Positions 1-64,000 of a DNA stretch of 64,000 nucleotides are shown piece after piece. Source of the DNA: Psammoneis japonica (lineage: Eukaryota). The notes beneath the pieces were generated by a model, which saw only the letters and a list, made by a program, of their open reading frames with translations, was not told where the DNA came from and searched no databases. A program made the position numbers and the translations under genes. Within the stretch, counting starts at the first letter, position 1. Each line of letters opens with the position of its first letter. The stretch lies in the NCBI GenBank assembly GCA_008632985.1, contig QPGO01000074.1, forward strand, positions 124,001-188,000. The letters run 5' to 3'.

Positions 1-717
1 CCGTGCTCGAAAGCGGAATCAAACCCCATTGATCCTTGGAAAGTTTCAGTCATCTGTCTTGAATCGACGAGTGTTGTTTCCATTTCTGTCTGTTTCTGAC
101 ATCTTGTTCATCTTGGTCGCTGTCGCACTTGACGCGAAAGGATTTGCAATCGGTTTGTTTGTGGAAAGGCAACGCTGGCTCCACTTCAAAAACTAGTAAT
201 GGAACAACGGAATGGCGCGTCACTTTTGAGATACGCCGACTTTTATCCCGTCCTTCTAGCAATCGCCTTGGACCAGATTATTTGATGAGAGGAAGCATAC
301 TTTTGTTCTTTAGACGTTGAAAGCCAAAGTAATGAGCTATAGATACCCGTAGCTTTGCACCGCCACGTGGGCAGAGTGGCGATTGCGTGCCAAACTGGGC
401 ATTTCGATCGAACTGAGTGAGCGCACTGTTGAAGTCGTCAAGTCTTCCAATGAGCATTTCGCGATTGCTTCCACTTTGGAAGCTAAAGATACAACTTCAA
501 TAGGTTTGGTGTCAGCGCATAGTTTGCAGTTACCAAGTCCAAAACTTACCCTTGGAGAAGGTGGCCGTGATCCTCTCACTACCTTACGGTATGTTGAGAT
601 GTCAGTTTGTCCGTGACATTTCTTGAGTCGTGCATGGCACCATATGCGTGTCACGACTGAACAACGGCGGAAGAAAGATCACAGAAACGGAGGATTTCAC
701 AATATTACAAAAGCATC

Positions 718-2454
718 ATGGTCTTCAAGAAAGTTGTGAAACAGGCCAAACAAGGTCTAGTAGTATCGATCTCCTTTGTACTGCTCGCAATCGCACATCG
801 TCGCCTTCGTCCTGATTTGGATGAACAGACCCATCGTTGGCTATACGAGTCTGACGACAACGACAGCTGCTTGGAAAATGACTATTGCCGATTCGCATTG
901 GGACTCACCCTCCTTGTCATTACGCCGCTTATCATCTTCTGGAACGAGCACCAACACGTAAAGCTAGAAAATCTCTACATCACAGCGAAACGACATGTAC
1001 AAGACATTCAAAGCCCAAAGATCGCTCCACCCACAACGATGAACGGCAAATTGGTATGCTTCAGCGGAAGACTTCAGGGGGAGACTACGCTTTGCGATGA
1101 CTTGTTTCCTTGTATCAAGGTCGACAGCGCCCTTTTGCTGGTACGTGAAATTGAGATCTATCAGTTCGTTCAGAAGCGCCAAGGCGAAGACGGGTATACG
1201 CTCAAACAGGAGTGGTGCAGACTGCCTCAGCCGGACCCGTCCAAATTCCCCGACAAGAAGAATTTCAATGGCAACTGGGAACTGTTTGCAGACAATGACC
1301 GGTGGTCGACACCGGCCACAAGCTCAACGGCAAGCCCATTCAATTTGGAGATAATGTTGTTGTCTTTCGGGCTCCATCTCCAAGCGTCGGAGCCTTTGCG
1401 ATCCCTCGGGAGCTCATGAATGAAGCCTTTCTTGGCGAGCGCCACGTCCATCGACTGGCCGAGCTTGAATGGATCAAGAGCTCACAAGGAGAATGGTGCG
1501 AGGTGAAATTTTGCTTCAGCCTGAACCCGCAGAGTCTTGAGCTCGTCTCGGAAGGCATTTGTGATTGTCACAATGATGGTGAGTGGAATGGAGGTGGGGC
1601 GGCGCGTGTCTTTTCTCGTAATATCGCTTGTGGCACAAAAGCATCTCATATTATGAAGGAAGACACGGGCCGCCCCACTACGTTTTCGAGAACAAACACT
1701 GTACGTTGCTGCATCAGAAATCATGCTGACGCACGCCCTGATTTTCCCTTTCGTCTCTGTTACACATGTAGGTGAATTCATCTATGACGGTGACAAAGAT
1801 CGCATTGGAACAATTCGTTTCAAATGGCACTTTGTAACACCACAGGACCTGACGATTGCAGCGGAGGCCGTCATGCCTGGTCGCCCCTGCACCGCCGGCT
1901 ATGGCAGTAGTGGACGGAACGTCAGAGAGACCGGGGCACTGCGTAAAATGATTATGCAAGATTTATCGTTTGGCTTCCAAGAAAAAAGCCCACTGCTGTT
2001 GCCTCAGCAGAAGCAAGTGAACGAAAATCAATGGTCGTTGACTCCATTTTCTGTGAGGTCGGTGCAGTTGTTTCCGCCCTATCGTGAAAAATTCCTCGGT
2101 CGGCTATGGTTGTATGCACCTGGGCGTCACACTTCAAAGGAATTGTTCAAGATGGCCCACAGAGCCAGCGCTCGTTGCTTGTGGAAAGTACGCGGCATGT
2201 CGTACATTGCGCTGTTTGTCGGATGGTGCTTAGTCTTTGAACCTCTCTCGAACATCTTCCGCGTCTCGTTGCTTCGCTCACTACTTTCTTTGGCTTTTGC
2301 AAGCTTTGCTTTTGTACTGGCAGCAACCTGTTGCCTTTGCTGCACTGCCGTTGCGAGATTCACAACTCGTCCGATGCAATCCGTGCTACTCATTGGAACC
2401 GTCTGGGTCGTCGTCGTTGAACTCTCCGGCGAAATCGATGAATGGAATAGCTAA
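718..2454 (+). CDS. TMEM43/DUF1625-like membrane protein (multi-exon; exon borders approximate; 1-bp frameshift near 1300)
   Basis: TM helix followed by IIFWNE...NGKLVCFSGRL...L.DDLF...LVREIEIYQF, then RIGTIRFKW and a C-terminal multi-TM region (ORFs 718-1419, 1302-1775, 1723-2454). Candidate intron gtacgt (~1701) to tgtag (~1771). Confidence 0.7.
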
Positions 2455-2787
2455 CTTGGGGGCAGACAAGATGATACCTGGTGTGTTTAGCTTTGTGTTT
2501 TCGACCTGCCTTGCCGGTGGATACTTGCCCTCCTCAACATTATGGACTTCAAAGTCGCTCTCCCATTCCAGCAGATCCAGCATGCTTTTATTCATCACAT
2601 CCCGTTGTGCGTCGAGAGCTAAAGGTAACGGCTCAGCAGGGAAAGCTTCATGGGTTAACCAAGTCTAAAACCTTATCCTAGACGCAGTTCTTCCGTGACC
2701 TAAAGTAATTGCTTACCAGAGAGGAAAACTGACCGATAGACAATGAATTCGTTGCGGCCAAAAGAACGAAAAGGATGACATGGCAGC

Positions 2788-3551
2788 TCACAACGACTTA
2801 ATTTCAGAATTCTCCTCCGTGAAAGAATATTTCAATGTATCCGTATAGATGCTCAAGGATGGGAACAGAAAACCCGTACTGGCCTTCCAGGCTGAAAAGG
2901 TTGGGTAACGACTGAGCGACTTGTCCTTCTTGATCATATTGGGTACGAAAAGGACCAGCCAAGTCAAGACAAATGAGGCGAGGACAAAGTAGCTCATCGA
3001 ATATAAGCATATCCCAAGTATATCATCACTTCGCCAAAGTAGTTCGGATTGCGAGAATACTTGAAGAACATGTTCGTTGTTAGCTTTCGTTCTCCAGGCT
3101 GGTTAAGCATGAGAGTCTTTTGGAGGTCGGAACAGTAGTGGAAGAACAAGCCGTAGTTGTAGCAGAATGCTGCCGCACCAAGCAACAGTGGTTCATTGCC
3201 TTGTCCAAAAGTTTCGAGAGGACACTTGTCGGAGACAAGGCAAAACATGGGCAAGTAGTAAAAGTTCAAAGGGAATACGAAGAACATGGCAATTGCGACT
3301 GCGATGGGAGCTTCTTCTTTCCATTGTTTGTCGCCAAAGAAAGAATCTTTGAACAACCAAGCCCAGCTGTAAAAGCCGTGACTTGCAATCAACAGAGCTG
3401 CAGCTGGCGCATAAGGCTGCTCAGAGAAGTTCTTCAATCCATCGTAATAAGCCAGGGTTGCTATATAGATTGGAACGACGAGCAGCTTATGAAGGTTGAT
3501 AACGTAACGCGTCTTAACACCACTGGATTTATCATTGCTCTCCGTTCCCAT
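2788..3551 (-). CDS. DUF1295 / steroid 5-alpha-reductase-like membrane protein (frameshift near 3000)
   Basis: INLHK, DLQK, FKYSRNPNYFGEVMIY motifs. C-terminal KKDKSLSRYP continues in an adjacent frame (2788-2997). Confidence 0.75.
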
Positions 3552-3849
3552 GACTATCTCAAGCGAAGAAATCACTTCTCCGTAAATATTTCTATTTTTT
3601 TTTAGTAAGACTACGCCGTTGCAAGAGACGGGAGAAGTGAACTAGGGCCCTAACTTTCTCCATTGCTTGCTTGGGGTGACTTGGCAATGACGTGGTTCCG
3701 TGGTTTCCAGGGTTCGCGCCAAAATCGCGGTCGCGGATTGCTGGAGTGCTTCCGTTCCGACATCGATTTTTTTAGCTCGCTACATCTGCCATCGTCTGCT
3801 CTGTCAGAGGTGATGTCCACCTCCCAAGACAGGTGTTAAGGGTGAAGAG

Positions 3850-5830
3850 GTTGTTCTCTGGGTGTTCTTCGTGACACTCGGCTTCAGTCGTAATTCTTTT
3901 TTCATGTCATTTGTGACAAGAGAAGGTTGATTGTTCTTTGCCCTCTTGCAGGCTTTGTCCACCATGTTGGGACAAGGCAAATGGGCTCTGGCTGGCGGCT
4001 GGCAGCACAGCTCACTTGCATTGTCAGAGCTCTTTTTTGACACATTGTCCTTTTTTGTGACATGGACAGAGGCTGTTTGCCTGATTCATGATCCATGTGA
4101 CATGAAATTTCCAGTGAAGCTTGGGCTTCAGCGGCCTCGTCCAGTGTGTGCTCTTGCACGTGCCGTTGGCCCCCGCTCTGCGAATGTCAAAAACACTGTG
4201 TGGGCACATTTTGAGTGAGTGGCATGTCAATGAATGATGGACCTGGTGTCCAAGCCATGTGGTGGTTTTTGCACAAACTGACCAACCATCATTTTCTTCT
4301 GCTGAGCAGCTTTTTTCAATGCCTCTCGCCTGTGCATGGAGTGCACCACAGCATGTTTTGCTTGGCCAATGCTCTCCAGTGCACAAGGGAAATTGCAGGC
4401 ATGTTCTCTTGCATCTTTTGAAACCCCCCATTTTGACTGGGGCATTTGATTGTGCACTGCTTCTCACAGATGGCAGCCAGTTGTGCTGCTCCCTGAGACA
4501 GACCTGTCACCTGTCGTTGACTGCTTGCAGCATGATGAAAGCTTGCCTGTCCAAAGCACACTTGCTGTGCACTGTCAACAACAAAAGCTTCAATGTGCTG
4601 CTGTTGTGCAAAGGATTTTGGAGTTGTGAGATCTGATGCTGATGTTGCCAAGATGGGACAAAGCACCATGTGTTGACTCATGCAAGCGCAGAAGGAAATG
4701 CTGGTCTTTGCACTGTTTTGACAAAAAGGGCCCGGGCTTTGGTTTTTGGTGCTGGATTTGTGAAAGGCATCATCACTGACAAAACCTTTGGCAGCCGCAG
4801 AGGTCACTTTAGAGGCTCTTGCTCCCATCCAGCTCAAGCTTGTTGAAAAGGAGAGAGAAACACGTCACAAAAAGTTTGGCTTGCAGCTTTGCCACTTTCA
4901 ACCCTGACAACTGCAGCGCACATGACAGCACTTTCTTGAACTGCAGCTGCTGCAGAAGATTGGTGCCACAAGGTGTCACAGCAGTGCACACTGCAGGTTG
5001 TGAAGGTTGTTGCTCTGGTGGTGTTTGCAAGTCGGGAGGAGCACACCAAAGATTTCAGATGAGAACAGTCATGAGGTGCTGCCAGACAATGGATTGGACA
5101 CAAAATGCAGAAATCCCATTGCATGGTGTCTTTGAGCAGGTTGACAATGCTGGACATCAGGAGATCATTGGAAGAAGAATGACTTGGTGACTCCTGCATC
5201 CAAAGGGAAGATGCAAACCAGCAGTGGACCAAGAGCATCACAGCTGTCGTCACCATGTGAGTGGGGGAGATGAACGTTGGCATCTGCTGTCTCACAGCCA
5301 GAGGCAATGACAACTCCATGGACAGTCCTGTGTTCATGAATGATGACAATGTGGTCCTTCACACATGTGATCACACACATGACGTTGAGTCATTCGACTC
5401 CAAGAGATCTTCAGTTTTTCCTCTCAAGGTCGCCACTCTTGAGATTCGAACCTGCAAACTTGCATTGCAACCATGCAAAGCAGTTGAAATTGACCACTGA
5501 TCACAAGTTGCAAGAACTCAAAGATAAGAGTCATTGGACTTGTGGAAAGATGGCTCAATGATGGGGTGGTGGATCAAGCAGAAGAATCTCAAAAGCATCA
5601 AGTCTGATTGAGGCAGTGGAGCATGCAGCAGTGAATTGAATTGTTGACGAGTTGGCATTTGCTTGGTGAGTCCCTTAAGTGCTGCAGAAGCAAAATCAAG
5701 TGATGTTGTTGTCTCCAGCTTTGGACTCTTTTCCACGAGTGGACATTGATCTCCATCCCGAGAACCTGAATGGCCGACTTGGACAGAGAGACAGCCCTTC
5801 CGCGAACCGTGCAATTGCTTGGGCAGAGAA
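3850..5830. other. TpA- and CpG-depleted decayed repeat/pseudogene block (origin unidentified)
   Basis: Almost no TA over ~2 kb, excess TG/CA, and many overlapping Cys/His-rich ORFs. Flanking genes have normal composition. Confidence 0.7.
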
Positions 5831-6068
5831 AGCAGAAGTTAAGTGCCGGCAAACCTAAGTAATGATTATCTCTCCATTCGCATTCACACAGAAGACCCTT
5901 GCTGATGATGAGCACCAGAGACGTCTTTGAGTTATGATTTGATCGACGTCGCCTTTGACAGACGTAGACTCCATGTGAAATACTGCTTTCAAGTCATCTG
6001 GATGTAAGCATAACATAGACGAACAACCACATTAAATGTGTGAGTTGTTAATTCGTCTTTCAGTGTCT

Positions 6069-6893
6069 TCAAACATTATCTGTCTCCGCCTCCGCTTCAT
6101 CATGATCCCCGTCTGAATTATCATCCTCATTCTCGTCTTTTTTGTCGCCCAGATAATTTCTCCGGCATTCTGGGCATGATGGGTTGCTCATGAGCCACGG
6201 GACAATGCATTCTTTGTGGTATGCATGGACACAGTCCGTGTTGGGAGACCAACACACTTCGTCGCCCACCTCGTAATCTACTAAACAGATGTTGCATGTT
6301 GATGGTTGTTGTTGTTCCGAGGATGTTTGTGAAATGGAACGAATCGAGGTTGAAATGGATCGAACCATTGGGCTGCATACTCGTCGTTCTGTTCCGCCTT
6401 CGGAACGAAAGGATTGGTTCTGTGGTTCGTCATCACCGGACGCCGCGAGATCGGGGCAACTCGATTGAGCAACGATTGTTGGTTCTGAGAATTTAATGGA
6501 TCGATCCGAGGGTGGTATTCGTATGGCGGCAACAAGCGGAGAAATAGCATCATCTCGACTCGATATTTCACCCAGCACTTCCGAAAAGCGCGTTTTATTC
6601 TTTCCATTCGCCGCTTCTAGCACTCTTCTCGTGATGAGTTTGGCTTCAATGTATGCTCGCATTTCTTCGGGTGTGTCGAAACTAATATTATCAACTGTCG
6701 GTCCAGGAGATTCAATTCTTATCAACTCAACTCCACAACAACATCCCATCAAGCAACACAAGACCAAGAGTGGAAGAATCACTATAATGAGAATGGCATA
6801 GATGAGCAACTCCAGCAAGAAGCGGCAGCAGCAATTCAACTCTCGCTCCTCATCACCAAAAAGATCCGGATTATAAACGTTTCCTTCCTCCAT
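6069..6893 (-). CDS. RING-H2 (ATL-type) E3 ubiquitin ligase with N-terminal transmembrane helix
   Basis: CNICLVDY...C.HAYHKECIVPWL...CPECR, plus a hydrophobic N-terminal segment. Confidence 0.85.
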   Translation of the reverse strand: MEEGNVYNPDLFGDEERELNCCCRFLLELLIYAILIIVILPLLVLCCLMGCCCGVELIRIESPGPTVDNISFDTPEEMRAYIEAKLITRRVLEAANGKNKTRFSEVLGEISSRDDAISPLVAAIRIPPSDRSIKFSEPTIVAQSSCPDLAASGDDEPQNQSFRSEGGTERRVCSPMVRSISTSIRSISQTSSEQQQPSTCNICLVDYEVGDEVCWSPNTDCVHAYHKECIVPWLMSNPSCPECRRNYLGDKKDENEDDNSDGDHDEAEAETDNV

Positions 6894-7350
6894 AATTACA
6901 CAGATTTTGCATATCTTGATTCTATCTCACGTATTTTTCGAGCTGATGCTACATATAAAAAAGGTGTTGTCTCCTTTCGTTTCTTGGTGTTCACTTGACT
7001 CGCAACATTGAAAATGGGATTGGAAGTTTTTGACATGAGAACGGCGATGTCAGCGTGCTCTCATCGCGTCTTTTCGCTTCGCGTGTTTCGTCGCGATTTG
7101 AATATTCAAATTCAAAAATATATATACAACATAGAATACAAAAATTAATAGGAAATCTTTTGTAGAACTACGAAATACTCGCTCAAAGTAAATTCCTTCT
7201 ATCGACAGCACAAAGCACCAACTCCGAACTCTCAGCAAACGTGTCGCTGTTATTATTCGCAACAACACGAAGTGGAAGTGAAAAGAAGCCTGACGATAGC
7301 ATAACAAGCTTGTATTTCTGTGTTGACGACAAGAGTCTCTCTTAAAAACC

Positions 7351-8593
7351 ATGCCAAAAGCAGAACGAGGGTCCGCCAAGGACATTGCAAATCGCATGAA
7401 GGCCAAGGGCCTTCAGAAATTAAAGTTTTATTGCCAAATGTGTCAAAAGCAGTGCCGAGACGAGAACGGCTTCAAGTGTCACTTGACTTCGGAGAATCAT
7501 CTCCGTCAAATGAAACTATTTTCCGACAATCCCAACGGTGTGATTGACAATTTATCTCGAGAATTCGAAAAGGCCTACATGGAAACTCTGAGACGTCGGC
7601 ACGGAACGTCGCGGGTCAATGCCAACAATGTCTATCAAGAAGTCATTCAAGACAAGCATCATGTGCACATGAACGCAACAAAGTGGACGACTCTGTCGGA
7701 ATTTTGTCAGTATTTGGGTAAAACGAGTAAATGTGTAGTGGAAGAGACGGAACGGGGATGGTATGTCACGTATATTCAGCGGGACGCTTCGATTCTGGCG
7801 AGACAAGAAGCACAAAAACGACGAGCGGAAGCTGACAAGTTGGAAGAAGAGCGCTTTCAGAAAGCCATGGAAATTCAACGGATTGAAGCTGCCAAGTCCC
7901 TAGATCGTGCTGGTGGGACGGTTCATACTGTGGCGTCCAACCTGGACAGAGATGCAGCAAGGAAGTTTCTTTATCAATCGGCAAAACGAAAAAGAAAAAA
8001 GGCTCTAGTTCTGGCGCGACAACGTCAATTCTATTGGAAGAAGAAGATGACGAAGAGGAAGATAAGGAAAGTAACCAGGAGGAGACAAAAGTCGCGCCAT
8101 CGAACCACGAAAAGCTAGTCGATGGGGCAGTGCAAACGATACGAAGAGCAGCAAGGACGGAAAACGCCCGACTGATGCCAAGGACCATCCACCCAAAAAG
8201 AAATCCAAACGAAGCGACAATGACATGCGGCAAGAGAATTGGCTTTATCGTGACATTTTGGTACGCATCATTTCGAAAAAGCTTGCGGGTGGCAAATATT
8301 ACAAACGCAAGGGCGTTGTAGATCGCGTGATTGACAAATTTACGGCAGAAATAGAAGTGTTGGACTCGGGTCCCAACGAACGTGACGGTGGTGACATTGT
8401 ACGGTTAGACCAGGATGATTTGGAGACGGTGATTCCAAAAGAAGGCAAGGCTGTACGGATACTGAATGGACCGTATCGAGGGAAGCGAGCCAAGCTTGTA
8501 TCTGCAGACAAGAAGCGATACAAAGCGACGCTCAAAGTCGACGATCGAACTCTGGACGGTGTCGATTTTGAGGATTTTTCAAAGATTGCGTAG
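7351..8593 (+). CDS. KIN17: KIN17 DNA/RNA-binding protein (two apparent 1-bp frameshifts, ~7960 and ~8125)
   Basis: KAKGLQKLKFYCQMCQKQCRDENGFKCH zinc finger, HVHMNATKWTTL, and C-terminal SH3/KOW-like DQDDLETVIP...ILNGPYRG. Confidence 0.92.
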
Positions 8594-8735
8594 GCCTCAT
8601 CTGTTTGTTGTCCTGGTATTTTGCTCTATCAAAAGTAGTTCATATTATATGGTAGCTGTATATCTATGAATTTCCCTGATGCAGACAGCGCGAAATGTTG
8701 CTGTCTCTCATTGGCTCTTTGGATTTAAACTCTCT

Positions 8736-9348
8736 TCAAACAACCATGGAAGTGGGGATTTCTTCATATCGACGTCTCTGTCCACACTTTTGAATACCTT
8801 TATGTACACCCAGTGCAGCCGCAGCCACAACAAATCCAAGCATTACCCAACGTGGATTCTCCTCCAGAAAATCAAAATCAATAGAGTCCATGATTGTTGT
8901 CTCGTTGTTCGCCGTTGTGTTTTTGATGTGTGTGGTATTGGTCGTATTCAATTTTTCGTGCTTGAACGTGTCGTCTGTGCCGGTGTACTTTTCCTCGTCG
9001 TCGTCATAGTCATCTGCATATGCATCATCCGTTGCGGCCTCTTTTGTGTCGTCCTTTTTCTTGTGGCTTTCGTCGCTCGTCTTGTTGACAGTTCATTGCT
9101 CGTTGTATTGCTGGTAATGGTCAGCTTTTCCTCCTTCTTCTCATTTCGCCTACGCTGTCACTCGTTGCGTTTGCGGAGACGTTCTTGTCCTCGCTGGCTT
9201 TGGTGGCATTGCCCGCACCGAGTTCACGCAGAGTAGCGGCATCATTTTTTGGGCTAGCCACGGATGATGATTCGACCTGTTCACTGATAAGCGCAAGAAG
9301 CATTGCGCACGACACTACAAGGGCAGCCCAAAGTTTGGCGACCCTCAT
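8736..9348 (-). CDS. Secreted/single-pass membrane protein, acidic and Thr/Asn-rich (two apparent 1-bp frameshifts)
   Basis: Signal peptide MRVAKLWAALVVSCAMLLAL, several NxT sites, C-terminal TM and RRRYEEI tail. The frames join if single A's are added in A-runs near 9145 and 9092. Confidence 0.55.
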
Positions 9349-9708
9349 TGTCTTTTGCTTTATCTTTTCACCTTACAAGCCTCTTTGCTCCCTTTGTTGG
9401 TCCCAACAGGTTGTTGAACAGCTCGGAGGTCGGAGGGAGATTTCGTCGTCTACAGTATTTTCACCGCGATGACGTGGTACTGTTTCCACGTCGTATTCTG
9501 CTAGGTAGAAAACATACTGAGTTGAGTTCAATGACATGACGTCATTAATCCTTCCGTCCGTACATCCCCCGTCACGTTTCCCCAAGCCCGCCGGGAGAAA
9601 AAAGCCGAATAAACGTGATGAGAGGTGACGACGATGACGGCAAATGGCGGCTTCTGATGAATGCACAACACTCATCATTGTGTCAACTGTTATTAGATAG
9701 AGTCATCC

Positions 9709-11692
9709 ATGATTTCATCTGATTCGAATCTTTCACTCCCATACGATGAACGGGAAGACTGCTATAGAAAAAACAATCTCCCTGCGCAGCAGAATTCTCT
9801 CGGCGAAACACGGCGTCGATCTCGTGCTACCGTTCCGTCAGATAACGTGCCTATTCATCAGAATGGCGGAGGTCATTCACGATACACAAAAAAATCAGAT
9901 CAGCACTTGAATCATCATCATCGTGGTTTGCCTGTCGGTGGGAGCGTTTATTCTGCAAGACGACGAGTCGTTTCCAATGTGGAGGTTCACCGACACAAAC
10001 TGAAAAGGTTCTGTCGTCGAAAATTACGGAAACGTCATCTAAAACAGCATTGCTTGACACTGATGGGCGCAATTTTCTTGTTGGCGGTGTATTTGGTAAG
10101 TGACTTTTATATGGATGCGGTTAGTACCTGCGCAGCACCACAAAGCTCGTCCCTACTTGATGATGAACAACAACAACATCAACGACCCTTGGTGGAATAC
10201 TTTGTTCACGGGAGAGGAAACGGCCATTACCAAAGAAGCCGTGCGATCGTTGCAAAGTTAAACGAAGCGGGTGTGGACGTTCGTATGTTTCTAGACAGAG
10301 CTACGCTGTGGAGAGCGTACTATGAGGATGCTCCTGATCAACTGGTCGTCCACACTACGGCAGGCAACAACAACAACAACCAGCAATGGCACCACGACTG
10401 CTATTGCCGTCACTACCATTGCAGGCGATGTTGGATTTTTCGACTCATTATCACATACGATTGAACGAATCACTGGAGATTGCAAGGCTGCTTTTCAAAC
10501 GTCGAGATACCCAATGCTTGTCGTTTCGGATGGAGATTTGCCGGGCATGCTTCGAGCCAAATTAGGGGGGATCCCGTCCGTGGGTATCTCACACGGACAA
10601 GTGTTCAACATTGGTCAAGTACCTGAATGGCTTCCACGGCATTTATATAGAGCGTGGAAGAAGCAAAAGAGACTTAATGGATTTGCGTCGCTCTTTTCAA
10701 ACTGGCAAATTGCTACCAATTTCTTACACTTGGAATCGCGGCTCTCCAGTGGCATTGTGGCGCGTCCTCCGTTGCGACAGGAGGTTATCCTCATGGCTCA
10801 AGCACGTAATGACCCTCTTCACACGCCATCAATTATTACAGAAAGAAATCTGCTCGGTAGCTTGGGGAGCAAACTAGTACCAGCCCATAAAGGGAGGAGG
10901 TTGGTCTTGTGCTACTTTCGCGACGGCAACGGAGAGATTGTGCTGGAAGCGTTGCTTCGAGCTGGCTTTGATGTGTTGACCTTTGGGCATAACTATCAAC
11001 TGAACGATAATGCGAGAAGCAAGCCGTTTGGGGGAAAGTGGATTATTCACCACCACGATCATCCGGATAAAGCTGATTTACAATCCGCGCAACACGGACG
11101 GCGGCTTGTCCAGACACAAGACGAGGCCTTGCCTCCGCAATTGATTCAAGTATACAATCATTCTCTTTTTGTCCCGTTAATGTCGATTGTAGATGGTGTG
11201 GTATCATCGGCAGGGTCGCAGCTCATGTCGGAGTGTATCTACATGGATTTGCCCCTTCTCGCTTTCTACAAGGAATCCGACGATGAACAAAAGCTCAATG
11301 CAGAAATGTCACGGCACCGTGACCCGCAAAAAACACGTGTGTTTACGAGTTCATTTGAAAGCTTTCGTGCAGTCAGTGGTGAAAAAGGCAGCGTTGGTTT
11401 AAGGGGATTCTCAAATCAAACAAGTCTGGCTGAGGAGCAGCCTACCTCTGAGCCTTTATCTGTTGAATCTTTTGCCAACTTTGTCAACACGGTTCGAGCA
11501 AGCAAAGTAAGTCAATCATATTTTGAAGCAATTGCGCAAAACAAGACCGACTCTGTGCCCGACAATGACACCACGGTAGACCAGTCTCTTGCACAACAAT
11601 ATTACGAGAAGGTGTTCCCGGGAATGCCTGATGCTGCCGCGATCATCCTGGAAGTTATCAAACAAATTCAAGATCAAGAAGAAATACCATAG
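9709..11692 (+). CDS. GT-B fold glycosyltransferase (GT28/MJ1255-like), type II membrane (frameshift near 10370)
   Basis: YFVHGRGNGHYQRSRAI, VVSDGD, DGVVSSAGSQLMSE...EQKLNA motifs, preceded by one TM helix. Confidence 0.7.
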
Positions 11693-11749
11693 AATAAACT
11701 GCCTGTCATAATACATATGCTAAGAAATTGTTTTCATCTGTCACGCACT

Positions 11750-12585
11750 TCAAAAAAAGTCATCTTCGTACTCCTCGGCTGCTGTTGAATCAGCAGTTGC
11801 GCCCATTTCTAATGGTGTGTGAGAGAGAAGAGTGAAAAGGGTGTTAGTCGAGTTGGAAAATCATGCTATCTGAAGTCTTTCCTCTTTCATTTGCAAAAAG
11901 GCACATACCTGCATTGCTAGTCATGGCTTCGCTGTGAAAGATCCGATCATACGAGCGCTCCTCCTTTTCCTTTTTCGCCTTCATCTCTTCCAACTTCTTC
12001 TCCTTCGATTCTTTCCGTCGCTTTTCCTTTTGCTCTGCTTGAATTTCTTTGAGTCGATCCTGCTGTTGTTGAAACAAATCTGGATAACGTTCCACTTTGG
12101 TTTTGTTGAGTGCATTGACAATGGGATTGTTCTTTTCCACCTGCATCCTCCGTACGTTCTGCGGTCTATGAAACCCCACTTGTCCATCCACCATGTCGTT
12201 TGTTTTCTTTAGATTTTTCCACCTCGTGTAAACAACATAAACAGAACTCTTCTTACAGCCCTGAATTGAATTGGCCTTGACCAACGAAGCACAGTCAATG
12301 AGGGCATCTTGAGGAATGTCATCCAGAGTCATGTCGGGTTTGAGACGAAGGTATACATGAGCTGAGCTTAGATCATCTGATTGGACAAGATCGCTCGAGA
12401 GTTAGGTCACACATCGAAACAACAACAAAAAGCAAACTCCTTTTCAACGACCGTTTTCCCAGCTTACCAACGTGAAACCAACAGTCTTCGGGTAACCCGT
12501 ACTTGATCAGGTCTTCATTCTCATACTTGTCCTTTCCCATGTACATGATGAATTCCCCACATCGTGATTTGAAGTAGTAGACCAT
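11750..12585 (-). CDS. CCDC25: CCDC25 / NFACT-R domain protein; exons 12585-12468, 12376-11909, 11808-11750
   Basis: [16 protein letters not shown]...[16 protein letters not shown]...[15 protein letters not shown] introns restore the frame; ends EDDFF*. Confidence 0.9.
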
Positions 12586-13139
12586 CTCTCTTTTAACTTT
12601 TAGCAGGTGTGCTTCTACCTTCTCTCTCCTGTGTTATGTTGCTCTCGGTGCGGTGTGCGGTCCATGCATCGCATACCGCCCGGTACGTACGCATGCATTG
12701 TGAGAAGCATATCGTCTGTTGTCATCCGCGCTCGCAGCTCGCAGCTCGCAGAGTGCACACATCTTTGCGTGCTTCATCAACCACACCCCGTTTAGTGTGT
12801 AGTGCACAGTCACTCGCTTAGGCCCAACCGGTAAACAACCTCCTGTTTACCGAATCGTATTATTATCGAAGTCTCCCGACAGTGAGCTTCGCGGTTGTTG
12901 CTCGGAGTGTCGGAGATTTGTGCAGTTCACCAACAGCATCCACACGCATCGCAACACATCTGTTTGACGCAGACGAATGGCCCCTGTCAAGCCAGCAGTG
13001 CAGGACCCAATAAAATCCATTGAAACGACCTTCATCGACATTGATTTAATTCCTGTTTGGCAAAGCCATGTCAGCAAGCTTTTTATCTGTTCGTTGTTTC
13101 CAATCAACAAAAGGTTTTGTGGCTGGCAGCAACAATGCG

Positions 13140-13330
13140 CCCTCCACCACGAGGACGATTTTGACAAAAGTTTGCAAATGCTTTGAAGGATCTGGTTGGT
13201 TTGAAGGGAGCATTGTGGAAGTCATCAGGAAAAATCATGAAGATAAGAATGACAGCAGCGTCCTCTGCAAGATGATTGTCTGTGAAGATGACGACAGCGA
13301 AGAATTGTTTGATGCAGCGGACACGGAGAA
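13140..13330 (+). pseudogene. Decayed Tudor-like (PTM/DIR17-type) domain fragment
   Basis: KVCKCFEGSGWFEGSIVEV...LCKMIVCEDDDSEEL resembles V.K.F...G.F.G.V....Y.I.YEDGD.EEL with Tyr replaced by Cys. Confidence 0.45.
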
Positions 13331-14419
13331 ATGTGCTGTTTTGAATGAAATTGTTGCTGGAAGAAAGCAAGCAGCCAAAGTAGATTTCGTGGGAAAAGCG
13401 GACTGTGATGGTGACCATTAAGACAAATTTCCAGCATCCAAAAGGAACAAGTGCTCCAATGATGATGAGAAGGGCTTTTTGGCCAAAACCACCCCAAAGA
13501 AAAAGAGAAACAGGCAGCTGCACACACAACAGCACGTCCGCTTCATCCTCCTTGATGAAAGTCATTGGTCGTGACAATGACCAGAACGACAACACTGCCA
13601 CAACCAACACCAAGTCAGAAACAATGATGCCTGGCAGCCAGCAGAAACAACCAGCACATGGACCACCAGGTGCTGCGCCAGATGGAGTGCGAAACAACAG
13701 CCATCAGAAACCGCAAACAGCTGTTGAATTCCTTTTTCAATGCCACAAGATGCAACTTTTCTGCAAAGGTGGTCTGCAAGGCAGTTTGACAGTGGAGAGA
13801 ATGGACCAAGATCCTGTGTCTGGTGTGTGTTCCATCCCCGTTGGAGAAACTCCCTTTCATGTCAAATTGACACAGCCATGCAAGCCCGCCAACAGCTGGT
13901 GCATGGGCTTTGAAGATTGCTCCATGGAATTCTTGGGCTCATTTTTGTGCACCACCATTGCAAACTGAGCCGCTGCAATGGATGCTGGATTGACATTGGA
14001 TTGTTTTTGGGGCAATCATCAAGACTTCAAGGTGGCGGTTCATCCACGCAACTGGAAGAAGAAGAAGTGCGCTGGTTGTTGAAAAATCAAAGCATCTGGC
14101 AGCAGAGATTTTAAGGCACGGATCTTGACGAGTTGGGAACAGGAACAAGGAGGAGGGTTTCTTGAGCTTTGTGCTTCTGTTTCCGACAAGTGGACAAATC
14201 ATGTTCCTTGGGGGTTTTCTTGTGGGATGCATCCAGAACACAGGGGGGCAGATGGTGCACACAAGATCAAAGTTTGCACTGTCCTCTCTGCTTTCAAACC
14301 ACAACAAGATCATCCTTCTCTTCCCAAATGTGCAAATGGCATGTTTCCGGACTGGGCTGCTCTCATTGGCATTGTCAGTGCACGAAATCCACAAAAGACA
14401 AGGGCGTGGGCACAGTGAG

Positions 14420-16605
14420 CGGTGCGGCAATTAATTTTTGAAAAATCAGTGAAAGATGGGCTGTTTTACATGGAAGTGGACTCGCTGACGGACATGTCCA
14501 AAATGACTGCAGACGTGTCCCCCATGGACAGAAAGCTGGACAAAAAGAGTCGGACAAGAAAGTCCATGTCAACCGTGCACACATTTTGCTGAACCACATG
14601 GGAGAATGAGCAATGAAAATGGCGGCAGATCTTGGTTGGAAATTGATGGGCATGCCAAAGACCTGCAAGTTCTGTGTCAAGGCAAAGGCTGCAGCAAAGC
14701 CAACCGCAAAAGCAAGCAACAAGAAAGTGACCAAGCCTGGACAGCAGCTCTGCCCAGACACGTCAGTGCCACACAAAGCAACACGTGGCAAGAATCAATG
14801 TCATGTGGTGACAGTCAATCAGCATGCAGATTGACTTTGGCCAATGCTTCAAGCCATGAAAAATGGTTTTATGGACAATGTGAAGGCTTTGTTGACTAAG
14901 CTGAAGGGTCAAGGGTGCCCAGTTGAGTTCTTGTGGATGGACAACGCGCCGGAGTGGGGTGCACTCAAGCCAATTTGTGATGAAAGTGGGATCACGGTTG
15001 AGCATGCCCCCCCCAAATGCTCCGCAGTTCAACACAGCAGTTGAACAAGCGTTCCCAACAGCACACATCATGGCATGTGCGGCACTGAAAGCATTCAATT
15101 TTGACAAAGACAAGCAAAGTCAAGAATGGCAAATGTGCTGCAGGATTGCACTGTCATTCGTAATTTAGTCCCACATGGGGACTGGAGCAATGCCTGTGAA
15201 CCATTTCAAGAACAGCCACCCGTGAATGCCAAGGACCTGGCAGAGTTTGGTGCAAAGGGGTGGATGACCAAGAGAGACAAGCTCAAGGCCAAATGTTGAG
15301 ATCGTGCCAAGGAGCTTTGTCACGTGGGATGCAGTGAGAACCACTCAAGTGACACATGTGTCTCATTCAAAAGTTGTCTGCTTGTCATTTTGCATTGACA
15401 CATGACGTGACATGGGAGTCCAAATGGCGACATGATCATTTAGACCCTGAGAAGGTGGTCGAGAAAAGCAAACTCTGCGAGTGACTTGGGCAGACAATGC
15501 CAGACCATTGACGGTGGTTGAAGAGACATCATGCCCCTCTCAGTCATCTGCAGGCAACTCCAACTTTCATGATTCTCATTCACAAATTGAGGAGGGAGAA
15601 GAGTGTGCAACGGATGTTGAGGAATCATTGGACAGTGACGAAAGTGACTCTGAGAGAGGTGCACCACCTGATGGACAAGGACAGATGGGTGAAGATTCAG
15701 CCATGAACAGTTGTTTGGAACGCAAGCCAAGCAAGCTGAGGACTTCTTACAACCCAGCTGGTCTCCCAAGCAATGACAAGAATGAAGCAGAAGCAGTGAA
15801 CATGGTTGCAGGATGCGTTGATCTGAAGAACGATCGCAAAGCAATGACAGGCAAAAAAGCTGACAAGTGGTGGAAGGGTTTGGTTGCAGAATGCGATGGA
15901 TTTTTTGACTTTGGCACTTGGATGCTGGTCAAGGAAGCCGAGTTGAAAGGTGCAAAGACATCCAAGCTGCTGAGCATGAAGAATGTCTGCAAGAAGAAAT
16001 TGCACACAAAAGAGGTGCAGTGTTGCGTGTGCAACTGCACTCGGGGGTTCGATGTGACACCCGTGAGTTCATTTTGACAAATCGTTTGCACCTGCTCCGA
16101 CAGATCATGCTGTGAGACTCGCATTGGCAACATCATTGTGGATGCTGGAGCAGTTGGGAGTTGATGACATTGACGAAGCCAAGAAGGAGTGGATTGTCGG
16201 GCATTTGTTCTGCATTGCACAGGCATTTCTGACCTCAGAGATGACTGAGCCACCTGCACATGTGCATCTTCCCCCTGTGTGGAAGGAGCATTGCGAACAC
16301 AAAGGTTGGGAACACAATGAGAACGATCTTGTTTTGCTCGGAAAGGTGCAATGTGGGCAAGTCGATGCCGTGAAGCGCTGGATCGACATGTTTGTCAGAA
16401 TCATGACTGAAAAGGATGGTGTCGGCGAAGCAAGACTGACCCTTGTGTGCTGTGTCGTCATGATGACAAGGTGCAGTTGGAGATCATCATTTTGATGCAT
16501 GTGGACGATGGTTTCCCATGTGGGAAGCCGGAAGTCGTTGAGGAAGCCAAGGACTGTTTGGCAAAACGAGTCAAGATGCTGGACATTGGACAAATTGATG
16601 CTCAT
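14420..16605 (+). mobile_element. Ty1/copia retrotransposon internal fragment (integrase then RT), hypermutated, no LTRs found
   Basis: HHCC finger AHILLNHMGE...CKFCVKAK; MDNAPE...PPNAPQFNTAVEQAF integrase core; RT motif IILMHVDDG (YVDD read as HVDD); copia domain order. Confidence 0.85.
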
Positions 16606-16872
16606 AAGTGCACAGGGCGCGTACCTACAGAACACTTGCCAGTCCATTTCAAACAGTCGGCGCAATATTACAAGAAAGCACACACAGAGCACTCGAAGCG
16701 AGTCAGACAGCTTGGCGGTAGAGTGGATCAAGAGTTTTGGCCAGACCCAATGCCATACGACCCATCCCGACACGAAAATGATTCAGACAACGAAAAGATG
16801 AAGGGAATTCTCATCAAAGGCAAACCGGGATCCAAAGGTTCTGACTGCAGCGGCTGTGGAGGCTGTGGGTGA
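16606..16872 (+). pseudogene. Orphan 3' end of a gene, weakly like glycine-rich-domain (GRDP/DUF1399) proteins
   Basis: C.GRV..EH.P...YYK.......G.....FWP...CSGCGGCG*; normal TA content, abutting the copia fragment. Confidence 0.3.
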
Positions 16873-17029
16873 GCGTTCACGATCCAATGCTTTTACGCGA
16901 CGCCGATTAACCGCGTTCAACACAAGTTTTAGTTTTTGTCAGAGTCTTCCCAAAGTTAGCTTTTGTTATCGCTGCTGTGTTTGTCCACGGGCGCTGAGCG
17001 AATTTGGATTGTCTGGCTCACTTCACCTC

Positions 17030-20000
17030 CTACTCCTCCTCTTCCAGTGCCGACGCTCGACTCTGCTCCAACATCGATCGGAACAAACCATCTTCCCTTT
17101 CCAAAAGGATGCGTGGTTCATCAAACTCTGCCACTTCTCCCTCATCCATTACCAACACTCGATCACTGTCCAGAATGGTGTTGAGTCGGTGCGCAATGGT
17201 GAATACGGTTGCATCGCAAAAGTTTTCGCGGATGACCTGCTGAATAGCAGCATCCGTACGGTTATCAATGCTGGCAGTTGATTCGTCCATGATGAGAACC
17301 CTGGGCCTACGAAGCAAGACGCATGATATCCGCAGCAGTTGCCGTTGCCCATGTGAAAACGTGGTGCCACCCTCGGTAATTGGTTCCTCAAGAGCTTGCG
17401 GCAACTGGGCAACCACTTGGTCCAGCTGTACCTTTGCCAGAGCTTCCCACAATTCCTCGTCTGTTGCATTGCCAAACGGATCCAAATTAAAGCGCACCGT
17501 ACTGGAAAAAAGAACTGGTACCTGCGACAAGACCGTGACGACTCGCCGCAAAGTGTCGGTCCCAATCTCGGCCGTGTCCACCCCGTCGATCAAAATCTTC
17601 CCGCCACCATCTCGATCAATTGGAAAAATGCGCACAAGGGCAGCCACTACACTACTCTTGCCACTTCCCGTCCTACCACAAACACCAACCTTCTCGCCAG
17701 CTCTGATGCTGAAAGATATATTCTTGAGAATGGAAGGCCCATCTCGATAGCGCAGGGATACATTTTGAAATTCAATCTCGCCCTTTGTGGGCCAGTTATT
17801 CATTGTTAGCGGAGGTGATAAAATCGGAGATTCTTGATCAATGTGGTCAGTATAATGAAGGATGCGCTCGACCGAGTTCATCTGTGCTTCGGTCGAGGCC
17901 ATCAATTTGACTCCGTACTTCAAAAAGCTACTCATTTCAATGCTGTATGACAGAGCGAGACCCAGCCATGCAGCTGGTATGAATCCAGATGAGGAGGTGG
18001 CCAGCGCCACACCAGCAGCAAACGCACTCACGAGAGCGCCAAGGATATCGAGTCTGATAGCGAGCCAAAAGTTGCAATGCTGGAGGAGAGTGTAGGATGT
18101 GTTCATCTGATTAAGCAAGGCCTGGAACTGTTGAAAGAAATGATTTTCCGCCCCGAATGCGCGAATAGTGGAGGTTCCCGAAAGAGTTTGAGAAAAATTG
18201 GAGAATATCGGGGAGCAGGCTGTAGAGTTGATGCGTTGAAGTTCGGTGGAAGTCTTGCGAAACCAATTCTGAATCCTGAAGTATGCATAGGTCATTGGGC
18301 CAAGAGGGGCAAGAAAGGTCCCTTTTGTTGCCGCGACCATTGCCGCAACGGACCCAAGAATAGAAAAGAGGGTAGATAAGCCATTGGATAGACTCTGCGT
18401 CAACTCCACATCAACCTTATCCATGTCGGCGGCAAAGCAATTCAAGATACGACCAACGGGATTTAGGTCAAAGAAACCTACCGGAGCCCGAAGAATGGCG
18501 CCTGTAAGCCTGTCGTGCAACCTTGTTGAAGCACATAAGCGGTGACGCGCTAGGAGGAGGGACCGAGCAACAAAACCTGAAATGGCGGTCAAACAAAGGA
18601 AGGCATACACCTTCAGATCGTAGTTCGCCTTGGAGGTTAAACTGCTGTTGTACTTTGCCCACTGCGCCAGCCAGAAACATGACAGGACCTCACAGCCGCG
18701 AGACAAAACTTGGATGATGATCGCCATAACTGCAGTGCAATACCCTCCAAGTCTTACGTAGTCAAAATACACAGCACTGTCAACACTTCCCACATTACGT
18801 TCCTCTTCTGAGATAAGCATCGCCCCGGCACTCGTACCTGTCGCAGATCTTTCTCTTTCCGTCTCCTTCGTAGCATGGTCGACCTTACTGACGCCATCCT
18901 GCTCCAGCGAAGCTATTGTAGCTCTCGTTGCCTCCACCGCTCGAGAAAAATCAACTCCGAGGGCAATCAAATCCTTGTACGACCCTTGGTATTTGATGTG
19001 TCCCTGTTCCAAGACAACGATCCAATCACATTGAGACAATATACGTGTCTGATGAGTCACAAGAACGCGGGTCATACCGACGGAGAGATTGCCGGCAATA
19101 GCTTGGGAGAAGATATGGTCTGCAACATGTACATCAACAGCAGACAATGGGTCATCCAGCAGCGCAATCGCTGTTTGAGTCGAGTAGAGGGCTCGAGCAA
19201 GTGCTATGCGAGCATTTTGGCCACCCGACAAATTCACTCCTCTCTCGCCTAGCTCAGTCAAGTCGGAAGCGGGAAGGGCGGCAAGGTCTGGTAGAAGGGC
19301 ACAGGCCTCGATTACTTTGTCATACCGCTCCTTGTCAAACTCGCGCCCAAACAAGATGTTTCCACGCAACGTGTCATTGACAATCCAAGGTGACTGGCCG
19401 CAATGTGAAAGAAAATTGGAAGGAGCATTATTGGGCCGAGGAATAGAAACCGTGGATGTACCGATGGGTTCCATTTCACCAAGGATCGCCGATAAAAGGG
19501 ACGACTTTCCTGAACCTACTCGACCAACAATAGCAACAAGACTTCCTGGCCAGACAGATAGGGTTACGTCCGACAATGTGATGGTTGGATGAGAATGACT
19601 GGCGCTTCCCCGCCCCCCTTCCTCCAATTCAGACATCAGTGGTGCTTGATCGGACTTTTCTTTTTGTCGCCGATGCCGACTCGCGAATAAGCAGAACCAT
19701 CGTCGCTTCTTCTTTCCATCTGCTCCAGTGTCTTCTTTACCGCGAGCCTTGGCCCAGCCAAAGCTCCCCGAGCGAATCGAAATACTGCCGTACTCTGCAA
19801 GTGGACTGCGGTCATGGCGAGACAACGTCTGAACGGTGCCACAATTAGCATGATTATCTAATGGAGGCGACTCCACGTAGTTTGAGAGTTCCGGCAAATT
19901 CAAGAATTCTTCCAACCGCCTTAAAGCGATTCGACTCTGGCTGTATTTCATCATACCCATGGGGAAAAATGCTATGGGAAATCGCATAAAATTAAACAAG

Positions 20001-21431
20001 GCCACTGTAGTAAATGCCTTGGCCGCATCCAGTGGTTTACCATATGCCCAAAACACCAGAATGGGCTGCACCAAGGGTACCGACATGAGTAAAAGGGAAA
20101 AGGCAACCGCCGAAGTATAGGCCAACCGTGTCAAGGCCTGCATCTCTTGCCGTCGAATCGTATCCACCCGTGAACGAAAAGCTTCTTCCCATGCATTATA
20201 CTTGATGGTACGAATGCCAGTCAGAATCTCGTTCATCCACGTGACGCGGCGATCGGAATGCCGGAGAACCAGCCTTCGATGACGCGTAATGATGGCAAAT
20301 ACAAAGACGTTTACGGGAGCGAGCGCTACCATAAAACCGGCGCCAGTCCAAGTGGCATGCCCCACCTATACGTTGTCGAGAGAGTAATGAGAGCAAAAAG
20401 AAAAGAAGGAGGTTGGTCATTTGGGATAGTTGAAAATAAGGTTGTCGCATCACCACTCCGCCCAATAACAGCACAATTAACAGTATACATGCCTGTTGGT
20501 AAATGAGAATCAATGACAAGACAATCTGTAGAGGCGCCACAAAAGCATTTCCGGCAAATTGAATCATGCGTTGAAGCTGCGAGGCATCGTTAGACATGAA
20601 ATTGAGGACTTGGCCCGTGGAAATAACCTGTGCCGAGACCTTGAGTGATTTGTCGTAGAGCATTGTGCTGACAGCAGTTCGGGCAAAAGCGGAGAAGTGG
20701 GCCATGATGCTTTGATAACGAACGAGTAGGAGAGAACTGAGGATAGGCACCACAGCCAGAGCTGCCACTTGCACCCTCGGGTCATGCAGTAGCAGCACCA
20801 AACGAGAAGAAAAAGTGGAGTGGGTGGAAGAAGAGTCACTGTAATAGAAGTCTTGAATGGACTGTTCCGAATCAAAAAAGAGCACCAAATCGTGGAGCAC
20901 GAGAATTGGGACAAATCCCATCAAGGCAGAGACAAAGTAACAGACCAGTGCCGATGCAACTCTCCCATATCCAAAGCCTTCCAAAAGTGCAAGGGCAAAA
21001 CTCGGGCGGCTGTTGCCGGTCTTTTGGAGTAATTTTTGTCGACGCCAAGCCCGCATGATTCGACGATGGACGCGCTCAGCCCTGTCTTGTTGAGAGGGAG
21101 CACCAAGGTCATCGGGTTTGAGGGTAGATCGCGCACCTTTGGACAGGAGTGGATTCAAGTAGCTCAGCTCCCAACGCTCCGTCCACCTGGCACGGTCTTC
21201 CAATGAGGAATCAAGTTGCTGATGATGGGCACTTTCTTTCTTCCTAGACTCATTATCACCGAAGTCAATGAAACAGTCGCCTCTAGTTCGTTTCCAAAAT
21301 CTCCGAGGGAAACATTCATGCCGTCTGCCTTTGCTCCCACCGTCCTGGTCTCTGACATCGTTGTTTTGGTTGTGGTTGTGACTCTTGGGCACGTGCACTG
21401 CCTCCGAGGTTCGATTCCGCATTGTGACCAT
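17030..21431 (-). CDS. ABCC/MRP-type ABC transporter; exons 21431-20493 and 20365-17030 with a GC-AG intron
   Basis: TMD-NBD-TMD-NBD layout; [56 protein letters not shown]. Confidence 0.92.
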
Positions 21432-22029
21432 GAAAAGTTGTGGCGAACCAATCCGAGCTCGTACATTATCACTTGAGTGCAAGTGATTACGACCTGCTTC
21501 GCTTCAACACCATGCTCGTGCGTGGTGTGCCGTGCTCATGCTTTACTGTGCAGTACGGCCGGCACCATGCACAGCGCTGCGGGGAAAAGTGAGCCCGCGT
21601 CACCGCTCTTCGCGCAGAAAGAACAACGGTCATGAGCCACACATCACATAAATTTGCGCTTCAGCACCTTGAAAACTTGCTGCATTGTTCCGACAAATTC
21701 CGAGCCACCACCTGTGCTCAGCACCCAATGGAACAACAACACGACAATGGCACAAATTCTGTTTGTTGAATGCAATGGAGGCACTCCAGCGTCGAAATCG
21801 CTTCGCAAGATCATCCCACACATTGTTTGTGACAAAGTTGTGAAGAGACTCAGATGGTGCTGAAGCTCCTCAATTGCGCTCAATGAACGGCATTTGTGCT
21901 GTTGTGGTGGTGTTGTTCGCACGGTGAGTGCAAATGCTCATGTCTGTTTTTTCCATGGGTGACTCACAACTCAGCAAAAACATGGCCAATTTCAGTCGAT
22001 TTCTGCTGCATGCACGCAAAAAACAAGGG

Positions 22030-22166
22030 CATTGAAAGGTGCTCCTTTTTTTAAAAGGTGTTGGATTTTTAAGCCATTTTTAAAAGGTGCTGAAAATTAA
22101 AAAGGTGCCAACTTTTCAGGCTTTTTTTAAGGTGCTGGATTTTTAAAAGTGCCAAGTGTGGCACTG
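22030..22166. repeat. Cluster of AAAGGTG(C/T) motifs, possibly a DNA-transposon subterminal array
   Basis: About six aa(a)ggtgc/aagtgc units separated by T/A runs, ending gtgtggcactg (reverse complement starts CAGTG). Confidence 0.4.
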
Positions 22167-24125
22167 TCTGCACATTGCACCAAGCACAACAACTCGCACA
22201 TCCATGAGACTGCCGTGTCAAAACTTGTGGCACCAGGTGCTTCTGCTTCATTTGCTCTGAGTGAGACAGGCAGACAACAAGGGCGCACATTCAACTGACC
22301 CAGTGCACACACCCAAAACACTGACAAGACAACCCCCTGCTTGCCTGGGGTGGGTGGGTCAGCTGTGGTGATTTTTTTCTCAAAGCTGCTGCAAAACAGG
22401 AGGCCCGCTGAAGACAATTTTCACAAAAGTGCTGCAAATCCACTCATCAGCACCAGCTTTGATTTCCTTTTGTTGAGCATGGGCCATCTTGTTGCTTGCT
22501 GTGTGAAGGCCCCTCCACTGTGGCAGCAGATCCACCACACTTCCCCCCCTCTGCTTGCACCCGGCAATGAGCTGAGGAGAAGGAGAGCACACAGAAAGAG
22601 TTGTTTGAGAAATGAGATGAGCTCTGCCACCAGAGGAGGCAGCTGAATGGGTGTGATCACAGGGGGGCGCCTTTGCTTTGATTGGGCACTTTGCTGAATG
22701 GCTGCTGTGTCTCATTGTTGGCACAAACAAGGAGCTGAGATGAAAACACTCCATGCTTCAATGACTGACAATGTTGCGCTTGTCAATCTTGGGGAGAAGG
22801 ATGTCCACATGCTCTTGGGCTTCATTGGATGATGTTCTTTGTCACACTGGCAGCAACCTCTCTGACCAACTTTTGATGATGGAGCTTGCAGCCCACAAAT
22901 GGTCAGGTTCAGCAGGCAGAGAGTGTGAAATGTTGCACAGTCCATCATCATCAGCAACATGCTCTGTCTTGTGCTTGTTGTTGTTGTGCTTTGTTGCCCA
23001 ACTCTGACAAGCTTGCAAAGTTGAAGATGTGACTTGGCAGAGTTTTCAACCACACTGTGATCCAACAAGTCCTGGCAGGCCAGATTTTTTCCTCTGGATC
23101 TTTGCCATTGTCAAAGCTGGCTTGCTCTTACAGCAACATCAGAAATTCAAGTTCCTTGATCTGCCAGCAATCCATTCCTCACATCCTTGTTCATTCACTC
23201 AGCAAATTGGGCCTTGTTTGTTGTCCCTGCCACAAAGCCACAAGCTGAGCAACGTTGCCTGCTAAAGTGCCAGTCATTTGAGTGCAAAGAGGAGAGGCTT
23301 CTTTTTGTCCAAATGTTCAAGATGAGCTGTTCAAGGACACATTTTGTTTGCAGCCTGTCCAGATGCTCATGTCAAACAAGCTGAGGACAAATCAAGGCAT
23401 GTGGGCCCACTTTTCTCTCAAGCTTTTCGATGGCCACCATCAATGAGGTCATGGAGAAAAAGAATGCCAACAGCACTGTTGGCTTTTTCAGGGAGTTGAG
23501 CACAAGGAAGGTGCTTCTGTTGATGATTTAGAATCAATGAGGATCAATGGTTGTTCTTGGGTGAGGTTGGCCTGTGGTGTTTCACAAGCTGAGCAAGTCC
23601 GCCATCTTCGGGTGCAAAGAAAAGGCTTGGGGAGGTCTGTTTCATGTTTCATGTGGCTTCAAGGAGAGAGACATGTGTTGTTGACTTTCTTGTCAAGAAC
23701 TCCAAGAATCAGTCAGAGGATGCTTCTGATGTGACCCAGTCCCAAGTTTTGTTGCCACACACTTGCTCAACACGGAGCACATTGCCCAGCCACATTGAAG
23801 GTGTTTTGAATCCCCAAATGAAGGTGGCCACCAAATGCAACAAGTGGCACATCTTGTTCTTCACTTCATTCAGTCAATTTTGTTGAGCAAATTTCTGTGT
23901 GAGGCTGTTGTCATCGTGCAATCCATGAAGCAAACTGTGGCATTTTCTCAATGGCTGGTGTGTGTGTTGATGTTTTGCCAGGACACCAGCTTTGCAGAGT
24001 CCTGCAGTGATTTTGCACTGGGCAGCAGAGTGTTTGTGTGATGGAAGAAGATTGGCATGGTGGGGCAAAGCTCAGGATAGATCAAGCACACCTTTTCATT
24101 GACCACTCAGTGGTTGGTGATTGCA

Positions 24126-24163
24126 NNNNNNNNNNNNNNNNNNNNNNNNNNNNNNNNNNNNNN
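24126..24163. other. Assembly gap (N run) followed by a G run
   Basis: 38 N characters. Confidence 0.98.
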
Positions 24164-24460
24164 GGGGGGGGGGGGTGTTCAGGCAGTTGGGCAGTCGGTC
24201 TGCCCAAATTTGAGAGTGTGTCCCTCAGATTTTGGAACAGTGTGTGTTGTTCAGCACAAATGGATCATTTGGATTCAGAGAATTTTGATCATTGAGGACA
24301 TTGGAGGTCATGGGGACATCCTAAAAAAATTGACCAATTCCCTGCAATGGGTGTGTGGAACTGTTTTTCAGAAGAGCTCGAAAGTGCTGTGAAATTGGGA
24401 TTGCTGGCAAGGCTTGTTCAAAAATGCACCAAGCTTTGTGTGGACAGAATTTATCATGAA

Positions 24461-24646
24461 TTGCATGCAAAACAGCCACATTGGAAAAAACATGTCAAAT
24501 GACAAGTGAGCTCATGCGATGCACCATTTTGTTGGTGAATTGGACAAAAAAGAGTGTCCGTGCACCTCACTGCAGCCCCAAAAATGGCACAAGCCATCAA
24601 ACACAACAGTCATCTGCATCACTGGTGTGGTGGCCACGCCACCCTG
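24461..24646 (+). repeat. Dispersed ~185 bp direct repeat, copy 1 (copy 2 at 26364-26550)
   Basis: Shared cores caaaacag, gtgtccgtgcacct, ctgcagccc, aaaatggcac, agccatcaaa, gtcatctgcatca. Confidence 0.85.
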
Positions 24647-25379
24647 AAGCTCCAACAGAGCAGCATTTGATGGCGTGAGAACCTGAATGTCACAAAAACA
24701 TCATTCATGTTCTTTCTGATGATGGTGCATTGAGGCAGATGGTTTTCAATGTGTGGTGATGAGTGACATGAGACATGAACACAGCTGTTGTTCAGGAGCA
24801 AGAAGTGTGACAGCCATTGTGACAACACAATTGCCAGATGAGTTGGGAATTCCATCGAGGTTGTTTGCATTCAGTCATGTCCATCATTTTGTGAAAAGGA
24901 GCCCGCACCAGATTTTTCTGGTGGGTTTTGCACCAGCCTTTCCGTAAATGAGAAGTGGAGTGCAGAGGCTCAAGGATGCAGCGACTGCAAAAAAACAACA
25001 AATTGAGTTGCTTGAAACCACCAAAAGAGCAAGGTGTTGACAATGGATGATGTCTGTTGCATTGCAGACATTGCATGTGTCATTGCCTCAGTGTGCCACA
25101 TGCATTGAAACAAGCATGGTTCAATGCAATCCTGTCACAGGGAGGAGGTGCAAAGTTTCTGGGGTGGAGCTTGCCATGAAAGAAAAGGGCCACAATGGCA
25201 TCTGTGGTCAAAGAGCACATGTGTGTGCAAAGCAGGCAAGGAAAGGTCTGGATTTGCATCTTTGAAGTTGTCAGATGCAGCTTGGCATGGGCAAGAGTGT
25301 GCTGAATGCAGTGAAAGACAATGGAGACTCATTGGCAACATGCTCTGTCACATTTTTGCTTTTCCTTGCCATCAAGCAC

Positions 25380-26360
25380 CTTGCAAAAGCATGTCATTGC
25401 TGGACTTAGATGAAGAAGGAGCAATGTCTGGTTGTCTCACTCCAAAAAACCATGACACAACAATTGAAGCCAAACAGGAGACAAGGCCAACAAAAGACAA
25501 ACTTTGGGCTTTGCTGCAAACTTTTGAGTTGGATGAGAATCACAATGGAAGCTTCTGCCATTTTACAGCAGAGGAGCCATTGATGTGCACGCCATCCAAA
25601 ATGTCAACAAATGTTTCTCACAAAAAGCTTGCCAATTCAATGGATTTTGGTGTTTCTGAGAATGGGTGGGAGAAGGGACACAGGTTTCTTGTGATGCATC
25701 TGGATGAGAAATTCTGCCACTTGATTGGGCCAGAAGCAACAGCAATGTGGGTGCCACATTTCCCAGTGTTTCATGACAAAATGTGCCACTGTCTGAAGAA
25801 GGAGAAAACGCAAATGACACATGGAATGTGGCACAAGGTGTCATGGAACCACCTTTCTTGTGTGCCCAAATGACTGGAGCTTGACATGTGCTTCTTCACA
25901 ACTGATGCCTCTGTCTGCCAATGCTGCTGCCTTGGGTCCAGACCAGTCAGTGATGGGGCACAAAAGCTCTTCATGCATGCAATGCAGCAGTCCATTTGGG
26001 ACAGACATCATCACACACATGCCATTAAGATGCTGTCTCAGTGTGGTCCATGTGGCATGATGTTGGTGACATGTGGTCCCACATCAGCTTGTGAGCAAGA
26101 TCTGACTCTGTGTCAGTGGAGCCAGTGGGACAACTGCATTTGTGATTTGTGTTTGCAGAGACTTGGACGTGTCTTCACATGCTGACTCCACATTCAGTGG
26201 GTGTTGGTTCTGCACAAGAATGTGACATGAACCTCTTCCAGCCTTGGGCTGTGAATTGCTGATTGGATTGGAAAAATGAAAATTGCAACCTCAACAGCAC
26301 CTGTCAATCAATTAAACTCAGATGCACAAGGCCAGAACAGCTGTTCCCGCTGCTGACAAT
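25380..26360 (+). mobile_element. PIF/Harbinger (DDE_Tnp_4-like) transposase pseudogene
   Basis: FFTTDAS...SRP...AQKLF...HTHAIKM...GPCGM...GPTSACEQDL, then ADSTF and EN.NLNSTCQSIK...QLFPLL; contains stops and frameshifts. Confidence 0.65.
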
Positions 26361-26363
26361 GGA

Positions 26364-26550
26364 TTGTGCACAAAACAGTCATGTTGGAAAAAAACATGAC
26401 AAACAACAAGTGGGTTTGTGCAATGCACTGTTTGGGCAACAAATTGGGGAAAAAATTGTGTCCGTGCACCTTGCTGCAGCCCTGAAAATGGCACGAGCCA
26501 TCAAATGCAATGGTCATCTGCATCATCGGTGCAGCGGCCATGCTGCCCTG
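26364..26550 (+). repeat. Dispersed ~185 bp direct repeat, copy 2
   Basis: Aligns to 24461-24646; differences dominated by CA/TG swaps. Confidence 0.85.
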
Positions 26551-28477
26551 CCACTCCAATGCCAGCCCCCACGGCAGGGCCCTTCTTGCACACAGGCAAT
26601 GCAGCATGCAATGGCACACACCCACATCCACAAAGAAAGACAAGTGGTCAATGCTCCCTGGAGGCCTGGTCCAACCTTTTGCTCCTTTGTGACAAATCTG
26701 GCCCTCCAACAAAGACAGGCGGAGCACCCTGCTTCCAGCCCGCATGTGTGGCAGATGGAAAACAGAAGTGCAGAAAAAGAGAAAAGAGGATGAGAGCACC
26801 AATCTTCAGCCAAGTTTGTTTGCAGTTTTCCAGTCACATTGTCAATGTGATGCCCCCAAGCCATCAGCAAATCTGGGGGGGGGGCAGGATGCTGTGAGCT
26901 CTTGTTCTCCAAGCAACCAGCAAAAAAAGTTTCAGACCCCAAAACAACATCATCTCACTTGATGAATTCAATGATGTCACTGGCATTGGGAACCTGCTCA
27001 TCTTTCACAAAATGACCCTCTCTCTCAAGGGCACAGCGCTCCTTTGCAGCCAACCATTGTGCTGAGTTTTTGGTGCTGGCACCAGGCAAAGAATTTGCCA
27101 CCAAGTCATTTGCTTTGAAATGCTGCAAGCTTGTCATCTTTCAAATGGTCCAGGTGCTTTTTCCATTTCTTTCTGTTGAGAGGAAGATTTCAACAAATTT
27201 CTCTTTCCAAGGTGAGGGACTGTGTGTGCCACCTCTTTGTGCATGGCTTTGATGTCTCAGCAGATGACATGGATGGACAGCATGGGCATGGTGGTGAACA
27301 GTGGATGATTCCAACAGATGTGCTTGATGGCAAGTGCACAAATGAGGGCAAGCTTGCATCAAAAATTCTCCAACTTTGCTGCAAACGTTGTGCAGGATTC
27401 TGTGTGATTGCTGAAAGACTGCCAACCAACAATGAAAAATGTCATTCTCTGCAACATGGATTGCAAAATGAGAACAGTGGCCTCACACAGAAATTCACAG
27501 CACAAAAGTTGGCAGAATCATGTCCACACAGTGGGGTGACATGATCAGCACCAGCACAAGACCTGGTTTGGCAAATTGAAGCTTCAGCTGAGTTGACACC
27601 ATGGCTGTGTGCACAATGGTGAAAGCATGGTGACAGCTTGGCTTCGACCATGAGCACAGCTGCACACATTGTTGAAGAGTGGGGTTCCTTTTCCACAAAT
27701 CTGGCTGAAGCAATGAATGCCAGTTTGTTCCATGACCAATGGCGTGCAGTTGCTGCCCTCTCAAAGGTGTTTCCCAGGGTGTGCTGGACAATGCGTGTGA
27801 ACAACAGCACACTTTTTTGCTGTTGAAAAATCTCAATGCTGAGAAAGCTTGTCAACGTTGGCTTTTGTCAGTTGCTGGACAACACCCCCAGTTGAAGTGG
27901 CGGACGAGAGCCTTTTTTCTTTTGAGACATGTTCTCAGCAGCTGCAAAAGCTTTGGACAAGCTCAAGAGCAAAGAAAAGTCCTGAAACACTGGGCTCCTC
28001 CTGAGCAATTTGTGTGGTGTGCAAATCTGCATGAGTTGTTGGAAACCCTGGCCCAAACAAAACACACATGATGCAATCAAAGTTGATGGACAAATGCACC
28101 AAAAAAAGGGAGGGGGGGGGGGGGAGAATTGCCCAAAGCAACAGCCTTTTTTCCTCTTGAGAAAGCAGCCAATTTTCAAAGACAAGCGTGCTCAATGTTC
28201 GCTCACACTCCAGTCTGTCTCACACGCATTTTGCTGTGCCTTGTTCAGCTCATCACACAGACCAAGCTTTCCATCAACACTGCATTGTTTGCACAGGCTC
28301 TTGTTGTTTGTGCAGTCTCGCTCAGATTTATTTGTGCGTTGACCTTTGGGCCTGTGCTGCGAACGCAGAGTGAGGTCGACGGAGGCACCTCCATCTGGAA
28401 GCAGACATACAGTACAGGTGGACAGGATAAGGCGCAGGTGCACGCACTCGTGGTGTCGGGCGGTGGGGGGTTGGGGC

Positions 28478-30041
28478 CAAGGATTTATAAGTCTGTCAGG
28501 ATGTACAAGCTGCGTAGAACGCGTGTTGCCATGCGTGGTCACCAGCCTCTAAGTAATCTTGACGGTGCGAACTCCGCCGTTAAAATAAATAAATTTATGT
28601 ATATTTTGTATATCCTCATTTTTTCAAGGGATCGCGCATCATTTTCATCAAAGCACCACACACCATGATAACCGGAGCGCCGCTTATTAGACTATTGACG
28701 ATCCTTTCAACAGTACCAACGCTATCTACTAGTCTTTATCTCCATATAGAAACAGCTTATGTTGCTTTTTCGAAGGTAAGCGGCCAATTGTAAGGTGAAA
28801 AAAGGATTTTGTATTGACACCACGGTTCGAGACTCATTATCGCTCTCTGTCGCAATCGAATTATATTGTGCTTTTGTTTCGGCATCTCACTCATTTTCTT
28901 TGACATGTTCGTCTTTATAACTCATATAGAGAAGCTGTTGAGCAATGTATCACCCCTATGGACGAACAATATCTCATAGTTTCGTGTCGGTGTCGACACC
29001 ATTTCTTTTCAACTCATGTTCTTCCTTATATCGGAACGGGGCTGTGGTGTGTCATACGCTCTCTTTTGGACTGAACCAAGCAAGCTACAGTTGATACTTT
29101 CACGAATAATGACAATTATAATGTGCAATGGGTTGGATATTGACGTCCATGACCTTGCCGAGTGCCGGTTAGTAGCACTCCCTCGTTCGGGGTTCGGGGA
29201 CCGAAAACTGGGGTAAATCTTGGTGGCGTGGAGACTCTGCGATTGGAATGCGAGCGAGCGGGCTGGAATCTCGTGCAGTTTACTTCTGAAGGATGTGTAC
29301 AATAAGGTATGTTTACATTTAAAGCAGTATTGATGCATCATGCATTTACAGTACCGGCATGACAAACAAACTAACAACATCATTCTCCATCTCTATCTTT
29401 CCCATCTAGGTGGTGTCTTATTTTTGATTCTTGGCCAGTGATGAGGGGCAATGCATAAAATTTTAGTGCTTCTCTCGGGCTTCAAGTAATGGACAATGCT
29501 TTGGACGAGACGCTTGCATCGTGTGTTTTGCGTCACGCGTATCCTTGCCAGCGGGCGACCCCAAAGTGGATCATTAGCGTGAATCAGCGCTTGTCGAAAC
29601 ACATGACAATTTGGCGAACTACAGCAGCATACATCATCACTCATCATTACAACAATCAATCAGTCATTGGGTTGATTGGCAATCGGCGGCAGATTTTAGA
29701 GCTACCATATTTGATATTCCATTTCGTCTCTGTCTTCATCCACGTACGCCGCCACCGCCCGCACCATCACATTTCGTGCCGTCTGTTATCCCCCCTCCAT
29801 AATGGCCATCACGTTTCGTGTGCCGTCTGTTTTCTCCCCTCCATCACGTTTCGTCTTCGAGGTATCTATGATATTTGTGCATGAATATTTATAAATGATA
29901 AGTTCGTCCCGTCAGAAGCCCTACGTAGACTGCCGTAAAACGCAGCACAAATTTTAACGGTGTTCGTACCACGCATGGCAACAGGCTCGTGCGTAGATTT
30001 GTACCGGAGCTTGTACATCCTGACAGACTTATAAATCCTTG
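28478..30041. mobile_element. Non-autonomous TIR DNA transposon (hAT- or P-like), 34-bp perfect TIRs, 8-bp TSD GTTGGGGC
   Basis: CAAGGATTTATAAGTCTGTCAGGATGTACAAGCT at 28478-28511, inverted at 30008-30041; gttggggc at 28470-28477 and 30042-30049; shared subterminal tgttgccatgcgtggt. Confidence 0.9.
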
Positions 30042-30281
30042 GTTGGGGCGGTGGCTGCCTTGCTTGGCGTTGGGGCGTTGGGCGAAGCATCAAGAAGCTC
30101 TGAAAAGCCTCGTCTCAAAAAAAAAGATCCAAGATCTTCTTTTGTATTCCCCGCGATCTACCGTAAAGCTCTTCATTCTCTTTTTGCGTTGCTCATAATA
30201 ACATACCGCAGGAACTAATAGAGGCCTATCGATTGAAAAACACAGCAGAAAAGCACTACCAGTGCAGTTACCAGGCAAGCA

Positions 30282-31286
30282 ATGAAACTCTTTCCCAAAT
30301 GTGCCTTGGCTTCAACCACGGTCGCCGAAGATCAGCAGTCCGGACTGGGTTTTGGGGCGATGGGTATCACCGCCTTTTATGGTGCTGCCATGCCCGACGA
30401 AGACGCCCTCAAACTTCTAAAGGCAGTCTACGACGGAGGGTGCAGGCACTTTGACACCGCCGAGCTCTACGCGAGTGGGGACAAGTACAACGAAGACGTT
30501 CTTGGTTCATTCTTTGCGACGGTACCGCGCGACTCGTATTCGGTGGCGACAAAGTACTGGCCCCTGGACGTTCCCGAAGTCTACTCTTACGAACACGTCA
30601 AAGAACATTTGGTGGCCAGCCTCAAGCGGCTCCAGCTCGACTTTGTGGATCTGTATTACGCTCACCGTGTCACATCTCTTGAAGGAGGCATTAAGTTTGC
30701 TGCGACCGCCAAACGCCTCAAGGAAGAAGGACTTATCAAAGAAGTGGGATTGTCCGAGGTGAGTGGTAAGTGGCTACGAGAAATCAACGACAAGGGCGGC
30801 AAAATTGACGCAGTCCAGCAGGAATGGAGCCTACTCACACGAAGCCTCGAGACGGAGCTCGTACCGGTTTGCAAGGAGCTTGGTATTCCGATTGTTGCGT
30901 ATAGCCCACTGTCCCGCAATTTACTAGCAAAGCGTCAGGAGGCGCCACCAGAGGACTTTCGCAAGGAACTGCCCCGCTACTCTAAGGAAAACCTTGAGGC
31001 CAACAACAAGCTCGTCGACAAAGTTCTCGAGCTTGCAGCCAAGTACGACGCGACAGCCGCCCAGGTGGCGCTGGCCTGGCTCTTTCACAAGGCCAAGGAA
31101 CTTGGAGTAACTGTTATACCGATTCCTGGCTCCACCAAGGAAAAGAACGCCCTAAGCAATCTTGGCAGTGTCAAAGTTAGCATTCTCGATGAGGATGCGC
31201 TAGTCTTGGAGGGTCTGGCCGAAAAGGTGGCCGGTGAACGCTATCAAGAGGCGCACATGACAATGTCCATCGAGCGTCAGTCTTGA
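30282..31286 (+). CDS. Aldo/keto reductase (AKR13/IN2-2-like)
   Basis: GLGFGAMG, HFDTAELY, VATKY, SLKRLQLDFVDLYYAHR, VGLSE, VAYSPL, IPIPGS. Confidence 0.93.
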   Translation: MKLFPKCALASTTVAEDQQSGLGFGAMGITAFYGAAMPDEDALKLLKAVYDGGCRHFDTAELYASGDKYNEDVLGSFFATVPRDSYSVATKYWPLDVPEVYSYEHVKEHLVASLKRLQLDFVDLYYAHRVTSLEGGIKFAATAKRLKEEGLIKEVGLSEVSGKWLREINDKGGKIDAVQQEWSLLTRSLETELVPVCKELGIPIVAYSPLSRNLLAKRQEAPPEDFRKELPRYSKENLEANNKLVDKVLELAAKYDATAAQVALAWLFHKAKELGVTVIPIPGSTKEKNALSNLGSVKVSILDEDALVLEGLAEKVAGERYQEAHMTMSIERQS

Positions 31287-31910
31287 AGTTAATGATTAAT
31301 CGCCATTGCTCTCTCCTCTTTTTAAGTGCTATTTCTTCACAGTAATTTTTAGGGTTGGGTTCACTGGTTCTAGGAATGGAAGGAGGAGGATGGGAAGAGA
31401 GCTGGGAACAATAAGCAAGATCTGGTGCTTGTTCGATTTCCTGTTTGTTTACCCGTCAAGGGTTGTACAACGACGGCTTGGTGGATCACGTTGACCTTAG
31501 CTACAAAAATTCATTTAATTCATTCCGTCCGACAAGTCATTATCGCGCTTTCCCTTTTCCGTGAGTACCCGGTACCGATAGGAATTGTACTACTGGTTAA
31601 CCCCCATGCGCTCGAGTGTACACGAGAGAATCGCGGCGTGGGGCTGCGGTTCGACGTCGGACTGACAAGCGCATCGACTAGACTAAGCTTCCACAAGTCG
31701 CATGATTGCGGAACTCTTCTTAAAGCAGCCCAAGTCTGGATCCTTAAGTTCTACGACGAGAAAGAAACTATTATCCTACGGTATCTTTATACCGGGGATC
31801 AACGGGTACGGAATAGGCTAGAAAGGGCAGCAACAAGATCAAGGCCGAGGTTCAACCTTTTCCACACGTTGGGCGTCTGGCGCTGGTCTAAACCGGAGGT
31901 ACAGCCGAGT

Positions 31911-33770
31911 TCATGAGAAAGCTATTTGAATGTCGTACCCTGGAGAATCTTGTAAAGCTTCAAGGAGAGCCAATCGAGACGGGTGGACGACGCGAGACCG
32001 ACAGAGATCTTCCCAAGAATCCCGAAGGGAGAAATTTTGTAGTGTTCGACACAAATCATTCAAGAGAAACAACGCCTGGTTCAATTGTTGCTGATAGTCT
32101 GGAATGTTCTCGAAGTTCACGCGAGTTTCCAACAGATGATCCAAACAGTTATTTGGATATCGCCAACGAAAGGTGACTTTAGCCGCTAGGACCTCCGGAG
32201 TATGTTCCTGACCCCTTTCTTCCAACTCTGTTCTCCACCGGAAGCATTCTCGCACCAAGACATTGGGTATCACTCGCTTTTGAGAATCTTTGGATTGCCG
32301 TCGACGTGATCGTCGAGGAGCAGGTGAGATGGATTCATCCAAGAAGCGGCCAATAGCACTGATCAGCGGGTGAACCCACAACAACAAGTCTTCCTTGGGC
32401 CGTGTTTTGATTTGTTCTGCCAATGCACGGGACAAAAACTCCAAATCTGCACCGTTCGTGCACTGAACCCCCATTTTATTCAACAACTCTGCAGTTACTT
32501 CTTGTTGTTGAGTTTCCAACAGGCCACAGAATCTTCCATGGATTCCTCGCGAGCGAAACTCTGTGTAACGTTGAAAGAAAAATGCATCCGCTATAGCCTC
32601 CTCGATGCCTATACCATCATCTGTCTCGCCAGTCAACAGCTTGGTACCCATGGATGATGGTGCTGCTCCCGTGTGTTGAATTAGCTCGTAGGCACACCAC
32701 CCGCGGGTGAAGTAATCTTTCGAAATGAGCCCCAGGAATATCATGGATTCGCAGATTCCGGCGATTTCTGTCAAGCAAGTGGCACGCAGCGCCCTTGACG
32801 CAGCGTCCTGGCCTTGAGGGATAGAGTAATAATCGTACCAAATCCGAACTTGCTATTGTCCACGCACAAAAAGTTGAATTGCAAAATGCAGTTCGTCACT
32901 TAGCAGAATTTTGCTCAGGGCCGAGTCTGTCGAGTCGTCGCCCCCAATGCCGTTCTCTTCCTCTCGCGACAATGTAGCAGGCCCATCTCTCCCCAATAGG
33001 ACTGACAGAACAGCTGGATCCCGAGCGATGATGTCTCTTGTCCGGTGTGGTTGTAGAAGAACATCAAGCCAATCTTGCATCCGTTGTCCAATTCTTTGAA
33101 TGAGTTTGGTCTGACTTCTGTCTGGGTCAGGATGATGGGGTGACATCCAACGGTGAGATACAAAAATGAATACTTCATCGGAAGATTCAGTCAGTTTTTC
33201 ATAGGGTGTCCCTGTCACAAACTCGTGGAGGGTAAGACTCCGGCTCACTCGGAATGCCCGTGGAACGTTCTCACCAGATGAGGCTTCCTTGACACGATCC
33301 AATTGGTGCTTTTCGAAGCCAACCAGATACCAAAGAATAAAATGAATCATTGATGTTGATAGTTGATGAACATGTGCGGCCTGAGCGATAGCAGGAAACA
33401 TTTCATAATTGGGAACGTGTGCGTCGAATTCGGGTGCTTTGTCTACCGTTAGGCCACTGCCTTCATACCCCAATAGAAATGCAGCGTAGCAGAAGAGTGC
33501 AGCATCCAAATTCACTCGCCCGCGTCGGTTCCATGAAACCCGCTTTTCCAAGTGTTCCAAAATGAAAAATATTTTGGTCAACACCACATCAGCCGTGCTG
33601 CTATCACTGCCGTTGTCCTCTTCAGATGGTTCCATAGAGTGGTCCCCAGTGGATCCATTCGCGCCATGGTTGTTCTCGCCTCCAGATGTGTCTGACTCGT
33701 CGCTAGCGTAAAAGTTTGCATCGTACTGAAACAGAATAATGTAGCAATCATCATCCGTAGGACTTGCCAT
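31911..33770 (-). pseudogene. HET/TIR-like domain protein interrupted by one in-frame TAG (32853-32855)
   Basis: FIFVSHRWMSPHHPDP ... *QVRIWYDYYSIPQ ... YFTRGWCAYEL; both ORFs are in the same frame. Confidence 0.6.
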
Positions 33771-34099
33771 GTGTCACTCAGTGAGTGATCATGTGGCCAA
33801 AATTCGAAAAACAGCTGTAGGGTCGCCGGAACATCATCTGTCGACGAGGAGTCGTCGTCCTCCTCCTTTCCCTGCCGCGGCCATTCTTCAGAGCACATTT
33901 GAAACATTCTTCAACCCATGTTTTACCGTTAGCTTGCCTTCTGAAATCTATCTCTGGGACATCATCCGACGGGTGATCTTGTGTCCCAGTGCCATTGCGG
34001 GATGTTCAGGAGATGGAGTCGAGTTGATCAGCGGAGATTGGGGGGCTCAGTTTTCAGTTTGCGCCAGCGAGGCATTGGCTTGAAATGCAGCTGGCGAAG

Positions 34100-35550
34100 G
34101 ATCGAAGCGGGAGGGTTGCAATGGGGGGGGCAGAAGAAAAGGGAGGGCCTGGTGTGGTGATGCGAGGTGGACCATTCAGTCAAAGTTGGTCAAGTTGATG
34201 GTTTTGAAGAAGTGGGCGTGACCAGGACATGGTGGGTGTGCTGGGACACGGTTTTGAGTGGAAATGTTTCTCAAAAAAGTTGGTGAGTGGGGAAGGGGGC
34301 ACAGGGTCCAGATGGGGTGGAAGAGCTGTTTTGCAGTGATGGAAAACTTGATGGAAGCACAGTGATTGTCTGGAGGTGGCCCAGGTGCACAGAGACTGGG
34401 CACAGAGAGCAGGAAGTGAGAAAGAGGATTGCCAGAAGATGTGGTGAGACCACGGGGGCAGAGCTGCAGAAGGAGCAGGCAAGTTGGTGAGCAACAAGGA
34501 GGGGGGCATGGCACCAGCCATGGTGGAGCAACAGCCAGTGCCGCTGGCTGCTGATGCAGGCACATGACAGAAGAGCAAGGTGCAGGGTGGCAAGGGTTGG
34601 GAGCGGGCAGCGAGGTGTCAGAACAAAAAGGCACCCCAGCATTGTTGAGTGTTTTGTTGGAAGGGAGAGGACCATGAGGTGTGACGGGAGCAGGGCCGTC
34701 AGGATGAAAGTTGCAAAACAAATGTTGGAGACTGGCTCATGCATGACAGTGGAGATGACACATGTGTGGAATGGGGAGCTCTTGGTTTGAGCATTTCAGA
34801 GTTGGCAGGATGATGAGAGGCTGCCCAGGTCATTGGTTTGTGGAGAGTTGCAGCTTTTTTTGTGGCTGGAAGGTTTGTGCAGAGAGGCAACACTGTCAAT
34901 GGCTGGCCAAAGAAACAGTGACTTGTGGTGATTTGGGGGATGAGGCCAGGTTGTCATTTGAATTTGGGAGAGACAGTGCTTGTTGCAGGGTGCTGGTGCT
35001 GACTGCGGGGCAAGTCTCAAGTCTGGGGGAGGAGAGAGCAGGAGCCAGATTTGGCGGTCGAGGTGGCGGTCTTGTCATGGCTGAGATGAACACCATGTTG
35101 GGGTCCAACAGTTGGGAGGTGTTTGAGGAACCATGGCAGTTCTGTGTGAGGGAGCCACACACCAGCATTGTCCATCAAACAGGCAGCAGTCGTGAGGTTG
35201 GTTGGAAGGGGAGGTGCTCACAGATGAAAGCTCGGAGTTTGGTTGTTTGAGAACAATGCTGAGGATGAGAGCAGCAAAGTGTGAGGTGAGAGGACAGCCT
35301 TGGCAAAAGTCTTCTGGCTGGAGGAAGGATTTCCAGGTGCCAGTGGGGTCACAACGCCAGCACATGTTGGGTGCACGGCAGAGGACGAGGTTAAAAATGG
35401 GTGTGAGTGAGATGACGGAACTGCTGGGTGAGGAGTGAGGATTCGGGGTCGGCAGGTGTCTCTGCAGCATTCATTGAAAAAGTTGTCCTGAGAGGAAAGC
35501 ATGAGAGGGCACAGTGCATTAACGTTGAAATAGAGGAGTTGTTCGACATT
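34100..35550 (-). mobile_element. Non-LTR (LINE-type) retrotransposon reverse-transcriptase remnant, hypermutated
   Basis: FFNECCR (D..NAFN-like), FLQPEDFCQGCPLTSHFAALIL (G..QGCPLS motif), degenerate YMDD region, G..L..DKT; TA/CG depleted. Confidence 0.7.
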
Positions 35551-35805
35551 GGCATGTGTGGCATGCACAAGGTCTCGACATGGACAGCAGTCGGAGTTTT
35601 TAGAGGATCGGCGCGAATTTCTCAAAACTGCCAAAACAGGCCCACAACATGATTTTCACAAAAAAGCTGTAAATCTCTCCAAATCACTCACATCCACGCC
35701 ACCGTGCGATTTCCTCTCTCATTGTCGTTTGTCGTTTCCTTCCACCTTGAACCTTCCGCATTCGACTTGAATAATCTCGAGAGTATAGAGAGAGTTGGTA
35801 GAGCA

Positions 35806-37509
35806 ATGAGCCCTCCGCCATCACGGACGGCTGAAGAAGAAATACATTCACAGGGACTGCCCTTGCTTCGACAGGCTGCAATTCATGCCAAAGATGCTGA
35901 ACGAATCCTCTTGAGTGGCTGGCCCCATAGTAATGATGGAAATGCCGATATTGTTTCCTATAGTCAAGTCCTGTCGTATGCTTCTCGAATCACAGATGTT
36001 CTCTTGTCTTTATCTCAATCTACTGCCAGTCCCACGAGTAGTAGTAGCCCCCGTTTGATTGCGCACTTGACGGTTCCAGGATGGGAGTATGTGGCATGCT
36101 TGTGGGGCACTTGGGCAGCAGGATATGGATCGGTGCCATTGGCCTTGTCACAAAAGGCTCCAGAGTTAAAACACGTGCTAATGGATGCACAGCCTCGCGT
36201 TATTTTGGTTGGAGGTGGGGTCGACGCTTCCAATAATCACAAAATGACGCATGTTCCATCCAACGAGAGCGAATTGATTCTGGCGGCAGAGCTTGCAGGA
36301 ATGTCGGATCGCGTCATTTACCTATCGAATATATTTAAAGACAAAAAACCGCCAACGACTACTACAATTCATTTGGGTTCTGGGGGGATTGTTCCAAGTC
36401 TCGATTCGCCAGCACTTGTATTGTACACGTCGGGGACCACAGGCCGCCCAAAAGGAGTATTATCGACGCACCGCAATGTCTATCATCAAGTAACTGATTT
36501 GGTATGTGCTTGGCAATGGCAAAGTTCGGATGTGGCACTGCATGTCCTCCCGCTGCACCATGTTCATGGTATAATCAACATCTTGTCGTGCGCGGCGTAC
36601 GTGGGTGCTAGATTGGAATTCCAAAAGTTTGATGCCAAGAGTCTGTGGCATCAGTGGTCAACAACAAGAGAGCTCTTGCCTCCTCCCACAGTCTTTATGG
36701 CTGTCCCTACCATTTACGCCAAACTACTGGAGGCCTCCGAGTCGATGGACGTTGACGTTGTCAAGTCCGCCGTTAAAACGACGCTTGGTCCCATGAGGTT
36801 AATGGTGTCGGGTTCGGCGGCGTTACCCGTGTCAATCATGGAAAAATGGAAAGCCCTGACGGGTCACACCTTGTTGGAGCGATATGGCATGACTGAATTT
36901 GCAATGGCACTTTCAAACCCATACGAACCCGCCTCGGCTCGACAGCGTGGTCATGTTGGTCTGCCACTCGCCTCTGTACAAGTTCGAATCGTAGATGAAG
37001 CCACTGGAAATGAAGTTGAACCCGGCTCGAGTGGCTTGTTGCAAGTTCGAGGACCAATCGTCTTTCAAGAGTACCTGAATAGGCCGGATGTCACCAAGGA
37101 AGCATTCACTGCCGATGGTTACTTTCAAACAGGGGATGTTGCAGAATTCAATATCGAGCTCCAGTCCTATCGAATACTTGGAAGAGCTTCCGTGGATATC
37201 ATCAAAATGGGAGGATATAAACTCTCTGCTCTAGAGATTGAACGGGACATTTTGGAACATCCCGATGTTGCAGAGCTTGCAATCATGGGGGTTCCGGACG
37301 AAACATGGGGCGAACGAGTAGGCATGCTTTGTCGAATGAAACCTGGCCACACGGAATTGACAGTGGACGCATTGAGAGAGTGGTGTGAAAGTCGCATGGC
37401 AAAATACAAAGTGCCATCTCGATTGGTACTTGTGGATGAAATCCCAAAGAACGCAATGGGCAAAGTAAACAAAAAGAGTCTTGTCGATCTGTTTCGTCAT
37501 ATGGAGTAG
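35806..37509 (+). CDS. ACSF3: ACSF3-like malonyl-CoA/acyl-CoA synthetase (start may lie further upstream)
   Basis: YTSGTTGRPKG, LHVLPLHHVHG, FMAVPTIY, LMVSGSAALP, LLERYGMTE, GYFQTGD, GRASVDIIK.GGYK.SALEIE, PKNAMGKVNK. Confidence 0.88.
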   Translation: MSPPPSRTAEEEIHSQGLPLLRQAAIHAKDAERILLSGWPHSNDGNADIVSYSQVLSYASRITDVLLSLSQSTASPTSSSSPRLIAHLTVPGWEYVACLWGTWAAGYGSVPLALSQKAPELKHVLMDAQPRVILVGGGVDASNNHKMTHVPSNESELILAAELAGMSDRVIYLSNIFKDKKPPTTTTIHLGSGGIVPSLDSPALVLYTSGTTGRPKGVLSTHRNVYHQVTDLVCAWQWQSSDVALHVLPLHHVHGIINILSCAAYVGARLEFQKFDAKSLWHQWSTTRELLPPPTVFMAVPTIYAKLLEASESMDVDVVKSAVKTTLGPMRLMVSGSAALPVSIMEKWKALTGHTLLERYGMTEFAMALSNPYEPASARQRGHVGLPLASVQVRIVDEATGNEVEPGSSGLLQVRGPIVFQEYLNRPDVTKEAFTADGYFQTGDVAEFNIELQSYRILGRASVDIIKMGGYKLSALEIERDILEHPDVAELAIMGVPDETWGERVGMLCRMKPGHTELTVDALREWCESRMAKYKVPSRLVLVDEIPKNAMGKVNKKSLVDLFRHME

Positions 37510-37562
37510 CACGAGTTGTTGGAACTTTCAACAAACCCGTCTCCAGCGGTCTATCATTATAG

Positions 37563-39351
37563 CTACTTTTTCTTCATCTTTTTCAACATTTTGTACTCAA
37601 ACGTGTTGTAGTCGAGCTGCAAATAGAATGTCTCCTTGACTGTCTGCCCCGATGGGTCCACGCTTCTGTCCTCGTGCAACTTCAATCTGTAAACAGGAAC
37701 GTCAGGGGTCGGGTTGAATCTATCCGTGAAGAACTGCTGCATACGGAGACGATCAGCATCGGAGAGTCTATTTGATTTCTGAAGCAGTTGTTTCCAGTCC
37801 TGAAGAGGAGCGGCTGGTGCCTGCGGTGCTGCAGACGGCACAGGTACTGGAGGAGGAGCAGCCTGTTGGGCGTTCGCCGCAACGTCGTTGGCTTGAGAAG
37901 CATGATTCGTGTCTGTAGAAGTCTGCTGCTGGTAGGCCAACAGTGCTGCAGAGGCCAGTGCCTGATCCGACTTGGCTGGTGGCGATTCCGCGGCGGCGGG
38001 CTCGGCGGGTGCTGGCTGACCGTTGTTGCTCGTGCTCTTTCCTTGTTCTGTCTTTTGCTTTTTGAGCCCCTCTGCTTTTTCCATTATCTTTCTCTTTCGT
38101 GCGCTCATTTTGCTCTCCTTACTCTCACGTTCCCTATGTTCTTTCGTAAGTCCTTCGACTTCTGCCACGTCAATCATTTTCATTTTCGATTTGTTCTTCC
38201 CATACTTCATTGCTCGGCCCGCAGATCCTCCCACAACGTCAGTGCCTCGACGAAGCGAGCCAGCAGTAGCTCGCGCTATACCAGGCGGACGACGACCTTT
38301 GGCGACAAGTGCCTGTGCAGATCCTGGTCTGCGAGTATGGACCCCGGTCTTTCTCATGTTCTAAGGAGAAGGAAAATGAAACAATTAGTGTGTAATGCCA
38401 GGCCAGCCCATCCACACACCGTAAAACGACAATACTTACCGCCAACTGCCGCCCCAATTGACCACGGCCTCCCATTGTTGGTTTCTTTGCCTGGATAAAC
38501 ATGGAGCTCTTTGGCGCTGCTGCCTTTGGCTTTCCAGTTGTTGTGGTTGTCGGGCGAGTAGTACTTGTAGAGCCCGCCGCCGTTGTTTTTTCTGGAGGCT
38601 GTGGTCTAGATGCAGGTTTTGCCCCTGAGGATGGCTGAACCGTCTTTGATCGAGCTTTCATCAGTGCCTGCTCTCTTTCTTCTTCTTCGGCCTTGGCATT
38701 TTCCAGCTTTTTATCAAGGTTAAGGACATCCGCGTCCCAGTTGACATTGAAATGTGGATTGGTCAAACATTCTGGAACCGCTTGCTCCAGACTTTTTGAA
38801 TCCAATAGAGAGTATCGGTAGGGAACAAAAAGAGGATCCATATCAGCTTTCCACAATAAAGAGGCTTCATCATCCTTTGTGTCTGTTTCTGCTTCGTGAG
38901 TTTGCACTCGTTGAACAATATCTTTGCAAGTTTCCTTCAGCAGCGCCCGAGCTTCCTCCCCTCGACAGCTCTCGTTATTATTTTCTGGATCAAAGAACAT
39001 AATTCCGCGTACTATCCCTGCCATTATTCTCACCCACTCTTCATGAGTCGACTCTTCCTGCAGTTTGGATAGAATGTCCGTGTAAACCACTTCGTCAACG
39101 GCAGACGAGTTTTCCAATCCCAACAGCCCAACGAGTACGCGTAACTGAATGACCTTGTCCATTCTCGGTAATACCTTGGAGATGAGCTCAAGATATCTTT
39201 CAGGCGATGACGACCGCAGAGCCGTCGTTGTGACAGCCTTGGCAATGTCCAGAGAGGAAAAGGGAGCCCGCAGTTTCGACTCGACCTCAATCAGAAAGGC
39301 ATCGAGATCTTCCTTGGGCTCGCCGTTTGAAGTTCCATTTTCTGACGACAT
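37563..39351 (-). CDS. NELFA: Negative elongation factor A (NELF-A)-like protein; exons 39351-38440 and 38360-37563
   Basis: N-terminal MDKVIQLRVLVGLL...EEWVRIMAGIV; low-complexity middle; C-terminal LSDADRLRMQQFF...NPTP...LKLHE...LDYNTFEYKMLKK; 79-bp GT-AG intron. Confidence 0.6.
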
Positions 39352-39712
39352 AATGTCGAATCCCCTCAAGCCGTACAACGGTACTCAATATAAGAGAGGA
39401 TGCTTACTAGTGAGATGCCGATTCCTGATGCTAGACTAGGCCCTCTAGCCTTTTCTGCTACGCCATGGGAGAGTGTGGATGTGTCGAGTGCTTGACTGCT
39501 TGACTGCGCTGAGCTTGTGCGTGTGTTGGCCTGGATGAATAACTTTTATTCAGAATATTTAGTAATGAAATTGTATTTGTATAGAGTTTAGTTGTACCGG
39601 TAGGTACGAGCCTTTCAAGACTGAGCGCTCCCGCGCGCGCGTCGCTACGAGCGCTCGCGCGCGTTGATGGACAGCACGAGCGCCGGAACCCAAAAAGAGT
39701 TGAGCAGGAAAC

Positions 39713-39765
39713 GCGATGAGCGATGAGCGCGATGAGCCGATGAGCGATCAGGGATGAGGGATGAG
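39713..39765 (+). promoter_or_regulatory. Array of GATGAG motifs in a divergent promoter
   Basis: Six GATGAG plus one GATCAG in 53 bp, with a CGCGCG-rich patch at ~39625-39663 upstream. Confidence 0.35.
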
Positions 39766-39837
39766 ATATTCAACATTACAGAAAGCAGAGGGACCCTAAC
39801 GTTGCTGCTTTCAATCATATTTTCATAACCTATTGCA

Positions 39838-40896
39838 ATGAGGAGACTAGAGAGACGGCTTTTTGGGCTCTTGGGTGCTGCAGTCGCATTGACGAGTATG
39901 ATTTGTTGGCGATTCTTACTGAAGCATTCTCTCTGGCCACACCATCATGATCCAGCCGCGGGCACTGCTATAAATCATTTTTCTTCAAGTCATAAAGAAA
40001 AGGCTGAACTACAATCGCAGCCAAAACACGGCGACGTGTTTGCACCGGGTAGTCTGGAATTGGGTCGCCTTGAAACATATCAACGCTGCTTTGTTGATCC
40101 CACAAAGTACAAACATCACTTTGGTCGCGACGGCAACAACAGATGCAGCATTTCGCAAAAATTCAGAGTGGCCTATCACATGATTGCCAAAGCGGGCAGT
40201 TCGACTTGTCGTCTTGTTATGAAAAAGTCATTGGCGGGTCAAGAACGCAAATGCAAAATGCATGAGGAACTAGACCCGTCCATGTTTCACTTCACATTCT
40301 TTCGAGAACCCACGTCAAGATTCTTTTCATCCTATCAAGAATCCTTTTTTAGAGTAAGAAGACAGCCTGAGAAAATACCCTTGAGATATCAGAGATTCAT
40401 TGAACCCTTTGTCAATCTAACGAGGGTAGAATACCAATCTCTTCTTCGAAGCAATACTACTCGAGACAAGCAACAACTATCACAAGCATTCGAGAACTTT
40501 GTCAACGACTATGATGCACAGGAACCCTTTGAAGGACACATACGACTTCAAATTCCGCGTCTCACCAATCGCCATACAGGTCGCACTATTCTACTCAATG
40601 CTACCTATGATTCCAACAAAATGGAAGAATCCTTTCAAGAAATTAGACGCAAACTTGGAATGACGGATACCATTGAAGTGATTCATGCCTATGATCGTGG
40701 AACGAGCAGAATGGACTTTAGTGGGATCGATGAAGGAACAAGACGCAAAATTTGTGAGCTTTCCGCGATTGACTATTGCTGTCTTAACTATGAGCTGCCA
40801 CCCGAGTGCGACAACGCCGTGACTTGTAGATGGATCCATAAGCCAGAACTGTCTGAGGAACTATTGATTGATCCAATGTCGCCGTATCCGCCTTGA
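39838..40896 (+). CDS. Golgi-type sulfotransferase (Sulfotransfer_2-like)
   Basis: N-terminal anchor; IAKAGSST (5'-PSB); FTFFREPTSRFFSSY (3'-PB); IDYCCLNYELP. Confidence 0.8.
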   Translation: MRRLERRLFGLLGAAVALTSMICWRFLLKHSLWPHHHDPAAGTAINHFSSSHKEKAELQSQPKHGDVFAPGSLELGRLETYQRCFVDPTKYKHHFGRDGNNRCSISQKFRVAYHMIAKAGSSTCRLVMKKSLAGQERKCKMHEELDPSMFHFTFFREPTSRFFSSYQESFFRVRRQPEKIPLRYQRFIEPFVNLTRVEYQSLLRSNTTRDKQQLSQAFENFVNDYDAQEPFEGHIRLQIPRLTNRHTGRTILLNATYDSNKMEESFQEIRRKLGMTDTIEVIHAYDRGTSRMDFSGIDEGTRRKICELSAIDYCCLNYELPPECDNAVTCRWIHKPELSEELLIDPMSPYPP

Positions 40897-41224
40897 CGAA
40901 CGAATGGCTGGACTTTGCTGGAAGCGCGCATTGAGACTGAAGCTTGTATCGCATGGCTTATGATGAACGCGCCGAAAGCGTGCTTTTCGTGGTATACTAC
41001 TAAAGAGATCGGTCGAAGAATCAGACTGAGGCCACGCATGAAGTGAAGGATAACTACAGACTACTTCTAAGAAAAATTGTGCGGTGAAGACAGAGTGAAT
41101 GGGAACCGCCGACTATTTACAAGTTATGGTACTCTCCCTCATTGAGGGACGTTATCCAAAAGATTTCTGAAACAAATACACGTAGTCGATTGCAGTTCAA
41201 CCCAAGTTTTCAATCCGCTTCGCC

Positions 41225-43836
41225 TTAGATGAAGAAGAAGGCACCGCTGAGAGCCATGAACACCACCGTCGTCACCTTCTTGACGGAAGCGCTAGATCCC
41301 TGCTTGTCATCCAAGTTGAAGACCATCTCAAACGCAGCACTGCCAGCGGTGTCATCGGGCTCATCGAGCTTCCTGACCTGCTTGCTCTCGTCTCCTTCGG
41401 GTTCACGATAGAGAACATTGGCACGAAGACGACGTCCGGTATCAGTGAAGGCCATGACAGCAACTCCATATGCGAGCACATCAGCAGGAAGGTCGTCGAC
41501 AAAGAACGCCGAAGTCATCTGAGTACGAATGTTGCACTTGTCCCCATTGTACGCCACGGCAGTCAATGCATCCGGATCCCCGTCGGAGATGGGGGTCCTC
41601 GTAAGCAATCCCTGCTCAAAGACCAGAGAATCGATTCCGACAAAAACAAGATTGGTGGCGTTCGTTTCGAGGCAAATGTAGACGTCGTCTCCCTGCGTCA
41701 AAGTCTCGGCAAGACACGTCAAAGACACATCACACTGACAGGCGAACACGTTGTAATCCAAGTCCGCGTTCTGGTTGAGCAATCCAGCGTCCGTACGCTC
41801 AAGATCGAGGACTCCCGACACCGTGAAACCTTGGGTCAAGTCGATGGTAAGAATGATCTTGGTCTCATGGAAGTGAACCGAAGTCGCGATATCGTCGTCA
41901 TCATCGTCGAGCATCAGATCAACGCGGATACACAAGCTGATAGTTCCTCCACCAACGTCAGTGTCATTCCAGACTCCACTGGAGGTAACGGTATCCTGCT
42001 TGATATCAAGGGCAACGTCGAGAGTTCCATGCGAAGGAGAAGTAGGAGTCAAAGTCTTGGCCACTCCAACAACGGTATCGGGGACAGCGGTGAGGCAGTC
42101 CGACTCGTAAATCACGACGGTGTTTTCGCGACGAGTGATGTTGTAGTTGAACTTGATCTCCTCGGTGTCAGAGGCATCGTTGAACGCCACAACCGCATCG
42201 TCCAGCCTGAAGATGTCCCACGAGAACTGATCGACGTTCAAGTCAAGGTACGAGCTCGGGGCGGCGGAAGGACTAGCCGACGAGGAAGGAGGAGCGGAAG
42301 GCTGCGAAGACGGGGCAGGGCTTGCCGTTGGGATGGAAGAAGGTGCCGAAGACGGTTCCAAGGACGGTGCTTGCGAGGGAGAGCTGGTAGGAAGGGCCGG
42401 TCCGTCAAAGACACGAACACTGCCAGTCGAGAAGCCACCGTCATCGTCGGCCCAGGTAGCTCCTCCCGCGAGACGAACACCATCACCAGTCATGGAGACA
42501 CTGAAACCAAATCGGTTCTGATTGGCTTCCCCTTCGATGTCATCTCCCAGCTGCGTCCAAGCACCGGAATCAAACTCGAAAAGCTGGACCCGACCCTTTT
42601 GGTTGCTGAACTGGTAGGAGGAAGCGGCGATGCGAGACCCGTCGTCGGAGATGGCCACGGAGCGACCAAACCTGTCGTTATCGTCTCCTTCCATGGCTGT
42701 ACCCTGAATGACCCAAGCGCTGCCATCGTACTCGTAGACTTCCACCGCTCCACGCAAAGTTCCGCCTCCATCGCTGAAGGGCGACCCAATGATCAAGGAA
42801 GAACCACTGCCACTCAGGTCAATCGAAAAACCGAGCTGCATTCCAGCGCTGGCTCCAATGATGTCCGTACCAACTTGAGTCCATGAAACGCCGTTGTACT
42901 CGTAGACTTGGACAAGTCCGGCTTCCGTATTTGCACCGTCGTCAAACTTGAAGGCGGAAATCGCAATGCGGTTGCCATCCGTGGAGAAAGCAGTGCTCGA
43001 GCCGAAGCGACCGCCCGCGGCAGTCCCTGCAAAGGATCCGATGGCATTCCACGCCGTACCCGACCACTCGAAGACTTGGACGAGTCCAGCGCTTACGTTG
43101 TCACCCTCGCTGCTAAGCGCCATGCGGGTTCCATCCGGAGACATGGTGACGACCTCACCATCTTGAGTACTCGCACTAGCAATGTTCGCACCAAGTTGCG
43201 TGGCAACCCCACCGGGGCTGATATCGAAAACCTGAGCGTAGTTGGGTGAAGCATCGTTACGACGGAGAGCGATACGAGCACCATCGGCGGAGAGCGAAAC
43301 GTACTGAATCTTCTCGTTGAGAGCACCGGTGGTGGCAGGATCGTCGGAGCTCGACCAAAGAAGGTCCCAATCAGTACCGTTGTCATCGTAGAGAAAGATC
43401 CCGCCGCCATCCTCGTTCGGAACGTCGTGGAGGGGGGATCCAACAACGAGGCGTGTGCCGTCGGCCGACGAAAGGTCAACAACCGATCCGAACTCGACAT
43501 CGTCAACCCCACCGTTCGAAGAGGGCGTGCCGAAAATCGTATCGCCAATCTTGGTGAAACCCGTAGGATCCAAACGACGAAGAGACGAAGAGACCGCCGA
43601 AGCGGTGCGAGACTTGAAAGGATGCTGAAGTAGAATGCGACGTGGATAGCGGAGAAACGTGAGTGAAAGCGTAGAACGATGACAAAACACAACATCACGA
43701 CGACGAGACGGCGGGAAGAACACGTAGAGTACAATGCAGCACTTACCAATCCGTTCAAACCATGCGAGTCCTGCGACCCAGCAACCGCATTGGTTGCCAA
43801 TAAGGCCGTCAAGACAGAGGGAACGAAGCGGGGCAT
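41225..43836 (-). CDS. Secreted/surface protein with FG-GAP-like beta-propeller repeats and a Pro/Ser linker; exons 43836-43747 and 43624-41225
   Basis: Signal peptide; repeated FG.S..LS.DG.R.A.G/S...G.VQVFE...W..G units; PSSAP linker; RRL/RKL motifs; hydrophobic C-terminus. Confidence 0.85.
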
Positions 43837-44038
43837 CGAAGAACTTTTCAGAAGAGGTTTAACTTGCGGCGTAAAGAGCAAATTATGAGAGCAAGGAATG
43901 AGGAGACTGAATGAGCAGTCACGGGAAATTCGCCGACATGAGCAGTCTCCGTCCGTAGAACTTGTACCAGCTTCTACGAATTCCTATCTCAACTGACAAA
44001 TGCGGCGACCGTTTCACTCCAGAAATGGAAAATCTTTT

Positions 44039-44357
44039 GTACTGGAAGCAACGTGAATTTCACGGATTCCTACTGTAACGGCAGGTTTTTTCATGGTAAC
44101 GGCCGCTAGACTGCAATGTACCGGAAGCTACGTAAATGCCACGGATTCCTACTGAAACGGCAGGTTTGCTCCATGGGTAACGGCAGCTACTAGAGTAAAA
44201 TGTACCGGAAGCTACGTGAATGCTACTGATTCCCACCGAAACGGCAGTTTTTTCAAAAGGTAACGGCAGCTAGACTGTCATGTACTGGATGTCACGTGAA
44301 TGCTACGGATTCCCATCGAAACGGCAGGGTTTTATCGATGGTAACGGCAGCTGGTAG
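44039..44357 (+). repeat. Degenerate tandem repeat, 4 units of 79-84 bp
   Basis: Units start gtacyggaag/atg at 44039, 44118, 44202, 44282; each carries two AACGGC motifs. Confidence 0.9.
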
Positions 44358-45051
44358 GGTTCAGCGTGCCTTCTACATCTCAGGGAAACGGCAGCCCAAC
44401 AACGGGGTCATTGCCGTAAAGCTTCGTATATTCAGTACGAGTTCCCATGGTAACGGCGGTATGCATGGTCATTGCATGCCGCGGCGGTGTCAGCCTCGGT
44501 GACGTGTCTCCCTTTTTTCCCTCCGACATGTTTTCACAGACCCAAGGGGCAGAATGAAAGACAACTGCCATGTCATTACAAATGCCTTCTGGCTTGGTCA
44601 TATTATACCATACCATCTGGATGGGCTGTACGATCACCATCAGCATTGGGAACCGATCGTCAATCAATGCGCATCCGACTCCGTTCCTTCTGTAATTATT
44701 CACACGTTCAAGTCTTTCGGCACAGGTAGAACCGAGTCGAGAGAAGCGTTGCCATTTATGATATTCATCTAAACGGCGGGGGGTTCAGCCCCTTGTTGGC
44801 ATCGCCTCGCGCATCGTGTTGTCGGCATCATCACGCTCCGACTCCCTCGACTGGTCGTCTTTCGGTATTCAGTGTATGAAGTTTAGCTATTTGTGCTGTT
44901 ATCTTATCAAGAATCGAGGCGAGCGAATGAACTCAAACGAGTTGGTCCTTAGAATAATGCCGTATAGAATAAAGAAGCTACTAGTATTCATATGTTGATC
45001 TACATCGTTCAACCACAATGTTTGTACAAAAATAGTACGGTCTCATTCCAT

Positions 45052-46090
45052 TCAATCCATGTAGGTATCTGACGAGGGAGACCCATGTGGAACCAACCTT
45101 GCATGTGCTTCTTCAAGATTAGCACCAGGCGATGTATTCTTTCTACGCTTACAAACAATCGTTGTGATAACTACCGCTGCAAGAGATAGGCCAAACAGGA
45201 AAAATGAGTAGAGAGGCAGCCCCCCGTTGGCACCACCAGAATCTTTCTGCGGTTGATCGGAATCAGGAGATGTGGTGGTGCCATTATGAATGGAGAATGT
45301 TCCATTGACAAACGCGACGTTATGAATGCCTTCAAGAAAATTGTTAAAAGATCCATCGTTCATTTCAGACTGTATCGTGTCGAGAGCGATTGACCCATCG
45401 TTTGCAGCTTTGCCTTCGTTCGTCACAAACAATGATGTTTGTCCTTGAACCAACTCACACGACGATTCTTCAAGCGTCATTTCTCCTTGACAATCCACTA
45501 AATTTGAGAGAGTAAACAATAGGATTGAATGAGGCTTTATAAGGATGAGAGAACCAATGTAAGTATCGTGGTCACATACCACCAGAAACAATACGATCTT
45601 GCGGCAAGCCACTTATTCCAATGACATTACCCCTGCTCGAGCACTCTTCATTGGCAAAAATCGACACGAGAAAAGTGGTGACAATGTGCTCAATGTCAAT
45701 CAAAATGGTGCGATCAACATTTGTAATCTTGTTTGGGTCGTATTCAATCTCATAATAATACTCCAATAGAAATTTCGTCGCACTGGTGAACCCAAACGAT
45801 CCATTTTCATTCATTGCACAAAGTCCTTCTTCCTTGGTTTCTTTCTTTTCCGTTACAGCATCCGTTGAACTAATCTCATTGACAAGGTCCGTTGAATTAA
45901 CATCACGAACGAATGGGTGGACTTCAATTTCATGAGGCTTCTCAAAATGGCGGAGACGCGCTTCGTCGGTGCACGACAATCTCCAAGTTTGTCCTTGGGG
46001 CGTTAATGGCTGCGTGCACACAGAGGCGCCGTCATGCACATTCCACAGGAGACACAACAATGTGACTACAGAGTTTCGAGCGGATGCCAT
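45052..46090 (-). CDS. Single-pass type I membrane protein of unknown function; exons 46090-45580 and 45497-45052
   Basis: Signal peptide, YYYEIEY, ISGLPQD, 82-bp GT-AG intron joining the frames, TM followed by KRRK. Confidence 0.7.
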
Positions 46091-46313
46091 GACGATATTG
46101 AAAAGCTTGGGTCTGGTTCTTTCTTTACTCCTCTATGGCAAAAGTGACGCTCTTCGCTCTTGTCGGATTTTGTGAGAAGGCAGGTTTCGAAATGAATGAA
46201 ATATTCATATGTGTATGTTGGATGTATGACGACGCGCGGACGACGAAGCACGCGAACGCGCACGCGCCACGAACGACGACCTCGACCGACCCTGGCTGCT
46301 ACGGTACTGTAGG

Positions 46314-46572
46314 TACGCGCCCTGTGCACTTATGGAGCCCGACGAGGAGGGTTCGGCCCCGCCGAACCCGACGAGAAGGGTCCAAGCAACGAGGTGGAGA
46401 CCGACGAGGCGGGTTGCACAATGGCGAGAACGACCCCAGCGAGGAGGGTGGACGACGAGGAGGGCTTTAGCCCGACGAGAAGGCCACACGACAAGCTGTG
46501 GGTCGTTCTCGCCATTGTGCAACCCAACGAGAAGGTCGTAACCGAGGCGCGTTGAGTGCACACGGGAGCGTA
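46314..46572. repeat. MITE-like/foldback segment with an internal perfect 26-bp inverted repeat
   Basis: gggttgcacaatggcgagaacgaccc at 46411-46436, inverted at 46500-46525; imperfect outer IR (tacgc..tgtgcact); repeated cgacgagragg. Confidence 0.55.
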
Positions 46573-49500
46573 TATAGGGTCTCCCGCTGTGAGGATTTTA
46601 TATATATAATTCGACCGTTAACTACTTAGGGAGCGCTTTCATGTGCAAGACTGAAGTACCAAAGTATTGCAAAAGAGTACTTTTGTACTGCAGGTTTACT
46701 TATTGGCGACGGTTTTTGGTGCCGACTGGCAGTCGCGCAATCATTCAAAATTATTAACGCTATTTATGATATTTGATTCAAACTTATATATATATTCATC
46801 ACAGCACCTAAAGCCGTTATTACGATCGAAATTTAAAAACGTTGATGGGATTGATTCAAATACACCACGTAGAATTATACATACTGGTATAGTTAAACGG
46901 CAGAATCCTCGTAGTCCACAGAGAGACAGTAAGTTTCTACTTACACCCCTTCTACACGATTTTTATACTGACGTACACTTGTGTACATTTTGTACCGAGA
47001 AATTCTGTGCGACTCCGAACGGTGCGCGGTCGGGTTGATGGCTCATAATTTTTCCGAGCGGCCGATCGACAACCACCGCTCCCTCCGACAATGGCGCTTT
47101 TGGCCGATTTGACCGGTACGACACCGCCTCCCGACCCCTACCTTGCTTGATAGTGTTACACACCATTGGGTCGTGCCATGTGAGTGAGTCCTGGCTCTAG
47201 AATGGGTCAGAATGACTCAAAATGTGGTGAGTTCTGATTCTCGTGGAATCACGCGTCTTTTTTCCCCGTTCTCGTTCGCAATGGCGCTCACCTTGAACCT
47301 CCTTGTCCCGTATCTTGATGTATAGGAATCGAAGATGGGGATATCGAAGTCCATGGGTCTACACCGCCGCCGTCACCGTTTTTGGCTCCGTCCCCGTTCC
47401 ACCATGGCTTGCTGCTTCTGTCCCGGTCCATGCCGTACCACCATGGCGCTGCCTCCGTTCTCCAAGCTTCTGCCACGATTTGTATGGACCGGACCAGTCA
47501 CTCGATCCCAAGCTCCGACTTTCGACCATTGTTCATGCCGATTTGCCGCCTGCTTTTGTCGTCCTGCTCCGTGGAACCACCAGACTGCCTCTCTTCCATC
47601 TGTCCTCCCTGCCCGCCGTTGACGATCCAGGCACCCCAAGTTTTGACCCTACTGGTGAGTTTACATTGGTCGTTTGCTCGTTGTTGCTTTGTATTTGTAG
47701 AAAAGTATGTTCTCACCTCCTTGTGTTGTTCCATTTCACCGCAGATGTGGTCATTTTTCAGGCGCTGGTGCCGTGCTTCTCTGTGCAAGTTTTTGTGCAC
47801 ACCAATGTTGTCTTGCTTTGTTCTTTTTATTGAAGATATGGTACTAACTCAAATAGATCTTTTCTCTCTTTTGCGCCCTCTTGCAACATCGTTGGATTGC
47901 TGTCTTTGCGTCTCTCTCCGGCACTTGCATCATTGTCGGTCTCTTCGCTCGTGCTTCGCTCGCGTCGTCTCTTCTCCACGCTCGCTTCCCCTATTAATTG
48001 TACGTACGTAATTTCTACATAAATACCTCATATATAGAGTACCAAAATACTACCAAATTACATAGTAACGGCCGTTAACGGTTTTTAGAATTACTTAGGG
48101 CCACCCACACTCGAGCAGTGGGAGTCCTCTATGATAGGGCTGCTATGAGACCCAGGCCTTAAGTAAATCCAAACTGGCGAGGCAGGCGCGCTCCGGATTA
48201 GCGTACAGACCATCACCGCGGTGACAACACGGAGAATTTGTCAAAAACCCGCCGGAGCCGACGATGACATTGACGCGGTAGATAAGGTGTCTAAACATTC
48301 GTCGTTTTTTGGACCATTACAACAGAAGCTCTATTAGACCCTCATAGATATACGGTTGTAATTATCCATTCGGAGACATCCATTTTGGTGAGAAATATTG
48401 AAACATACCGTTTCGCTTTGTTGTGACGCGATGACACGTGCCGATTCTTCATACGCCCGCTACCAACCGGATTTCCAGCACCAGCTGTGTTGAACTCCGA
48501 CTTTATAAAAAGGCAAGTAAATAAAAAATCAAAATGGTGTTATCAATGTGTCCAAGGCTCACCAGTTGTTGTCTCACTCAACTCTCTTGCCTCCGCAGCC
48601 AATTCTTGTTGTCTTTCTAGAGCATGAGCACATCGACGAATCCAACATCGTCGTCACATCGTCAAACCCATTTGAGCAATGGTATTGACTAGACGAATAT
48701 TTTTAAGACGTTGATAAAGCAACTGTAATGCATTCAGCCAAGTATTCTTAAATGGGAGAGAGTCGGGCGGATGGGAGTTAAAATGCAGAATGAAGTTGGC
48801 GTGCGGTTCAAGAAAAAAGCATTCAAACAACGTTGACAATATTATTCTGATGCTGCTATTCTATAGAATGATAAATAGTAGTGAATAGAGCTCCTCCCTG
48901 GCTCGCATCTGCTGTAGATTCATCGCAAAGTTGCAAATGTCAAATGTGAAAACAGAAGTGTGTTGCTTGCACTGAGTTTTTATGGATTACTTGGCCTGTC
49001 TATAGCATGAAAGAGGTCAAATATAGTTGTCACGAGGCCAGCCATGGATTAGAGAATAGAATATAGCCATGAAATAGGTCTTGTGTTGATGTCATCATCT
49101 AATCTCGGTGTCGAGAAAGGGTCAATTTCCCTTCACGTACGGTGAGTCACGTGTCTTGAATCCCGTATGACCCACTCGACTCGAATTTTTTGGAAGAATT
49201 AGCTAGACTTTGACCCCCGCTAGAGCCACAAAATACACAAGATATGAGCATTATCGGTCTCATACTCTTTAAACCGATGTCTTGCGAGAATGTAATAGGT
49301 ATGTATTGTTCATGGTATCTGGCATTTCAAAATAGAACTAACTTTTCGTGGAGCACCTTTATTACACGGGAAAGTGCGAGAGTCAACATTCAGTGATTGG
49401 CAAGTAACTAACGTTCACCCCCATTCTAGGCCCCCAAAAGTGTCGTGAACTTCGTATCTGTATACTGTTAGTCGATCGAGGTGGGTATTTGGTTAAAAAC

Positions 49501-49644
49501 GGGGGGTTAATTTTTACACGTGGCATCATGGAGCTGGGACGGAAAGCTGCAACCCGAAACGAAAAACACCAAACACCAAACACCAAACGGCATAAAGTCA
49601 AAAGTGTTTTGAGATCAGACTAGCAATAGAGATAATCATTCAGG

Positions 49645-50383
49645 ATGGGACGTTACACCACCGTTCAGGCGTATTCTGACAACAACGCCAACATGCGAAG
49701 CGTTTCGTATGCGCAGGCAAGTGGTTCATCAGAAGCAAAGAAAGGATTGGGTACGTGACACGATTTGATTCGTTTTGCACTACAGTGCTTGCTCTGCCGG
49801 CGGCTTCTTTATCTCACCTCTGTGCCTTTTTTATCCCTGTGTTTTTCCAGTGAAACCCGAAAAAGTGAATAATCCATACGGATCGACGGCGGGAGCTGGT
49901 TCGGGTGAATTTCACGTGTACCGACACGCCCGAGCCAGGGAAATGGCAAGGCTCAAACAACTCGACGAGGAGGAAGAAGAGCAACAACGCGACTTGGAAT
50001 TTAAGAAAAAGATAGAACAGTACCAGACAGAAGAGGAGAAGAAAACGGAACAGCGGAGAAAGAAGCGACAACGTCAAAAGGAGGCCAAGCGGAGGAAAAA
50101 GAATTTGAAACTTGCAGGGGTAGTTTCTTTGGATGATTCAGAACTAAAGAAAGAATCTCAAGAGGAGGAGGAAGAAGAGTTTACTTATATCCCAATGAGT
50201 CAGCAGCAATCTGAAGAGAAAAAGGATAATGGTGACGAAGCGGCCAAGAAAGCACCTGAAATACTGTTTGCTAATGATGGTTCGTTTCTTGAGCAGATGA
50301 AACGGAAACTGGCGGAAGAGTCACAAGCAAGCGACGAAAAGCCACCGGCTAAGAAGCAAGCAGTCAAAGAGGACCAACAATGA
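49645..50383 (+). CDS. PRKRIP1: PRKR-interacting protein 1 (DUF1168) homolog; exons 49645-49750 and 49851-50383
   Basis: GSTAGAGSGEFHVYRHAR.RE..R, basic coiled coil; 100-bp GT-AG intron. Confidence 0.88.
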
Positions 50384-51024
50384 GACTGGTTACTTTTTCT
50401 CCTACTCGAAACGGTAGATGTGAACATCTGTGCAGTAATTCGTGTTCTTGCCCATTTAACAGCAGTATGTTCTACCGGTATGCATTCTTGCTTTATGTAC
50501 CCATTTCATTCGTTCCCTTCTAGAGGGGGGGTCATTGTGTTTCTTTGAGCATGCCTCCAACGAAGGAACGGAAATTGGATCGAAGGTATTTTGCTACACT
50601 ACTTAAAGCGTACCGTATGCATATTGAATAACAAAGTATTCCATTCATCGTCTAGAACAGTTATCATTGTAATGGGATCACGGCTCTTACTCCACCAGTC
50701 CTGATAAAAGGGGATTTTGTGGGTGTAACGATCAATCAAATGCTGCCGCCTGAGTAAACGAATGAACGAATCTGTTTTACACCACGGCTGGACACGAAAT
50801 TCTCTTTCGGCGTAGTTTACAGTTCTCTGTCGACAGCTGGTTGTCTATTGAGCTGCACTAAAGACATGCAAGCGTCGTCAGCATTCTGTCATGCGAGCTA
50901 CTTGTAGTGAATTAAACCAATAATCTACAAAATCATCACGTTCATGCTATGTTATAAAGTTAATCTTCTTTTCTTCTGCTGGCAGCCTAAGAACGCTCAA
51001 CACAGATTCACACTCGAGCGCTCT

Positions 51025-51444
51025 TTAACCAGCAATGCTCTGAAGAGCGGGCACTTGCTCTGTCAACTTGTTGACAGTCTCTGGCTTGACGTTGGTCTTC
51101 AAGAACTCCAAAAGCTTGCCAATCATTTCACCGCCTTGCTCGGGACTCACGCCGGACTTGGTCATGATTTCTGCAATCTGCGCATTCTGGTTTTGACCAA
51201 ACAACTTTTTCAAAATCTCCAACACGGGCATGCATGGCTTGAGGGCATCGGGGACTGATTCCTTTTCGGCGGCAACAGCCTGCGTCATGAGCTCATCGGC
51301 GCCAGGGACTTCGGCCGAAATCTCCTTGCTCACGTCCTCGGGAGCGTTCTTTTTGCAAAAGTCAAGAATCTGGCCAATAAAGCCGCTCACCTTTGACTCT
51401 TCCAAGCCAGTTTGAGACGAAAGCTGTTTGATAAAGCCGTCCAT
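51025..51444 (-). CDS. Small helical protein resembling bacterial DUF2267/DUF2780-type proteins
   Basis: MDGFIKQL...G.ILDF.KK......I...VPGA pattern, echoed at the C-terminus (LLEFLK......L..QVPAL); intronless. Confidence 0.6.
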   Translation of the reverse strand: MDGFIKQLSSQTGLEESKVSGFIGQILDFCKKNAPEDVSKEISAEVPGADELMTQAVAAEKESVPDALKPCMPVLEILKKLFGQNQNAQIAEIMTKSGVSPEQGGEMIGKLLEFLKTNVKPETVNKLTEQVPALQSIAG

Positions 51445-52085
51445 GATAATGATTCCTTCTCTTATTCCTTGTCGACGCGAAATTTGTGTGCAAATTGTCG
51501 ACGCATCTTATGGTCTGATCCCGTTTCTTTGCCCGTGATGTCGACAACGAAAAAGTGATTGCATCTTTTCCGGCGTTGCCAACTCGTCGCCTCGTTCCAA
51601 AACAGATGGCAGAGGGCAAATTACAGTACAATGTTTGACTGTAAACGACCACCTTTCTTTTTGCTGGGCTTCCTCTTCCCTGCTGGCGGTGTTGTTCCCT
51701 CATTGCTTCGCTGGCGGGAATGCGTGCTTGTTCTTCCCGCCACCACGACTAAACCACGACCACAATGACCGCCAAAAACCGCGCAAAAAATCCTCGCGCG
51801 ATTATTGTATTTTTTGAGGCTCAATGGAAAATGCTGGGGCCCTAGTTTTCCCCTTCGTAACCTACGTAGTAGATATGGTCGTCTAATTCATTTTGTGATC
51901 CATGTTCTTCCGCTCGAACTCGAGGTCTTTCCCAAAGACGGTTGGCTGCAACTGCGACAAGAGATCCATGCCAGTGACATTCACACCGACGAAGTGGCTG
52001 GGATTTGGAGACAGGAGTGCCTCCACCGCGGGAAAGTCAGACATCTGGACGAGTGAGCTCTCAGGGAGGACATCAGAGGCAAGGA

Positions 52086-53965
52086 TCAGGCATTGTCATT
52101 ACGCAACTTCTCCACAACATAACCAGCACCGTCGTCACACATTGTGACCACAAATCCAGCAACAGGCCTCTTGTCTGCTCCGTCCTCCATTGTGCGACGT
52201 GTTTGAACATGTCCTGACAAATGCTCGTGAGATTTTGTGATAAAAGCAGGTGTTGGAGTATTCTGAACTTGTTTCAGTTCCAGTGTGACTACACAAGTCG
52301 CCGAACTGAATGTGACATCTGTCCGTTTTCCAGTCAGCGGCAAAATGTCCTCTTGAGTCGTCTGCACACTGCCTTTTAGAATGTCATGGGCCTCGTTGAT
52401 GACGTGCGACTGGAACTGAAGCTCCAAGATGTGATTGTCCTTGTCTGAGGAAGCCCAAGACATCAAACTTGCCATGTTGTTTTTCGAAATGGAAGTCACA
52501 AAGTCCACCAAAATCTCTTCACCTTTGTCGCAGAGATCTTCAGTGGTTGTGAGCGAAGTCAATGTTTCGAGGGATGCTCGCAGCGTTCTCAGCAGTGGTT
52601 CAAGGAGGTTTTCACGGTAGAAATCTGAGGTGATGGCGAATGTTGGATTGGTTTTCGATCCCGTTGATGACACCACTCCGAGGTGGACAAAAGCGTCAAG
52701 CAGTCACCGATGTCGATGTCTTCCCGCAATGGATGCTCCAAACTGAGTCCTTCGTTGAGCTTGTAGCCTTTCACTTCACGCCTTTCAGCCAGCTCATTTA
52801 CCACGCACCGAAGGTTCCAAGCATTTTCAAGGACGTTGAACATGGAAGACGGGATTGGTTCCCGGCATGAGCTTCCTGGCAAGGCGCCATCATGCAAGAA
52901 GCTGGCCCGAGAAGAAGGACTCCTGAGCAACTTGTTCATCAACGAATTGACCAAGCCTGTGTGATGGAGGGAGCTCCCCCCGAGAAAACGAAGGTTGTTG
53001 AAATGGCATTTGATCTTTTGGGAGGCAAGCTCAAGCTCCCCTTCTTTGAAGGGTGCATGCTCGTGGATCTCATCAAGCACACCACGAACATCAGCGTCAG
53101 TTGATCCAACAGCATCTGCCATGTCTTCCTCAAACGCAAGCGAGGCAACCGTAAGACCACTCATCTCTTTTGTGCCAATTGGAGTGATCCCCGTTGGCAA
53201 TGTTTTCACGTGGTCCAACTGCTCCAGGGCAACCTTGACAGCCCTGAAAAAAGAAAAGTGCGATCCGAACAGCACTGTGATGTTTGCGTTGACCTCCTTG
53301 TAGAGGTTGCGGCCATGCTCAGGAATTAGTCGCAGCAGGCCTTCCCGGATGGGTTGGTCGCATTCGTCAATGAGAATCAGCAATCGCCCTTGCAAAGAAT
53401 GCACAGCTGCACTCAGATTGCCAACCACCGTGCCAATTTGTTGATCGGCGATTTTGACGCCCACAGAAAACCTCTCGCAGGTTTGCTCCAGTTGCGGGTT
53501 TTGCGTCAACACGTAAATGACTCGGTGTTTGACAGCACTTGCAGTTGCCTTGTTGATGCTTTTGCAGACATCTTCCCATGTGCTCCTCTCACCATCTTCA
53601 ATTTGAGCGGAAGCGACGCCAAAGTCTAAGCGCAGGACAAACCAATTGTTCCCATCACCCTCGGACGGCGAATGACGCAGATCGCTGTCAATGTTGGAGC
53701 TTCTGTTCACCGAGAACAATTCGTCCGCAAGGGAGAAAAGCGTTGTTTTACCCAGTTGCATCGGGCGAGTGAACACTGCGGCATTGTCGTCGTGGTTGAA
53801 CATTTTCTCCAGAAACATGCTGTTGTCGCGGTGGCCACGGTCTTGACGATAGATTGCCGAAGCACCGTTCTGGTGTCGGCCAGGGAATCCAAAACTGGCT
53901 TTCATCCTTTTCGCTGATTCTTCATCTCCTGCATGAGATTCTTTGCTTTCACTTGAAGCGCTCAT
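52086..53965 (-). pseudogene. AAA-ATPase-like + PD-(D/E)XK nuclease gene, TpA-hypermutated, frameshift near 52680
   Basis: VFTRPMQLGKTT (Walker A), LILIDECDQP (IDEYD read as IDECD), FFRAVK, TGITP, KRTDVTF...TLELKQ. Confidence 0.8.
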
Positions 53966-54623
53966 GGCATCCTCATGCTTGGCTCTTTTGACGACTGGTT
54001 CTTCTTCATTGCAATGGGGGGTTGTGAGAGGCTCTCTGATCTCTGACCCCCACGTCTTGGCAAAGTGCGTTGAGCTTCAATGTTAACATCCACATGGATG
54101 TGCACATTTCCACAAGCAAAAATCCTTGTTCCATGCAGCTCCCCCAACAAATCTCTGACCACCAACATCCGAGGGCATGGCAGAGCACTTTTTGGAAGAT
54201 TGCGCACACATCACGAAAACAACATGCATTTTCATGACGACTCGACCATGATGATTGCCGGCCGCAGCGCGGCCATGGTGCCATCTGTCCGTCTGTCTGT
54301 CTGCATGCGAACTCAAGAACCGAACATTCTTCAATGTCCCGTTGAGTGTCTCAATGACTTGTTGCTCCTTGAAGCAAACTTCTGTGCCACACTTACGTCA
54401 GCAGCTGCAAGATTCGGGAGATTCGAATGACCGGGATTGTTGACACCTCTCGAAGAAATTCTGTGACAGAAACCCAAACACTGTGGCTGCAGTCAATCGC
54501 AGCTTTTCCCATGATTTTTAGAAAGCATTCGTGGACAACTTATCAAGACCGTTCACTGTGATCACACTGTGTCTTGTTCTCTCTTTCTCCTTTCTTCATT
54601 GTGCATTCTTCACCTTAAACGCA

Positions 54624-55547
54624 ATGTCGCATTTGGTGAGAGCTTCACTGAGAGCACCGTGTTTTGTGTGCAAACCAACCTTCAAACACGGAGATTTGGA
54701 CAAAGTGAAACTCGTGCAGAACTGCGACGATGGTGCCAAGAAACTGAAAATGTGTCCTCAATTCACTGGCAAGCACGGCATCGAGTGCTCACTCTACACT
54801 GCAGAGCGTTTTGAGAACTGTGCCGAGCATTTAGATTGTGATGAAGGACCTGAAAAATTCACCCATTTTGAAGAAGTGTCAGAAGACAACGCTCAAGATG
54901 TGTGGAGCAATTTGGTTTCAGGTGTCGCGGAAGCAGATCGGACCATGGCCAGGTTTGACACAGAAATCGCACGCTTTCATCAGCGACACTGTGATCATCA
55001 AGCGCGTGGTGCGATGTTTGAATTTTTGAAAAATTCTTCCAAACCTTTTGGTGATTCTCCTCGCGAGCATGCTGGCAGGATGATTCAAATGTCGCGTTGC
55101 GCCAACAAGCTGCCTGGAACTGAACCTTTGCTCAATGAGCAGCAAACCAAGAACATTGCATTCACGGGCATGCCGATGACATGGAAGCAGAATTGTGTGC
55201 GCACTGGAAAGGATGTCAGCACTGATTCTTTGGAAGATGTCATTCAACACATGTCCAATGAGAAAGGATTTGCTGATCAGAAAGGTGCTGCCAAGCCTGG
55301 CAATGATTCCAAGAAGCGCAAGGCTGGAGATGCGGAGTCTGCCGGGAACAGGAAGAAGTTTGGCCCCGACTCTCATTGTCGGTTGCACAAGGATTCTGCA
55401 GCACCTCATCTGTGGCAAAATTGCAGGGAGAATCCCAAGAGCCTGAACTGCAATCCAAATCCTCATTTTCAGAGAGGTGGCCGAGGTTCGCCAAGTGCAG
55501 GCCAAGATGCAGGCCGTGGACGAGGTCGAAACCCATGTTCAGGCTGA
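54624..55547 (+). pseudogene. gag of gypsy element A
   Basis: KPFGDSPREH...MP.TWKQ, zinc-knuckle-like CRLH......HLWQNC, GRG-rich tail. Confidence 0.7.
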
Positions 55548-58500
55548 GGAAATTATGGAGGCCGATTTTATGGTCCTCAGAACGCCAGCTGTGCTGGACG
55601 TGGACGTGGCGATGGCGGACACACTCCCAATGACAGTTTTGGACGTGGTCAAGGCGGACATGGCCGTGGTTGCAACCAAAACAGCATGGGCCGAGGATGC
55701 GGTCCACAGAATTTGCCTCAAAATTTTCACGCGAATCAAAATCAGGTGCAGAGTGGTTCAGGAGAACCAAATGCTCATCCAGCTCAACGAGCTCCTCCGA
55801 CTGATGCTCAGTCACAAGAATGGGGTGCAGATGTGCGCCATTTCGACATGGCAGGCTGTGGTCCGCCAGGAGGTCCTGACGAGACGTCAGGAGGAACGGA
55901 TGTCGGATGAGGTCCACATCCAAGAGGACCTGGATTATGATCCAGTTTGGAGTGCTGCTCCAGTCTTGGCGTCAGCTTTGAAGTTGACAACACCATTGCC
56001 ATTGACACAAATGCACCAATTGAGCACGAAATCTTTGTGTGACACATGTTTGTCACATGGAATCGACAGCGCGAAAAATCAAGAAGAGCCGATGGGGTTG
56101 CTTTGTGCTGGTGTGCCGGCACCCAAAACAAAAAACATGAATTCTAACATGGCACCTGCATCAGTGCTTGCATGCAAACAAATGAACGGAGCTCACTCTT
56201 CTCGTTCATTGAGAGTGTCATTTGATTCAGGCAGCATGACTGCTCTCATTCACGAGCGATGTTTGGCGCGTGGAGCTGCTCCAAGTCCACTCAAGAAAAC
56301 AGCAGCATGTGGTGCAGCTGCAGGACCAATGAAGAGCAGCAGAACAGTTGGTTTGGAGACAACAATGCTGCCTGAATTTGACAGATCATGGAGCATTGAT
56401 TTCCAAAAAGCTCTGATGTTTCAAACACCGTGTTGTTGCGACGTGATTCTTGGATCGGATTTTTTGGCCAAGGCTGGAATTGATGTAAATTTCTCATCAA
56501 GGACAGTCAAGTGGTTGGACAAGTCCATGCCTGTGAAAGAACTTGCCTTTTGGGACAATGCAGAGAACACTCATTTTGCTCTTGCAGGTCCAGAAGTCGA
56601 AGAAGAAATCGACGCAGTCGAGTTCCATGCATTCGCCATGCAAATTCTGGACGCCAAGTGTGAGTCAGCATCTCTGGAAGAAGCAGCTAAGAGGCAAACA
56701 CATGTGTCAAGAGAGCAACAACCGGAGTCGCAACAAGTGCCAGCCAAGTTCCCCAAAGTGTTCGACGGAAAATTGGGTCGACACCCACACAAATTGGTTC
56801 ATTTGGAAATCGACCCTAGCGCGATTCCGGTTCATGCTCGACCGCACTCAGTTCCAAAGGTTCATGAGGAGGTTTTCAAGAAAGAGCTTCAGCATTTGGT
56901 TCAGATGGAAGTGCTGAGACCATGTGGTCCCACCCATTGGGCATCTCCTTCATTTGTTGTTCCTAAAAAGGATCAACGAGTGCGGTGGGCATCCGATTTT
57001 TGCACGCTCAACAAAGCGTTGAAGAGGTTGATCTGTCCTTCACCAAGAATGCAAGACATTGTCAAGAAGAGAAAAGGGTGCAAGTGCTTCACCAAGTTGG
57101 ATCTGTTCATGTTCCATTGTGCTTTTGAGCTGGATGAAGAATCCAAGGAACCATGTGCCCTTGTCACTCCTTGCAGCAAGTTTCAACATTGTCGGCTCGC
57201 GATGGGTTTGAAACCAGCGGCAGATGTTGCTCAAGCAGTTGTTGAAGAAGTGATGAATGAGCTTGATGCAGATTGTTTTGTTGATGATGTTGGTCTCTTC
57301 TCAATGGTTTGGTCTGAGCATTTGGCAGCATTGAGTGCCGCATTGCAACATTTGGAACAAAACGGTTTGAAAGTGAACCCGCTCAAGTGCGAGTGGGCCG
57401 TTCAAGAAACTGATTTTTTGGGACATTGGATGGCTCCAGAAGACGAGCAGCTCGAGGAAAATTTGGGCCCGGAATTGAACACTCCATTCTGCACCATTCA
57501 AGATCAAGAATTGGTGGATTGCTTCTTGAATTGTCCGAGTCTGGAAGAAATGCAACACCCCTTGAATTGTCCTGACACACAAAGGTTTCAGTTTGAAGAT
57601 TGTGAGCTGAATCAAGAGCGGCAGAGGAACCCGCTTCGATTTCCGACTCGATGCGTCGGTGGAGTTCCATTGATTTGTTGGAGGCCTGAAATCAATGCTC
57701 AAGAAAATGACTGGAAAATTGCTTCACCAACTGCTTTGTTGGCGCCTGTGGTCAGGTGGCATCATCAAGTTTTAGGGCATTGTGGCATGCAAAAGCTCTG
57801 TTGCACGATTCATGCGCATTGCTGTCATCCGTTGTTGCGCCGATTGGTCGAAAATTGTCATTGCGACATGTGCCAAAGGAACAAACTTTGGGGAGTTGGA
57901 TGTGGTCACTTGCCACCAAGAGAAGCTCCTTTAGTTCCGTGGGATGAAGTGGCCGTTGATTTAATTGGTCCTTGGAAAGTGCAAGTGCAAGAACAGGAAG
58001 TCGAATTTAACGCATTGACGGCAATTGACGCTGTTTCTAACCTTGTGGAATTGGCTCACATTGACAACAAGACTTCAGATCATGTGCAGATGAAGTTTGC
58101 CAATTGTTGGTTGGCAAGATGTCCGAAACCAAACCGCTGCATTCATGACAAGGGCGGCGAATTTGTTGGTGAGCCATTTCAGATTCTGTTGGCGAGGGCT
58201 GGAATCAAAGACGTGGAAACCACCACTGGAAATCCTCAAGCCAACGCCACTTGCGAAAGAATGCATCAAACAGCTGGCAACATCATTCAAACCACAGTCA
58301 GGGGACATCCCCCTTGCAATGTGACAGAGGCTCAACACATCGTTGACAACGCATTGGCCACAACCATGCACGGTTTACGGTGTGCCACCTCAAGAGTTTT
58401 GGGAATTTCGCCAGGAGCTCTCATTTGCCAGAGAGACATGTTCCTTGATTCACCTCTCATTGCAGATTCAACTGCCGTTCGGAATCGTTGGCAAGTGTTG

Positions 58501-58803
58501 ATTGATGACAACTTGCATCGGCAAAATCTCAAAAGACGCTTTTTCGACTGTCGTGTCGGGCAACAAATTTTGGTCAAAACAGACGATCCCACCAAATTGG
58601 AAGAAAGATCTTTTGGTCCCTTTCCTGTCACACAGGTTCATGCAAATGGAAGCGTCACCATGCAAAGAGCACCTCATGCATTTGAAAGAATCAACATTCA
58701 GCGCATTTTGCCGCATCGACTTCAGCATGATCAAATGGATTGCGATTCAACGCATTCGCATGAATTGCGGAAGGGAAGAGTGAAGCAAACTTCTGCATCA
58801 TAA
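55477..58803 (+). pseudogene. pol of gypsy element A (protease, RT, integrase; RNase H deleted), open but saturated with missense changes
   Basis: FDSGS, DVILGSDFL, WASPSFVVPKKD, FTKLD, RLAMG, CFVDD, VNPLKCEW, VDLIGPW, HDKGGEF, NPQANATCERMHQ, GPFPV. Confidence 0.92.
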
Positions 58804-59016
58804 TTGCATCAGCAGCTGCAAGATTCGGGAGATTCGAATGACCGGGATTGTTGACACCTCGAAGAAATTCTGCGACAGAAACCCAAACACTGTGGCTGCA
58901 GTCAATCGCAGCTTTTCCCATGATTTTTAGAAAGCATTCGTGGACAACTTGTCAAGACCGTTCACTCCCATGAGAACGTTCTGGTTTCTATGAAGAATTC
59001 TTGTTGTGTGTCTTGA

Positions 59017-59514
59017 CCCTTCAACCACCAGGGGAGCAAATCTCCACGGGTGGAGATTTGCTCTGCTTGAGGATGTGTGACGTCTCATGCACTTTTACAA
59101 TGACATGATGAACACAGCAGAAAAATGTCATGTCCTGTGCAATCTGCATGTGGTGTGCCACGTGCATTTGCTTGTTGGGAGCAAATCTCCACCGGCGGAG
59201 ATTTGCTCCCAGGGTGTGGTGTTGTTGCTCCATTTGTGACAGTGATTCATGAAAACCTCAATTGCTGAAGGTTGAGATTTGGTTCCTCTCCATTCACAGA
59301 TGGAGCTTGCAAAAAACCCGGCGTTGAAAGGCGACATTGAACTTTCTCAACCACAAAAAGGGCGCCTCCAGATTTTCGGCGAGCGTGCGTTCCAGAACAA
59401 AATCGCATGAACAAAATGTTGTGCACATCTGAAATTGCTTCATTTGCCACATTTGTGACACAAGCGAGCAAATCTCCACCCGCGGAGATTTGCTCAAGTC
59501 CAGTGGTTGAAGGG
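59017..59514. mobile_element. piggyBac-like MITE in the 5' LTR of element B; TSDs read TTGA and TCAA (ancestral TTAA)
   Basis: TIR CCCTTCAACCAC / GTGGTTGAAGGG; the empty site in the sister LTR is TTAA (62146-62149); three internal gagcaaatctcc-ggagatttgctc hairpins. Confidence 0.88.
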
Positions 59515-60536
59515 TCAATTGCGAGACTTCCAGCACATGTTGTGCGTGTGTCCTGCGAGGACCCTTGACAAGAGCCTTGAGAAGTGGTTCTAAAGCTCTC
59601 CTTTAATCAGGCTCACAACTCATCTGTGAGCCCAATTTGCTGCAAGCACATCTTGTCCATCAATCTGTCAACTGTCACTTGATGCCACACTCGGCACAGC
59701 AAATTTGCTCCCCGTTTCTGAACACCCCATCCTTTGCTTCCACGAAGCCTCCAACATCTGCAGCAAGTTCTGCGAATTGTCCTGACCAGCCATGTCAGCC
59801 AAAAGCTGTCCTTTCCGTCTTGTTTGCTCTGAACGAACAAATGAAAAATGTCGCAAAGATCGTTTTGTGTCACTCCAGTCACCTCTCGATCCCAAAAACC
59901 CTGGTGGTCTCAAGTCTGCCATGGAATTGCGTGTGTCAGACAGTGAAGACCCTGAAGACACTCTCGCTTTCTTCAAGCGATTTGAAGAGATTTTTGTCAT
60001 CCTCAACATTGCAGAAGGAGCTCAACGTTTCCGTCTGATCAACCACCTGTTGGCTGGCCAACCATTGAATGACTGGACTGCTGTTGTCAAAGAGCATGAA
60101 GAACGCGATCAAGACACTTTCCTCGCAGCACGCGAAGAATGTCTCCTGACTGAGATGACCCGCAACATTGCGGTGGACACCAAAGATTGGCTGCAGTCCC
60201 TCAGGAAACCACGCAATGATGCCGCACAGTCATTTCTCCACTGCGTCCATCAGATCAATGATCTCATTCCATTCATGCCACTGCCTGCAGATGAAGAAGA
60301 TGCACAGCCCATTCCCAAGTTCGCAGAAGTGGAGTTGACTGCTGTCATCCGAAAAGCATGTCCCAAATCCTGGAAAAATTCTCAAGTCAAAGCAAACTTG
60401 CGCGGACTCAATCTCAGCAATCAAGTTCAACACTGCGAGGGTCTGCGCAACATTGAGAATTCAGATTCATCCTCACTGCCTCATCAAAACTGCAATGCAA
60501 CCGCACAGCAATCCAAAACAGAGTCAAGCAGCAAGG

Positions 60537-60932
60537 GACGCGTTCCAGACGTAGGTGGGAATCCGTGTGACATTGGGCCCGTAGACTTCTACGTGCGAGC
60601 TCCGTAGTAAAATTATACGGTAATTATAATGTCAATGATCGCCAACAGAAAATGAGGCAATTTTGCGAACGCACAAACTCGCACATGATTGAAGTACATC
60701 ATTTTTTACTTAGCCAGTTACATTCTTCAGACATTGAAGAATGTAACTGGCGCATATTTGTTTCTATAAATTTGTTATATAAAACGTCTGGGGCTTCGCA
60801 AAACAGCGAGTCTGGACAATTTTTTTTAAATATCACACGTAGAAATCTACGTACGAAACATACGACGGATGATAAAAATTATTGTTGTCACACGTCAGCA
60901 CTACGAGCTCCCACCTAGGGCTGGAACGCGTC
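60537..60932. mobile_element. Unmutated MITE with 24-bp TIRs and 4-bp TSD AAGG, inserted in gag of element B
   Basis: gacgcgttccagacgtaggtggga versus inverted gacgcgttccagccctaggtggga; aagg at 60533-60536 and 60933-60936; removal rejoins ORFs 59792 and 60882 (SSK-DQQAL). Confidence 0.9.
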
Positions 60933-62321
60933 AAGGATCAGCAAGCCTTGCAACAAAAATCCAACAACTCCAGCTCGAGTTCCCAAACAAACAACACATG
61001 TCCAATCCATGGAACAGTCCATCCAAATGGACAAGAGTGCAATGTTGTTCACCGTGAGCGAGAAATCTGCCAACAGCGACATCAACAAAGGCTTCGACAT
61101 GTCCAACTCTCAGAAAACACCAGCTCAGACAACCAAACTCAGAGCCAGTCGCAACAGCAGCCAACTTGTTGCTGCAATCTGTGCAGCAGAAGCAACCAAC
61201 AAAGAAACAATGAAAACAACGCGATGGAAGATCCTTCCAGCACCTGCAATGATCCCCCAGACGATCTTGGAAGCGCGCCATCTGAAACCATCAATGAAAT
61301 CTGTGATCTTCATGATGAAATCAATGAGATTGAAAGTCAGAACACTCAAGAATCTCAACAAAATGTCAGCGCAGATGTGCAAGTGCAACTCACCTCATCC
61401 TCCACCTCTCACACAGAGCAGGCACTCAGTCTCCTCGACTCTGGAGCCAACAACAACTGCGCCAAGCACGAAGCCCTTGAAAAAATCTCCCATCAAATCA
61501 AACCAATTTCTGCACCGGTGCAAAGCCGCTACAAATCAGTTCAAGTTCAGAACAAGGCAGCACCCAACATTGCATTGCCTGAATTTTCTCAATCGAAGAC
61601 TGCTGCCATCGAAGCGCACGTCAAAGATGGTGCAATCGGTCGTCATGCCATTGTTGTCGGTCGCCGAACGCACAAACAACTCAGCATTGTTCTGGATTTC
61701 ACGACTGCCACAATGACCTGTGGCAACGTCACCATCCCCATGAAAACAGAAAACAAGACTCAACATGCCACCTGTGAAGACTGGCATCATGTCAATCGAA
61801 AATGTCAAAACGCCCCACTTCAAGTCACCTCCACAAGTTGGCTCAAGCCTGAACTCCTCTCCACCAATCACTCGAAGTCCAAACTTAACTCTGCCAATGG
61901 CACAGTCACCATCCAGAGCTCTCCCAATGTCACTGAACGAATCAACATCCATCGTCTTCACCCTGTCTTCTAGACTGTTCAGTTGGGGAAGCGAGTGCCG
62001 TGGTGCCATCTGTCTGTCTGTCTGTCTGTCTGTCTGCATGCGAACTCAAGAACCGAACATTCTTCAATGTCCCGCCAAGTGTCTCAACAACTTGTCACTC
62101 CTGTGAGAACGTTCTGGTTTCTATGAAGAACTCTTGTTGTGTGTCTTAATTGCGAGACTTCCAGCACATGTTACACGTGTGTCCTGCAAGGACCCTTGAC
62201 GAGAGCCTTGAGAAGTGGCTCCAAAGCTCTCCTTTGCATCTGTGAACCCAACTTGCTTCAAGCATGTCTCATCTGTCAACATGTCAACTGTGTTTCACTT
62301 GGTGCCACATTTGGCAATGAT

Positions 62322-64000
62322 GCCTCGGGGTTCTTCCCCATCACCTTCCCAGGACACCGGCCCCACTGGCGCCATTGACAACAACACTGACACAACAGGT
62401 GATGTCATCACTCTGGTTTTCGTGGGCGCGACACATTCAGAACAAGACACTGCAAACTGACACTGTCATCTCCATGCTCCACTGCCTCCCAACAGATGCT
62501 GTCAAGAACTCCAGTGCCGCACCTGCGCTTCGGGCCCCTGGCATGCCCAACACTGTTGCTCCTGCCCTTGCTGTCACAGGTGCTGTTGACACTGTTGTTG
62601 TCTTTTGCCAATGACGTCGCACCGTCATTTTGGAGAAGCCATCAAAAAAGCACACTGCCCAGACTTGTCGAATGAGCATTTAGATTTGGCATGCAACAAG
62701 CTTTGCGATTTGTTTCTGGAGGTGCTGGGTGCCATTGATGTGGGAGTGAAAAGGTCAAAGAAGGTGTTGATCACATCCATGAGGACAACACGGGTTTGTC
62801 TCGCTGTGTGGCTTGTTCAAATCCCCACTGGAATGAAGTGGATGCCACTGGAGAAAAGCCCAGCCTTGACAACAGGTTTGAAGTTGCCAGCTCCATTTGT
62901 GGGGAAGAGTTTCTCTCCATTCTGGTCAACATTGTTGAGAGCAACATCCCTGCCCGCTCCCCAGTGCAAAAGACATTGTTGACGCACAGCAAAGTTGATG
63001 CATCATGGGAGGTGATTTGCTTTGAGAGTGGCAGCTTGTGCCTTGGTGAAACCACCTTTGCTGCAACCTGGAAAAGGAACACAGCATTGATCCGCTCATC
63101 AAGTTTGTTCTCTGCATGGATGCAGCTGGCATGTGGCATGTTCAGGCTGTCACTGTGGAAGGAAGAGGGATGTGTTTTCAACCCAGGTGGGTCACTCGGG
63201 GACAATGCACGAGGTTTTCTATGCATTTCTACATGACATGCACTTTTTGCACCACAATCGTGTGCAATTTTCGAGCTCCCACATGACGCTGTCTTTTTTT
63301 CATGCCTCATCCACAAATCGCGCACACCAAAAATGGCACCATGCCACTGCCACGAACTTGACCATCCTCACACCATCGTCCGCAATGACAAAGAAGGCAA
63401 GAATGCCAAAAGAGGTCAACAAGACTGAGATCAATGCGATGATGTGGTTGAAGTTTTGATTTTTGCCATTTGCCATGTCTTGTGGATGGCCTTTTTCCTC
63501 GTGACATTTTTTGTGCCAATTTTTCTTGTCCTCAGATTGTGATGTGGCATTCTTTGACATGCAAGGCTCTGTTGACTTGATGCTTCACACACGCAACAAT
63601 GCATGTCTTTATGATGTGTCTGTTTGATTTTTGTGATGCATTGAGTGCACTTTAAGTTGGCATGGACGACGCTTTTGGGTCGCGCACAAATGTCAAACAT
63701 TGGCGCTGACAAAAGAATGACTCTGCATTCAGTTTTGAGGGTGCACGGCAATGAAGAAGCCACTGGACGAGTCTGACAGGTGCAACATTGTAAAGCAGAA
63801 CAAAAAAAAGTGACACCCATGTGTTGCACCCATTTTGCTTTGTTCCAAGGTAGAGCCAGTCAACTGCATGTGGAAATGCTGTCTGCACTTCATTGTCACC
63901 ACTGCCTCTGCTCATCAAATGACTTGATCACTCTGCATTCATCAAACTTTGTTGCTGACATTTCAGTGCTGGCATGCAACTGACTCAAGACTCCCACACA
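62322..64000. other. TpA/CpG-depleted decayed sequence, unidentified, continues past the window end
   Basis: Near-absence of TA, TG/CA excess, overlapping Cys/His-rich ORFs. Confidence 0.65.

Follow-up and report, generated by a model that had tools for sequence, protein, structure and literature searches.

Pseudogenes and inactive mobile elements of a diatom nuclear genome have lost nearly all TpA, probably by targeted adenine deamination

Fungal RIP converts C to T, mostly CpA to TpA, and is triggered by duplication, with both copies being hit. The TA-depleted blocks described here, from the diatom Psammoneis japonica, resemble RIP in ascomycetes in that dense transitions wreck mobile elements where they lie, within sharp borders and with a dinucleotide shift, and in that duplicated pieces of host genes may be hit as well. 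In chemistry and direction the two are opposites: RIP creates TA and raises A+T, whereas the diatom blocks lose TA with G+C unchanged. RIP also answers to duplication, while copy number is unpredictive here and the other copy of a MYG1 fragment keeps its TA at three listed sites. Animal APOBEC/ADAR hypermutation of retroelements, reportedly deaminase-driven and fossilised in the genome, likewise disables mobile elements and leaves a record, but it acts on cDNA or RNA before integration and is strand-biased and clustered, with APOBEC giving G>A/C>T. The diatom changes appear to postdate insertion, fall on both strands without clustering, and extend to non-retroelements.

The tRNA adenosine deaminases TadA and ADAT2-ADAT3 convert A to hypoxanthine, which is decoded as G; A34, on which they naturally act, is always preceded by U33, bacterial TadA reads U-A-C, and laboratory adenine base editors are DNA-editing relatives of TadA. 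This preference matches the T-A-pyrimidine context inferred in the blocks, although activity on chromosomal double-stranded DNA in the diatom is putative. BjADAT2 and TbADAT2 are cited as DNA-editing ADAT relatives in the available text of a recent preprint (bioRxiv 10.64898/2026.01.13.699255). CG methylation has diatom transposons among its major targets, according to the accessible part of one study (PMC9998398), and methyl-CpG decay has left its mark in the same blocks (CG obs/exp 0.16-0.69, about half of the TG/CA gain). It is unable to remove TA, however, and TA loss is more complete than CG loss and, in block 5, several times faster.

The closest precedent comes from the same preprint (Mettrop et al., bioRxiv 10.64898/2026.01.13.699255, 2026), in whose available text TpA>TpG/CpA hypermutation is measured in Bigelowiella natans by mutation accumulation, a direct rate measure. 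In integrated viral DNA, A>G or T>C accounted for 210 of 211 and 20 of 20 new mutations, and every one of these lay on TpA; hypermutation was limited to some lines, and TpA-poor coding sequences were enriched in reverse transcriptase and DDE domains. As far as that text goes, both organisms show TpA>TpG and TpA>CpA on both strands and almost nothing else, restricted to foreign or mobile DNA, leaving TpA-poor clusters rich in CpA and TpG, and both appear episodic (limited to some lines there, a young MITE left intact here). The differences are that B. natans is a chlorarachniophyte (Rhizaria) and the present species a stramenopile; that its viral regions are mildly depleted (rho 0.45), while depletion here, as read from sequence, is near total (0.05); that viral DNA is hit there, and LTR retrotransposons, short non-autonomous elements and host-type pseudogenes here; and that CpG decay and a readable T-A-pyrimidine preference accompany the diatom pattern. 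The words "CpG", "flanking" and "trinucleotide" are absent from the preprint's main text.

Depleted blocks and their contents

The window, meaning the whole 64-kb stretch analysed, contains five TA-depleted blocks that make up 38 % of its length (Table 1). A preliminary description had reported five sharply bounded blocks with almost no TA and a TG/CA surplus beside normal genes, and on each of these points our counts agree, block positions to about 100 bp. The blocks (24,436 bp) hold 82 TA (obs/exp 0.05), 616 CG (0.43), 2,606 TG (1.68) and 2,555 CA (1.71), against 1,407 TA (0.57), CG at 1.01 and TG and CA at 1.14 each in 36,466 bp of background; with 943 TA expected, the Poisson probability of 82 or fewer is 5e-289. 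Per 1-kb window, TA obs/exp is 0.00-0.14 within blocks and 0.30-0.99 clear of them, and TA-free runs extend to 2,016, 1,443, 985, 948 and 919 bp. CG is depleted in all five blocks. Composition is ordinary in the neighbouring genes (ABC transporter, acyl-CoA synthetase, aldo-keto reductase, KIN17 and others).

Table 1. Features of the window (parentheses after TA counts, and bare values after CG, TG or CA, are obs/exp)
Feature	Position	Strand	Remarks
Block 1 core	3892-5524	.	1 TA / 1,633 bp (0.01); CG 0.22, TG 1.82, CA 1.91
Block 1 shoulder	to ~5840		Thinner depletion
Block 2 shoulder	12865-13419 (start approximate)		TA obs/exp 0.12
Block 2 core	13420-16604	.	9 TA / 3,185 bp (0.04); CG 0.42
Block 3 core	21650-28328	.	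17 TA / 6,641 bp (0.04); CG 0.16; most decayed; 38-N gap at 24126-24163; starts 150 bp from ABC-transporter ORF; longest TA-free run at 26313-28329
Block 4 core	33950-35391	.	0 TA / 1,442 bp; CG 0.31; TG 170 vs CA 124; between ORFs without assigned function and acyl-CoA synthetase gene
Block 5 core	52101-64000		Broken by a 396-bp element without mutation (60537-60932)
AAA-ATPase-like (PF09820) pseudogene, rare family	52095-53977	-	Pfam E 6.8e-9; TA obs/exp 0.14, CG 0.80; single frameshift near 52700, tblastn to P0362, P0363 and P0366 matching in two frames; C-terminal end is left border of block 5
Younger Ty3/gypsy LTR retrotransposon	54370-58966	+	LTRs 54370-54557 and 58781-58966, 94 % identical; target duplication CTCCT / CTCCC; 22 TA / 4,597 bp (0.07), CG 0.69
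Gypsy pol frame P0121	55447-58803	+	Open but dead; RVT_1 E 9e-15; ~235 aa (RNase H region) missing in frame at 57438/57439 (tblastn and alignment A3)
Hairpin-rich short insert in older LTR	59015-59516	.	1 TA / 502 bp (0.03); inverted repeats (I1-I3) 59026-59063, 59179-59216, 59466-59495
Older gypsy internal remnant	59697-62016	+	Split by MITE; weak tblastn matches to gypsy pol at 60167-60460, 61431-61745, 61893-61967; 0 TA / 840 bp and 3 TA / 1,084 bp
MITE, unmutated	60537-60932	.	396 bp; 24-nt TIRs, 92 % complementary; 31 TA (0.91), 26 CG (1.53)
Older gypsy 3' LTR	62017-62316	+	Partner pieces 54284-54369, 58962-59014, 59517-59696 (identities 91 %, 94 %, 78 %)
MYG1-type exonuclease partial copy (pseudogene of host gene)	62621-63233	+	TA obs/exp 0.07; Pfam MYG1_exonuc E 2.5e-11 on 62739-63233

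Of the transposon classes named earlier, gypsy was recovered, whereas scanning 209 stop-free ORFs (at least 52 aa, in or beside the blocks) with Pfam brought up no domain of the copia, LINE, Harbinger or piggyBac kind; blocks 1-4 had no credible match in the scan of such ORFs, and no transposon was recognised in them. In block 5 the younger gypsy inserted in an LTR of the older one, an intact copy of its target site lying at 62017-62147, and the older LTR copies differ in ways rich in TG/CA double mismatches. The MITE is flanked by 948 and 614 bp free of TA, removal halting within about 15 bp of its ends, and contigs that skip 60531>60932 and 60534>60937 represent empty MITE sites in other copies. 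These observations support a conversion confined to mobile-element and pseudogene DNA, with sharp borders.

Direction and context of the changes

Mass balance in the blocks gives TA -861, CG -821, TG +891 and CA +796; the two losses match the combined TG and CA rise (+1,687), and CG contributes about half of the TG/CA excess. An earlier statement that neither RIP nor 5mC decay explains the pattern stands for TA loss, but overlooked the CpG decay alongside it in the same blocks. TG and CA totals are nearly equal, as expected if both strands are hit, and adjacent TG/CA labels are independent in six of six block segments (z -2.0 to +0.8). Related gypsy loci from metagenomes have a TA obs/exp of 0.47-1.08 in 78 of 78 cases.

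Four LTR-pair alignments comprise 511 columns with 42 substituted positions: nine TG/CA double mismatches (18 positions), five TA-versus-TG/CA and six CG-versus-TG/CA differences, nine other transitions and four transversions. Because the pairs differ by TG/CA double mismatches, change occurred in place and on both strands. In block 5a, TA retention is ~0.1 and CG retention ~0.7, and the TA rate was therefore several-fold above that of methyl-CpG decay; where block 5 is unique, four of four differences between alleles are CpG transitions. The inferred A>G rate, for which two independent ancestral-sequence proxies agree, is 2.1-2.8 before C or T, 1.0-1.15 before G and 0.6-0.8 before A, in a matrix built on proxy ancestors and confounded by saturation and by CpG decay, which yields the same products. 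RTAY words are nearly erased (1 remaining vs ~294 expected), and TTAA and TTAG are retained at 35-41 % relative to host background, or 15-17 % relative to the gypsy-loci proxy.

Coding sequence records the same changes. The gypsy pol frame retains 289 of 369 conserved columns, including Trp (10/10), Gln (9/9) and Asp (24/25), but none of 14 conserved Tyr, which have become Cys (TGY, 8), His (CAY, 5) or Phe (1); against the remaining columns this loss has a Fisher P of 2e-10. Other changes include Ile>Met (ATG, four times), Val>Ala (GCA, three), Leu>Ser (TCA, two) and Leu>Pro (CCA, two), and the reverse-transcriptase active-site motif reads Cys-Phe-Val-Asp-Asp. A single Tyr is left in 1,118 aa (0.1 %), compared with 2.8-4.9 % in 120 of 120 full-length homologues; among 240 database homologues just one, P0253, is similarly short of Tyr. 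In the AAA-ATPase-like pseudogene, eight conserved Tyr have become His (4) or Cys (2) or been kept (2). The residue changes foretold from TA>TG/CA in the preliminary description are thus seen in both proteins, and LTR pairs, TG and CA counts and pol residues bear out its proposal of DNA-level A:T>G:C conversion at TpA on both strands.

At 56568-9 the window has CA and all five other contigs have TG. Already mutated copies therefore kept multiplying, and part of the young gypsy's depletion may for that reason be older than its insertion; some shared states thus speak against a purely in-place history.

Proposed mechanism and alternatives

We favour, with moderate confidence, a targeted process in which dead mobile elements and pseudogenes of the nuclear genome, after settling at their present sites, would have undergone many rounds of DNA-level A:T>G:C conversion at TpA, each TA becoming TG or CA, on either strand with equal odds, until hardly any remained. 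Methylated-CpG decay would have fed the same two products concurrently in the same DNA, and because it accompanied TA conversion, G+C content would stay unchanged. The process appears to be aimed at particular stretches, with a border sharpness of ~15 bp, and what guides it is probably a mark of silenced or foreign status rather than repetition itself. Since the young MITE within a block is untouched, the process would be episodic or no longer running. The most likely cause is an enzyme that deaminates adenine in DNA, the resulting hypoxanthine being copied as G; the likely candidate would be a nuclear deaminase acting on nucleic acids, TadA/ADAT2-like or of another kind, with a preference for 5'-T-A-pyrimidine. 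As noted before, no causative enzyme is visible locally; ORF and Pfam analysis found no deaminase or other candidate within the window.

The targeting could instead be RIP-like in logic, with duplicates sensed by homology, both copies mutated, and the present copy-number misfit a matter of history. Most identifiable depleted DNA is indeed repeated (two gypsy elements, LTRs and hairpin insert), at a summed word depth of ~290-3,100, a measure that is not copy number and reflects the present rather than the time of mutation. One depleted stretch is a duplicate fragment of the host MYG1 gene, and 52085-52431 is overlapped by a contig of about 85 % similarity, which implies at least a partial paralogue of the AAA-like gene. 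Against this, the MITE is intact at a depth of 90,515, a repeated, spliced-transcript region (46.0-49.6 kb) keeps TA at 0.79, and 52.6-53.8 kb, at the ~65 of flanking unique genes, is down to 0.11. RIP hits both copies, yet the MYG1 paralogue, present in record 13 (a contig of X2, the run that also yielded spliced contigs) and in record 8 (a DNA contig, depth 59.5), reads TA against the window's TG at 62657, 62693 and 62705 (three of five listed differences). In B. natans the targets are integrated viral genomes, not repeats, in the preprint text available (bioRxiv 10.64898/2026.01.13.699255). The repeat targeting first proposed is thus not supported and RIP-like logic unlikely; because word depth is not copy number, least of all that at the time of mutation, the case against a repeat trigger is suggestive rather than proof.

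Thymine chemistry could give the same targeting and outcome if a modified T at TpA miscoded as C, making T>C primary. TA is palindromic, and at the level of sequence A>G on one strand is indistinguishable from T>C on the other; all our results fit R-T-A as T>C equally to T-A-Y as A>G. The agent might be hydroxylation by a JBP/TET-type dioxygenase, such thymine modification being present in several protist lineages, or another thymine adduct. We know of no thymine modification with efficient, near-complete T>C transitions, whereas adenine deamination yields A>G directly, and we consider the thymine route unlikely. The B. natans authors, in the text available, also favour adenine deamination, as yet unproven (bioRxiv 10.64898/2026.01.13.699255).

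A passive by-product of heterochromatin, with no dedicated editor, is distinctly unlikely. CpG decay in the blocks suggests methylated, silent chromatin, in which polymerase eta errors at WA or poor repair might accumulate, and this polymerase favours A>G at WA. AA is not depleted, however (2,102 observed vs 1,951 expected), and AG rises by only 161 against 891 for TG; this makes the motif TA rather than WA and counts against the polymerase-eta candidate raised earlier. In diatoms, transposons are a major target of CG methylation, in the accessible part of the study cited (PMC9998398), but TA removal is near total (95 %), ends ~15 bp from an intact MITE in the same chromatin neighbourhood, and outpaced methyl-CpG decay in block 5a.

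Editing before integration, ADAR-like on retroelement RNA or acting on cDNA and fixed by reverse transcription, is highly improbable. ADARs favour adenines with U on the 5' side, in the preprint text available (bioRxiv 10.64898/2026.01.13.699255), and the shared state at 56568-9 implies that mutated templates propagated. Barring misassembly, two sets of data contradict it: the LTR pairs, identical on insertion and now differing mostly by TA- and CG-type changes, and the depleted non-retroelements (AAA-like pseudogene, MYG1 fragment, hairpin insert). On the coding strand, moreover, TG and CA products occur equally and without clustering (8 Cys vs 5 His).

Contigs assembled from exact 31-letter words of DNA run X1 span 49521-52431 (2,911 bp, word depth 64.7, 3 differences) and, inside block 5, 52407-54320 (1,915 bp, depth 59.8, 5 differences and 1 gap); part of block 5 is thus reproduced at depth ~60 with 8 differences over 49521-54320, which argues against the long-read miscall there that the preliminary description had proposed checking. 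Although X1 shares its sample with the likely assembly source and is not fully independent, an artefact of sequencing or assembly, for instance a long-read basecaller misreading modified bases, is hardly credible when, besides these contigs, different copies show TG, CA or TA at a given site, the changes obey coding logic in two proteins, and an element without mutations is embedded in block 5.

Occurrence in algae

The preliminary description knew of no such system in this group; the B. natans preprint does report the signature, and our literature search found no diatom report of TpA hypermutation. Since B. natans is no diatom, the diatom occurrence may still be undescribed: going by the preprint's available text, the TA-erasing signature had been reported from one unrelated alga, B. 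natans.

Extent and content of the depleted blocks

Counting TA, TG and CA in 1-kb sliding windows along the window, we found five stretches (blocks 1–5) in which the observed/expected (obs/exp) ratio of TA falls to 0.00–0.14 and those of TG and CA rise to 1.3–2.3; windows clear of the blocks have TA at 0.30–0.99 and TG/CA at ~1.1. The block positions in the preliminary description of this DNA agree with our cores (see table) to within ~100 bp, and the near absence of TA with an excess of TG and CA that it reported is confirmed by the totals. Over all blocks (24,436 bp) there are 82 TA (obs/exp 0.05), 616 CG (0.43), 2,606 TG (1.68) and 2,555 CA (1.71), and the background (36,466 bp) has 1,407 TA (0.57), with CG at 1.01 and TG and CA each at 1.14. 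Against an expectation of 943 TA, a count this low or lower has a probability of 5e-289. The longest TA-free runs measure 2,016 bp (26313–28329) and 1,443 bp (33949–35392), and the footprint, which is saturated, takes up more than a third of this gene-rich 64-kb window. CG depletion, a point the preliminary description did not stress, is present in all five blocks (obs/exp 0.16–0.69), and their G+C content (0.46–0.54) is similar to background. Block 3 contains an assembly gap of 38 N (24126–24163). One stretch of block 5 (60933–61833) differs from the TG/CA symmetry of the rest of the blocks: CA exceeds TG by 47/17, 38/20 and 40/23 in three successive 300-bp windows, with a G+C skew of -0.18 and an A+T skew of +0.20.

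Coordinates of the depleted blocks and of features in block 5 (positions in the window)
Feature	Position	Strand	Remarks
Block 1 core	3892-5524		
Block 2 core	13420-16604		
Block 3 core	21650-28328		
Block 4 core	33950-35391		
Block 5 core	52101-64000		
AAA-ATPase-like pseudogene (rare family, PF09820)	52095-53977	minus	block 5; frameshifted
Younger gypsy	54370-58966		LTRs 94 % identical; target duplication CTCCT / CTCCC
Pol reading frame of younger gypsy (P0121)	55447-58803	plus	
Hairpin-rich insert, ~500 bp	59015-59516		1 TA in 502 bp
Older gypsy, internal remnant	59.7-62.0 kb		contains MITE
MITE, 396 bp	60537-60932		24-nt terminal inverted repeats
Older gypsy, 3′ LTR	62017-62316		
MYG1-type exonuclease gene fragment	62621-63233	plus	block 5; Pfam E 2.5e-11

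The genes between the blocks (ABC transporter, acyl-CoA synthetase, aldo-keto reductase, FG-GAP protein, sulfotransferase, KIN17, RING protein and others) are ordinary and nearly intron-free, and those flanking the blocks are of ordinary composition, as had been noted before. The acyl-CoA synthetase has its nearest matches among diatom proteins, from Seminavis robusta (60 %), then Cyclotella, Nitzschia and Cylindrotheca, the top match overall being 73 %, which places the host among the diatoms. Tandem direct repeats of ~80 bp, ~80 % identical, lie in DNA of normal composition beside the FG-GAP gene (44038–44360). Block 5 contains two gypsy elements and, besides these, short non-autonomous elements as well as two pseudogenes; two of its depleted stretches descend from cellular-type genes. 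Among 209 stop-free ORFs in or beside all blocks (126 of at least 80 aa and 83 of 52–79 aa), Pfam gave no credible match in blocks 1–4 and no transposon domain besides the gypsy RVT_1, and tblastn with five gypsy and three AAA-like proteins found matches in block 5 and none in blocks 1–4. Of the transposon classes named in the preliminary description, gypsy is therefore upheld, and copia, LINE, Harbinger and piggyBac have no Pfam domain in these 209 ORFs.

The 5′ LTR of the older gypsy is split both by the younger gypsy and by the hairpin-rich insert; a (TCTG)n microsatellite opens both older-LTR copies (54272–54303 and 61997–62036). Relative to its homologues, the pol of the younger gypsy lacks ~235 residues (RT connection and RNase H), removed cleanly and in frame at 57438/57439. 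Judged by its structure, this element is a non-autonomous deletion derivative, yet it has LTRs and a target duplication; without the RNase H region and an active-site Tyr, it must presumably have been moved by the proteins of other copies. Some mutated states are common to all other copies compared, so mutated copies kept multiplying. At 56568–9, the window has CA and five of five other contigs have TG.

Authenticity, direction and timing of the base changes

A search of public sequencing runs found one DNA run (X1) that contains 78 % of the sampled words of 50001–60000. Its contigs have a depth of exact 31-letter words (word depth) of ~60–65 across unique genes; one of 2,911 bp spans 49521–52431 with 3 differences, and another of 1,915 bp, inside block 5, spans 52407–54320 with 5 differences and 1 gap. 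Since contigs built from exact 31-letter words at a depth of ~60 represent accurate reads, and they reproduce part of the sequence of block 5, it is very unlikely that the depletion is an artefact of modified bases miscalled by long reads, although X1 and the probable source of the assembly share one sample, which makes X1 less than fully independent as a replicate. That the bases are real is supported independently by the occurrence of TA, TG or CA at one site in different copies and by changes that obey the genetic code. At 52407–54320, which is largely unique and TA-poor, all four listed differences between window and X1 contig are CpG transitions (53063, 53365, 54054 and 54266), which suggests ongoing methyl-CpG mutation seen as polymorphism. 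Another run, X2, is filed as 'DNA?' yet has spliced contigs (for example a joint 49749>49850 with GT..AG ends) and, as far as its contigs indicate, resembles a transcriptome made from that same sample. They give no cover over 53.2–62.2 kb, a blank that we do not read as silencing.

The direction of change is apparent from the proteins. Of the 1,118 aa of P0121, a single one is Tyr (0.1 %), whereas 4.4 % are Cys and 4.2 % His; in 120 of 120 full-length homologues Tyr makes up 2.8–4.9 % and Cys ~2 %. At the 369 pol columns conserved in at least 70 % of 60 homologues, P0121 matches the consensus in 289 and keeps 10/10 Trp, 9/9 Gln, 24/25 Asp and 16/17 Lys, but none of 14 Tyr (8 are Cys as TGY, 5 His as CAY and 1 Phe; Fisher P = 2e-10 against the remaining conserved residues). 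By codon, 31 of the 80 changes in these columns are of TA type, and 7 (Arg to His, Gln, Cys or Trp) are of CpG type. P0121 also has Ile to Met (ATG) four times, Ile to Thr (ACA), Val to Ala (GCA) three times, and Leu to Ser (TCA) and to Pro (CCA) twice each, together with A to G at codon junctions after T (before what are now GTT, GTC, GCA, GCC and GTG). The eight conserved Tyr of the AAA-like pseudogene have become His in four cases and Cys in two, and two are kept. Residue changes are thus as the preliminary description had predicted from TA>TG/CA, with 13/14 Tyr in the gypsy and 6/8 in the pseudogene turned to TGY or CAY. In 78 of 78 related metagenome gypsy loci, TA obs/exp is 0.47–1.08, so the family was not TA-poor at the outset, and a paralogue of the MYG1 fragment (an X2 contig and a DNA contig of depth 59.5) has TA where the window has TG at 62657, 62693 and 62705. 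Both products of an A:T>G:C transition at TpA, TpG and CpA, occur in the blocks; the strands are hit equally, and this symmetry and the Tyr changes support the central proposal of the preliminary description, A:T>G:C at TpA on both strands. GC-biased gene conversion is out, because TA alone is affected and AT, AA and TT are spared, and so is selection or codon adaptation, because the losses include catalytic and other conserved Tyr as well as T-A codon junctions.

The two LTRs of one element are identical at insertion. In four LTR-pair alignments (511 columns, 42 substituted positions), we counted nine TG-versus-CA double mismatches (18 positions), five positions with TA versus TG/CA, six with CG versus TG/CA, nine other transitions and four transversions. 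A double mismatch results from separate conversions, one in each LTR copy, of a single ancestral TA (or CG); with ~90 % of TA and 30–50 % of CG converted, most should by our estimate derive from TA. The LTR pairs thus indicate that the TpA process acts on integrated DNA. ADAR or APOBEC editing of RNA or cDNA before integration is excluded by these LTR differences, by the strand symmetry and by the depletion of non-retroelements. In all block segments, the TG/CA labels of adjacent sites resemble each other no more than shuffled labels do (z -2.0 to +0.8), which argues for many low-yield rounds rather than few processive single-strand events.

With the host background as proxy for ancestral composition, the change in the blocks amounts to -861 TA and -821 CG against +891 TG and +796 CA, a loss of 1,682 beside a gain of 1,687. 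The signature of methyl-CpG decay, CG loss with TG/CA gain, is therefore present and accounts for half of the pattern; the loss of TA matches the rest, and the earlier view that 5mC decay does not explain the pattern holds for the TA loss. Since the two processes shift G+C in opposite directions, the blocks are inconspicuous in G+C. In the segment designated block 5a, ~0.1 of TA survives versus ~0.7 of CG, so the TpA process is several-fold faster than methyl-CpG decay there. Diatom transposons are described as major targets of CG methylation (PMC9998398), and CpG decay co-located with TA loss would fit methylated chromatin. From the comparison of copies and homologues, we conclude that TA was converted to TG or CA at the DNA level, after insertion, on both strands, within particular elements and in parallel with CpG decay.

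Sequence context and targeting

AA, TT and AT are not depleted in the blocks (AA 2,102 observed versus 1,951 expected from background), so the motif is TA and not WA. Polymerase-eta synthesis (WA>WG), an option raised in the preliminary description, is disfavoured by the intact AA and finds no support. Residual TAs are mostly TTAA, TTAG and TTAC, and of the purine-TA-pyrimidine words (ATAT, GTAC, ATAC/GTAT) one is left where ~294 are expected. When each lost word is split between its two possible products, the inferred A>G rate is 2.1–2.8 with C or T as the 3′ base, 1.0–1.15 with G and 0.6–0.8 with A, in a matrix that is rough because CpG decay gives identical products and fast sites are saturated. 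The base 5′ of T has a weak effect only, and taking the 78 gypsy loci instead of the host background as the ancestral proxy leaves the result unchanged.

In tRNA, the A on which adenosine deaminases act is always preceded by U, and the motif recognised by bacterial TadA is U-A-C, in agreement with the T-A-pyrimidine preference of the blocks. This context is suggestive of a TadA/ADAT2-like DNA adenine deaminase, by which adenine would be converted to hypoxanthine and then read as G, a route that would lead directly to the changes observed. TA is its own reverse complement, and sequence cannot separate T>C from A>G; primary chemistry on thymine (T>C in R-T-A) would be a rival to adenine deamination, one that we consider improbable. 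No deaminase domain or other candidate enzyme was found in the window (14 + 126 + 47 + 83 ORFs against Pfam).

We used summed word depth as a rough guide to repetitiveness that gives no copy number. Flanking unique genes have a summed depth of ~65 and ordinary TA; 52.6–53.8 kb has the same depth of ~65 and a TA obs/exp of 0.11. At 46.0–49.6 kb, summed depth is 966–5,820 with TA at 0.79, and the MITE reaches 90,515 in X1 with TA at 0.91. The 46.0–49.6-kb stretch is covered by 11–25 differing contigs and is normal in TA and CG; spliced X2 contigs match 46001–49600 (introns 47226–47324 and 47654–47743), Pfam gave no match there, and we read the stretch as an expressed gene family in multiple copies or else as an active element that the TpA process does not reach. 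The MITE, with CG obs/exp of 1.53, has its first and last TAs 15–16 bp inside the element ends, and its flanks are TA-free for 948 bp and 614 bp. Other contigs omit it exactly, that is, they are empty sites, and it probably belongs to a young, very abundant family of non-autonomous DNA transposons; as neither Rfam nor tRNA searches of the window produced a match, it is not recognisable as a tRNA-derived element. The hairpin-rich insert is equally short yet depleted, so shortness by itself does not decide what is spared. The contrast in depth is clear, and it indicates that repetition as such is not the target; the 'repeat-targeted, RIP-like' view of the preliminary description finds no support. 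On the simplest reading, the TpA process may instead be directed at defined stretches in a particular (silenced or foreign) state, and it may be episodic or have stopped, the MITE having arrived afterwards.

Relation to known systems and implications

To our knowledge, RIP was long the sole known case of a cell deliberately mutating the DNA of its parasites in place, and it is confined to fungi. Fungal RIP changes C to T, mostly CpA>TpA, raising TpA and A+T; it is triggered by duplication and hits all copies. In contrast, the P. japonica blocks lose TA and have G+C like background, and the preliminary description was right that RIP, which makes TA, cannot explain a pattern in which TA is removed. 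Nor does depletion follow duplication, with depth as a rough guide to copies: a stretch of unique depth is depleted, and the MITE and 46–49.6 kb are spared. The other MYG1 copy, moreover, retains TA at the three sites compared.

The first measurement of a TpA-specific A:T>G:C process dates from 2026 and concerns a single rhizarian alga, Bigelowiella natans (Mettrop et al., bioRxiv 10.64898/2026.01.13.699255). According to this preprint, two integrated viral regions mutate ~1,000x as fast as the rest of the genome in mutation-accumulation lines, and 210/211 and 20/20 changes are A>G or T>C, all of these on TpA. It also describes 324 TpA-poor coding sequences, enriched for reverse transcriptase and DDE domains (cluster cut-off rho_TpA <= 0.43); the effect appears in some lines only, and its authors propose an ADAT2-like deaminase. 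The P. japonica case is a further instance of this kind, described once before. Its footprint is much deeper, the block TA obs/exp lying far below the cut-off of the preprint, and it comes from a different supergroup branch (stramenopile versus Rhizaria). The main text of the preprint makes no mention of diatom, stramenopile, CpG, flanking or trinucleotide; P. japonica adds the flanking-base preference, the coupling with CpG decay, copy-number independence, borders at element ends and a caught host-gene fragment.

For diatoms, we found no paper on TpA depletion or A:T>G:C transposon hypermutation in the literature outside subscription journals; the earlier claim that the system has no precedent may still hold for this group, and beyond it has been overtaken, by a few months, by the B. 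natans preprint. Among 240 database homologues of P0121, only P0253, a gypsy fragment of JGI source (584 aa, 50 % identical to the query), is similarly Tyr-poor (0.34 %), with Cys and His raised; it may reflect the same process at work elsewhere, in a different family or organism. The 78 related metagenome gypsy loci include no TA-poor one, a count with little bearing on rarity, as the scan keeps the best-preserved relatives.

The TpA process now spans two major branches of SAR, and the hunt for the enzyme becomes comparative, for nucleic-acid deaminases or other base-modifying enzymes that lineages with the footprint have in common and that footprint-free diatoms lack. Diatoms have working genetics, which makes a genetic search feasible, and CRISPR knock-outs are reported for a model diatom (PMC9998398). 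Depleted DNA lacks TAA/TAG stops and Tyr codons, so it yields long false ORFs and is missed by domain-based transposon annotation; four of the five blocks here have no Pfam match. We tentatively propose that diatoms and chlorarachniophytes may share a guided DNA adenine-editing defence, in which a T-A-pyrimidine TadA/ADAT-like deaminase would be aimed at particular integrated elements by a signal for silencing, such as small RNA or a chromatin mark, and not by repetition, and which would be either ancient in SAR or repeatedly evolved. The base-editing field would have an interest in an enzyme that carries out A>G at a short motif in chromosomal DNA. If the proposal is true, this would be a natural, programmable A-to-G base editor on chromosomal DNA, and a defence that erases every Tyr codon and most TA-containing signals of its targets.

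Follow-up and report, generated by a model that had tools for sequence, protein, structure and literature searches.

A nested Ty3/gypsy element of Psammoneis japonica with the probable marks of TpA to TpG/CpA hypermutation, in part acquired after integration

The 64-kb window studied here, i.e. the whole stretch of Psammoneis japonica DNA that was analysed and to which all coordinates refer, harbours a dead Ty3/gypsy LTR retrotransposon, element A, which is nested in an older element, B. The evidence comes from this one window. The explanation which best accounts for the observations as a whole, and to which we assign a probability of roughly 0.8, is that the nested elements have undergone hypermutation at the DNA level, by which TpA would be converted into TpG or CpA (A:T>G:C at TpA, whichever the strand), with at least part of the loss in A having occurred in place after its entry into the 5' LTR of B. 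Besides A and B, the process would have reached a TIR element residing in the LTR of B as well as several other sharply bounded stretches. A slower decay of CpG to TpG/CpA, presumably caused by deamination of methylated cytosine, is superimposed on it.

Element A lies on the plus strand. Its left target-site duplication, CTCCT (54365-54369), is directly followed by the TG which starts the LTR, and a single copy of it is found in the sister LTR at 62098-62102. The 5' LTR (TG...CA, 186 nt, 54370-54555) and the 3' LTR (184 nt, 58781-58964), both delimited by repeat family and alignment, are 95% identical; a polypurine tract read in the sequence (58769-58780) is located immediately 5' of the latter. 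The right duplication, CTCCC (58965-58969), deviates from the left copy and from the sister LTR in its last base (T>C) and is succeeded by ATGAG (58970-58974). As expected of a Ty3/gypsy insertion, the two copies of the 5-bp duplication are alike, here at four of five positions, and the empty site, CTCCT-GTGAG, is kept in the sister LTR, which is the 3' LTR of B, at 62098-62107. The interior contains a gag-like open frame (54522-55547, 341 aa with one Tyr, no Pfam match) and the pol open frame (55447-58803, 1118 aa with one Tyr), in which Pfam, BLASTP and tblastn indicate protease (DSG), RT and integrase, in this order. While the RT part (about 56959-57429) matches Pfam RVT_1 at 9.2e-15, the rve match of the integrase part (about 57988-58236) is weak (E 0.0015, below the cut-off); BLASTP shows this integrase to be 69% identical to the integrase part of the homologue P0001. 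The RNase H to be expected in a Ty3/gypsy pol is missing according to BLASTP, as residues 477-710 of P0001 find no match and the junction falls at 57438/57439. Since RNase H is absent, A is a deleted derivative rather than an intact member, and, as judged from its sequence, it is a non-autonomous Ty3/gypsy LTR retrotransposon lacking this domain.

Element B, also on the plus strand, is an internally deleted LTR element into whose 5' LTR A inserted with the 5-bp duplication. The first part of this LTR (54271-54364, 5' edge approximate) aligns to 61998-62097, and its remainder, likewise placed by alignment (58970-59697, 3' edge approximate), is broken by a TIR element of 500 nt. Open frames and tblastn reveal in the interior (59698-61997) a frame resembling gag, the remains of a protease (61431-61745) and the tail of an integrase (61893-61967), with neither RT nor RNase H nor integrase core detected by these two approaches. 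When the window was searched by tblastn with five homologues, pol remnants were found in A and B only. The 3' LTR (61998-62319, edges approximate) holds the empty sites of both insertions; the TIR element (59016-59515, without assigned strand) inserted at a position where this sister LTR shows a single TA (62147-62148). It contains one TA in 502 nt and is flanked by TG (59014-59015) and CA (59516-59517). Seven contigs of run X1, a DNA run used as contigs which may represent the assembly's own sample, diverge past 59515, their consensus beginning with TA (agreement 0.48). A further TIR element of 396 nt (60537-60932, no strand assigned, 4-nt duplication AAGG) is unedited, with 31 TA in 399 nt and observed/expected ratios of 0.90 for TA and 1.45 for CG, even though the interior of B beside it possesses no TA in 845 nt on one side and three in 1058 nt on the other. 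It belongs to a very high-depth family, whose summed X1 contig depth amounts to 116,474 compared to about 60 in single-copy flanks (~1900x), and X1 contigs carry its empty-site joints at 60531>60932 and 60534>60937. The nesting provides an internal clock: B came first and was followed by A and one TIR element, all three of them edited; the TA-rich TIR element, which is unedited, arrived last.

The window as a whole is a mosaic in which TA-free domains alternate with normal host genes. The borders of the TA depletion are sharp at a resolution of 100 nt; 25 of the 64 1-kb windows, about 40% of the sequence, show a TA observed/expected ratio of at most 0.20, and stretches of 2016 and 1443 nt contain no TA at all. 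In the interior of A this ratio is 0.06 and in its LTRs 0.14-0.22, compared to 0.40-0.65 in ten host ORFs, whose Tyr content of 2.1-4.0% accompanies their normal TA. TG and CA reach 1.52 and 1.59 in the interior of A. Per kb, depleted domains differ from normal ones by -33.2 TA, -31.3 CG, +32.8 TG and +30.1 CA, i.e. the combined loss of TA and CG matches the combined gain of TG and CA. Pfam matches to host genes among 126 ORFs fall almost entirely inside the normal-TA domains, and no Pfam match of any kind comes from the depleted ones at 4-6, 13-16.6, 21.5-28.3 and 34-35.3 kb. The 1-kb and 100-nt profiles, the Pfam matches and the Tyr content of the ORFs place the depletion in discrete regions of presumably mobile or foreign origin, with host genes spared. 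The host genes are uninterrupted ORFs, and the top named matches of the host KIN17 protein all come from diatoms (63-70% identity). A dinoflagellate spliced-leader motif gave 0 matches with up to three mismatches allowed, a result without bearing on the identity of the host.

Modified bases may lead to systematic errors when long reads are assembled. An artefact of assembly or base calling at modified TpA might therefore be considered, as might an element family natively poor in TA through selection on its RNA, given that CpG and UpA suppression is known from RNA viruses (PMC3829696). We give practically no credence to either. The host genes of the window are normal in both Tyr and TA, and a TA-rich element sits within the TA-free interior of B. 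An X1 contig reproduces the TA-poor, single-copy region 52407-54320 with five differences, none of them at a TA, with the restriction that X1 may be the assembly's own sample; the window was found in X1 alone, X2 and X3 having next to none of its words. Together with the sharp borders, these observations argue that the depletion is neither artefactual nor regional. A native TA-poor family is further contradicted by the Tyr losses described below, which include catalytic-domain positions and hence indicate decay rather than adaptation. The underlying process would be a targeted, episodic defence against mobile DNA and not a regional mutation bias.

The direction of the change is disclosed by protein homologues. 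Tyr is the residue of at least 60% of 30 homologues at 19 columns, and A has retained it in none of these, showing Cys (10), His (6), Phe (2) or Trp (1) instead. The polarity TA>TG/CA follows from the conversion of TAY into TGY (Cys) and CAY (His), which accounts for 16 of the 19 losses. Other conserved residues are largely kept (Trp 10/10, His 12/13, Cys 13/15, Asp 27/30). Tyr constitutes 2.6-4.6% of the residues in all 120 homologues, compared to one of 1118 in the pol of A. Among 120 mismatches at conserved columns, reversion of TA>TG/CA undoes 40, reversion of CpG changes 10 and a mirror control 23. Both products are present and the strands are balanced, with 23 sense A>G and 17 sense T>C changes (p=0.43). 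As read from this comparison, the change in A proceeded from TA to TG/CA and symmetrically between strands. The original prediction had postulated this direction and it holds, albeit on the evidence of Tyr rather than of the duplication and LTR pair, from which it had been deduced. The best homologue, P0001 (56-69% identity), was rejected as the unedited parent of A, as TA/CG reversion undoes just 85 of 349 mismatches, which assigns P0001 to another lineage. At the protein level, a 146-aa RT fragment of A matched 65 proteins, none with more than 62% identity, so that no paralogous copy of A emerged from this search.

All items listed in the original prediction, namely both duplications and the empty site, are present in the sequence, as are the differences it named within the LTRs of A (cata/caca at 54390, ttac/ttgc at 54395, ttatc/ttgtc at 54542, gtg/gca at 54385-54386) and of B (ctaaag/ccaaag at 59591, ttgtgc/ttacac at 59541-59544). 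The selection is incomplete, though: for LTR A, 54387 C/T, 54392 C/A (a transversion), 54397 CG/CA and 54464 TG/CG had been omitted, and for LTR B the two listed sites stand against 33-39 mismatches in all. Among the omitted mismatches are those of CpG type, two in LTR A and four in LTR B, which point to a slower CpG decay alongside. The duplication was supposed, together with the LTR pair, to supply direction. It polarises a single base, the T>C in the right copy, by virtue of the T shared by the left copy and the sister LTR, whereas the LTR pair carries no polarity. The proposed ancestor ctcctatgag does require only two changes, but a TG ancestor likewise requires two and a CG ancestor three. 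The evidence originally adduced is thus thinner than the claim built on it.

That part of the TpA loss of A took place after integration, as had also been claimed, is borne out by three observations: the mismatch of the duplication copies at a T preceding A, converted TA sites in the LTRs of A and TG/CA double steps (TG in one LTR, CA in the other) in those of B. The LTR pair of A differs by nine substitutions and one 2-nt indel across 184-186 aligned nt. Three of its TA sites are half-converted and one is doubly converted; the pyrimidine-purine (YR) steps comprise TA/TA 1, TA/TG 2, TA/CA 1, TG/CA 1, CG/CG 7 and CG with another step 2. Seven of the nine mismatches fall in YR steps, which cover 86 of 184 columns (Fisher p=0.085), and the one TG/CA double step compares with 0.05 expected, 265 of 5000 shuffles reaching one. 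Taken alone, LTR A is statistically weak and not decisive (p about 0.05-0.085). In the LTR pair of B, with 33 (trimmed, 297 nt) to 39 mismatches, 7-8 TG/CA double steps are present where 0.53 are expected, and none of 5000 shuffles reaches seven, which is strong evidence for an excess beyond chance. The repeat pair 24468/26371 displays 12 such steps compared to 1.75 expected (0 of 5000 shuffles), and none is present in the tandem repeat 44038-44352, which lies in a domain of normal TA and served as a control. The in-window sample is small, self-BLAST of the window having yielded eight repeat pairs.

According to a competing explanation, CpG methylation-deamination and generic transitions would generate the mismatches of LTRs and duplication, the TG/CA double steps being derived from CG. 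Decay of CpG is real: CG observed/expected ratios vary between 0.04 and 0.8 across depleted domains, the pol of A deviates from the homologue consensus by R>H (4), R>Q (2) and R>C (1), CG/TG or CG/CA steps occur in both LTR pairs, and CpG is involved in 18 of the 34 steps which differ between the window and the X1 contigs. It is, however, incapable of removing Tyr codons or of lowering the TA ratio to 0.06. Moreover, most CpG steps of the LTRs have survived (seven CG/CG in A and six in B), a model on step counts predicts about 0.05 (A) and 0.3 (B) CpG-derived double steps where 1 and 7-8 are seen, and the stretch 51.0-54.27 kb is poor in TA (0.18) with CG almost normal (0.84). We therefore regard CpG decay as very improbable as the sole cause. 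With respect to present-day variation, the 40 differences with the best support that set the X1 contigs apart from the window (34 steps: CpG 18, TG/CA double steps 5, TA 2) are dominated by CpG and thus suggest CpG-driven change; this comparison, with TA in 2 of 34 differing steps, does not show ongoing TpA editing.

How much of the loss preceded the integration of A is a separate question. The two LTRs keep five TAs compared to about 14 expected at normal-domain density, while the interior keeps 17 compared to about 159, and the single TG/CA double step contrasts with about three expected had the LTRs been edited as far as the interior. Much of the TA loss in the interior may hence predate this integration, or the LTRs may have been edited less. 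Editing predominantly before integration, be it of RNA or cDNA in an ADAR- or APOBEC-like manner or through mobilisation in trans of an edited source copy, with a minority of changes in place, would agree with the 95% identity of LTRs which are less depleted than the interior. Lacking RNase H and the conserved Tyr residues, A must have been mobilised in trans. The summed X1 depth over its interior is about 6-17 times single-copy at a likeness of at least 90%, and at 56723 and 58250 most X1 depth shares one state from which the window differs, which fits changes inherited by descent. On the other hand, the 23:17 balance would not be expected for a single-stranded intermediate, non-retroelement DNA (the TIR element 59016-59515 and the single-copy region at 51-54 kb) is edited too, and post-integration changes are directly seen in duplication and LTRs. 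Furthermore, the accessible text of the Bigelowiella natans preprint discussed below places the process in the integrated DNA of vegetatively growing cells. A mainly pre-integrational origin therefore appears unlikely to us, and editing of intermediates by ADAR- or APOBEC-type enzymes is rejected on account of the balanced strands, the LTRs differing at TA sites and the depletion of the TIR element and single-copy DNA.

For hypermutation of integrated DNA, the enzyme which we favour would be a DNA adenine deaminase with T-A as its site, in line with the proposal made for B. natans; as far as is known, tRNA A34 deaminases always act adjacent to U33. Since TA is its own complement, adenine deamination (A>G) and thymine modification (T>C) leave the same pattern and are indistinguishable by sequence. 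5-Formyluracil mispairs with G. A TET/JBP-type dioxygenase might accordingly convert thymine at TpA of silenced repeats to 5-hydroxymethyl- or 5-formyluracil and so provoke T>C changes. In the dinoflagellate Amphidinium carterae, a TET/JBP homologue produces 5hmU, which is concentrated in repeats and silences transposons, and earlier work cited there found thymine replaced preferentially in TA and TC dinucleotides (PMC11572971, accessible portion). For P. japonica both modification and enzyme are candidates only, and no comparable loss of TpC is observed, T/C mismatches before T or C being few in the LTR pairs examined. We rate thymine modification as rather doubtful.

Among PMC open-access papers and bioRxiv, the only other report of TpA>TpG/CpA hypermutation which we found is one 2026 preprint on B. 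natans (Mettrop et al., bioRxiv 10.64898/2026.01.13.699255, 2026). Its accessible parts report that, in mutation-accumulation lines, integrated viral DNA was measured to hypermutate by A:T>G:C changes at TpA only, and describe a genome with clusters depleted in TpA and enriched in CpA and TpG, whose TpA-depleted coding sequences are enriched in RT and DDE domains. As in P. japonica, TpA alone is hit, the product is TpG or CpA depending on the strand, and the long-term depletion and enrichment appear as clustered 1-kb windows. There, as here, single-copy DNA can be a target, and the activity is described as not constitutive. The cases differ in that the host is here probably a diatom with uninterrupted genes, compared to eight introns per gene on average in B. 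natans (PMC13746701, Table 1), and that the signature is far denser, 25 of 64 1-kb windows contrasting with the 124 clusters which the accessible text gives for the whole B. natans genome. These uninterrupted genes and the KIN17 relatives also led to the rejection of B. natans as the host. In P. japonica, the targets shown comprise a TIR element as well as LTR retrotransposons, and nesting, duplications and LTR pairs serve to date them. The preprint reports a measured de novo mutation rate, whereas we read the signature from one assembled window. The words LTR, retrotransposon, CpG, flank and context are all absent from its main text.

Repeat-induced point mutation (RIP) of ascomycete fungi resembles the present case in being restricted to transitions, in killing mobile elements in place, in its sharp dinucleotide-skewed domains and in distorting ages. 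RIP converts C to T mostly at CpA and produces TpA. Its direction is thus opposite, as TpA is destroyed and CpA/TpG produced here, and RIP in duplicated DNA with an excess of TpA was dismissed for this reason. Unlike in RIP, copy number is not the simple trigger, since a single-copy stretch is edited and a family of ~1900x depth is not. CpG methylation-deamination of silenced transposons also ends in TpG/CpA and affects the same domains of the window, yet it is slower and separable: some TA-free domains are near-normal in CpG, and loss of Tyr codons is beyond its reach. APOBEC, recorded in vertebrate LTR retrotransposons (PMC4866542, accessible portion), and ADAR likewise leave deaminase-type hypermutation in integrated LTR elements. 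APOBEC targets single-stranded cDNA and leaves G>A changes in the plus strand, ADAR targets RNA and leaves A>G changes in the sense strand, and both are hence strand-biased, in contrast to the balance found here.

The warning that LTR dating overestimates age proves justified within the window. Jukes-Cantor distances over all sites compared to those outside YR steps are 0.051 and 0.021 for A and 0.120 and 0.062 for B, i.e. the LTR-pair distance is inflated about 2-fold. Edited elements consequently appear about twice their true age, and LTR-divergence dating in such genomes will be off by this factor unless pyrimidine-purine steps are masked. Editing destroys the stops TAA and TAG, for which reason dead elements keep long open frames; the 8-kb segment examined, 54300-62300, is overlapped by 39 frames with a length of 80 aa or more, and that of the dead pol extends over 1118 aa. 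Gene predictors will call such frames.

The observations would represent a second, phylogenetically distant case of TpA hypermutation, in this instance on retrotransposons and a TIR element. With somewhat less than even odds, this diatom lineage may possess a TpA-specific base-editing defence which is episodic, sharply bordered, faster than CpG decay and prefers R-T-A-Y over Y-T-A-R. If so, its occurrence in a diatom as well as in Bigelowiella (Rhizaria) would mean that TpA editing is ancient or has evolved repeatedly among eukaryotes, and it would suggest that a dinucleotide-specific adenine editor of DNA, or else a thymine oxidiser of this specificity, occurs in nature.

The nested Ty3/gypsy retrotransposon A is bounded by two direct long terminal repeats (LTRs) at 54370-54555 (186 nt) and 58781-58964 (184 nt), which start with TG, end with CA and, upon alignment, share 95% identity, differing by nine substitutions and an indel of 2 nt. 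Ahead of the 3' LTR lies a polypurine tract (58769-58780). The interior consists of a gag-like frame and a pol frame of 1118 aa harbouring a DSG protease motif, a reverse transcriptase domain (Pfam RVT_1, 9.2e-15) and an integrase which matches rve weakly and is 69% identical to the integrase part of P0001, the best protein homologue of A's pol. Since the RNase H part of P0001 (residues 477-710) finds no counterpart in A, the junction being located at nt 57438/57439, A is a deleted, non-autonomous element. Its flanks are two pieces of a single LTR belonging to the older element B. The 5' LTR of B is split into three segments (~54271-54364, 58970-59014 and 59517-59697), while the other (~61998-62319) contains the uninterrupted site CTCCTGTGAG at 62098-62107. 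What is left of the coding part of B amounts to a gag-like frame, the remnant of a protease and the tail of an integrase.

The target-site duplication of A reads CTCCT on the left (54365-54369) and CTCCC on the right (58965-58969). The affected T, which precedes an adenine, is retained in the left copy as well as in the sister LTR of B. As both copies of the duplication were identical at insertion, the T to C change in the right copy postdates the insertion of A, which bears out the claim of the original prediction that mutation followed integration. The TA ancestor that had been proposed for this boundary, with a later TG in the sister LTR, is compatible with the data and requires two changes; a TG ancestor equally requires two (a CG ancestor three), and the site is hence no proof of it. 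All mismatches named beforehand are present in the sequence, those in the LTRs of A being the five TA-type positions 54385-6 (TG/CA), 54390 (CA/TA), 54395 (TA/TG) and 54542 (TA/TG). The list was selective, however, as it omitted 54397 (CG/CA), 54464 (TG/CG), 54387 (C/T), 54392 (C/A) and the indel, and as its two sites in the LTRs of B, both real, stand among 33 (trimmed) to 39 differing positions.

Because a pair of LTRs has no polarity, protein homologues were taken as outgroup; 30 of them were aligned with A's pol, and 120 were fetched in the same search. The tyrosine content of these 120 ranges from 2.6 to 4.6%. At the 19 columns occupied by Tyr in at least 60% of the 30 aligned homologues, A contains Cys ten times, His six times, Phe twice, Trp once and Tyr not at all. 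The codon changes TAY>TGY and TAY>CAY correspond precisely to TA>TG and TA>CA, and within the window the predicted direction of the change is supported. Other consensus residues are kept in A to varying extent (Trp 10/10, His 12/13, Cys 13/15, Asp 27/30, Arg 22/36, Ile 16/30). Over the conserved columns of pol, 40 of the 120 mismatches are undone by TA-type reversion, compared to 23 by a mirror-image control rule and 10 by CpG-type reversion. On the sense strand, 23 A>G changes stand beside 17 T>C changes, a balanced outcome (p=0.43) which favours a mechanism that works on double-stranded DNA, or on each of the two strands, over editing of RNA or of a single cDNA strand.

Throughout the window the observed/expected ratio amounts to 0.37 for TA, 1.36 each for CA and TG, and 0.78 for CG; in 25 of the 64 1-kb windows TA drops to 0.20 or less, with TG and CA at 1.35-2.3. 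The TA-depleted domains (~3.9-5.9, 12.9-16.6, 21.5-28.3, 33.9-35.4 and 51.3-64 kb) have borders which are sharp at 100-nt resolution and include TA-free runs of up to 2016 and 1443 nt. Per kb, they differ from the normal domains by -33.2 TA, -31.3 CG, +32.8 TG and +30.1 CA, a balance predicted by the conversion of TA and CG to TG and CA. Normal domains harbour host genes as uninterrupted ORFs, among them KIN17, an ABC transporter, an aldo-keto reductase, an AMP-binding enzyme and an FG-GAP protein, with 2.1-4.0% Tyr and a TA ratio of 0.40-0.65; the corresponding values for the frames of A and B are 0-0.3% and 0.00-0.06. The 8 kb of 54300-62300 are overlapped by 39 open frames with a length of 80 aa or more, long ones being present on both strands, due to the destruction of TAA and TAG, and in the depleted domains an open frame is no evidence for an intact gene. 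The segment 51300-54270 is TA-poor (0.18) with near-normal CpG (0.84), is single-copy by depth (assessed from 52000) in X1, a DNA sequencing run used as contigs with depth, and carries on the minus strand an open frame (52592-54076; 0.8% Tyr) with a Predicted AAA-ATPase domain; it may represent a gene of foreign or mobile origin, though not a retro-element, that underwent editing recently. A further open frame at 62739-63233, situated in a TA- and CG-poor domain, matches the central part of the profile for the MYG1 exonuclease family (positions 128-221 of 318) and has no Tyr in 165 aa. Possibly, it is a host-gene fragment caught in an edited domain.

The YR (pyrimidine-purine) steps of the LTRs of A comprise TA/TA (1), TA/TG (2), TA/CA (1), TG/CA (1), CG/CG (7), CG/TG (1) and CG/CA (1) besides 29 concordant TG or CA steps. 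A simple decay model applied to these counts yields ~6 TA sites at integration, near the normal-domain density of 37.7/kb, a loss per copy of ~0.57 for TA and ~0.11 for CpG, and ~0.05 double mismatches derived from CpG. Seven of the nine substitutions fall within 13 nt (54385-54397), a patch which by this reading once held several adjacent TAs. With respect to double steps, i.e. TG in one repeat copy and CA in the other, the LTRs of A alone are marginal, as 265 of 5000 shuffles reach their single one. The LTRs of B show 7 (trimmed) to 8 double steps compared to 0.53 expected from shuffled transitions, at least 7 occurring in none of 5000 shuffles, and the repeat pair 24468-24655/26371-26559 shows 12 compared to 1.75 expected (0/5000). 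As a control, a tandem repeat from a normal domain (44038-44360; unit of ~80 nt; 18 transitions among 35 mismatches) has no double step and has kept TA/TA at 11 and CG/CG at 12 positions. The 188-nt direct repeats at 24468 and 26371 are 76.6% identical and have no TA left. They probably represent LTRs from an element that is far older and has decayed completely, situated in the 21.5-28.3 kb domain, in which hardly any CpG is left either. A TIR element of 500 nt (59016-59515), located inside the 5' LTR of B and missing from the sister LTR, is TA-free and has TG on one side and CA on the other, at a point occupied by a single TA in the sister LTR. The consensus of seven X1 contigs diverging after 59515 begins with TA (agreement 0.48). 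Assuming the transposon type, the pattern agrees with a TA duplication of which one copy was edited to TG and the other to CA. The element contains three near-identical hairpin palindromes (~59033-59065, 59181-59210 and 59467-59497), and its summed X1 depth is ~40-65x single-copy.

The LTRs of A retain 5 TAs compared to ~14 at normal density, its interior 17 of ~159, and editing of the LTRs to the same extent as the interior would be expected to leave ~3 double steps instead of the single one. In addition, A was mobilised in trans since RNase H is missing, the summed depth of X1 contigs of at least 90% likeness over A is ~6-17x that of the single-copy flanks, and at two of the sites listed (56723 and 58250) most of this depth has a common state absent from the window copy. 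Considering these observations, A may have received part of its interior TpA loss from a source copy that had undergone editing before; another possibility is weaker editing at the ends of elements.

CpG decay is a second, slower process which contributes to the pattern beside TpA loss. CpG is depleted unevenly, with ratios of 0.84 at 51.0-54.27 kb, where TA has already fallen to 0.18, of 0.63-0.67 in A and B, of 0.40 at 62.3-64 kb and of 0.04-0.2 at 22-28 kb. Comparing the window with the X1 contigs, 311 transitions and 33 transversions were counted overall. The 40 best-supported differences, 304 further ones lying outside this tally, correspond to 34 distinct steps (18 CpG, 5 TG/CA doubles, 2 TA, 10 non-YR). 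Judged by this CpG share, variation today is CpG-driven; TpA loss in these elements seems to have been rapid and to be essentially complete. The single-copy contig 52407-54320 shows 5 differences in 1915 nt, all of them transitions and four of these CpG<>TpG/CpA, which suggests CpG decay still under way or differences between strains. The expected overestimation of element age by LTR dating is evident in the window: the Jukes-Cantor distance over all sites is 0.051 for A and 0.120 for B compared to 0.021 and 0.062 outside YR steps, i.e. inflated ~2.4-fold and ~1.9-fold, with the nesting order (B older than A) unaffected by either distance. Within the window, the original interpretation is supported, on stronger evidence than its own.

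A second TIR element (396 nt, 60537-60932), flanked by the 4-nt duplication AAGG in the interior of B, is not depleted (31 TA in the 399 nt counted; TA 0.90, CG 1.45), whereas its flanks contain no TA in 845 nt and three in 1058 nt. Its summed X1 depth of 116,474 compared to ~60 for single-copy sequence (~1900x) does not represent a calibrated copy number; X1 also includes contigs in which the site is empty. The family is very abundant and apparently unedited. As this high-depth family is unedited inside B, and as 52.0-54.0 kb is TA-poor though single-copy by depth, the trigger is neither simply copy number, by which it differs from that of fungal RIP, nor a standing regional bias. Episodic editing which was over before this last insertion would fit best. 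Among surviving TAs, the context Y-TA-R accounts for 50 of 115 in depleted compared to 220 of 1477 in normal domains (Fisher 2.7e-12), and R-TA-Y for 6 of 115 compared to 457 of 1477. With host sequence as baseline, this tentatively suggests that editing prefers R-T-A-Y.

The same chemistry is described for Bigelowiella natans in a preprint (Mettrop et al., bioRxiv 10.64898/2026.01.13.699255), according to whose main text two integrated viral regions acquired 231 de novo mutations, of which 230 are A>G or T>C and lie without exception at TpA, at a rate of ~6e-7 per site per generation and in some lines only. The genome of this species is reported to contain 124 TpA-depleted clusters enriched in CpA and TpG, TpA-depleted CDS being enriched in RT and DDE domains; the words LTR, retrotransposon, CpG, flank and context are absent from the main text. 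B. natans itself is probably not the host of the present sequence: its genes average 8 introns (PMC13746701, Table 1) in contrast to the uninterrupted ORFs of the window, and among named sequences the host KIN17 protein finds its best relatives, at 63-70% identity, exclusively in diatoms (Minutocellus, Thalassiosira, Cyclostephanos, Pseudo-nitzschia, Stephanodiscus). One short RT relative bears the label Ditylum. Regarding the enzyme, the authors of the preprint propose an ADAT2-like deaminase. Oxidation of thymine instead of deamination of adenine, which sequence alone does not separate, appears unlikely to us as the mechanism, even though in a dinoflagellate 5hmU produced by a TET/JBP enzyme is described to mark and silence transposons, preferentially at TA and TC according to older work cited there (PMC11572971). 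No further account of transposons hypermutated at TpA turned up in the full-text literature (PMC open-access and bioRxiv), whether in diatoms or elsewhere. A kind of hypermutation otherwise found in a single preprint of 2026 is thus encountered here in a distant lineage and in retrotransposons.

Follow-up and report, generated by a model that had tools for sequence, protein, structure and literature searches.

How does the pol region of a transposable element in the pennate diatom Psammoneis japonica come to hold a long open frame almost free of tyrosine? The frame in question lies at 55477-58803 (+) of a 64,000-nucleotide stretch of contig QPGO01000074.1, the whole of which is called the window here. 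Counts agree with the initial annotation in that its 1108 codons are stop-free and include 1 Tyr, along with 49 Cys and 47 His. TpA occurs 15 times in this interval, an observed/expected ratio of 0.07 compared with 0.43 for positions 1-52000 of the window. This interval holds the pol region of a Ty3/gypsy LTR retrotransposon, now dead (element A), which has the paired TG...CA LTRs and short target duplication of that group and is inserted in a second LTR retrotransposon, element B (Table 1).

Table 1. Features of elements A and B and of the adjoining DNA (window coordinates).
Feature	Position	Strand	Remarks
AAA-ATPase-like frame adjoining the elements	52589..54076	-	PF09820, 36.3 bits
Element B, host LTR retrotransposon	54284..62235	+	repeat families D5, D6, D8; alignments
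Element B 5' LTR, split	54284-54369, 58965-59014, 59517-59604	+	
Element B 3' LTR	about 61996-62235	+	
Left target-site duplication CTCCT	54365..54369	+	
Element A 5' LTR	54370..54555	+	TG...CA ends; matched in 5 sister copies
Probable gag frame, start approximate	54624..55940	+	TGA breaks at 55545, 55908; end TGA 55938-55940
Out-of-frame part, over the end of gag and its junction with pol	55477..56029	+	opens the flagged ORF (~185 codons)
Pol reading frame with protease region, RT and integrase	56032..58722	+	897 codons, 0 Tyr, 45 Cys, 39 His
Pfam matches on flagged ORF	residues: RVT_1 495-651, Integrase_H2C2 751-803, rve 838-920		
Reverse transcriptase core	56959..57429	+	PF00078, 55.4 bits, cut-off 29.6
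RT catalytic motif CFVDD	57274-57288	+	motif columns in sister alignment
In-frame deletion junction, 705 nt with the end of RT and RNase H lost	57431..57442	+	short direct repeat
Integrase zinc finger and catalytic core	57727..58236	+	PF17921, PF00665; weak, both below cut-off
Former pol stop, now CAG	58723..58725	+	homologues end at same place
Polypurine tract	58766..58780	+	purine run adjoining 3' LTR
Element A 3' LTR	58781..58964	+	94% identity to 54370-54555
Right target-site duplication CTCCC	58965..58969	+	last base T>C where A comes next
Older TIR element, ends CCCTT...AAGGG	59017..59514	.	TA-erased, 1 TA in about 500 nt
Young 396-nt MITE	60537..60932	.	31 TA, normal content; target duplication AAGG, 4 nt

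Among the best 120 of 267 matches in the protein collection (609-1939 aa), Tyr accounts for 2.6-5.1% of residues and no Tyr-poor pol protein (<1.5% Tyr) is present; even at the lowest of these rates, the probability of at most one Tyr in the flagged frame is 1e-11. The closest homologue has 57% identity over the region searched. In an alignment of 102 of the homologues (18 shorter than 900 aa were left out), 14 columns with Tyr in at least 70% of the proteins are present in the flagged frame, which reads Cys in 8, His in 5, Phe in 1 and Tyr in none. The replacement of Tyr by Cys or His, proposed earlier from nine motifs lacking Tyr, is thereby upheld, and all nine motifs are present.

The frame is not a single pol gene, as was first supposed. 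One base at 56028-56032 is missing from eight of the nine sister copies that cover the site, and the ninth carries two extra; the frame is thus changed relative to all nine by a one-base frameshift near 56029, and 55477-56029 falls outside the pol frame. The lone Tyr codon, at 55936, does lie upstream of the protease as described, but it represents the gag codons TTA TGA (Leu and stop) read off-frame and is no residue of pol. The region at 54624..55940 is taken as gag from its position and its likeness to the C196 copy, although that frame has no Pfam match. It is read in two ORFs (54522-55547 and 55548-55910), and the sisters show CGA, CAA or TGA at the stops at 55545 and 55908 and TGA, TGG or CAA at 55938; both internal stops of element A are CpG-derived. 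The 705 nt are absent by comparison with L032, L033 and L034, and the gap is seen against L035-L037 as well. RNase H gives Pfam matches in the C196 copy and none in element A, in which RT precedes integrase, while sisters and homologues carry the RNase H region between them. As the initial annotation stated, the pol frame runs through the polypurine tract, in this case to a TAA (58801-58803) inside the 3' LTR, after a TAG>CAG change at 58723 that is supported by the sisters, which read TGG (three), CGG and TGA there, one being gapped. Element A thus lacks the intact gag and pol of an autonomous element because of its gag stops, frameshift and deletion, and inactivation "without stops" does not describe it.

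Sister copies point to the source of the missing Tyr. Of 156 columns in which a sister has TA, 117 read TG or CA in the window copy; at 39 of 84 Cys/His codons the sisters have either Tyr or a mixture of Cys and His, and 171 columns of the family show TG, CA and CG. The CFVDD motif had been derived from Y.DD, but the Phe at the Tyr position of YxDD and the preceding Cys occur in 13/13 sisters, so that Phe is native and only Val is TA-derived. Since no near-intact copy of the element A family was found among the 40 of 65 candidates scored, the direction of change was set through sisters, homologues and a second gypsy family. The pol of element A has lost every Tyr because nearly all of its TA steps were rewritten to TG or CA.

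In the second family, 19 sister copies were compared with one near-intact reference copy; L082 (86% match) was left out of the totals. TpA was lost at 2374 of 2994 sites (79%), yielding 1327 TG, 1018 CA and 5 CG, with 66-86% of sites lost per copy. By comparison, 367 of 3520 CpG (10%) and 221 of 51,177 other sites (0.4%) changed, the last count excluding 63 shared columns and 49 columns with a possible change in the reference, which is itself slightly eroded. Per base, TpA changed roughly 180 times as often as other sites (0.8 versus 0.004), the figure for other sites being a lower bound. Together with the sister columns, this footprint confirms TA>TG/CA as the cause of the Tyr replacements. 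Two conditions that had been named as fatal to this idea do not apply: a near-intact gypsy relative, with 33 Tyr among its 1164 aa, does not share the altered residues, and host ORFs have 2.1-4.0% Tyr, contrary to an altered genetic code.

The two strands are affected alike in eight second-family copies (TAC 166/311 sense and 147/292 antisense; TAA 39/248 sense and 60/315 antisense), and the copies changed independently, with both TG and CA at 99 of 148 sites among the eight and a pair concordance z averaging -0.06 (sd 1.19, 171 pairs). There is no sign of selection, as 876 synonymous changes were observed for 866 expected and 1469 missense for 1507. The rate is 3.3- to 3.7-fold higher where C or T follows the A of TA, and T/A tracts are slow. 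Retention of sites is bimodal, which the context model does not explain, and the Tyr of RT YIDD is kept in 18/18 copies against that model. At distances of 26-60 nt, same-strand changes are in deficit (0.461 versus 0.501; 0/300 shuffles as low, four bins tried).

As was argued at the outset for TA>TG/CA, a sense codon cannot become a stop in this way; the same holds for every A>G or T>C change. All 25 new stops in 20 second-family copies are CGA>TGA, and 11 of these 20 eroded copies retain frames of 500 or more codons. The process is thus shown to wreck proteins without creating stop codons, which come from CpG decay.

Differences between paired LTRs, and target duplications altered only where TA was formed, show that the changes came after insertion. 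The LTRs of element A differ at three TA sites; the left duplication, followed by T, is unchanged, and the other LTR of element B reads CTCCTG, the uninterrupted LTR at the insertion point being CTCCTGTG. In element B, gag/pol remnants were recognized by reading and have no Pfam match. Erosion extends beyond retroelements. It is seen in the TIR element, flanked by TTGA (59013-59016) and TCAA (59515-59518) where the empty site reads TTAA, and in the AAA-ATPase-like frame, which is low-copy (contig depth about 60) and yet has TG or CA at 29 of 42 TA sites of its paralogue L093. The TA-poor blocks are sharp-edged, and the MITE serves as an internal control, being TA-normal inside TA-erased DNA. 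For this MITE there are 1327 candidate copies (40 scored, 97-100% identity) and a read depth of about 96,000, unique DNA having about 60; joints of empty sites are seen, and 12 copies have 28-31 TA each. In 11 young copies, 6 of 11 private changes are TA>TG/CA (p 0.003), which indicates ongoing change. Since the MITE, with more than 1000 near-identical copies, is almost untouched while its low-copy neighbour is eroded, repeat pairing is not the trigger.

The footprint and timing of the TpA>TpG/CpA change are established with near certainty. As a whole, the data are best explained by a post-insertion host process with likely adenine deamination, a reading we hold to be somewhat probable; for the deaminase as the chemical step, we would put the chances as even. 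The copies demonstrate that the process acts on chromosomal DNA in transposon-rich domains, converting TpA to TpG or CpA by one base change per site on either strand across many cell generations, until about 80-95% of TpA sites are gone. Since all Tyr codons begin with TA, they come to encode Cys or His. Other residues altered are Ile, Leu, Val, Thr and Met, and TAG is lost always and TAA half the time; the original claim that both stops are removed holds for TAG and fails for TAA, as TAA>TGA stays a stop. With stops arising through the slower CpG decay, many copies remain long and open with about 10% missense. Adenine in 5'-TA(C/T) would be deaminated by a host enzyme of the tRNA-deaminase type at silenced chromatin; after a change on one strand, the partner adenine would follow C and cease to be a target. 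The altered base may be A or the opposite T, as the sequence fits either.

Several candidate genes are present in the genome, including an ADAT2-like gene whose GCRNDRFGG motif carries Asn, two ADAT1/ADAR-type deaminase genes and several C5 methylase genes. Profile searches with PF00383, PF14437 and PF02137 returned only ordinary-looking deaminases, and among the matching frames read, none was fused to a chromatin domain. TadA may prefer TA/TAC. No passage supporting a TAC preference was found in the parts of the literature searched, and the available text on TadA editors in rice reports no obvious context preference.

The same footprint and timing could result if a Pol iota-like Y-family polymerase copied silenced domains and placed G opposite the T of TpA, which we consider unlikely. 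The genome has five Y-family polymerase genes, two of them eta-like; the closest solved relative of another, L122, is Pol iota (E 2e-26, versus 2e-14 for kappa and 1e-12 for eta), human Pol iota favours dGTP opposite T in the available text of one report (PMC3031609), and nearly all changes are transitions. On the other hand, A>G occurred at 44 of 11,309 AA sites compared with about 40% at TA. This is unlike the WA mutation pattern of Pol eta. Repair patches would also give same-strand runs and a gain near CpG. No excess of such runs was found at 2-25 nt (0.52-0.54 versus 0.50-0.52 null), and kept/expected ratios of 1.6, 1.4, 1.05 and 1.5 at 0-4, 5-9, 10-19 and 20+ nt from CpG are trendless; nor did the literature searched contain a strict TpA context for Pol iota. 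More doubtful still is a base modification at TpA in silenced DNA, such as adenine methylation or a thymine adduct, that mispairs or deaminates, mutation being a by-product of marking. The palindromic target with one change per site and the CpG loss in the same domains fit this reading, as does methylation of transposon CG by DNMT5 in another diatom, Phaeodactylum, as given in the accessible part of that report (PMC9998398). However, the loss of TpA outpaces that of CpG by far (79% versus 10%), and no base modification is known to yield TpA>TpG/CpA.

That one 1108-codon pol gene was inactivated by missense alone is very improbable in view of the lesions of element A, although the pol frame proper is stop-free across 897 codons, one of the 20 second-family copies is still open over all 937 codons, its Tyr having fallen from 28 to 5, and missense may have preceded the other lesions. 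Editing of element RNA before insertion (ADAR-like), or reverse-transcriptase error, can be set aside despite the two ADAT1/ADAR-type genes, as it predicts sense-strand A>G only, whereas T>C is equally common per context, TA sites set the two LTRs apart, and likewise the two target duplications, and DNA-only elements are affected. An assembly error, altered code or plain CpG decay is just as improbable: CpG decay too gives TG and CA, 171 columns of the element A family are mixed, and the assembly may have been built from the very reads compared, but the MITE is TA-normal within TA-erased DNA, contigs of run X1 cover 30/30 bins at at least 95% likeness, Tyr use is normal in host ORFs and the near-intact gypsy, and most TG/CA came from reference TA, not CG, sites.

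The TpA>TpG/CpA signature has been described previously in only one, unrelated alga, Bigelowiella natans, and no report of TpA hypermutation in a diatom was found among the open-access papers surveyed. According to the available part of the text, integrated NCLDV and virophage DNA of B. natans is hypermutated in this way; the signature was measured de novo, at about 1000 times background in some lines only, and a deaminase is only proposed (bioRxiv 10.64898/2026.01.13.699255). As far as that text extends, both organisms share the TpA target, the TpG/CpA products (2345 of the 2374 TpA lost here), action on both strands, chromosomal foreign or mobile DNA as substrate and, in B. natans too, TpA-poor RT, endonuclease and DDE coding sequences. 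Host genes are spared in both, in the diatom as judged from the window and the further loci compared, and there with the exception of the AAA-ATPase-like frame. Unlike B. natans, as described there, the diatom is a stramenopile, its erosion is near saturation in both LTR and TIR elements as well as in a low-copy gene beside them, and its rate is inferred from copies; the neighbour-base rule and protein consequences come from the present analysis and are not reported in the text available for B. natans.

RIP of ascomycete fungi changes C to T at CpA, makes TpA and stops and is triggered by duplication; it is linked to the sexual cycle and needs RID. Shared with RIP are dense post-insertion transitions in transposons, independent copies and the sparing of genes. 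The direction, set here by the near-intact copy and homologous proteins, is the opposite: TpA is lost, not gained, and no stops are made. CpG decay of methylated transposons gives the same TG/CA products in the same domains and is the source of all new stops, but has a different substrate and is about 14 times slower per base than TpA loss. APOBEC/ADAR editing of retroelements acts on one strand, at the RNA or cDNA stage, before insertion. Like it, the TpA process cripples retroelements, but on both strands and after insertion; one-strand changes with like LTRs were not found. Element A shares with diatom Ty3/gypsy elements the TG...CA LTRs, the 5-nt target duplication, gag followed by PR-RT-(RNase H)-IN and the polypurine tract, and differs in lacking Tyr, in the RNase H deletion of this copy and in the FxDD catalytic motif common to its family.

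If a regulated host pathway is at work, a group of major primary producers would have a mutational genome defence, the second to be known after fungal RIP. What one 2026 paper described for viral inserts of a rhizarian would then reach to entire transposon families of a diatom. From the copy set come a rate and a neighbour-base fingerprint, along with two enzyme candidates open to testing. Tentatively, diatoms and chlorarachniophytes may have in common a DNA adenine editor that is encoded by the host, is directed to silenced chromatin, saturates 5'-TA(C/T) and permanently disables transposons. If so, it would be an adenine-based counterpart of RIP, killing by missense and leaving long Tyr-free frames, and a naturally occurring adenine base editor of double-stranded DNA; since natural DNA adenine deamination is rare, such an enzyme would be of interest for genome editing.

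LTR-divergence dating would overstate ages here. Since Tyr-free, Cys/His-rich frames score above Pfam cut-offs, an open pol frame does not mark an element of this genome as active, and the mis-annotation of such frames as genes, as predicted initially, is plausible. The dense six-frame ORFs that were also described exist to a modest degree: per 100 codons, six TA-poor stretches have 2.4-3.0 stops and four normal ones 3.2-4.0, the difference being small because TGA remains.

The reading frame at 55477-58803 (+) is, as the initial annotation had described, stop-free over 1108 codons with a single Tyr; it contains 49 Cys and 47 His. It retains 15 TpA (O/E 0.07, compared with 0.43 in positions 1-52000), with CpG at O/E 0.68 and TG and CA at 1.5-1.6. 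Tyr makes up 2.6-5.1% of the best 120 of 267 database homologues of the protease-RT region, none of these 120 being Tyr-poor, and at such rates the chance of a single Tyr is at most 1e-11. Sharp-edged TpA-poor blocks lie at approximately 4.0-5.5, 13.5-16.5, 21.5-28.5, 34.0-35.5 and 52-64 kb, and the long host ORFs between them contain 2.1-4.0% Tyr. Seminavis, Cylindrotheca and Epithemia are among the best named matches of a host aldo-keto reductase, and the host is, by sequence homology, evidently a pennate diatom; its genome comprises 91 Mb in 597 contigs. A run of 38 N (24126-24163) falls within a TA-poor block, and a repeat of about 80 nt occurs four times at 44027-44360, adjoining a gene at 41225-43858.

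The frame belongs to a dead LTR retrotransposon (element A), which is assigned to Ty3/gypsy because its RT lies upstream of integrase, and which is inserted in a second one, element B.

Features of element A and its surroundings
Feature	Position	Remark
Element A LTRs	54370-54555 and 58781-58964	
Purine tract		Immediately upstream of element A 3' LTR
Target-site flanks of element A		CTCCT / CTCCC
Element B	54284-62235	Second LTR element; own 5' LTR interrupted by element A
TIR element	59017-59514	Inserted in element B
MITE, 396 nt	60537-60932	Young; inserted in element B

Comparison with 13 sister copies (approximately 72-92% identity) shows the flagged ORF to be chimeric. Of the nine sisters that cover 56028-56032, eight lack one base there and the ninth has two extra; this frame-changing indel places the first ~185 codons outside the pol frame. 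The actual pol frame comprises 897 codons, with no Tyr and no stop. The lone Tyr is the last Leu plus stop of the gag frame (...GPHPRGPGL-stop, 55938), read one base off-frame. Two gag TGAs (55545 and 55908) are attributed to CpG decay, as sisters have CGA, CAA or TGA there. In addition, 705 nt are missing in-frame between RT and integrase, at a short direct repeat; a relative on contig C196 matches both Pfam RNase H families, whereas the flagged ORF matches neither. In two gypsy families, gag and pol share one frame parted by a single stop (window 55935-55943; L031:4687-4695), which suggests stop read-through; the C196 copy reads TGA CAA at this stop.

In the 14 conserved Tyr columns of 102 aligned homologues, the flagged ORF has Cys in eight, His in five and Phe in one, so that aligning it to gypsy pol, as first proposed, bears out Tyr to Cys/His in 13 columns. 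Conserved Trp (11/11), Asn (13/13), Cys and Gln are intact; Leu is kept at 39/50 (3 Ser, 2 Pro), Ile at 10/16 (2 Met, 2 Val, 1 Thr), Val at 10/16 (3 Ala) and Thr at 8/14 (3 Ala). Sisters have Tyr itself at YPLP (5), FY (3), PY (1) and Y-CVG (1), and mix Cys and His at the same codon in GCKC, FQHC, LGHW and ARCP. The reading of these motifs as lost Tyr holds, but not that of CFVDD (57274-57288): Phe replaces the Tyr of YxDD in each of the 13 sisters, and FIDD occurs in 6 of the 102 homologues. Only its Val is TA-derived, since copies read TTT GTT or TTC ATT. The suspected TAG>CAG at 58723 fits the sisters (TGG in three, CGG, TGA).

No unmutated copy of family A was found among 40 scored of 65 candidates. 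Direction was therefore read in a second gypsy family, from a near-intact reference (pol 1164 aa, 33 Tyr) and 20 relatives, 19 of these at 92-94%. Across 19 copies, 2374 of 2994 TpA were lost (1327 to TG, 1018 to CA, 20 to TT, 5 to CG, 4 other), against 367/3520 CpG and 221/51,177 other sites (49 and 63 columns excluded). Loss per copy was 66-86%, with none of the 19 intermediate. Both strands change alike, context by context. The copies mutated independently, outcomes follow expectation (synonymous 876 observed/866 expected, missense 1469/1507) and no same-strand runs of mutated sites were found in them; the changes were thus single, post-insertion and selection-free. For adjacent mutated sites 26-60 nt apart there is an opposite-strand excess (0.461 vs 0.501 in shuffles; L063-L081). 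In the window, the element A LTRs differ, by alignment reading, at 3 TA sites, at 4 bases in CpG and at 2 further sites; its target duplication shows T>C only in the copy with A next, and the TIR element, inserted at TTAA, is now flanked by TTGA and TCAA. These sequences agree with post-insertion change.

TpA changes at 3.3-3.7 times the rate where the target A is followed by C or T, and more slowly where T or C stands two and three bases upstream of the target; TpA inside T- and A-tracts survives. Surviving TpA in the window's TA-poor blocks comprise 43 YTAR and 3 RTAY, the opposite of normal DNA (172 and 355). Site retention is bimodal overall (L062-L081); the YIDD Tyr codon of RT keeps TA in 18/18 eroded copies, where the context model gives about 0.55 per copy. 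One copy on contig C5 (L024/L073) has heavy loss in one half and light loss in the other, which hints at spreading from a domain edge.

Element A represents a genuine, strong instance of TpA hypermutation in a retrotransposon of a diatom, a new variant within a recently described kind. According to a preprint on Bigelowiella, the same signature arises de novo in viral inserts, RT and transposase sequences are TpA-poor, and ADAT2 is the proposed enzyme (10.64898/2026.01.13.699255); the diatom sequences share that signature. RIP differs in direction and in trigger. No report of TpA hypermutation in diatoms was found in the open-access literature searched.

Adenine deamination at TpA would account for the changes being purely transitions, for their strict dependence on a 5' T and for the single hit in each palindrome, and we give a deaminase step an even chance of being the chemistry. 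The genome encodes TadA-like, ADAT2-like, two ADAT1-like, guanine-, dCMP- and RibD-type deaminase frames (labelled by motif reading and Pfam), none of them unusual. One deaminase domain (L045, contig C79) is fused to an apparent 2-oxoglutarate dioxygenase, a label by reading. TadA is credited with a preference for TA/TAC, for which the literature searched yielded no supporting statement. An error-prone Pol iota-like polymerase is a less likely source: such a gene is present (L122, C22) and Pol iota favours G opposite T (PMC3031609), but the 100-fold contrast of TA over AA and mutated sites without strand runs or CpG proximity argue against it. Of the five Y-family polymerase genes, L122 (C22) resembles Pol iota, and L123 (C18) and L125 (C19) resemble Pol eta. 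Assembly error is unlikely, as contigs of sequencing run X1 cover all 30 bins, although that run may itself come from the assembled sample. RNA editing is excluded by the strand symmetry and the LTR differences at TA sites, a genetic-code change by Tyr use in host ORFs and near-intact gypsy, and plain CpG decay by the origin of most TG/CA from TA and not CG sites of the reference.

With respect to what is targeted, the MITE has 1327 candidate copies (about 1500 times unique depth). All 12 examined, the best-scoring and hence biased toward young, keep 28-31 TA within TA-erased flanks; TA>TG/CA makes up 6 of 11 private changes (p 0.003). A low-copy AAA-ATPase-like frame adjoining the elements is eroded too. 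The TA-normal high-copy MITE and this eroded low-copy frame point to a gradual, domain-wide and still active process, not repeat pairing. The MITE, it is suggested, inserts into, or is tolerated in, TA-erased domains. From CpG loss and, by analogy, from DNMT5 work in Phaeodactylum (PMC9998398), we infer that TA-poor domains may be silenced chromatin. MITE ends read GACGCGTTCCAG, with a 4-nt target duplication of varying sequence; flanks of the 11 other copies (L051-L061) have 0-7 TA per 550 nt, and empty-site joints are present in X1. The AAA-ATPase-like (PF09820) family (window 52589-54076 (-); L093-L101) has many paralogues, some intact with TA-erased flanks and others eroded.

Neither A>G nor T>C can turn a sense codon into a stop; the initial argument on this point stands, except that TAA can give TGA. 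New stops in 20 second-family copies were all CGA>TGA (25/25), and five copies had none. Of the 290 Tyr codons in eight copies, 160 turned into Cys and 70 into His, 230 in all; amino-acid changes of every kind in these eight number 861. A frame of at least 500 codons, with 0.4-1.4% Tyr, persists in 11 of the 20 eroded copies. Stop density in six frames does fall, as dense ORFs had implied, but only from 3.2-4.0 per 100 codons in normal DNA to 2.4-3.0 in TA-poor DNA. The initial annotation was thus right in part, in what it observed as in how it explained it: its rule that TpA change brings missense and no new stops holds for the class, while element A also carries gag stops, a frameshift and the deletion. 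As erosion leaves frames that still score above Pfam cut-offs (RVT_1, 55 bits, in the flagged ORF; AAA-ATPase, 36 bits), these are likely to be mis-annotated as genes. Elsewhere in the genome, a Tyr-free C5-methylase frame of 365 codons also passes, at 152 bits. Among other long Tyr-poor frames, the C5 DNA-methylase frames L116 and L117 (contigs C301 and C297) are TA-erased with 0-1 Tyr and are possibly viral or transposon-borne genes under the same process.

Follow-up and report, generated by a model that had tools for sequence, protein, structure and literature searches.

Probable TpA-directed hypermutation of the TTAA target duplications beside a piggyBac-like element

A small transposon-like element in the 64-kb stretch of DNA analyzed here (the window) is flanked by the tetranucleotides TTGA and TCAA, whereas an insertion of the piggyBac type would leave TTAA on both sides. 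The question raised by this locus is whether the two duplicates of a TTAA target were altered in chromosomal DNA after the element arrived and, if so, by what kind of process. The original prediction had set these flanks against an uninterrupted TTAA elsewhere in the window, and direct reading of the sequence bears this out. The interrupted copy reads gtgtgtc-TTGA-CCCTTCAACCAC...GTGGTTGAAGGG-TCAA-ttgcgag (59013-59518) and the unoccupied one gtgtgtc-TTAA-ttgcgag, the sites in question being:

59013..59016, plus strand: left target-site duplication, now TTGA; ancestral TTAA, with 59015 changed from A to G
59515..59518, plus strand: right target-site duplication, now TCAA; ancestral TTAA, with 59516 changed from T to C
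62146..62149, plus strand: unoccupied TTAA target in host-unit copy 2

By BLAST and repeat analysis, the offset between the two copies of the surrounding repeat is 3133 on one side of the element and 2631 on the other, giving a net insertion of 502 bp that corresponds to a 498-bp element plus 4 bp. The parts of this element are as follows:

59017..59514, plus strand: piggyBac-like non-autonomous element with inverted ends, 498 bp, 5'-CCC...GGG-3'
59017..59028, plus strand: left terminal inverted repeat, perfect over 12 nt (CCCTTCAACCAC), extended by an imperfect repeat to about 59069
59503..59514, minus strand: right terminal inverted repeat, perfect over 12 nt (GTGGTTGAAGGG), extended by an imperfect repeat from about 59461
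59034..59063, unstranded: internal 30-nt palindrome, copy 1, of the GAGCAAATCTCCAC..GTGGAGATTTGCTC type, adjoining the left end
59179..59208, unstranded: internal 30-nt palindrome, copy 2, from repeat analysis
59466..59495, unstranded: internal 30-nt palindrome, copy 3, adjoining the right end

The 12-nt perfect repeats sit within a longer, imperfect terminal inverted repeat (about 59 nt, 86% identity, E 1e-12). Counted together with the flanks, which changed as mirror images, the perfect repeat grows to 16 nt, the same appearance that a longer inverted end would have. The element resembles the miniature inverted-repeat elements (MITEs) of the piggyBac superfamily in having a duplicated TTAA target, each duplicate here decayed by one transition, and inverted 5'-CCC...GGG-3' termini, which we take to be typical of piggyBac. 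The likeness extends to small size, multiple copies, inverted ends that are short and have subterminal repeats, and the existence of variants with internal deletions, which are present among the contigs described below. It differs from such MITEs in that both target duplications of this copy have decayed, and its three 30-nt palindromes were matched to no described piggyBac family. No transposase domain was found among the 41 reading frames of the window that were scanned, and no other element of the form T[TC][AG]A-CCC...GGG-T[TC][AG]A with matching ends occurs in the 64 kb. Pattern scans returned no matches to the element end plus palindrome in metagenome contigs, and none to the palindrome alone in metagenome contigs or viral contigs. 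Within its 498 bp the element contains a single TA, along with 17 CG, 48 CA and 55 TG.

The empty site allows the ancestral state to be read from the window itself. Its position had been assigned to a sister long terminal repeat (LTR), a label that is not established: the four letters lie instead in a paralogous copy of a low-copy unit, at the ends of which inspection revealed no matching target duplication, and the real LTR pair is found elsewhere. This relabeling leaves the argument from the empty site unweakened. The host unit and the retrotransposon within it are arranged as follows:

54264-54369, 58965-59016 and 59515-59696: host unit copy 1, broken by two insertions
61997..62316, plus strand: host unit copy 2, the low-copy paralogue carrying the empty site
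54370..58964, plus strand: Ty3/gypsy LTR retrotransposon inserted in host copy 1, LTRs TG..CA, 94% identical
54370-54555 and 58781-58964: LTR pair of the Ty3/gypsy element, 184-186 bp each
55477-58803: Ty3/gypsy polymerase reading frame with an RVT_1 domain, tyrosines lost
54365..54369, plus strand: upstream member of the 5-bp target duplication made by the LTR element, CTCCT; copy 2 has CTCCT-G at the empty site
58965..58969, plus strand: downstream member of this 5-bp target duplication, now CTCCC; the next letter is A

Host copy 1 has received both the 498-bp element and the 4.6-kb retrotransposon, and near the insertion site of the former it has diverged from copy 2 by 6-9%. The 120 best relatives of the polymerase carry reverse transcriptase, RNase H and integrase domains of the Ty3/gypsy type, the closest at 68% identity.

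Other copies of the small element are represented in contigs from sequencing run X1, 722 of which matched the 1.1 kb from 58700 to 59800 at 80% likeness or more. Summed contig depth, which is not copy number, is 1,100-14,800 in bins across the element and 170-480 in the unique right flank, with palindrome copy 1 lying in one of the three highest bins. Contigs with unlike flanks end at the element borders, which establishes that the element is present in many copies. Runs X2 and X3 yielded no aligned contigs, an outcome that carries no weight as to absence. At the left border the match fails before 59016 in 15 contigs, whose preceding letters have a consensus ending in TTA; at the right border nine stop matching behind 59515, and the consensus that follows begins with TAA, a further ten contigs reaching 59518. 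The loose ends of the other copies thus read TTA/A-CCC and GGG-T/TAA, restoring TTAA on both sides, with T-rich sequence before it and A-rich sequence after. This consensus is a plurality with a mean agreement of 0.44-0.47, compared with 0.42 for the set ending at 59518, and it constitutes good but not perfect evidence for TTAA flanks in the other copies. Three fixed letters joined to random flanks are expected to give an agreement of 0.44-0.47. The other copies cease to align precisely at G 59015 and C 59516, letters peculiar to the copy at 59017-59514. One contig skips from 59015 to 59516, and the 53 letters on its shorter side are the length it has in common with host-unit copy 2, so that it represents copy 2 rather than an independent empty allele. 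Among the 40 of 197 differing places that were seen, a set outside which 59015 and 59516 lie, most other copies read TA at 59150, 59326 and 59352, and our copy has TG or CA.

These data bear on an alternative in which nothing has mutated. The inverted ends could be longer than we have drawn them (GACCC...GGGTC or TTGACCC...GGGTCAA), the element having inserted bluntly at TT/AA with no duplication. The perfect 16-nt repeat obtained by including the flanks is what such ends would give, and a blunt insertion would account equally well for the net gain of 502 bp. The other copies, however, stop at 59016 and 59515, inside the proposed ends, and go on with TTA and TAA instead of TTG and CAA; because they stop at the flanks and continue with TTAA, the flanks are decayed TTAA duplications and not part of the inverted ends. 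Moreover, it is established that cut-and-paste elements with inverted ends duplicate their targets, and elements that make no target duplication, such as Helitrons and those of the IS200/IS605 types, have no inverted ends of this kind. We regard longer ends with a blunt insertion as very improbable.

The element lies in one of six regions of the window that are strongly depleted in TA, as measured by observed/expected (o/e) dinucleotide frequency:

3701-5850: TA-depleted block
12901-16650: TA-depleted block
21501-28450: TA-depleted block
33801-35650: TA-depleted block, with the most lopsided counts (CA 156, TG 202)
52151..60600: TA-depleted block with the element; TA o/e 0.08, CG o/e 0.69, CA 802, TG 802
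60901..63950: TA-depleted block with the empty site; TA o/e 0.07, CG o/e 0.48

Together the blocks make up 26.2 of the 64 kb (41%). Across all six, TA o/e is 0.05-0.08, CG o/e 0.2-0.7 and CA+TG o/e 1.5-2.0, and in most blocks CA and TG are almost equally frequent. The block containing the 498-bp element has lost about 90% of its TA steps. Loss of CpG runs parallel to loss of TA in the blocks. Between them TA o/e is 0.45-0.85 and CG o/e about 1, and the block edges are sharp to within about 50-150 bp. The inter-block DNA encodes an ABC transporter, an acyl-CoA synthetase-like enzyme and an aldo/keto reductase in uninterrupted reading frames. When 27 reading frames from the blocks (26 from the block scan plus 54531-55547) were compared with Pfam, 24 had no match, one had a weak match below the cut-off (SSFA2_C) and two had host-like domains. 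Untouched between two of the depleted blocks is an element of about 396 bp with inverted ends (60537-60932), which is rich in both TA (31 in about 365 bp) and CpG.

The direction of the changes is recorded in the polymerase reading frame, which has one tyrosine in 1108 residues compared with a median of 3.6% Tyr (range 2.8-4.7%) in 120 homologues. Tyr is present in at least 70% of 40 homologues at 15 alignment columns, and there the polymerase of the window has Cys nine times, His five times, Phe once and Tyr never. The replacement of 14 of these 15 conserved tyrosine codons by Cys or His codons (TAY to TGY or CAY) gives the direction as TA to TG and CA, on both strands. Conserved control columns are kept (W 10/10, K 18/18, D 25/25, F 20/24, G 28/32). 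Substitutions at conserved Leu columns (Ser four, Pro two) and Ile columns (Met three, Thr one) are likewise the expected products of TA>CA or TA>TG.

The timing of the changes can be judged from sequences that were identical when made. LTRs and target duplications are of this kind, so that differences within a pair record chromosomal events only. The TTGA and TCAA flanks are unlike each other, and at least one of them must therefore have changed after insertion. The LTR pair differs by eight substitutions: two are TA<->TG and one TA<->CA, one each is CG<->CA and CG<->TG, and the rest comprise a doubled CA<->TG, one other transition and one transversion. The doubled CA<->TG is also the commonest difference between paralogues (nine cases in the pairs at 52-63 kb and 12 in the pair at 24.4/26.4 kb) and is the mark of separate decay, in the two copies, of one self-complementary step (TA or CG). 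For the target duplication of the LTR element, the most parsimonious ancestor appears to be CTCCT/A, with TA changed to CA in the first host copy and to TG in the second, since this needs two changes against three from a CpG ancestor. The MITE flanks, the LTR-element duplication, the LTR pair and the paralogue differences together indicate, at the level of sequence comparison, changes that arose after integration. The original prediction that TA>TG and TA>CA occurred in chromosomal DNA after insertion is thus upheld by the empty site, the TTAA of the other copies, the unlike flanks and the tyrosine codons. What these comparisons document, to all appearances, is a strand-symmetric TA>TG/CA change in chromosomal DNA that includes the host letters beside the transposon.

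Several familiar processes fail to account for such changes. CpG decay runs C>T and cannot yield A>G or T>C, RIP has the opposite outcome, and editing of the sense RNA of a retroelement intermediate cannot yield both TG and CA, nor can RNA editing alter a duplication made at DNA integration. CpG decay and editing of an RNA intermediate had already been ruled out in the original prediction, rightly so given the wrong direction of the former and, for the latter, changes that affect both strands and a duplication formed by integration itself.

A further possibility is ordinary neutral drift, with two unrelated transitions beside an old insertion and no TA-directed process. The 6-9% divergence of the host copies beside the site would allow the insertion to be old. 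Nevertheless, at about 3-4% per site per lineage we estimate the chance of both TA steps being hit at only about 0.005, and drift is difficult to reconcile with a block that has lost about nine-tenths of its TA steps or with tyrosine codons rewritten almost without exception beside intact W, K and D columns. We consider it highly unlikely.

The TA steps of the blocks have not all been lost to the same extent. The density of each tetranucleotide context within the blocks, relative to its density outside, is:

TTAA: 0.56
CTAA/TTAG: 0.37
GTAA/TTAC: 0.15
CTAC/GTAG: 0.11
ATAA/TTAT: 0.11
CTAG: 0.08
ATAG/CTAT: 0.06
GTAC: 0.03
ATAC/GTAT: 0.01
ATAT: 0

Within the 64-kb window TTAA is the TA context most resistant to hypermutation. 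It makes up 25 of the 117 TA steps surviving in the blocks compared with 65 of 1475 outside (odds ratio 5.9, p 9e-10); a cluster at 22051-22143 contains six of the 25, and among isolated TA survivors TTAA accounts for 14 of 74. The survival of TTAA in host copy 2 is accordingly unremarkable, and the chance that both flanks of the element would be hit is roughly 0.2-0.3, which makes the double hit plausible though not the default. Seen from the element, both hits are one type of event, the A in 5'-TTAACCC becoming G. Half of all double hits are expected to be mirror images.

That the same change is found at both ends, on the strand reading into the element, could also be accounted for if the flanks had been inherited. 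A decayed donor site would have delivered 5'-TTGA overhangs, which mispaired with the TTAA target and were fixed by repair at both ends; an excised piggyBac element reportedly bears 4-nt 5' overhangs from its donor flanks, an observation attributed to Mitra et al. in 2008. This route requires excision from flanks that were not TTAA, as well as repair toward the overhang at both ends, and mirror-image flanks are in any case a common result of two independent hits. It also requires that the donor flanks already bore TpA changes in chromosomal DNA, so that the process inferred here would stand. We hold inheritance of the flanks to be very improbable. Less probable still is an assembly or base-calling error at 59015 and 59516, positions read from the assembled sequence, because this would entail two independent errors that both happen to be transitions of the type typical of the entire block, and an identical X1 contig at 59573-59790 shows no differences from the window.

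We accordingly favor, with a probability of roughly 85%, insertion at TTAA followed by a block-wide TpA hypermutation that turned the flanks into TTGA and TCAA. On this reading a piggyBac-type non-autonomous transposon entered a TTAA in low-copy sequence and duplicated it, and a multi-kilobase block that included the Ty3/gypsy element was later hypermutated at TpA, with TA going to TG or CA. At each flank the A on the strand that reads 5'-TTAACCC into the element became G, giving TTGA on the left and TCAA on the right. The likeliest chemistry, following a proposal made for Bigelowiella natans, would be deamination of adenine to inosine in DNA at TpA, although a modified thymine that mispairs would explain the data just as well. 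A silenced chromatin state may have provided the targeting. The action may also have been episodic, as suggested by the untouched TA-rich element at 60537-60932.

By analogy, the mechanism that would lie behind the decay of the TTAA flanks is already in print. In mutation-accumulation lines of B. natans, according to the text of a recent preprint, the mutation rate in two integrated viral regions is about 6e-7 per site and generation, and 230 of 231 mutations in the viral inserts are A>G or T>C, all of them at TpA (Mettrop et al., bioRxiv 10.64898/2026.01.13.699255). The same text reports 124 clusters in the B. natans genome that are depleted in TpA, enriched in CpA+TpG and over-represented in reverse transcriptase and DDE domains, where the callable part of the nuclear genome (90%) amounts to about 85 Mb, gives a TpA value of 0.45 for a giant-virus insert, and proposes an ADAT2-like deaminase (bioRxiv 10.64898/2026.01.13.699255). 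Its clusters are defined there as at least three consecutive 1-kb windows with TpA of 0.43 or less and CpA+TpG of 1.52 or more. Applied to our data, in which o/e may differ slightly from the Rho of the preprint, these cut-offs are passed by 21 of 64 one-kb windows, including four runs of at least three (13001-17000, 22001-28000, 56001-60000 and 61001-64000).

As far as the preprint text describes them, the two systems have in common that TpA alone is hit, giving TpG or CpA according to strand, that only blocks of foreign or mobile DNA are affected, and that the long-term trace is TpA depletion with a gain in CpA+TpG. In the window, A>G or T>C changes at TpA are found in the tyrosine codons, at the MITE flanks, in three of the eight LTR-pair substitutions and at the three MITE places noted above. 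Relative to that text, the depletion in the window differs in being near saturation and in covering 41% of the DNA, and what has been hit is a Ty3/gypsy element and a DNA transposon, together with their target duplications and the intervening low-copy DNA. The window blocks are also depleted in CpG, and a tetranucleotide rule is visible in them. The text of the preprint does not draw on transposon target duplications as evidence, does not deal with CpG and describes no sequence context wider than the dinucleotide; the words 'trinucleotide', 'CpG' and 'piggyBac' each occur zero times in it. Among the results of literature searches on TpA-directed transposon hypermutation this preprint was the sole match, and its supplements may already contain context data.

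Two better-known systems invite comparison. Like fungal RIP, the process seen here is a transition hypermutation of repeated or mobile chromosomal DNA that affects both strands and destroys reading frames. RIP, however, turns CpA into TpA and so enriches TA, whereas in the window TpA is turned into CpA and TpG and nearly eliminated, as the low TA and raised CA+TG values of the blocks attest. The A>G outcome and the preferred 5' U/T neighbor resemble ADAR-type A-to-I hyper-editing of retroelement RNA that reverse transcription then fixes. Such editing would be limited to the transcribed strand and would precede integration, but TG and CA have both been produced here (802 and 802 in the block with the element; nine Cys and five His in the polymerase), and the changes are found in target duplications and in the LTR pair.

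The decay of the flanks is less surprising than first rated, given the loss of about 90% of TA steps in the block and the TpA hypermutation measured in the 2026 preprint. What is new here is the proof from target duplications, the near-saturation in transposon blocks and the context rule with TTAA as the most resistant site. The target duplications and the LTR pair would provide a sequence-only proof that integrated DNA is subject to TA>TG/CA rewriting, which extends to adjoining host letters, and the window in this way complements the sole experimental report. It would add to the preprint, as judged from the text of the latter, that TA can be nearly erased, that CpG is lost along with it and that flanking bases matter strongly. 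Retention ranges from about 50% for TTAA to 0-3% for ATAT, GTAT and GTAC, and this context rule is a testable fingerprint for the enzyme.

B. natans is rich in introns. Intron richness is described for chlorarachniophytes in the title and abstract of PMC12730881. With 41% depleted DNA and uninterrupted genes, the window is unlike an average stretch of an intron-rich chlorarachniophyte. Tentatively, and at somewhat short of even odds, we suggest that it may come from an intron-poor eukaryote outside this group and that a TpA-deaminating 'reverse-RIP' defense may be more widespread, acting close to saturation on whole silenced blocks of retroelements, DNA transposons and the DNA between. Such a defense would erase TA between a non-T and a non-A and spare TTA and TAA, above all TTAA, thereby incidentally preserving piggyBac sites in the blocks, and its episodes would be dated by unmutated young insertions such as that at 60537-60932. 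Should the organism prove to be no chlorarachniophyte, the defense would be phylogenetically wider than known.

Six stretches of the window, in which most TA steps have been changed to TG or CA, are set off by sharp edges in the dinucleotide counts and together occupy 41% of its length. The observed/expected (o/e) ratio of TA lies between 0.05 and 0.08 in each of them:

3701-5850, depleted block
12901-16650, depleted block
21501-28450, depleted block
33801-35650, depleted block
52151-60600, depleted block
60901-63950, depleted block

In the genes between the blocks, by comparison, TA o/e is 0.45-0.85. The combined CA+TG o/e within the blocks is 1.5-2.0, with strand symmetry in most of them, and some 1-kb windows (27001-28000 and 34001-35000) contain no TA at all. 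A run of 38 N bases is present in one block, at 24126-24163.

The TA steps that survive are not a random sample. When all 117 in-block TA steps were compared with the 1475 lying outside the blocks in the window, TTA/TAA contexts were found to make up the majority of those left inside. The in-block density of TTAA is 0.56 of that outside and that of TTAG/CTAA is 0.37, falling to 0-0.03 for ATAT, ATAC/GTAT and GTAC. One quarter of the in-block TTAA survivors come from six TTTTTAA(A/G) motifs clustered at 22051-22143. A candidate sequence rule of the mutating activity can be read from this dependence on flanking bases.

The blocks are low in CpG as well as TpA, most markedly in 21501-28450 (CG o/e 0.21, with single windows as low as 0.04; the ratio in 52151-60600 is 0.69). 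Either cytosine methylation has also acted here, or the C of CpG is deaminated by the same activity. CpG is absent from the text of the Bigelowiella natans TpA hypermutation preprint (bioRxiv 10.64898/2026.01.13.699255).

Several mobile elements and repeats lie in or between the blocks:

54370-58964, Ty3/gypsy retrotransposon (LTRs of 184-186 bp, 5-bp duplication)
59034-59063, 59179-59208 and 59466-59495, three copies of a 30-nt palindrome inside the 498-bp piggyBac-type element
60537-60932, element with inverted ends of 24 nt (GACGCGTTCCAG...), ~396 bp long

A tandem repeat of ~80 bp was also observed, at 44038-44360. The 60537-60932 element, which has AAGG on each side, is high in TA and CG and has a depleted block on either side; it is probably a young insertion that postdates the last bout of hypermutation, or else an element that escapes it. 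Within the piggyBac-type element, the three highest bins of summed depth (~13,000-15,000) in sequencing run X1, whose contigs were aligned to 58700-59800 at at least 80% likeness, contain the palindrome copies, the other bins of the element reaching 1,100-6,600. Many of these contigs contain joins that skip the inter-palindrome stretches, and the palindrome may be the repeat that the transposase binds and also a site where internal deletions are frequent.

The polymerase frame of the Ty3/gypsy element, 1108 residues with 1 Tyr against ~40 expected, would not be open had its TAA and TAG stops not been erased, and Pfam recognizes in it the reverse-transcriptase domain alone, as a weak match. Likewise, the 30 reading frames of at least 200 residues spread over all frames of the window reflect the scarcity of TAA and TAG. 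Since, in addition, most of the block frames submitted to Pfam gave no match, open frames in the depleted blocks are no evidence of genes. Two stretches inside depleted blocks match host-like domains:

52592-54076, minus strand, AAA-ATPase_like frame (E 7e-9)
62739-63233, plus strand, MYG1-type exonuclease fragment (E 2.5e-11)

Their presence implies either that the process reaches beyond recognizable transposons or that these copies are dead duplicates.
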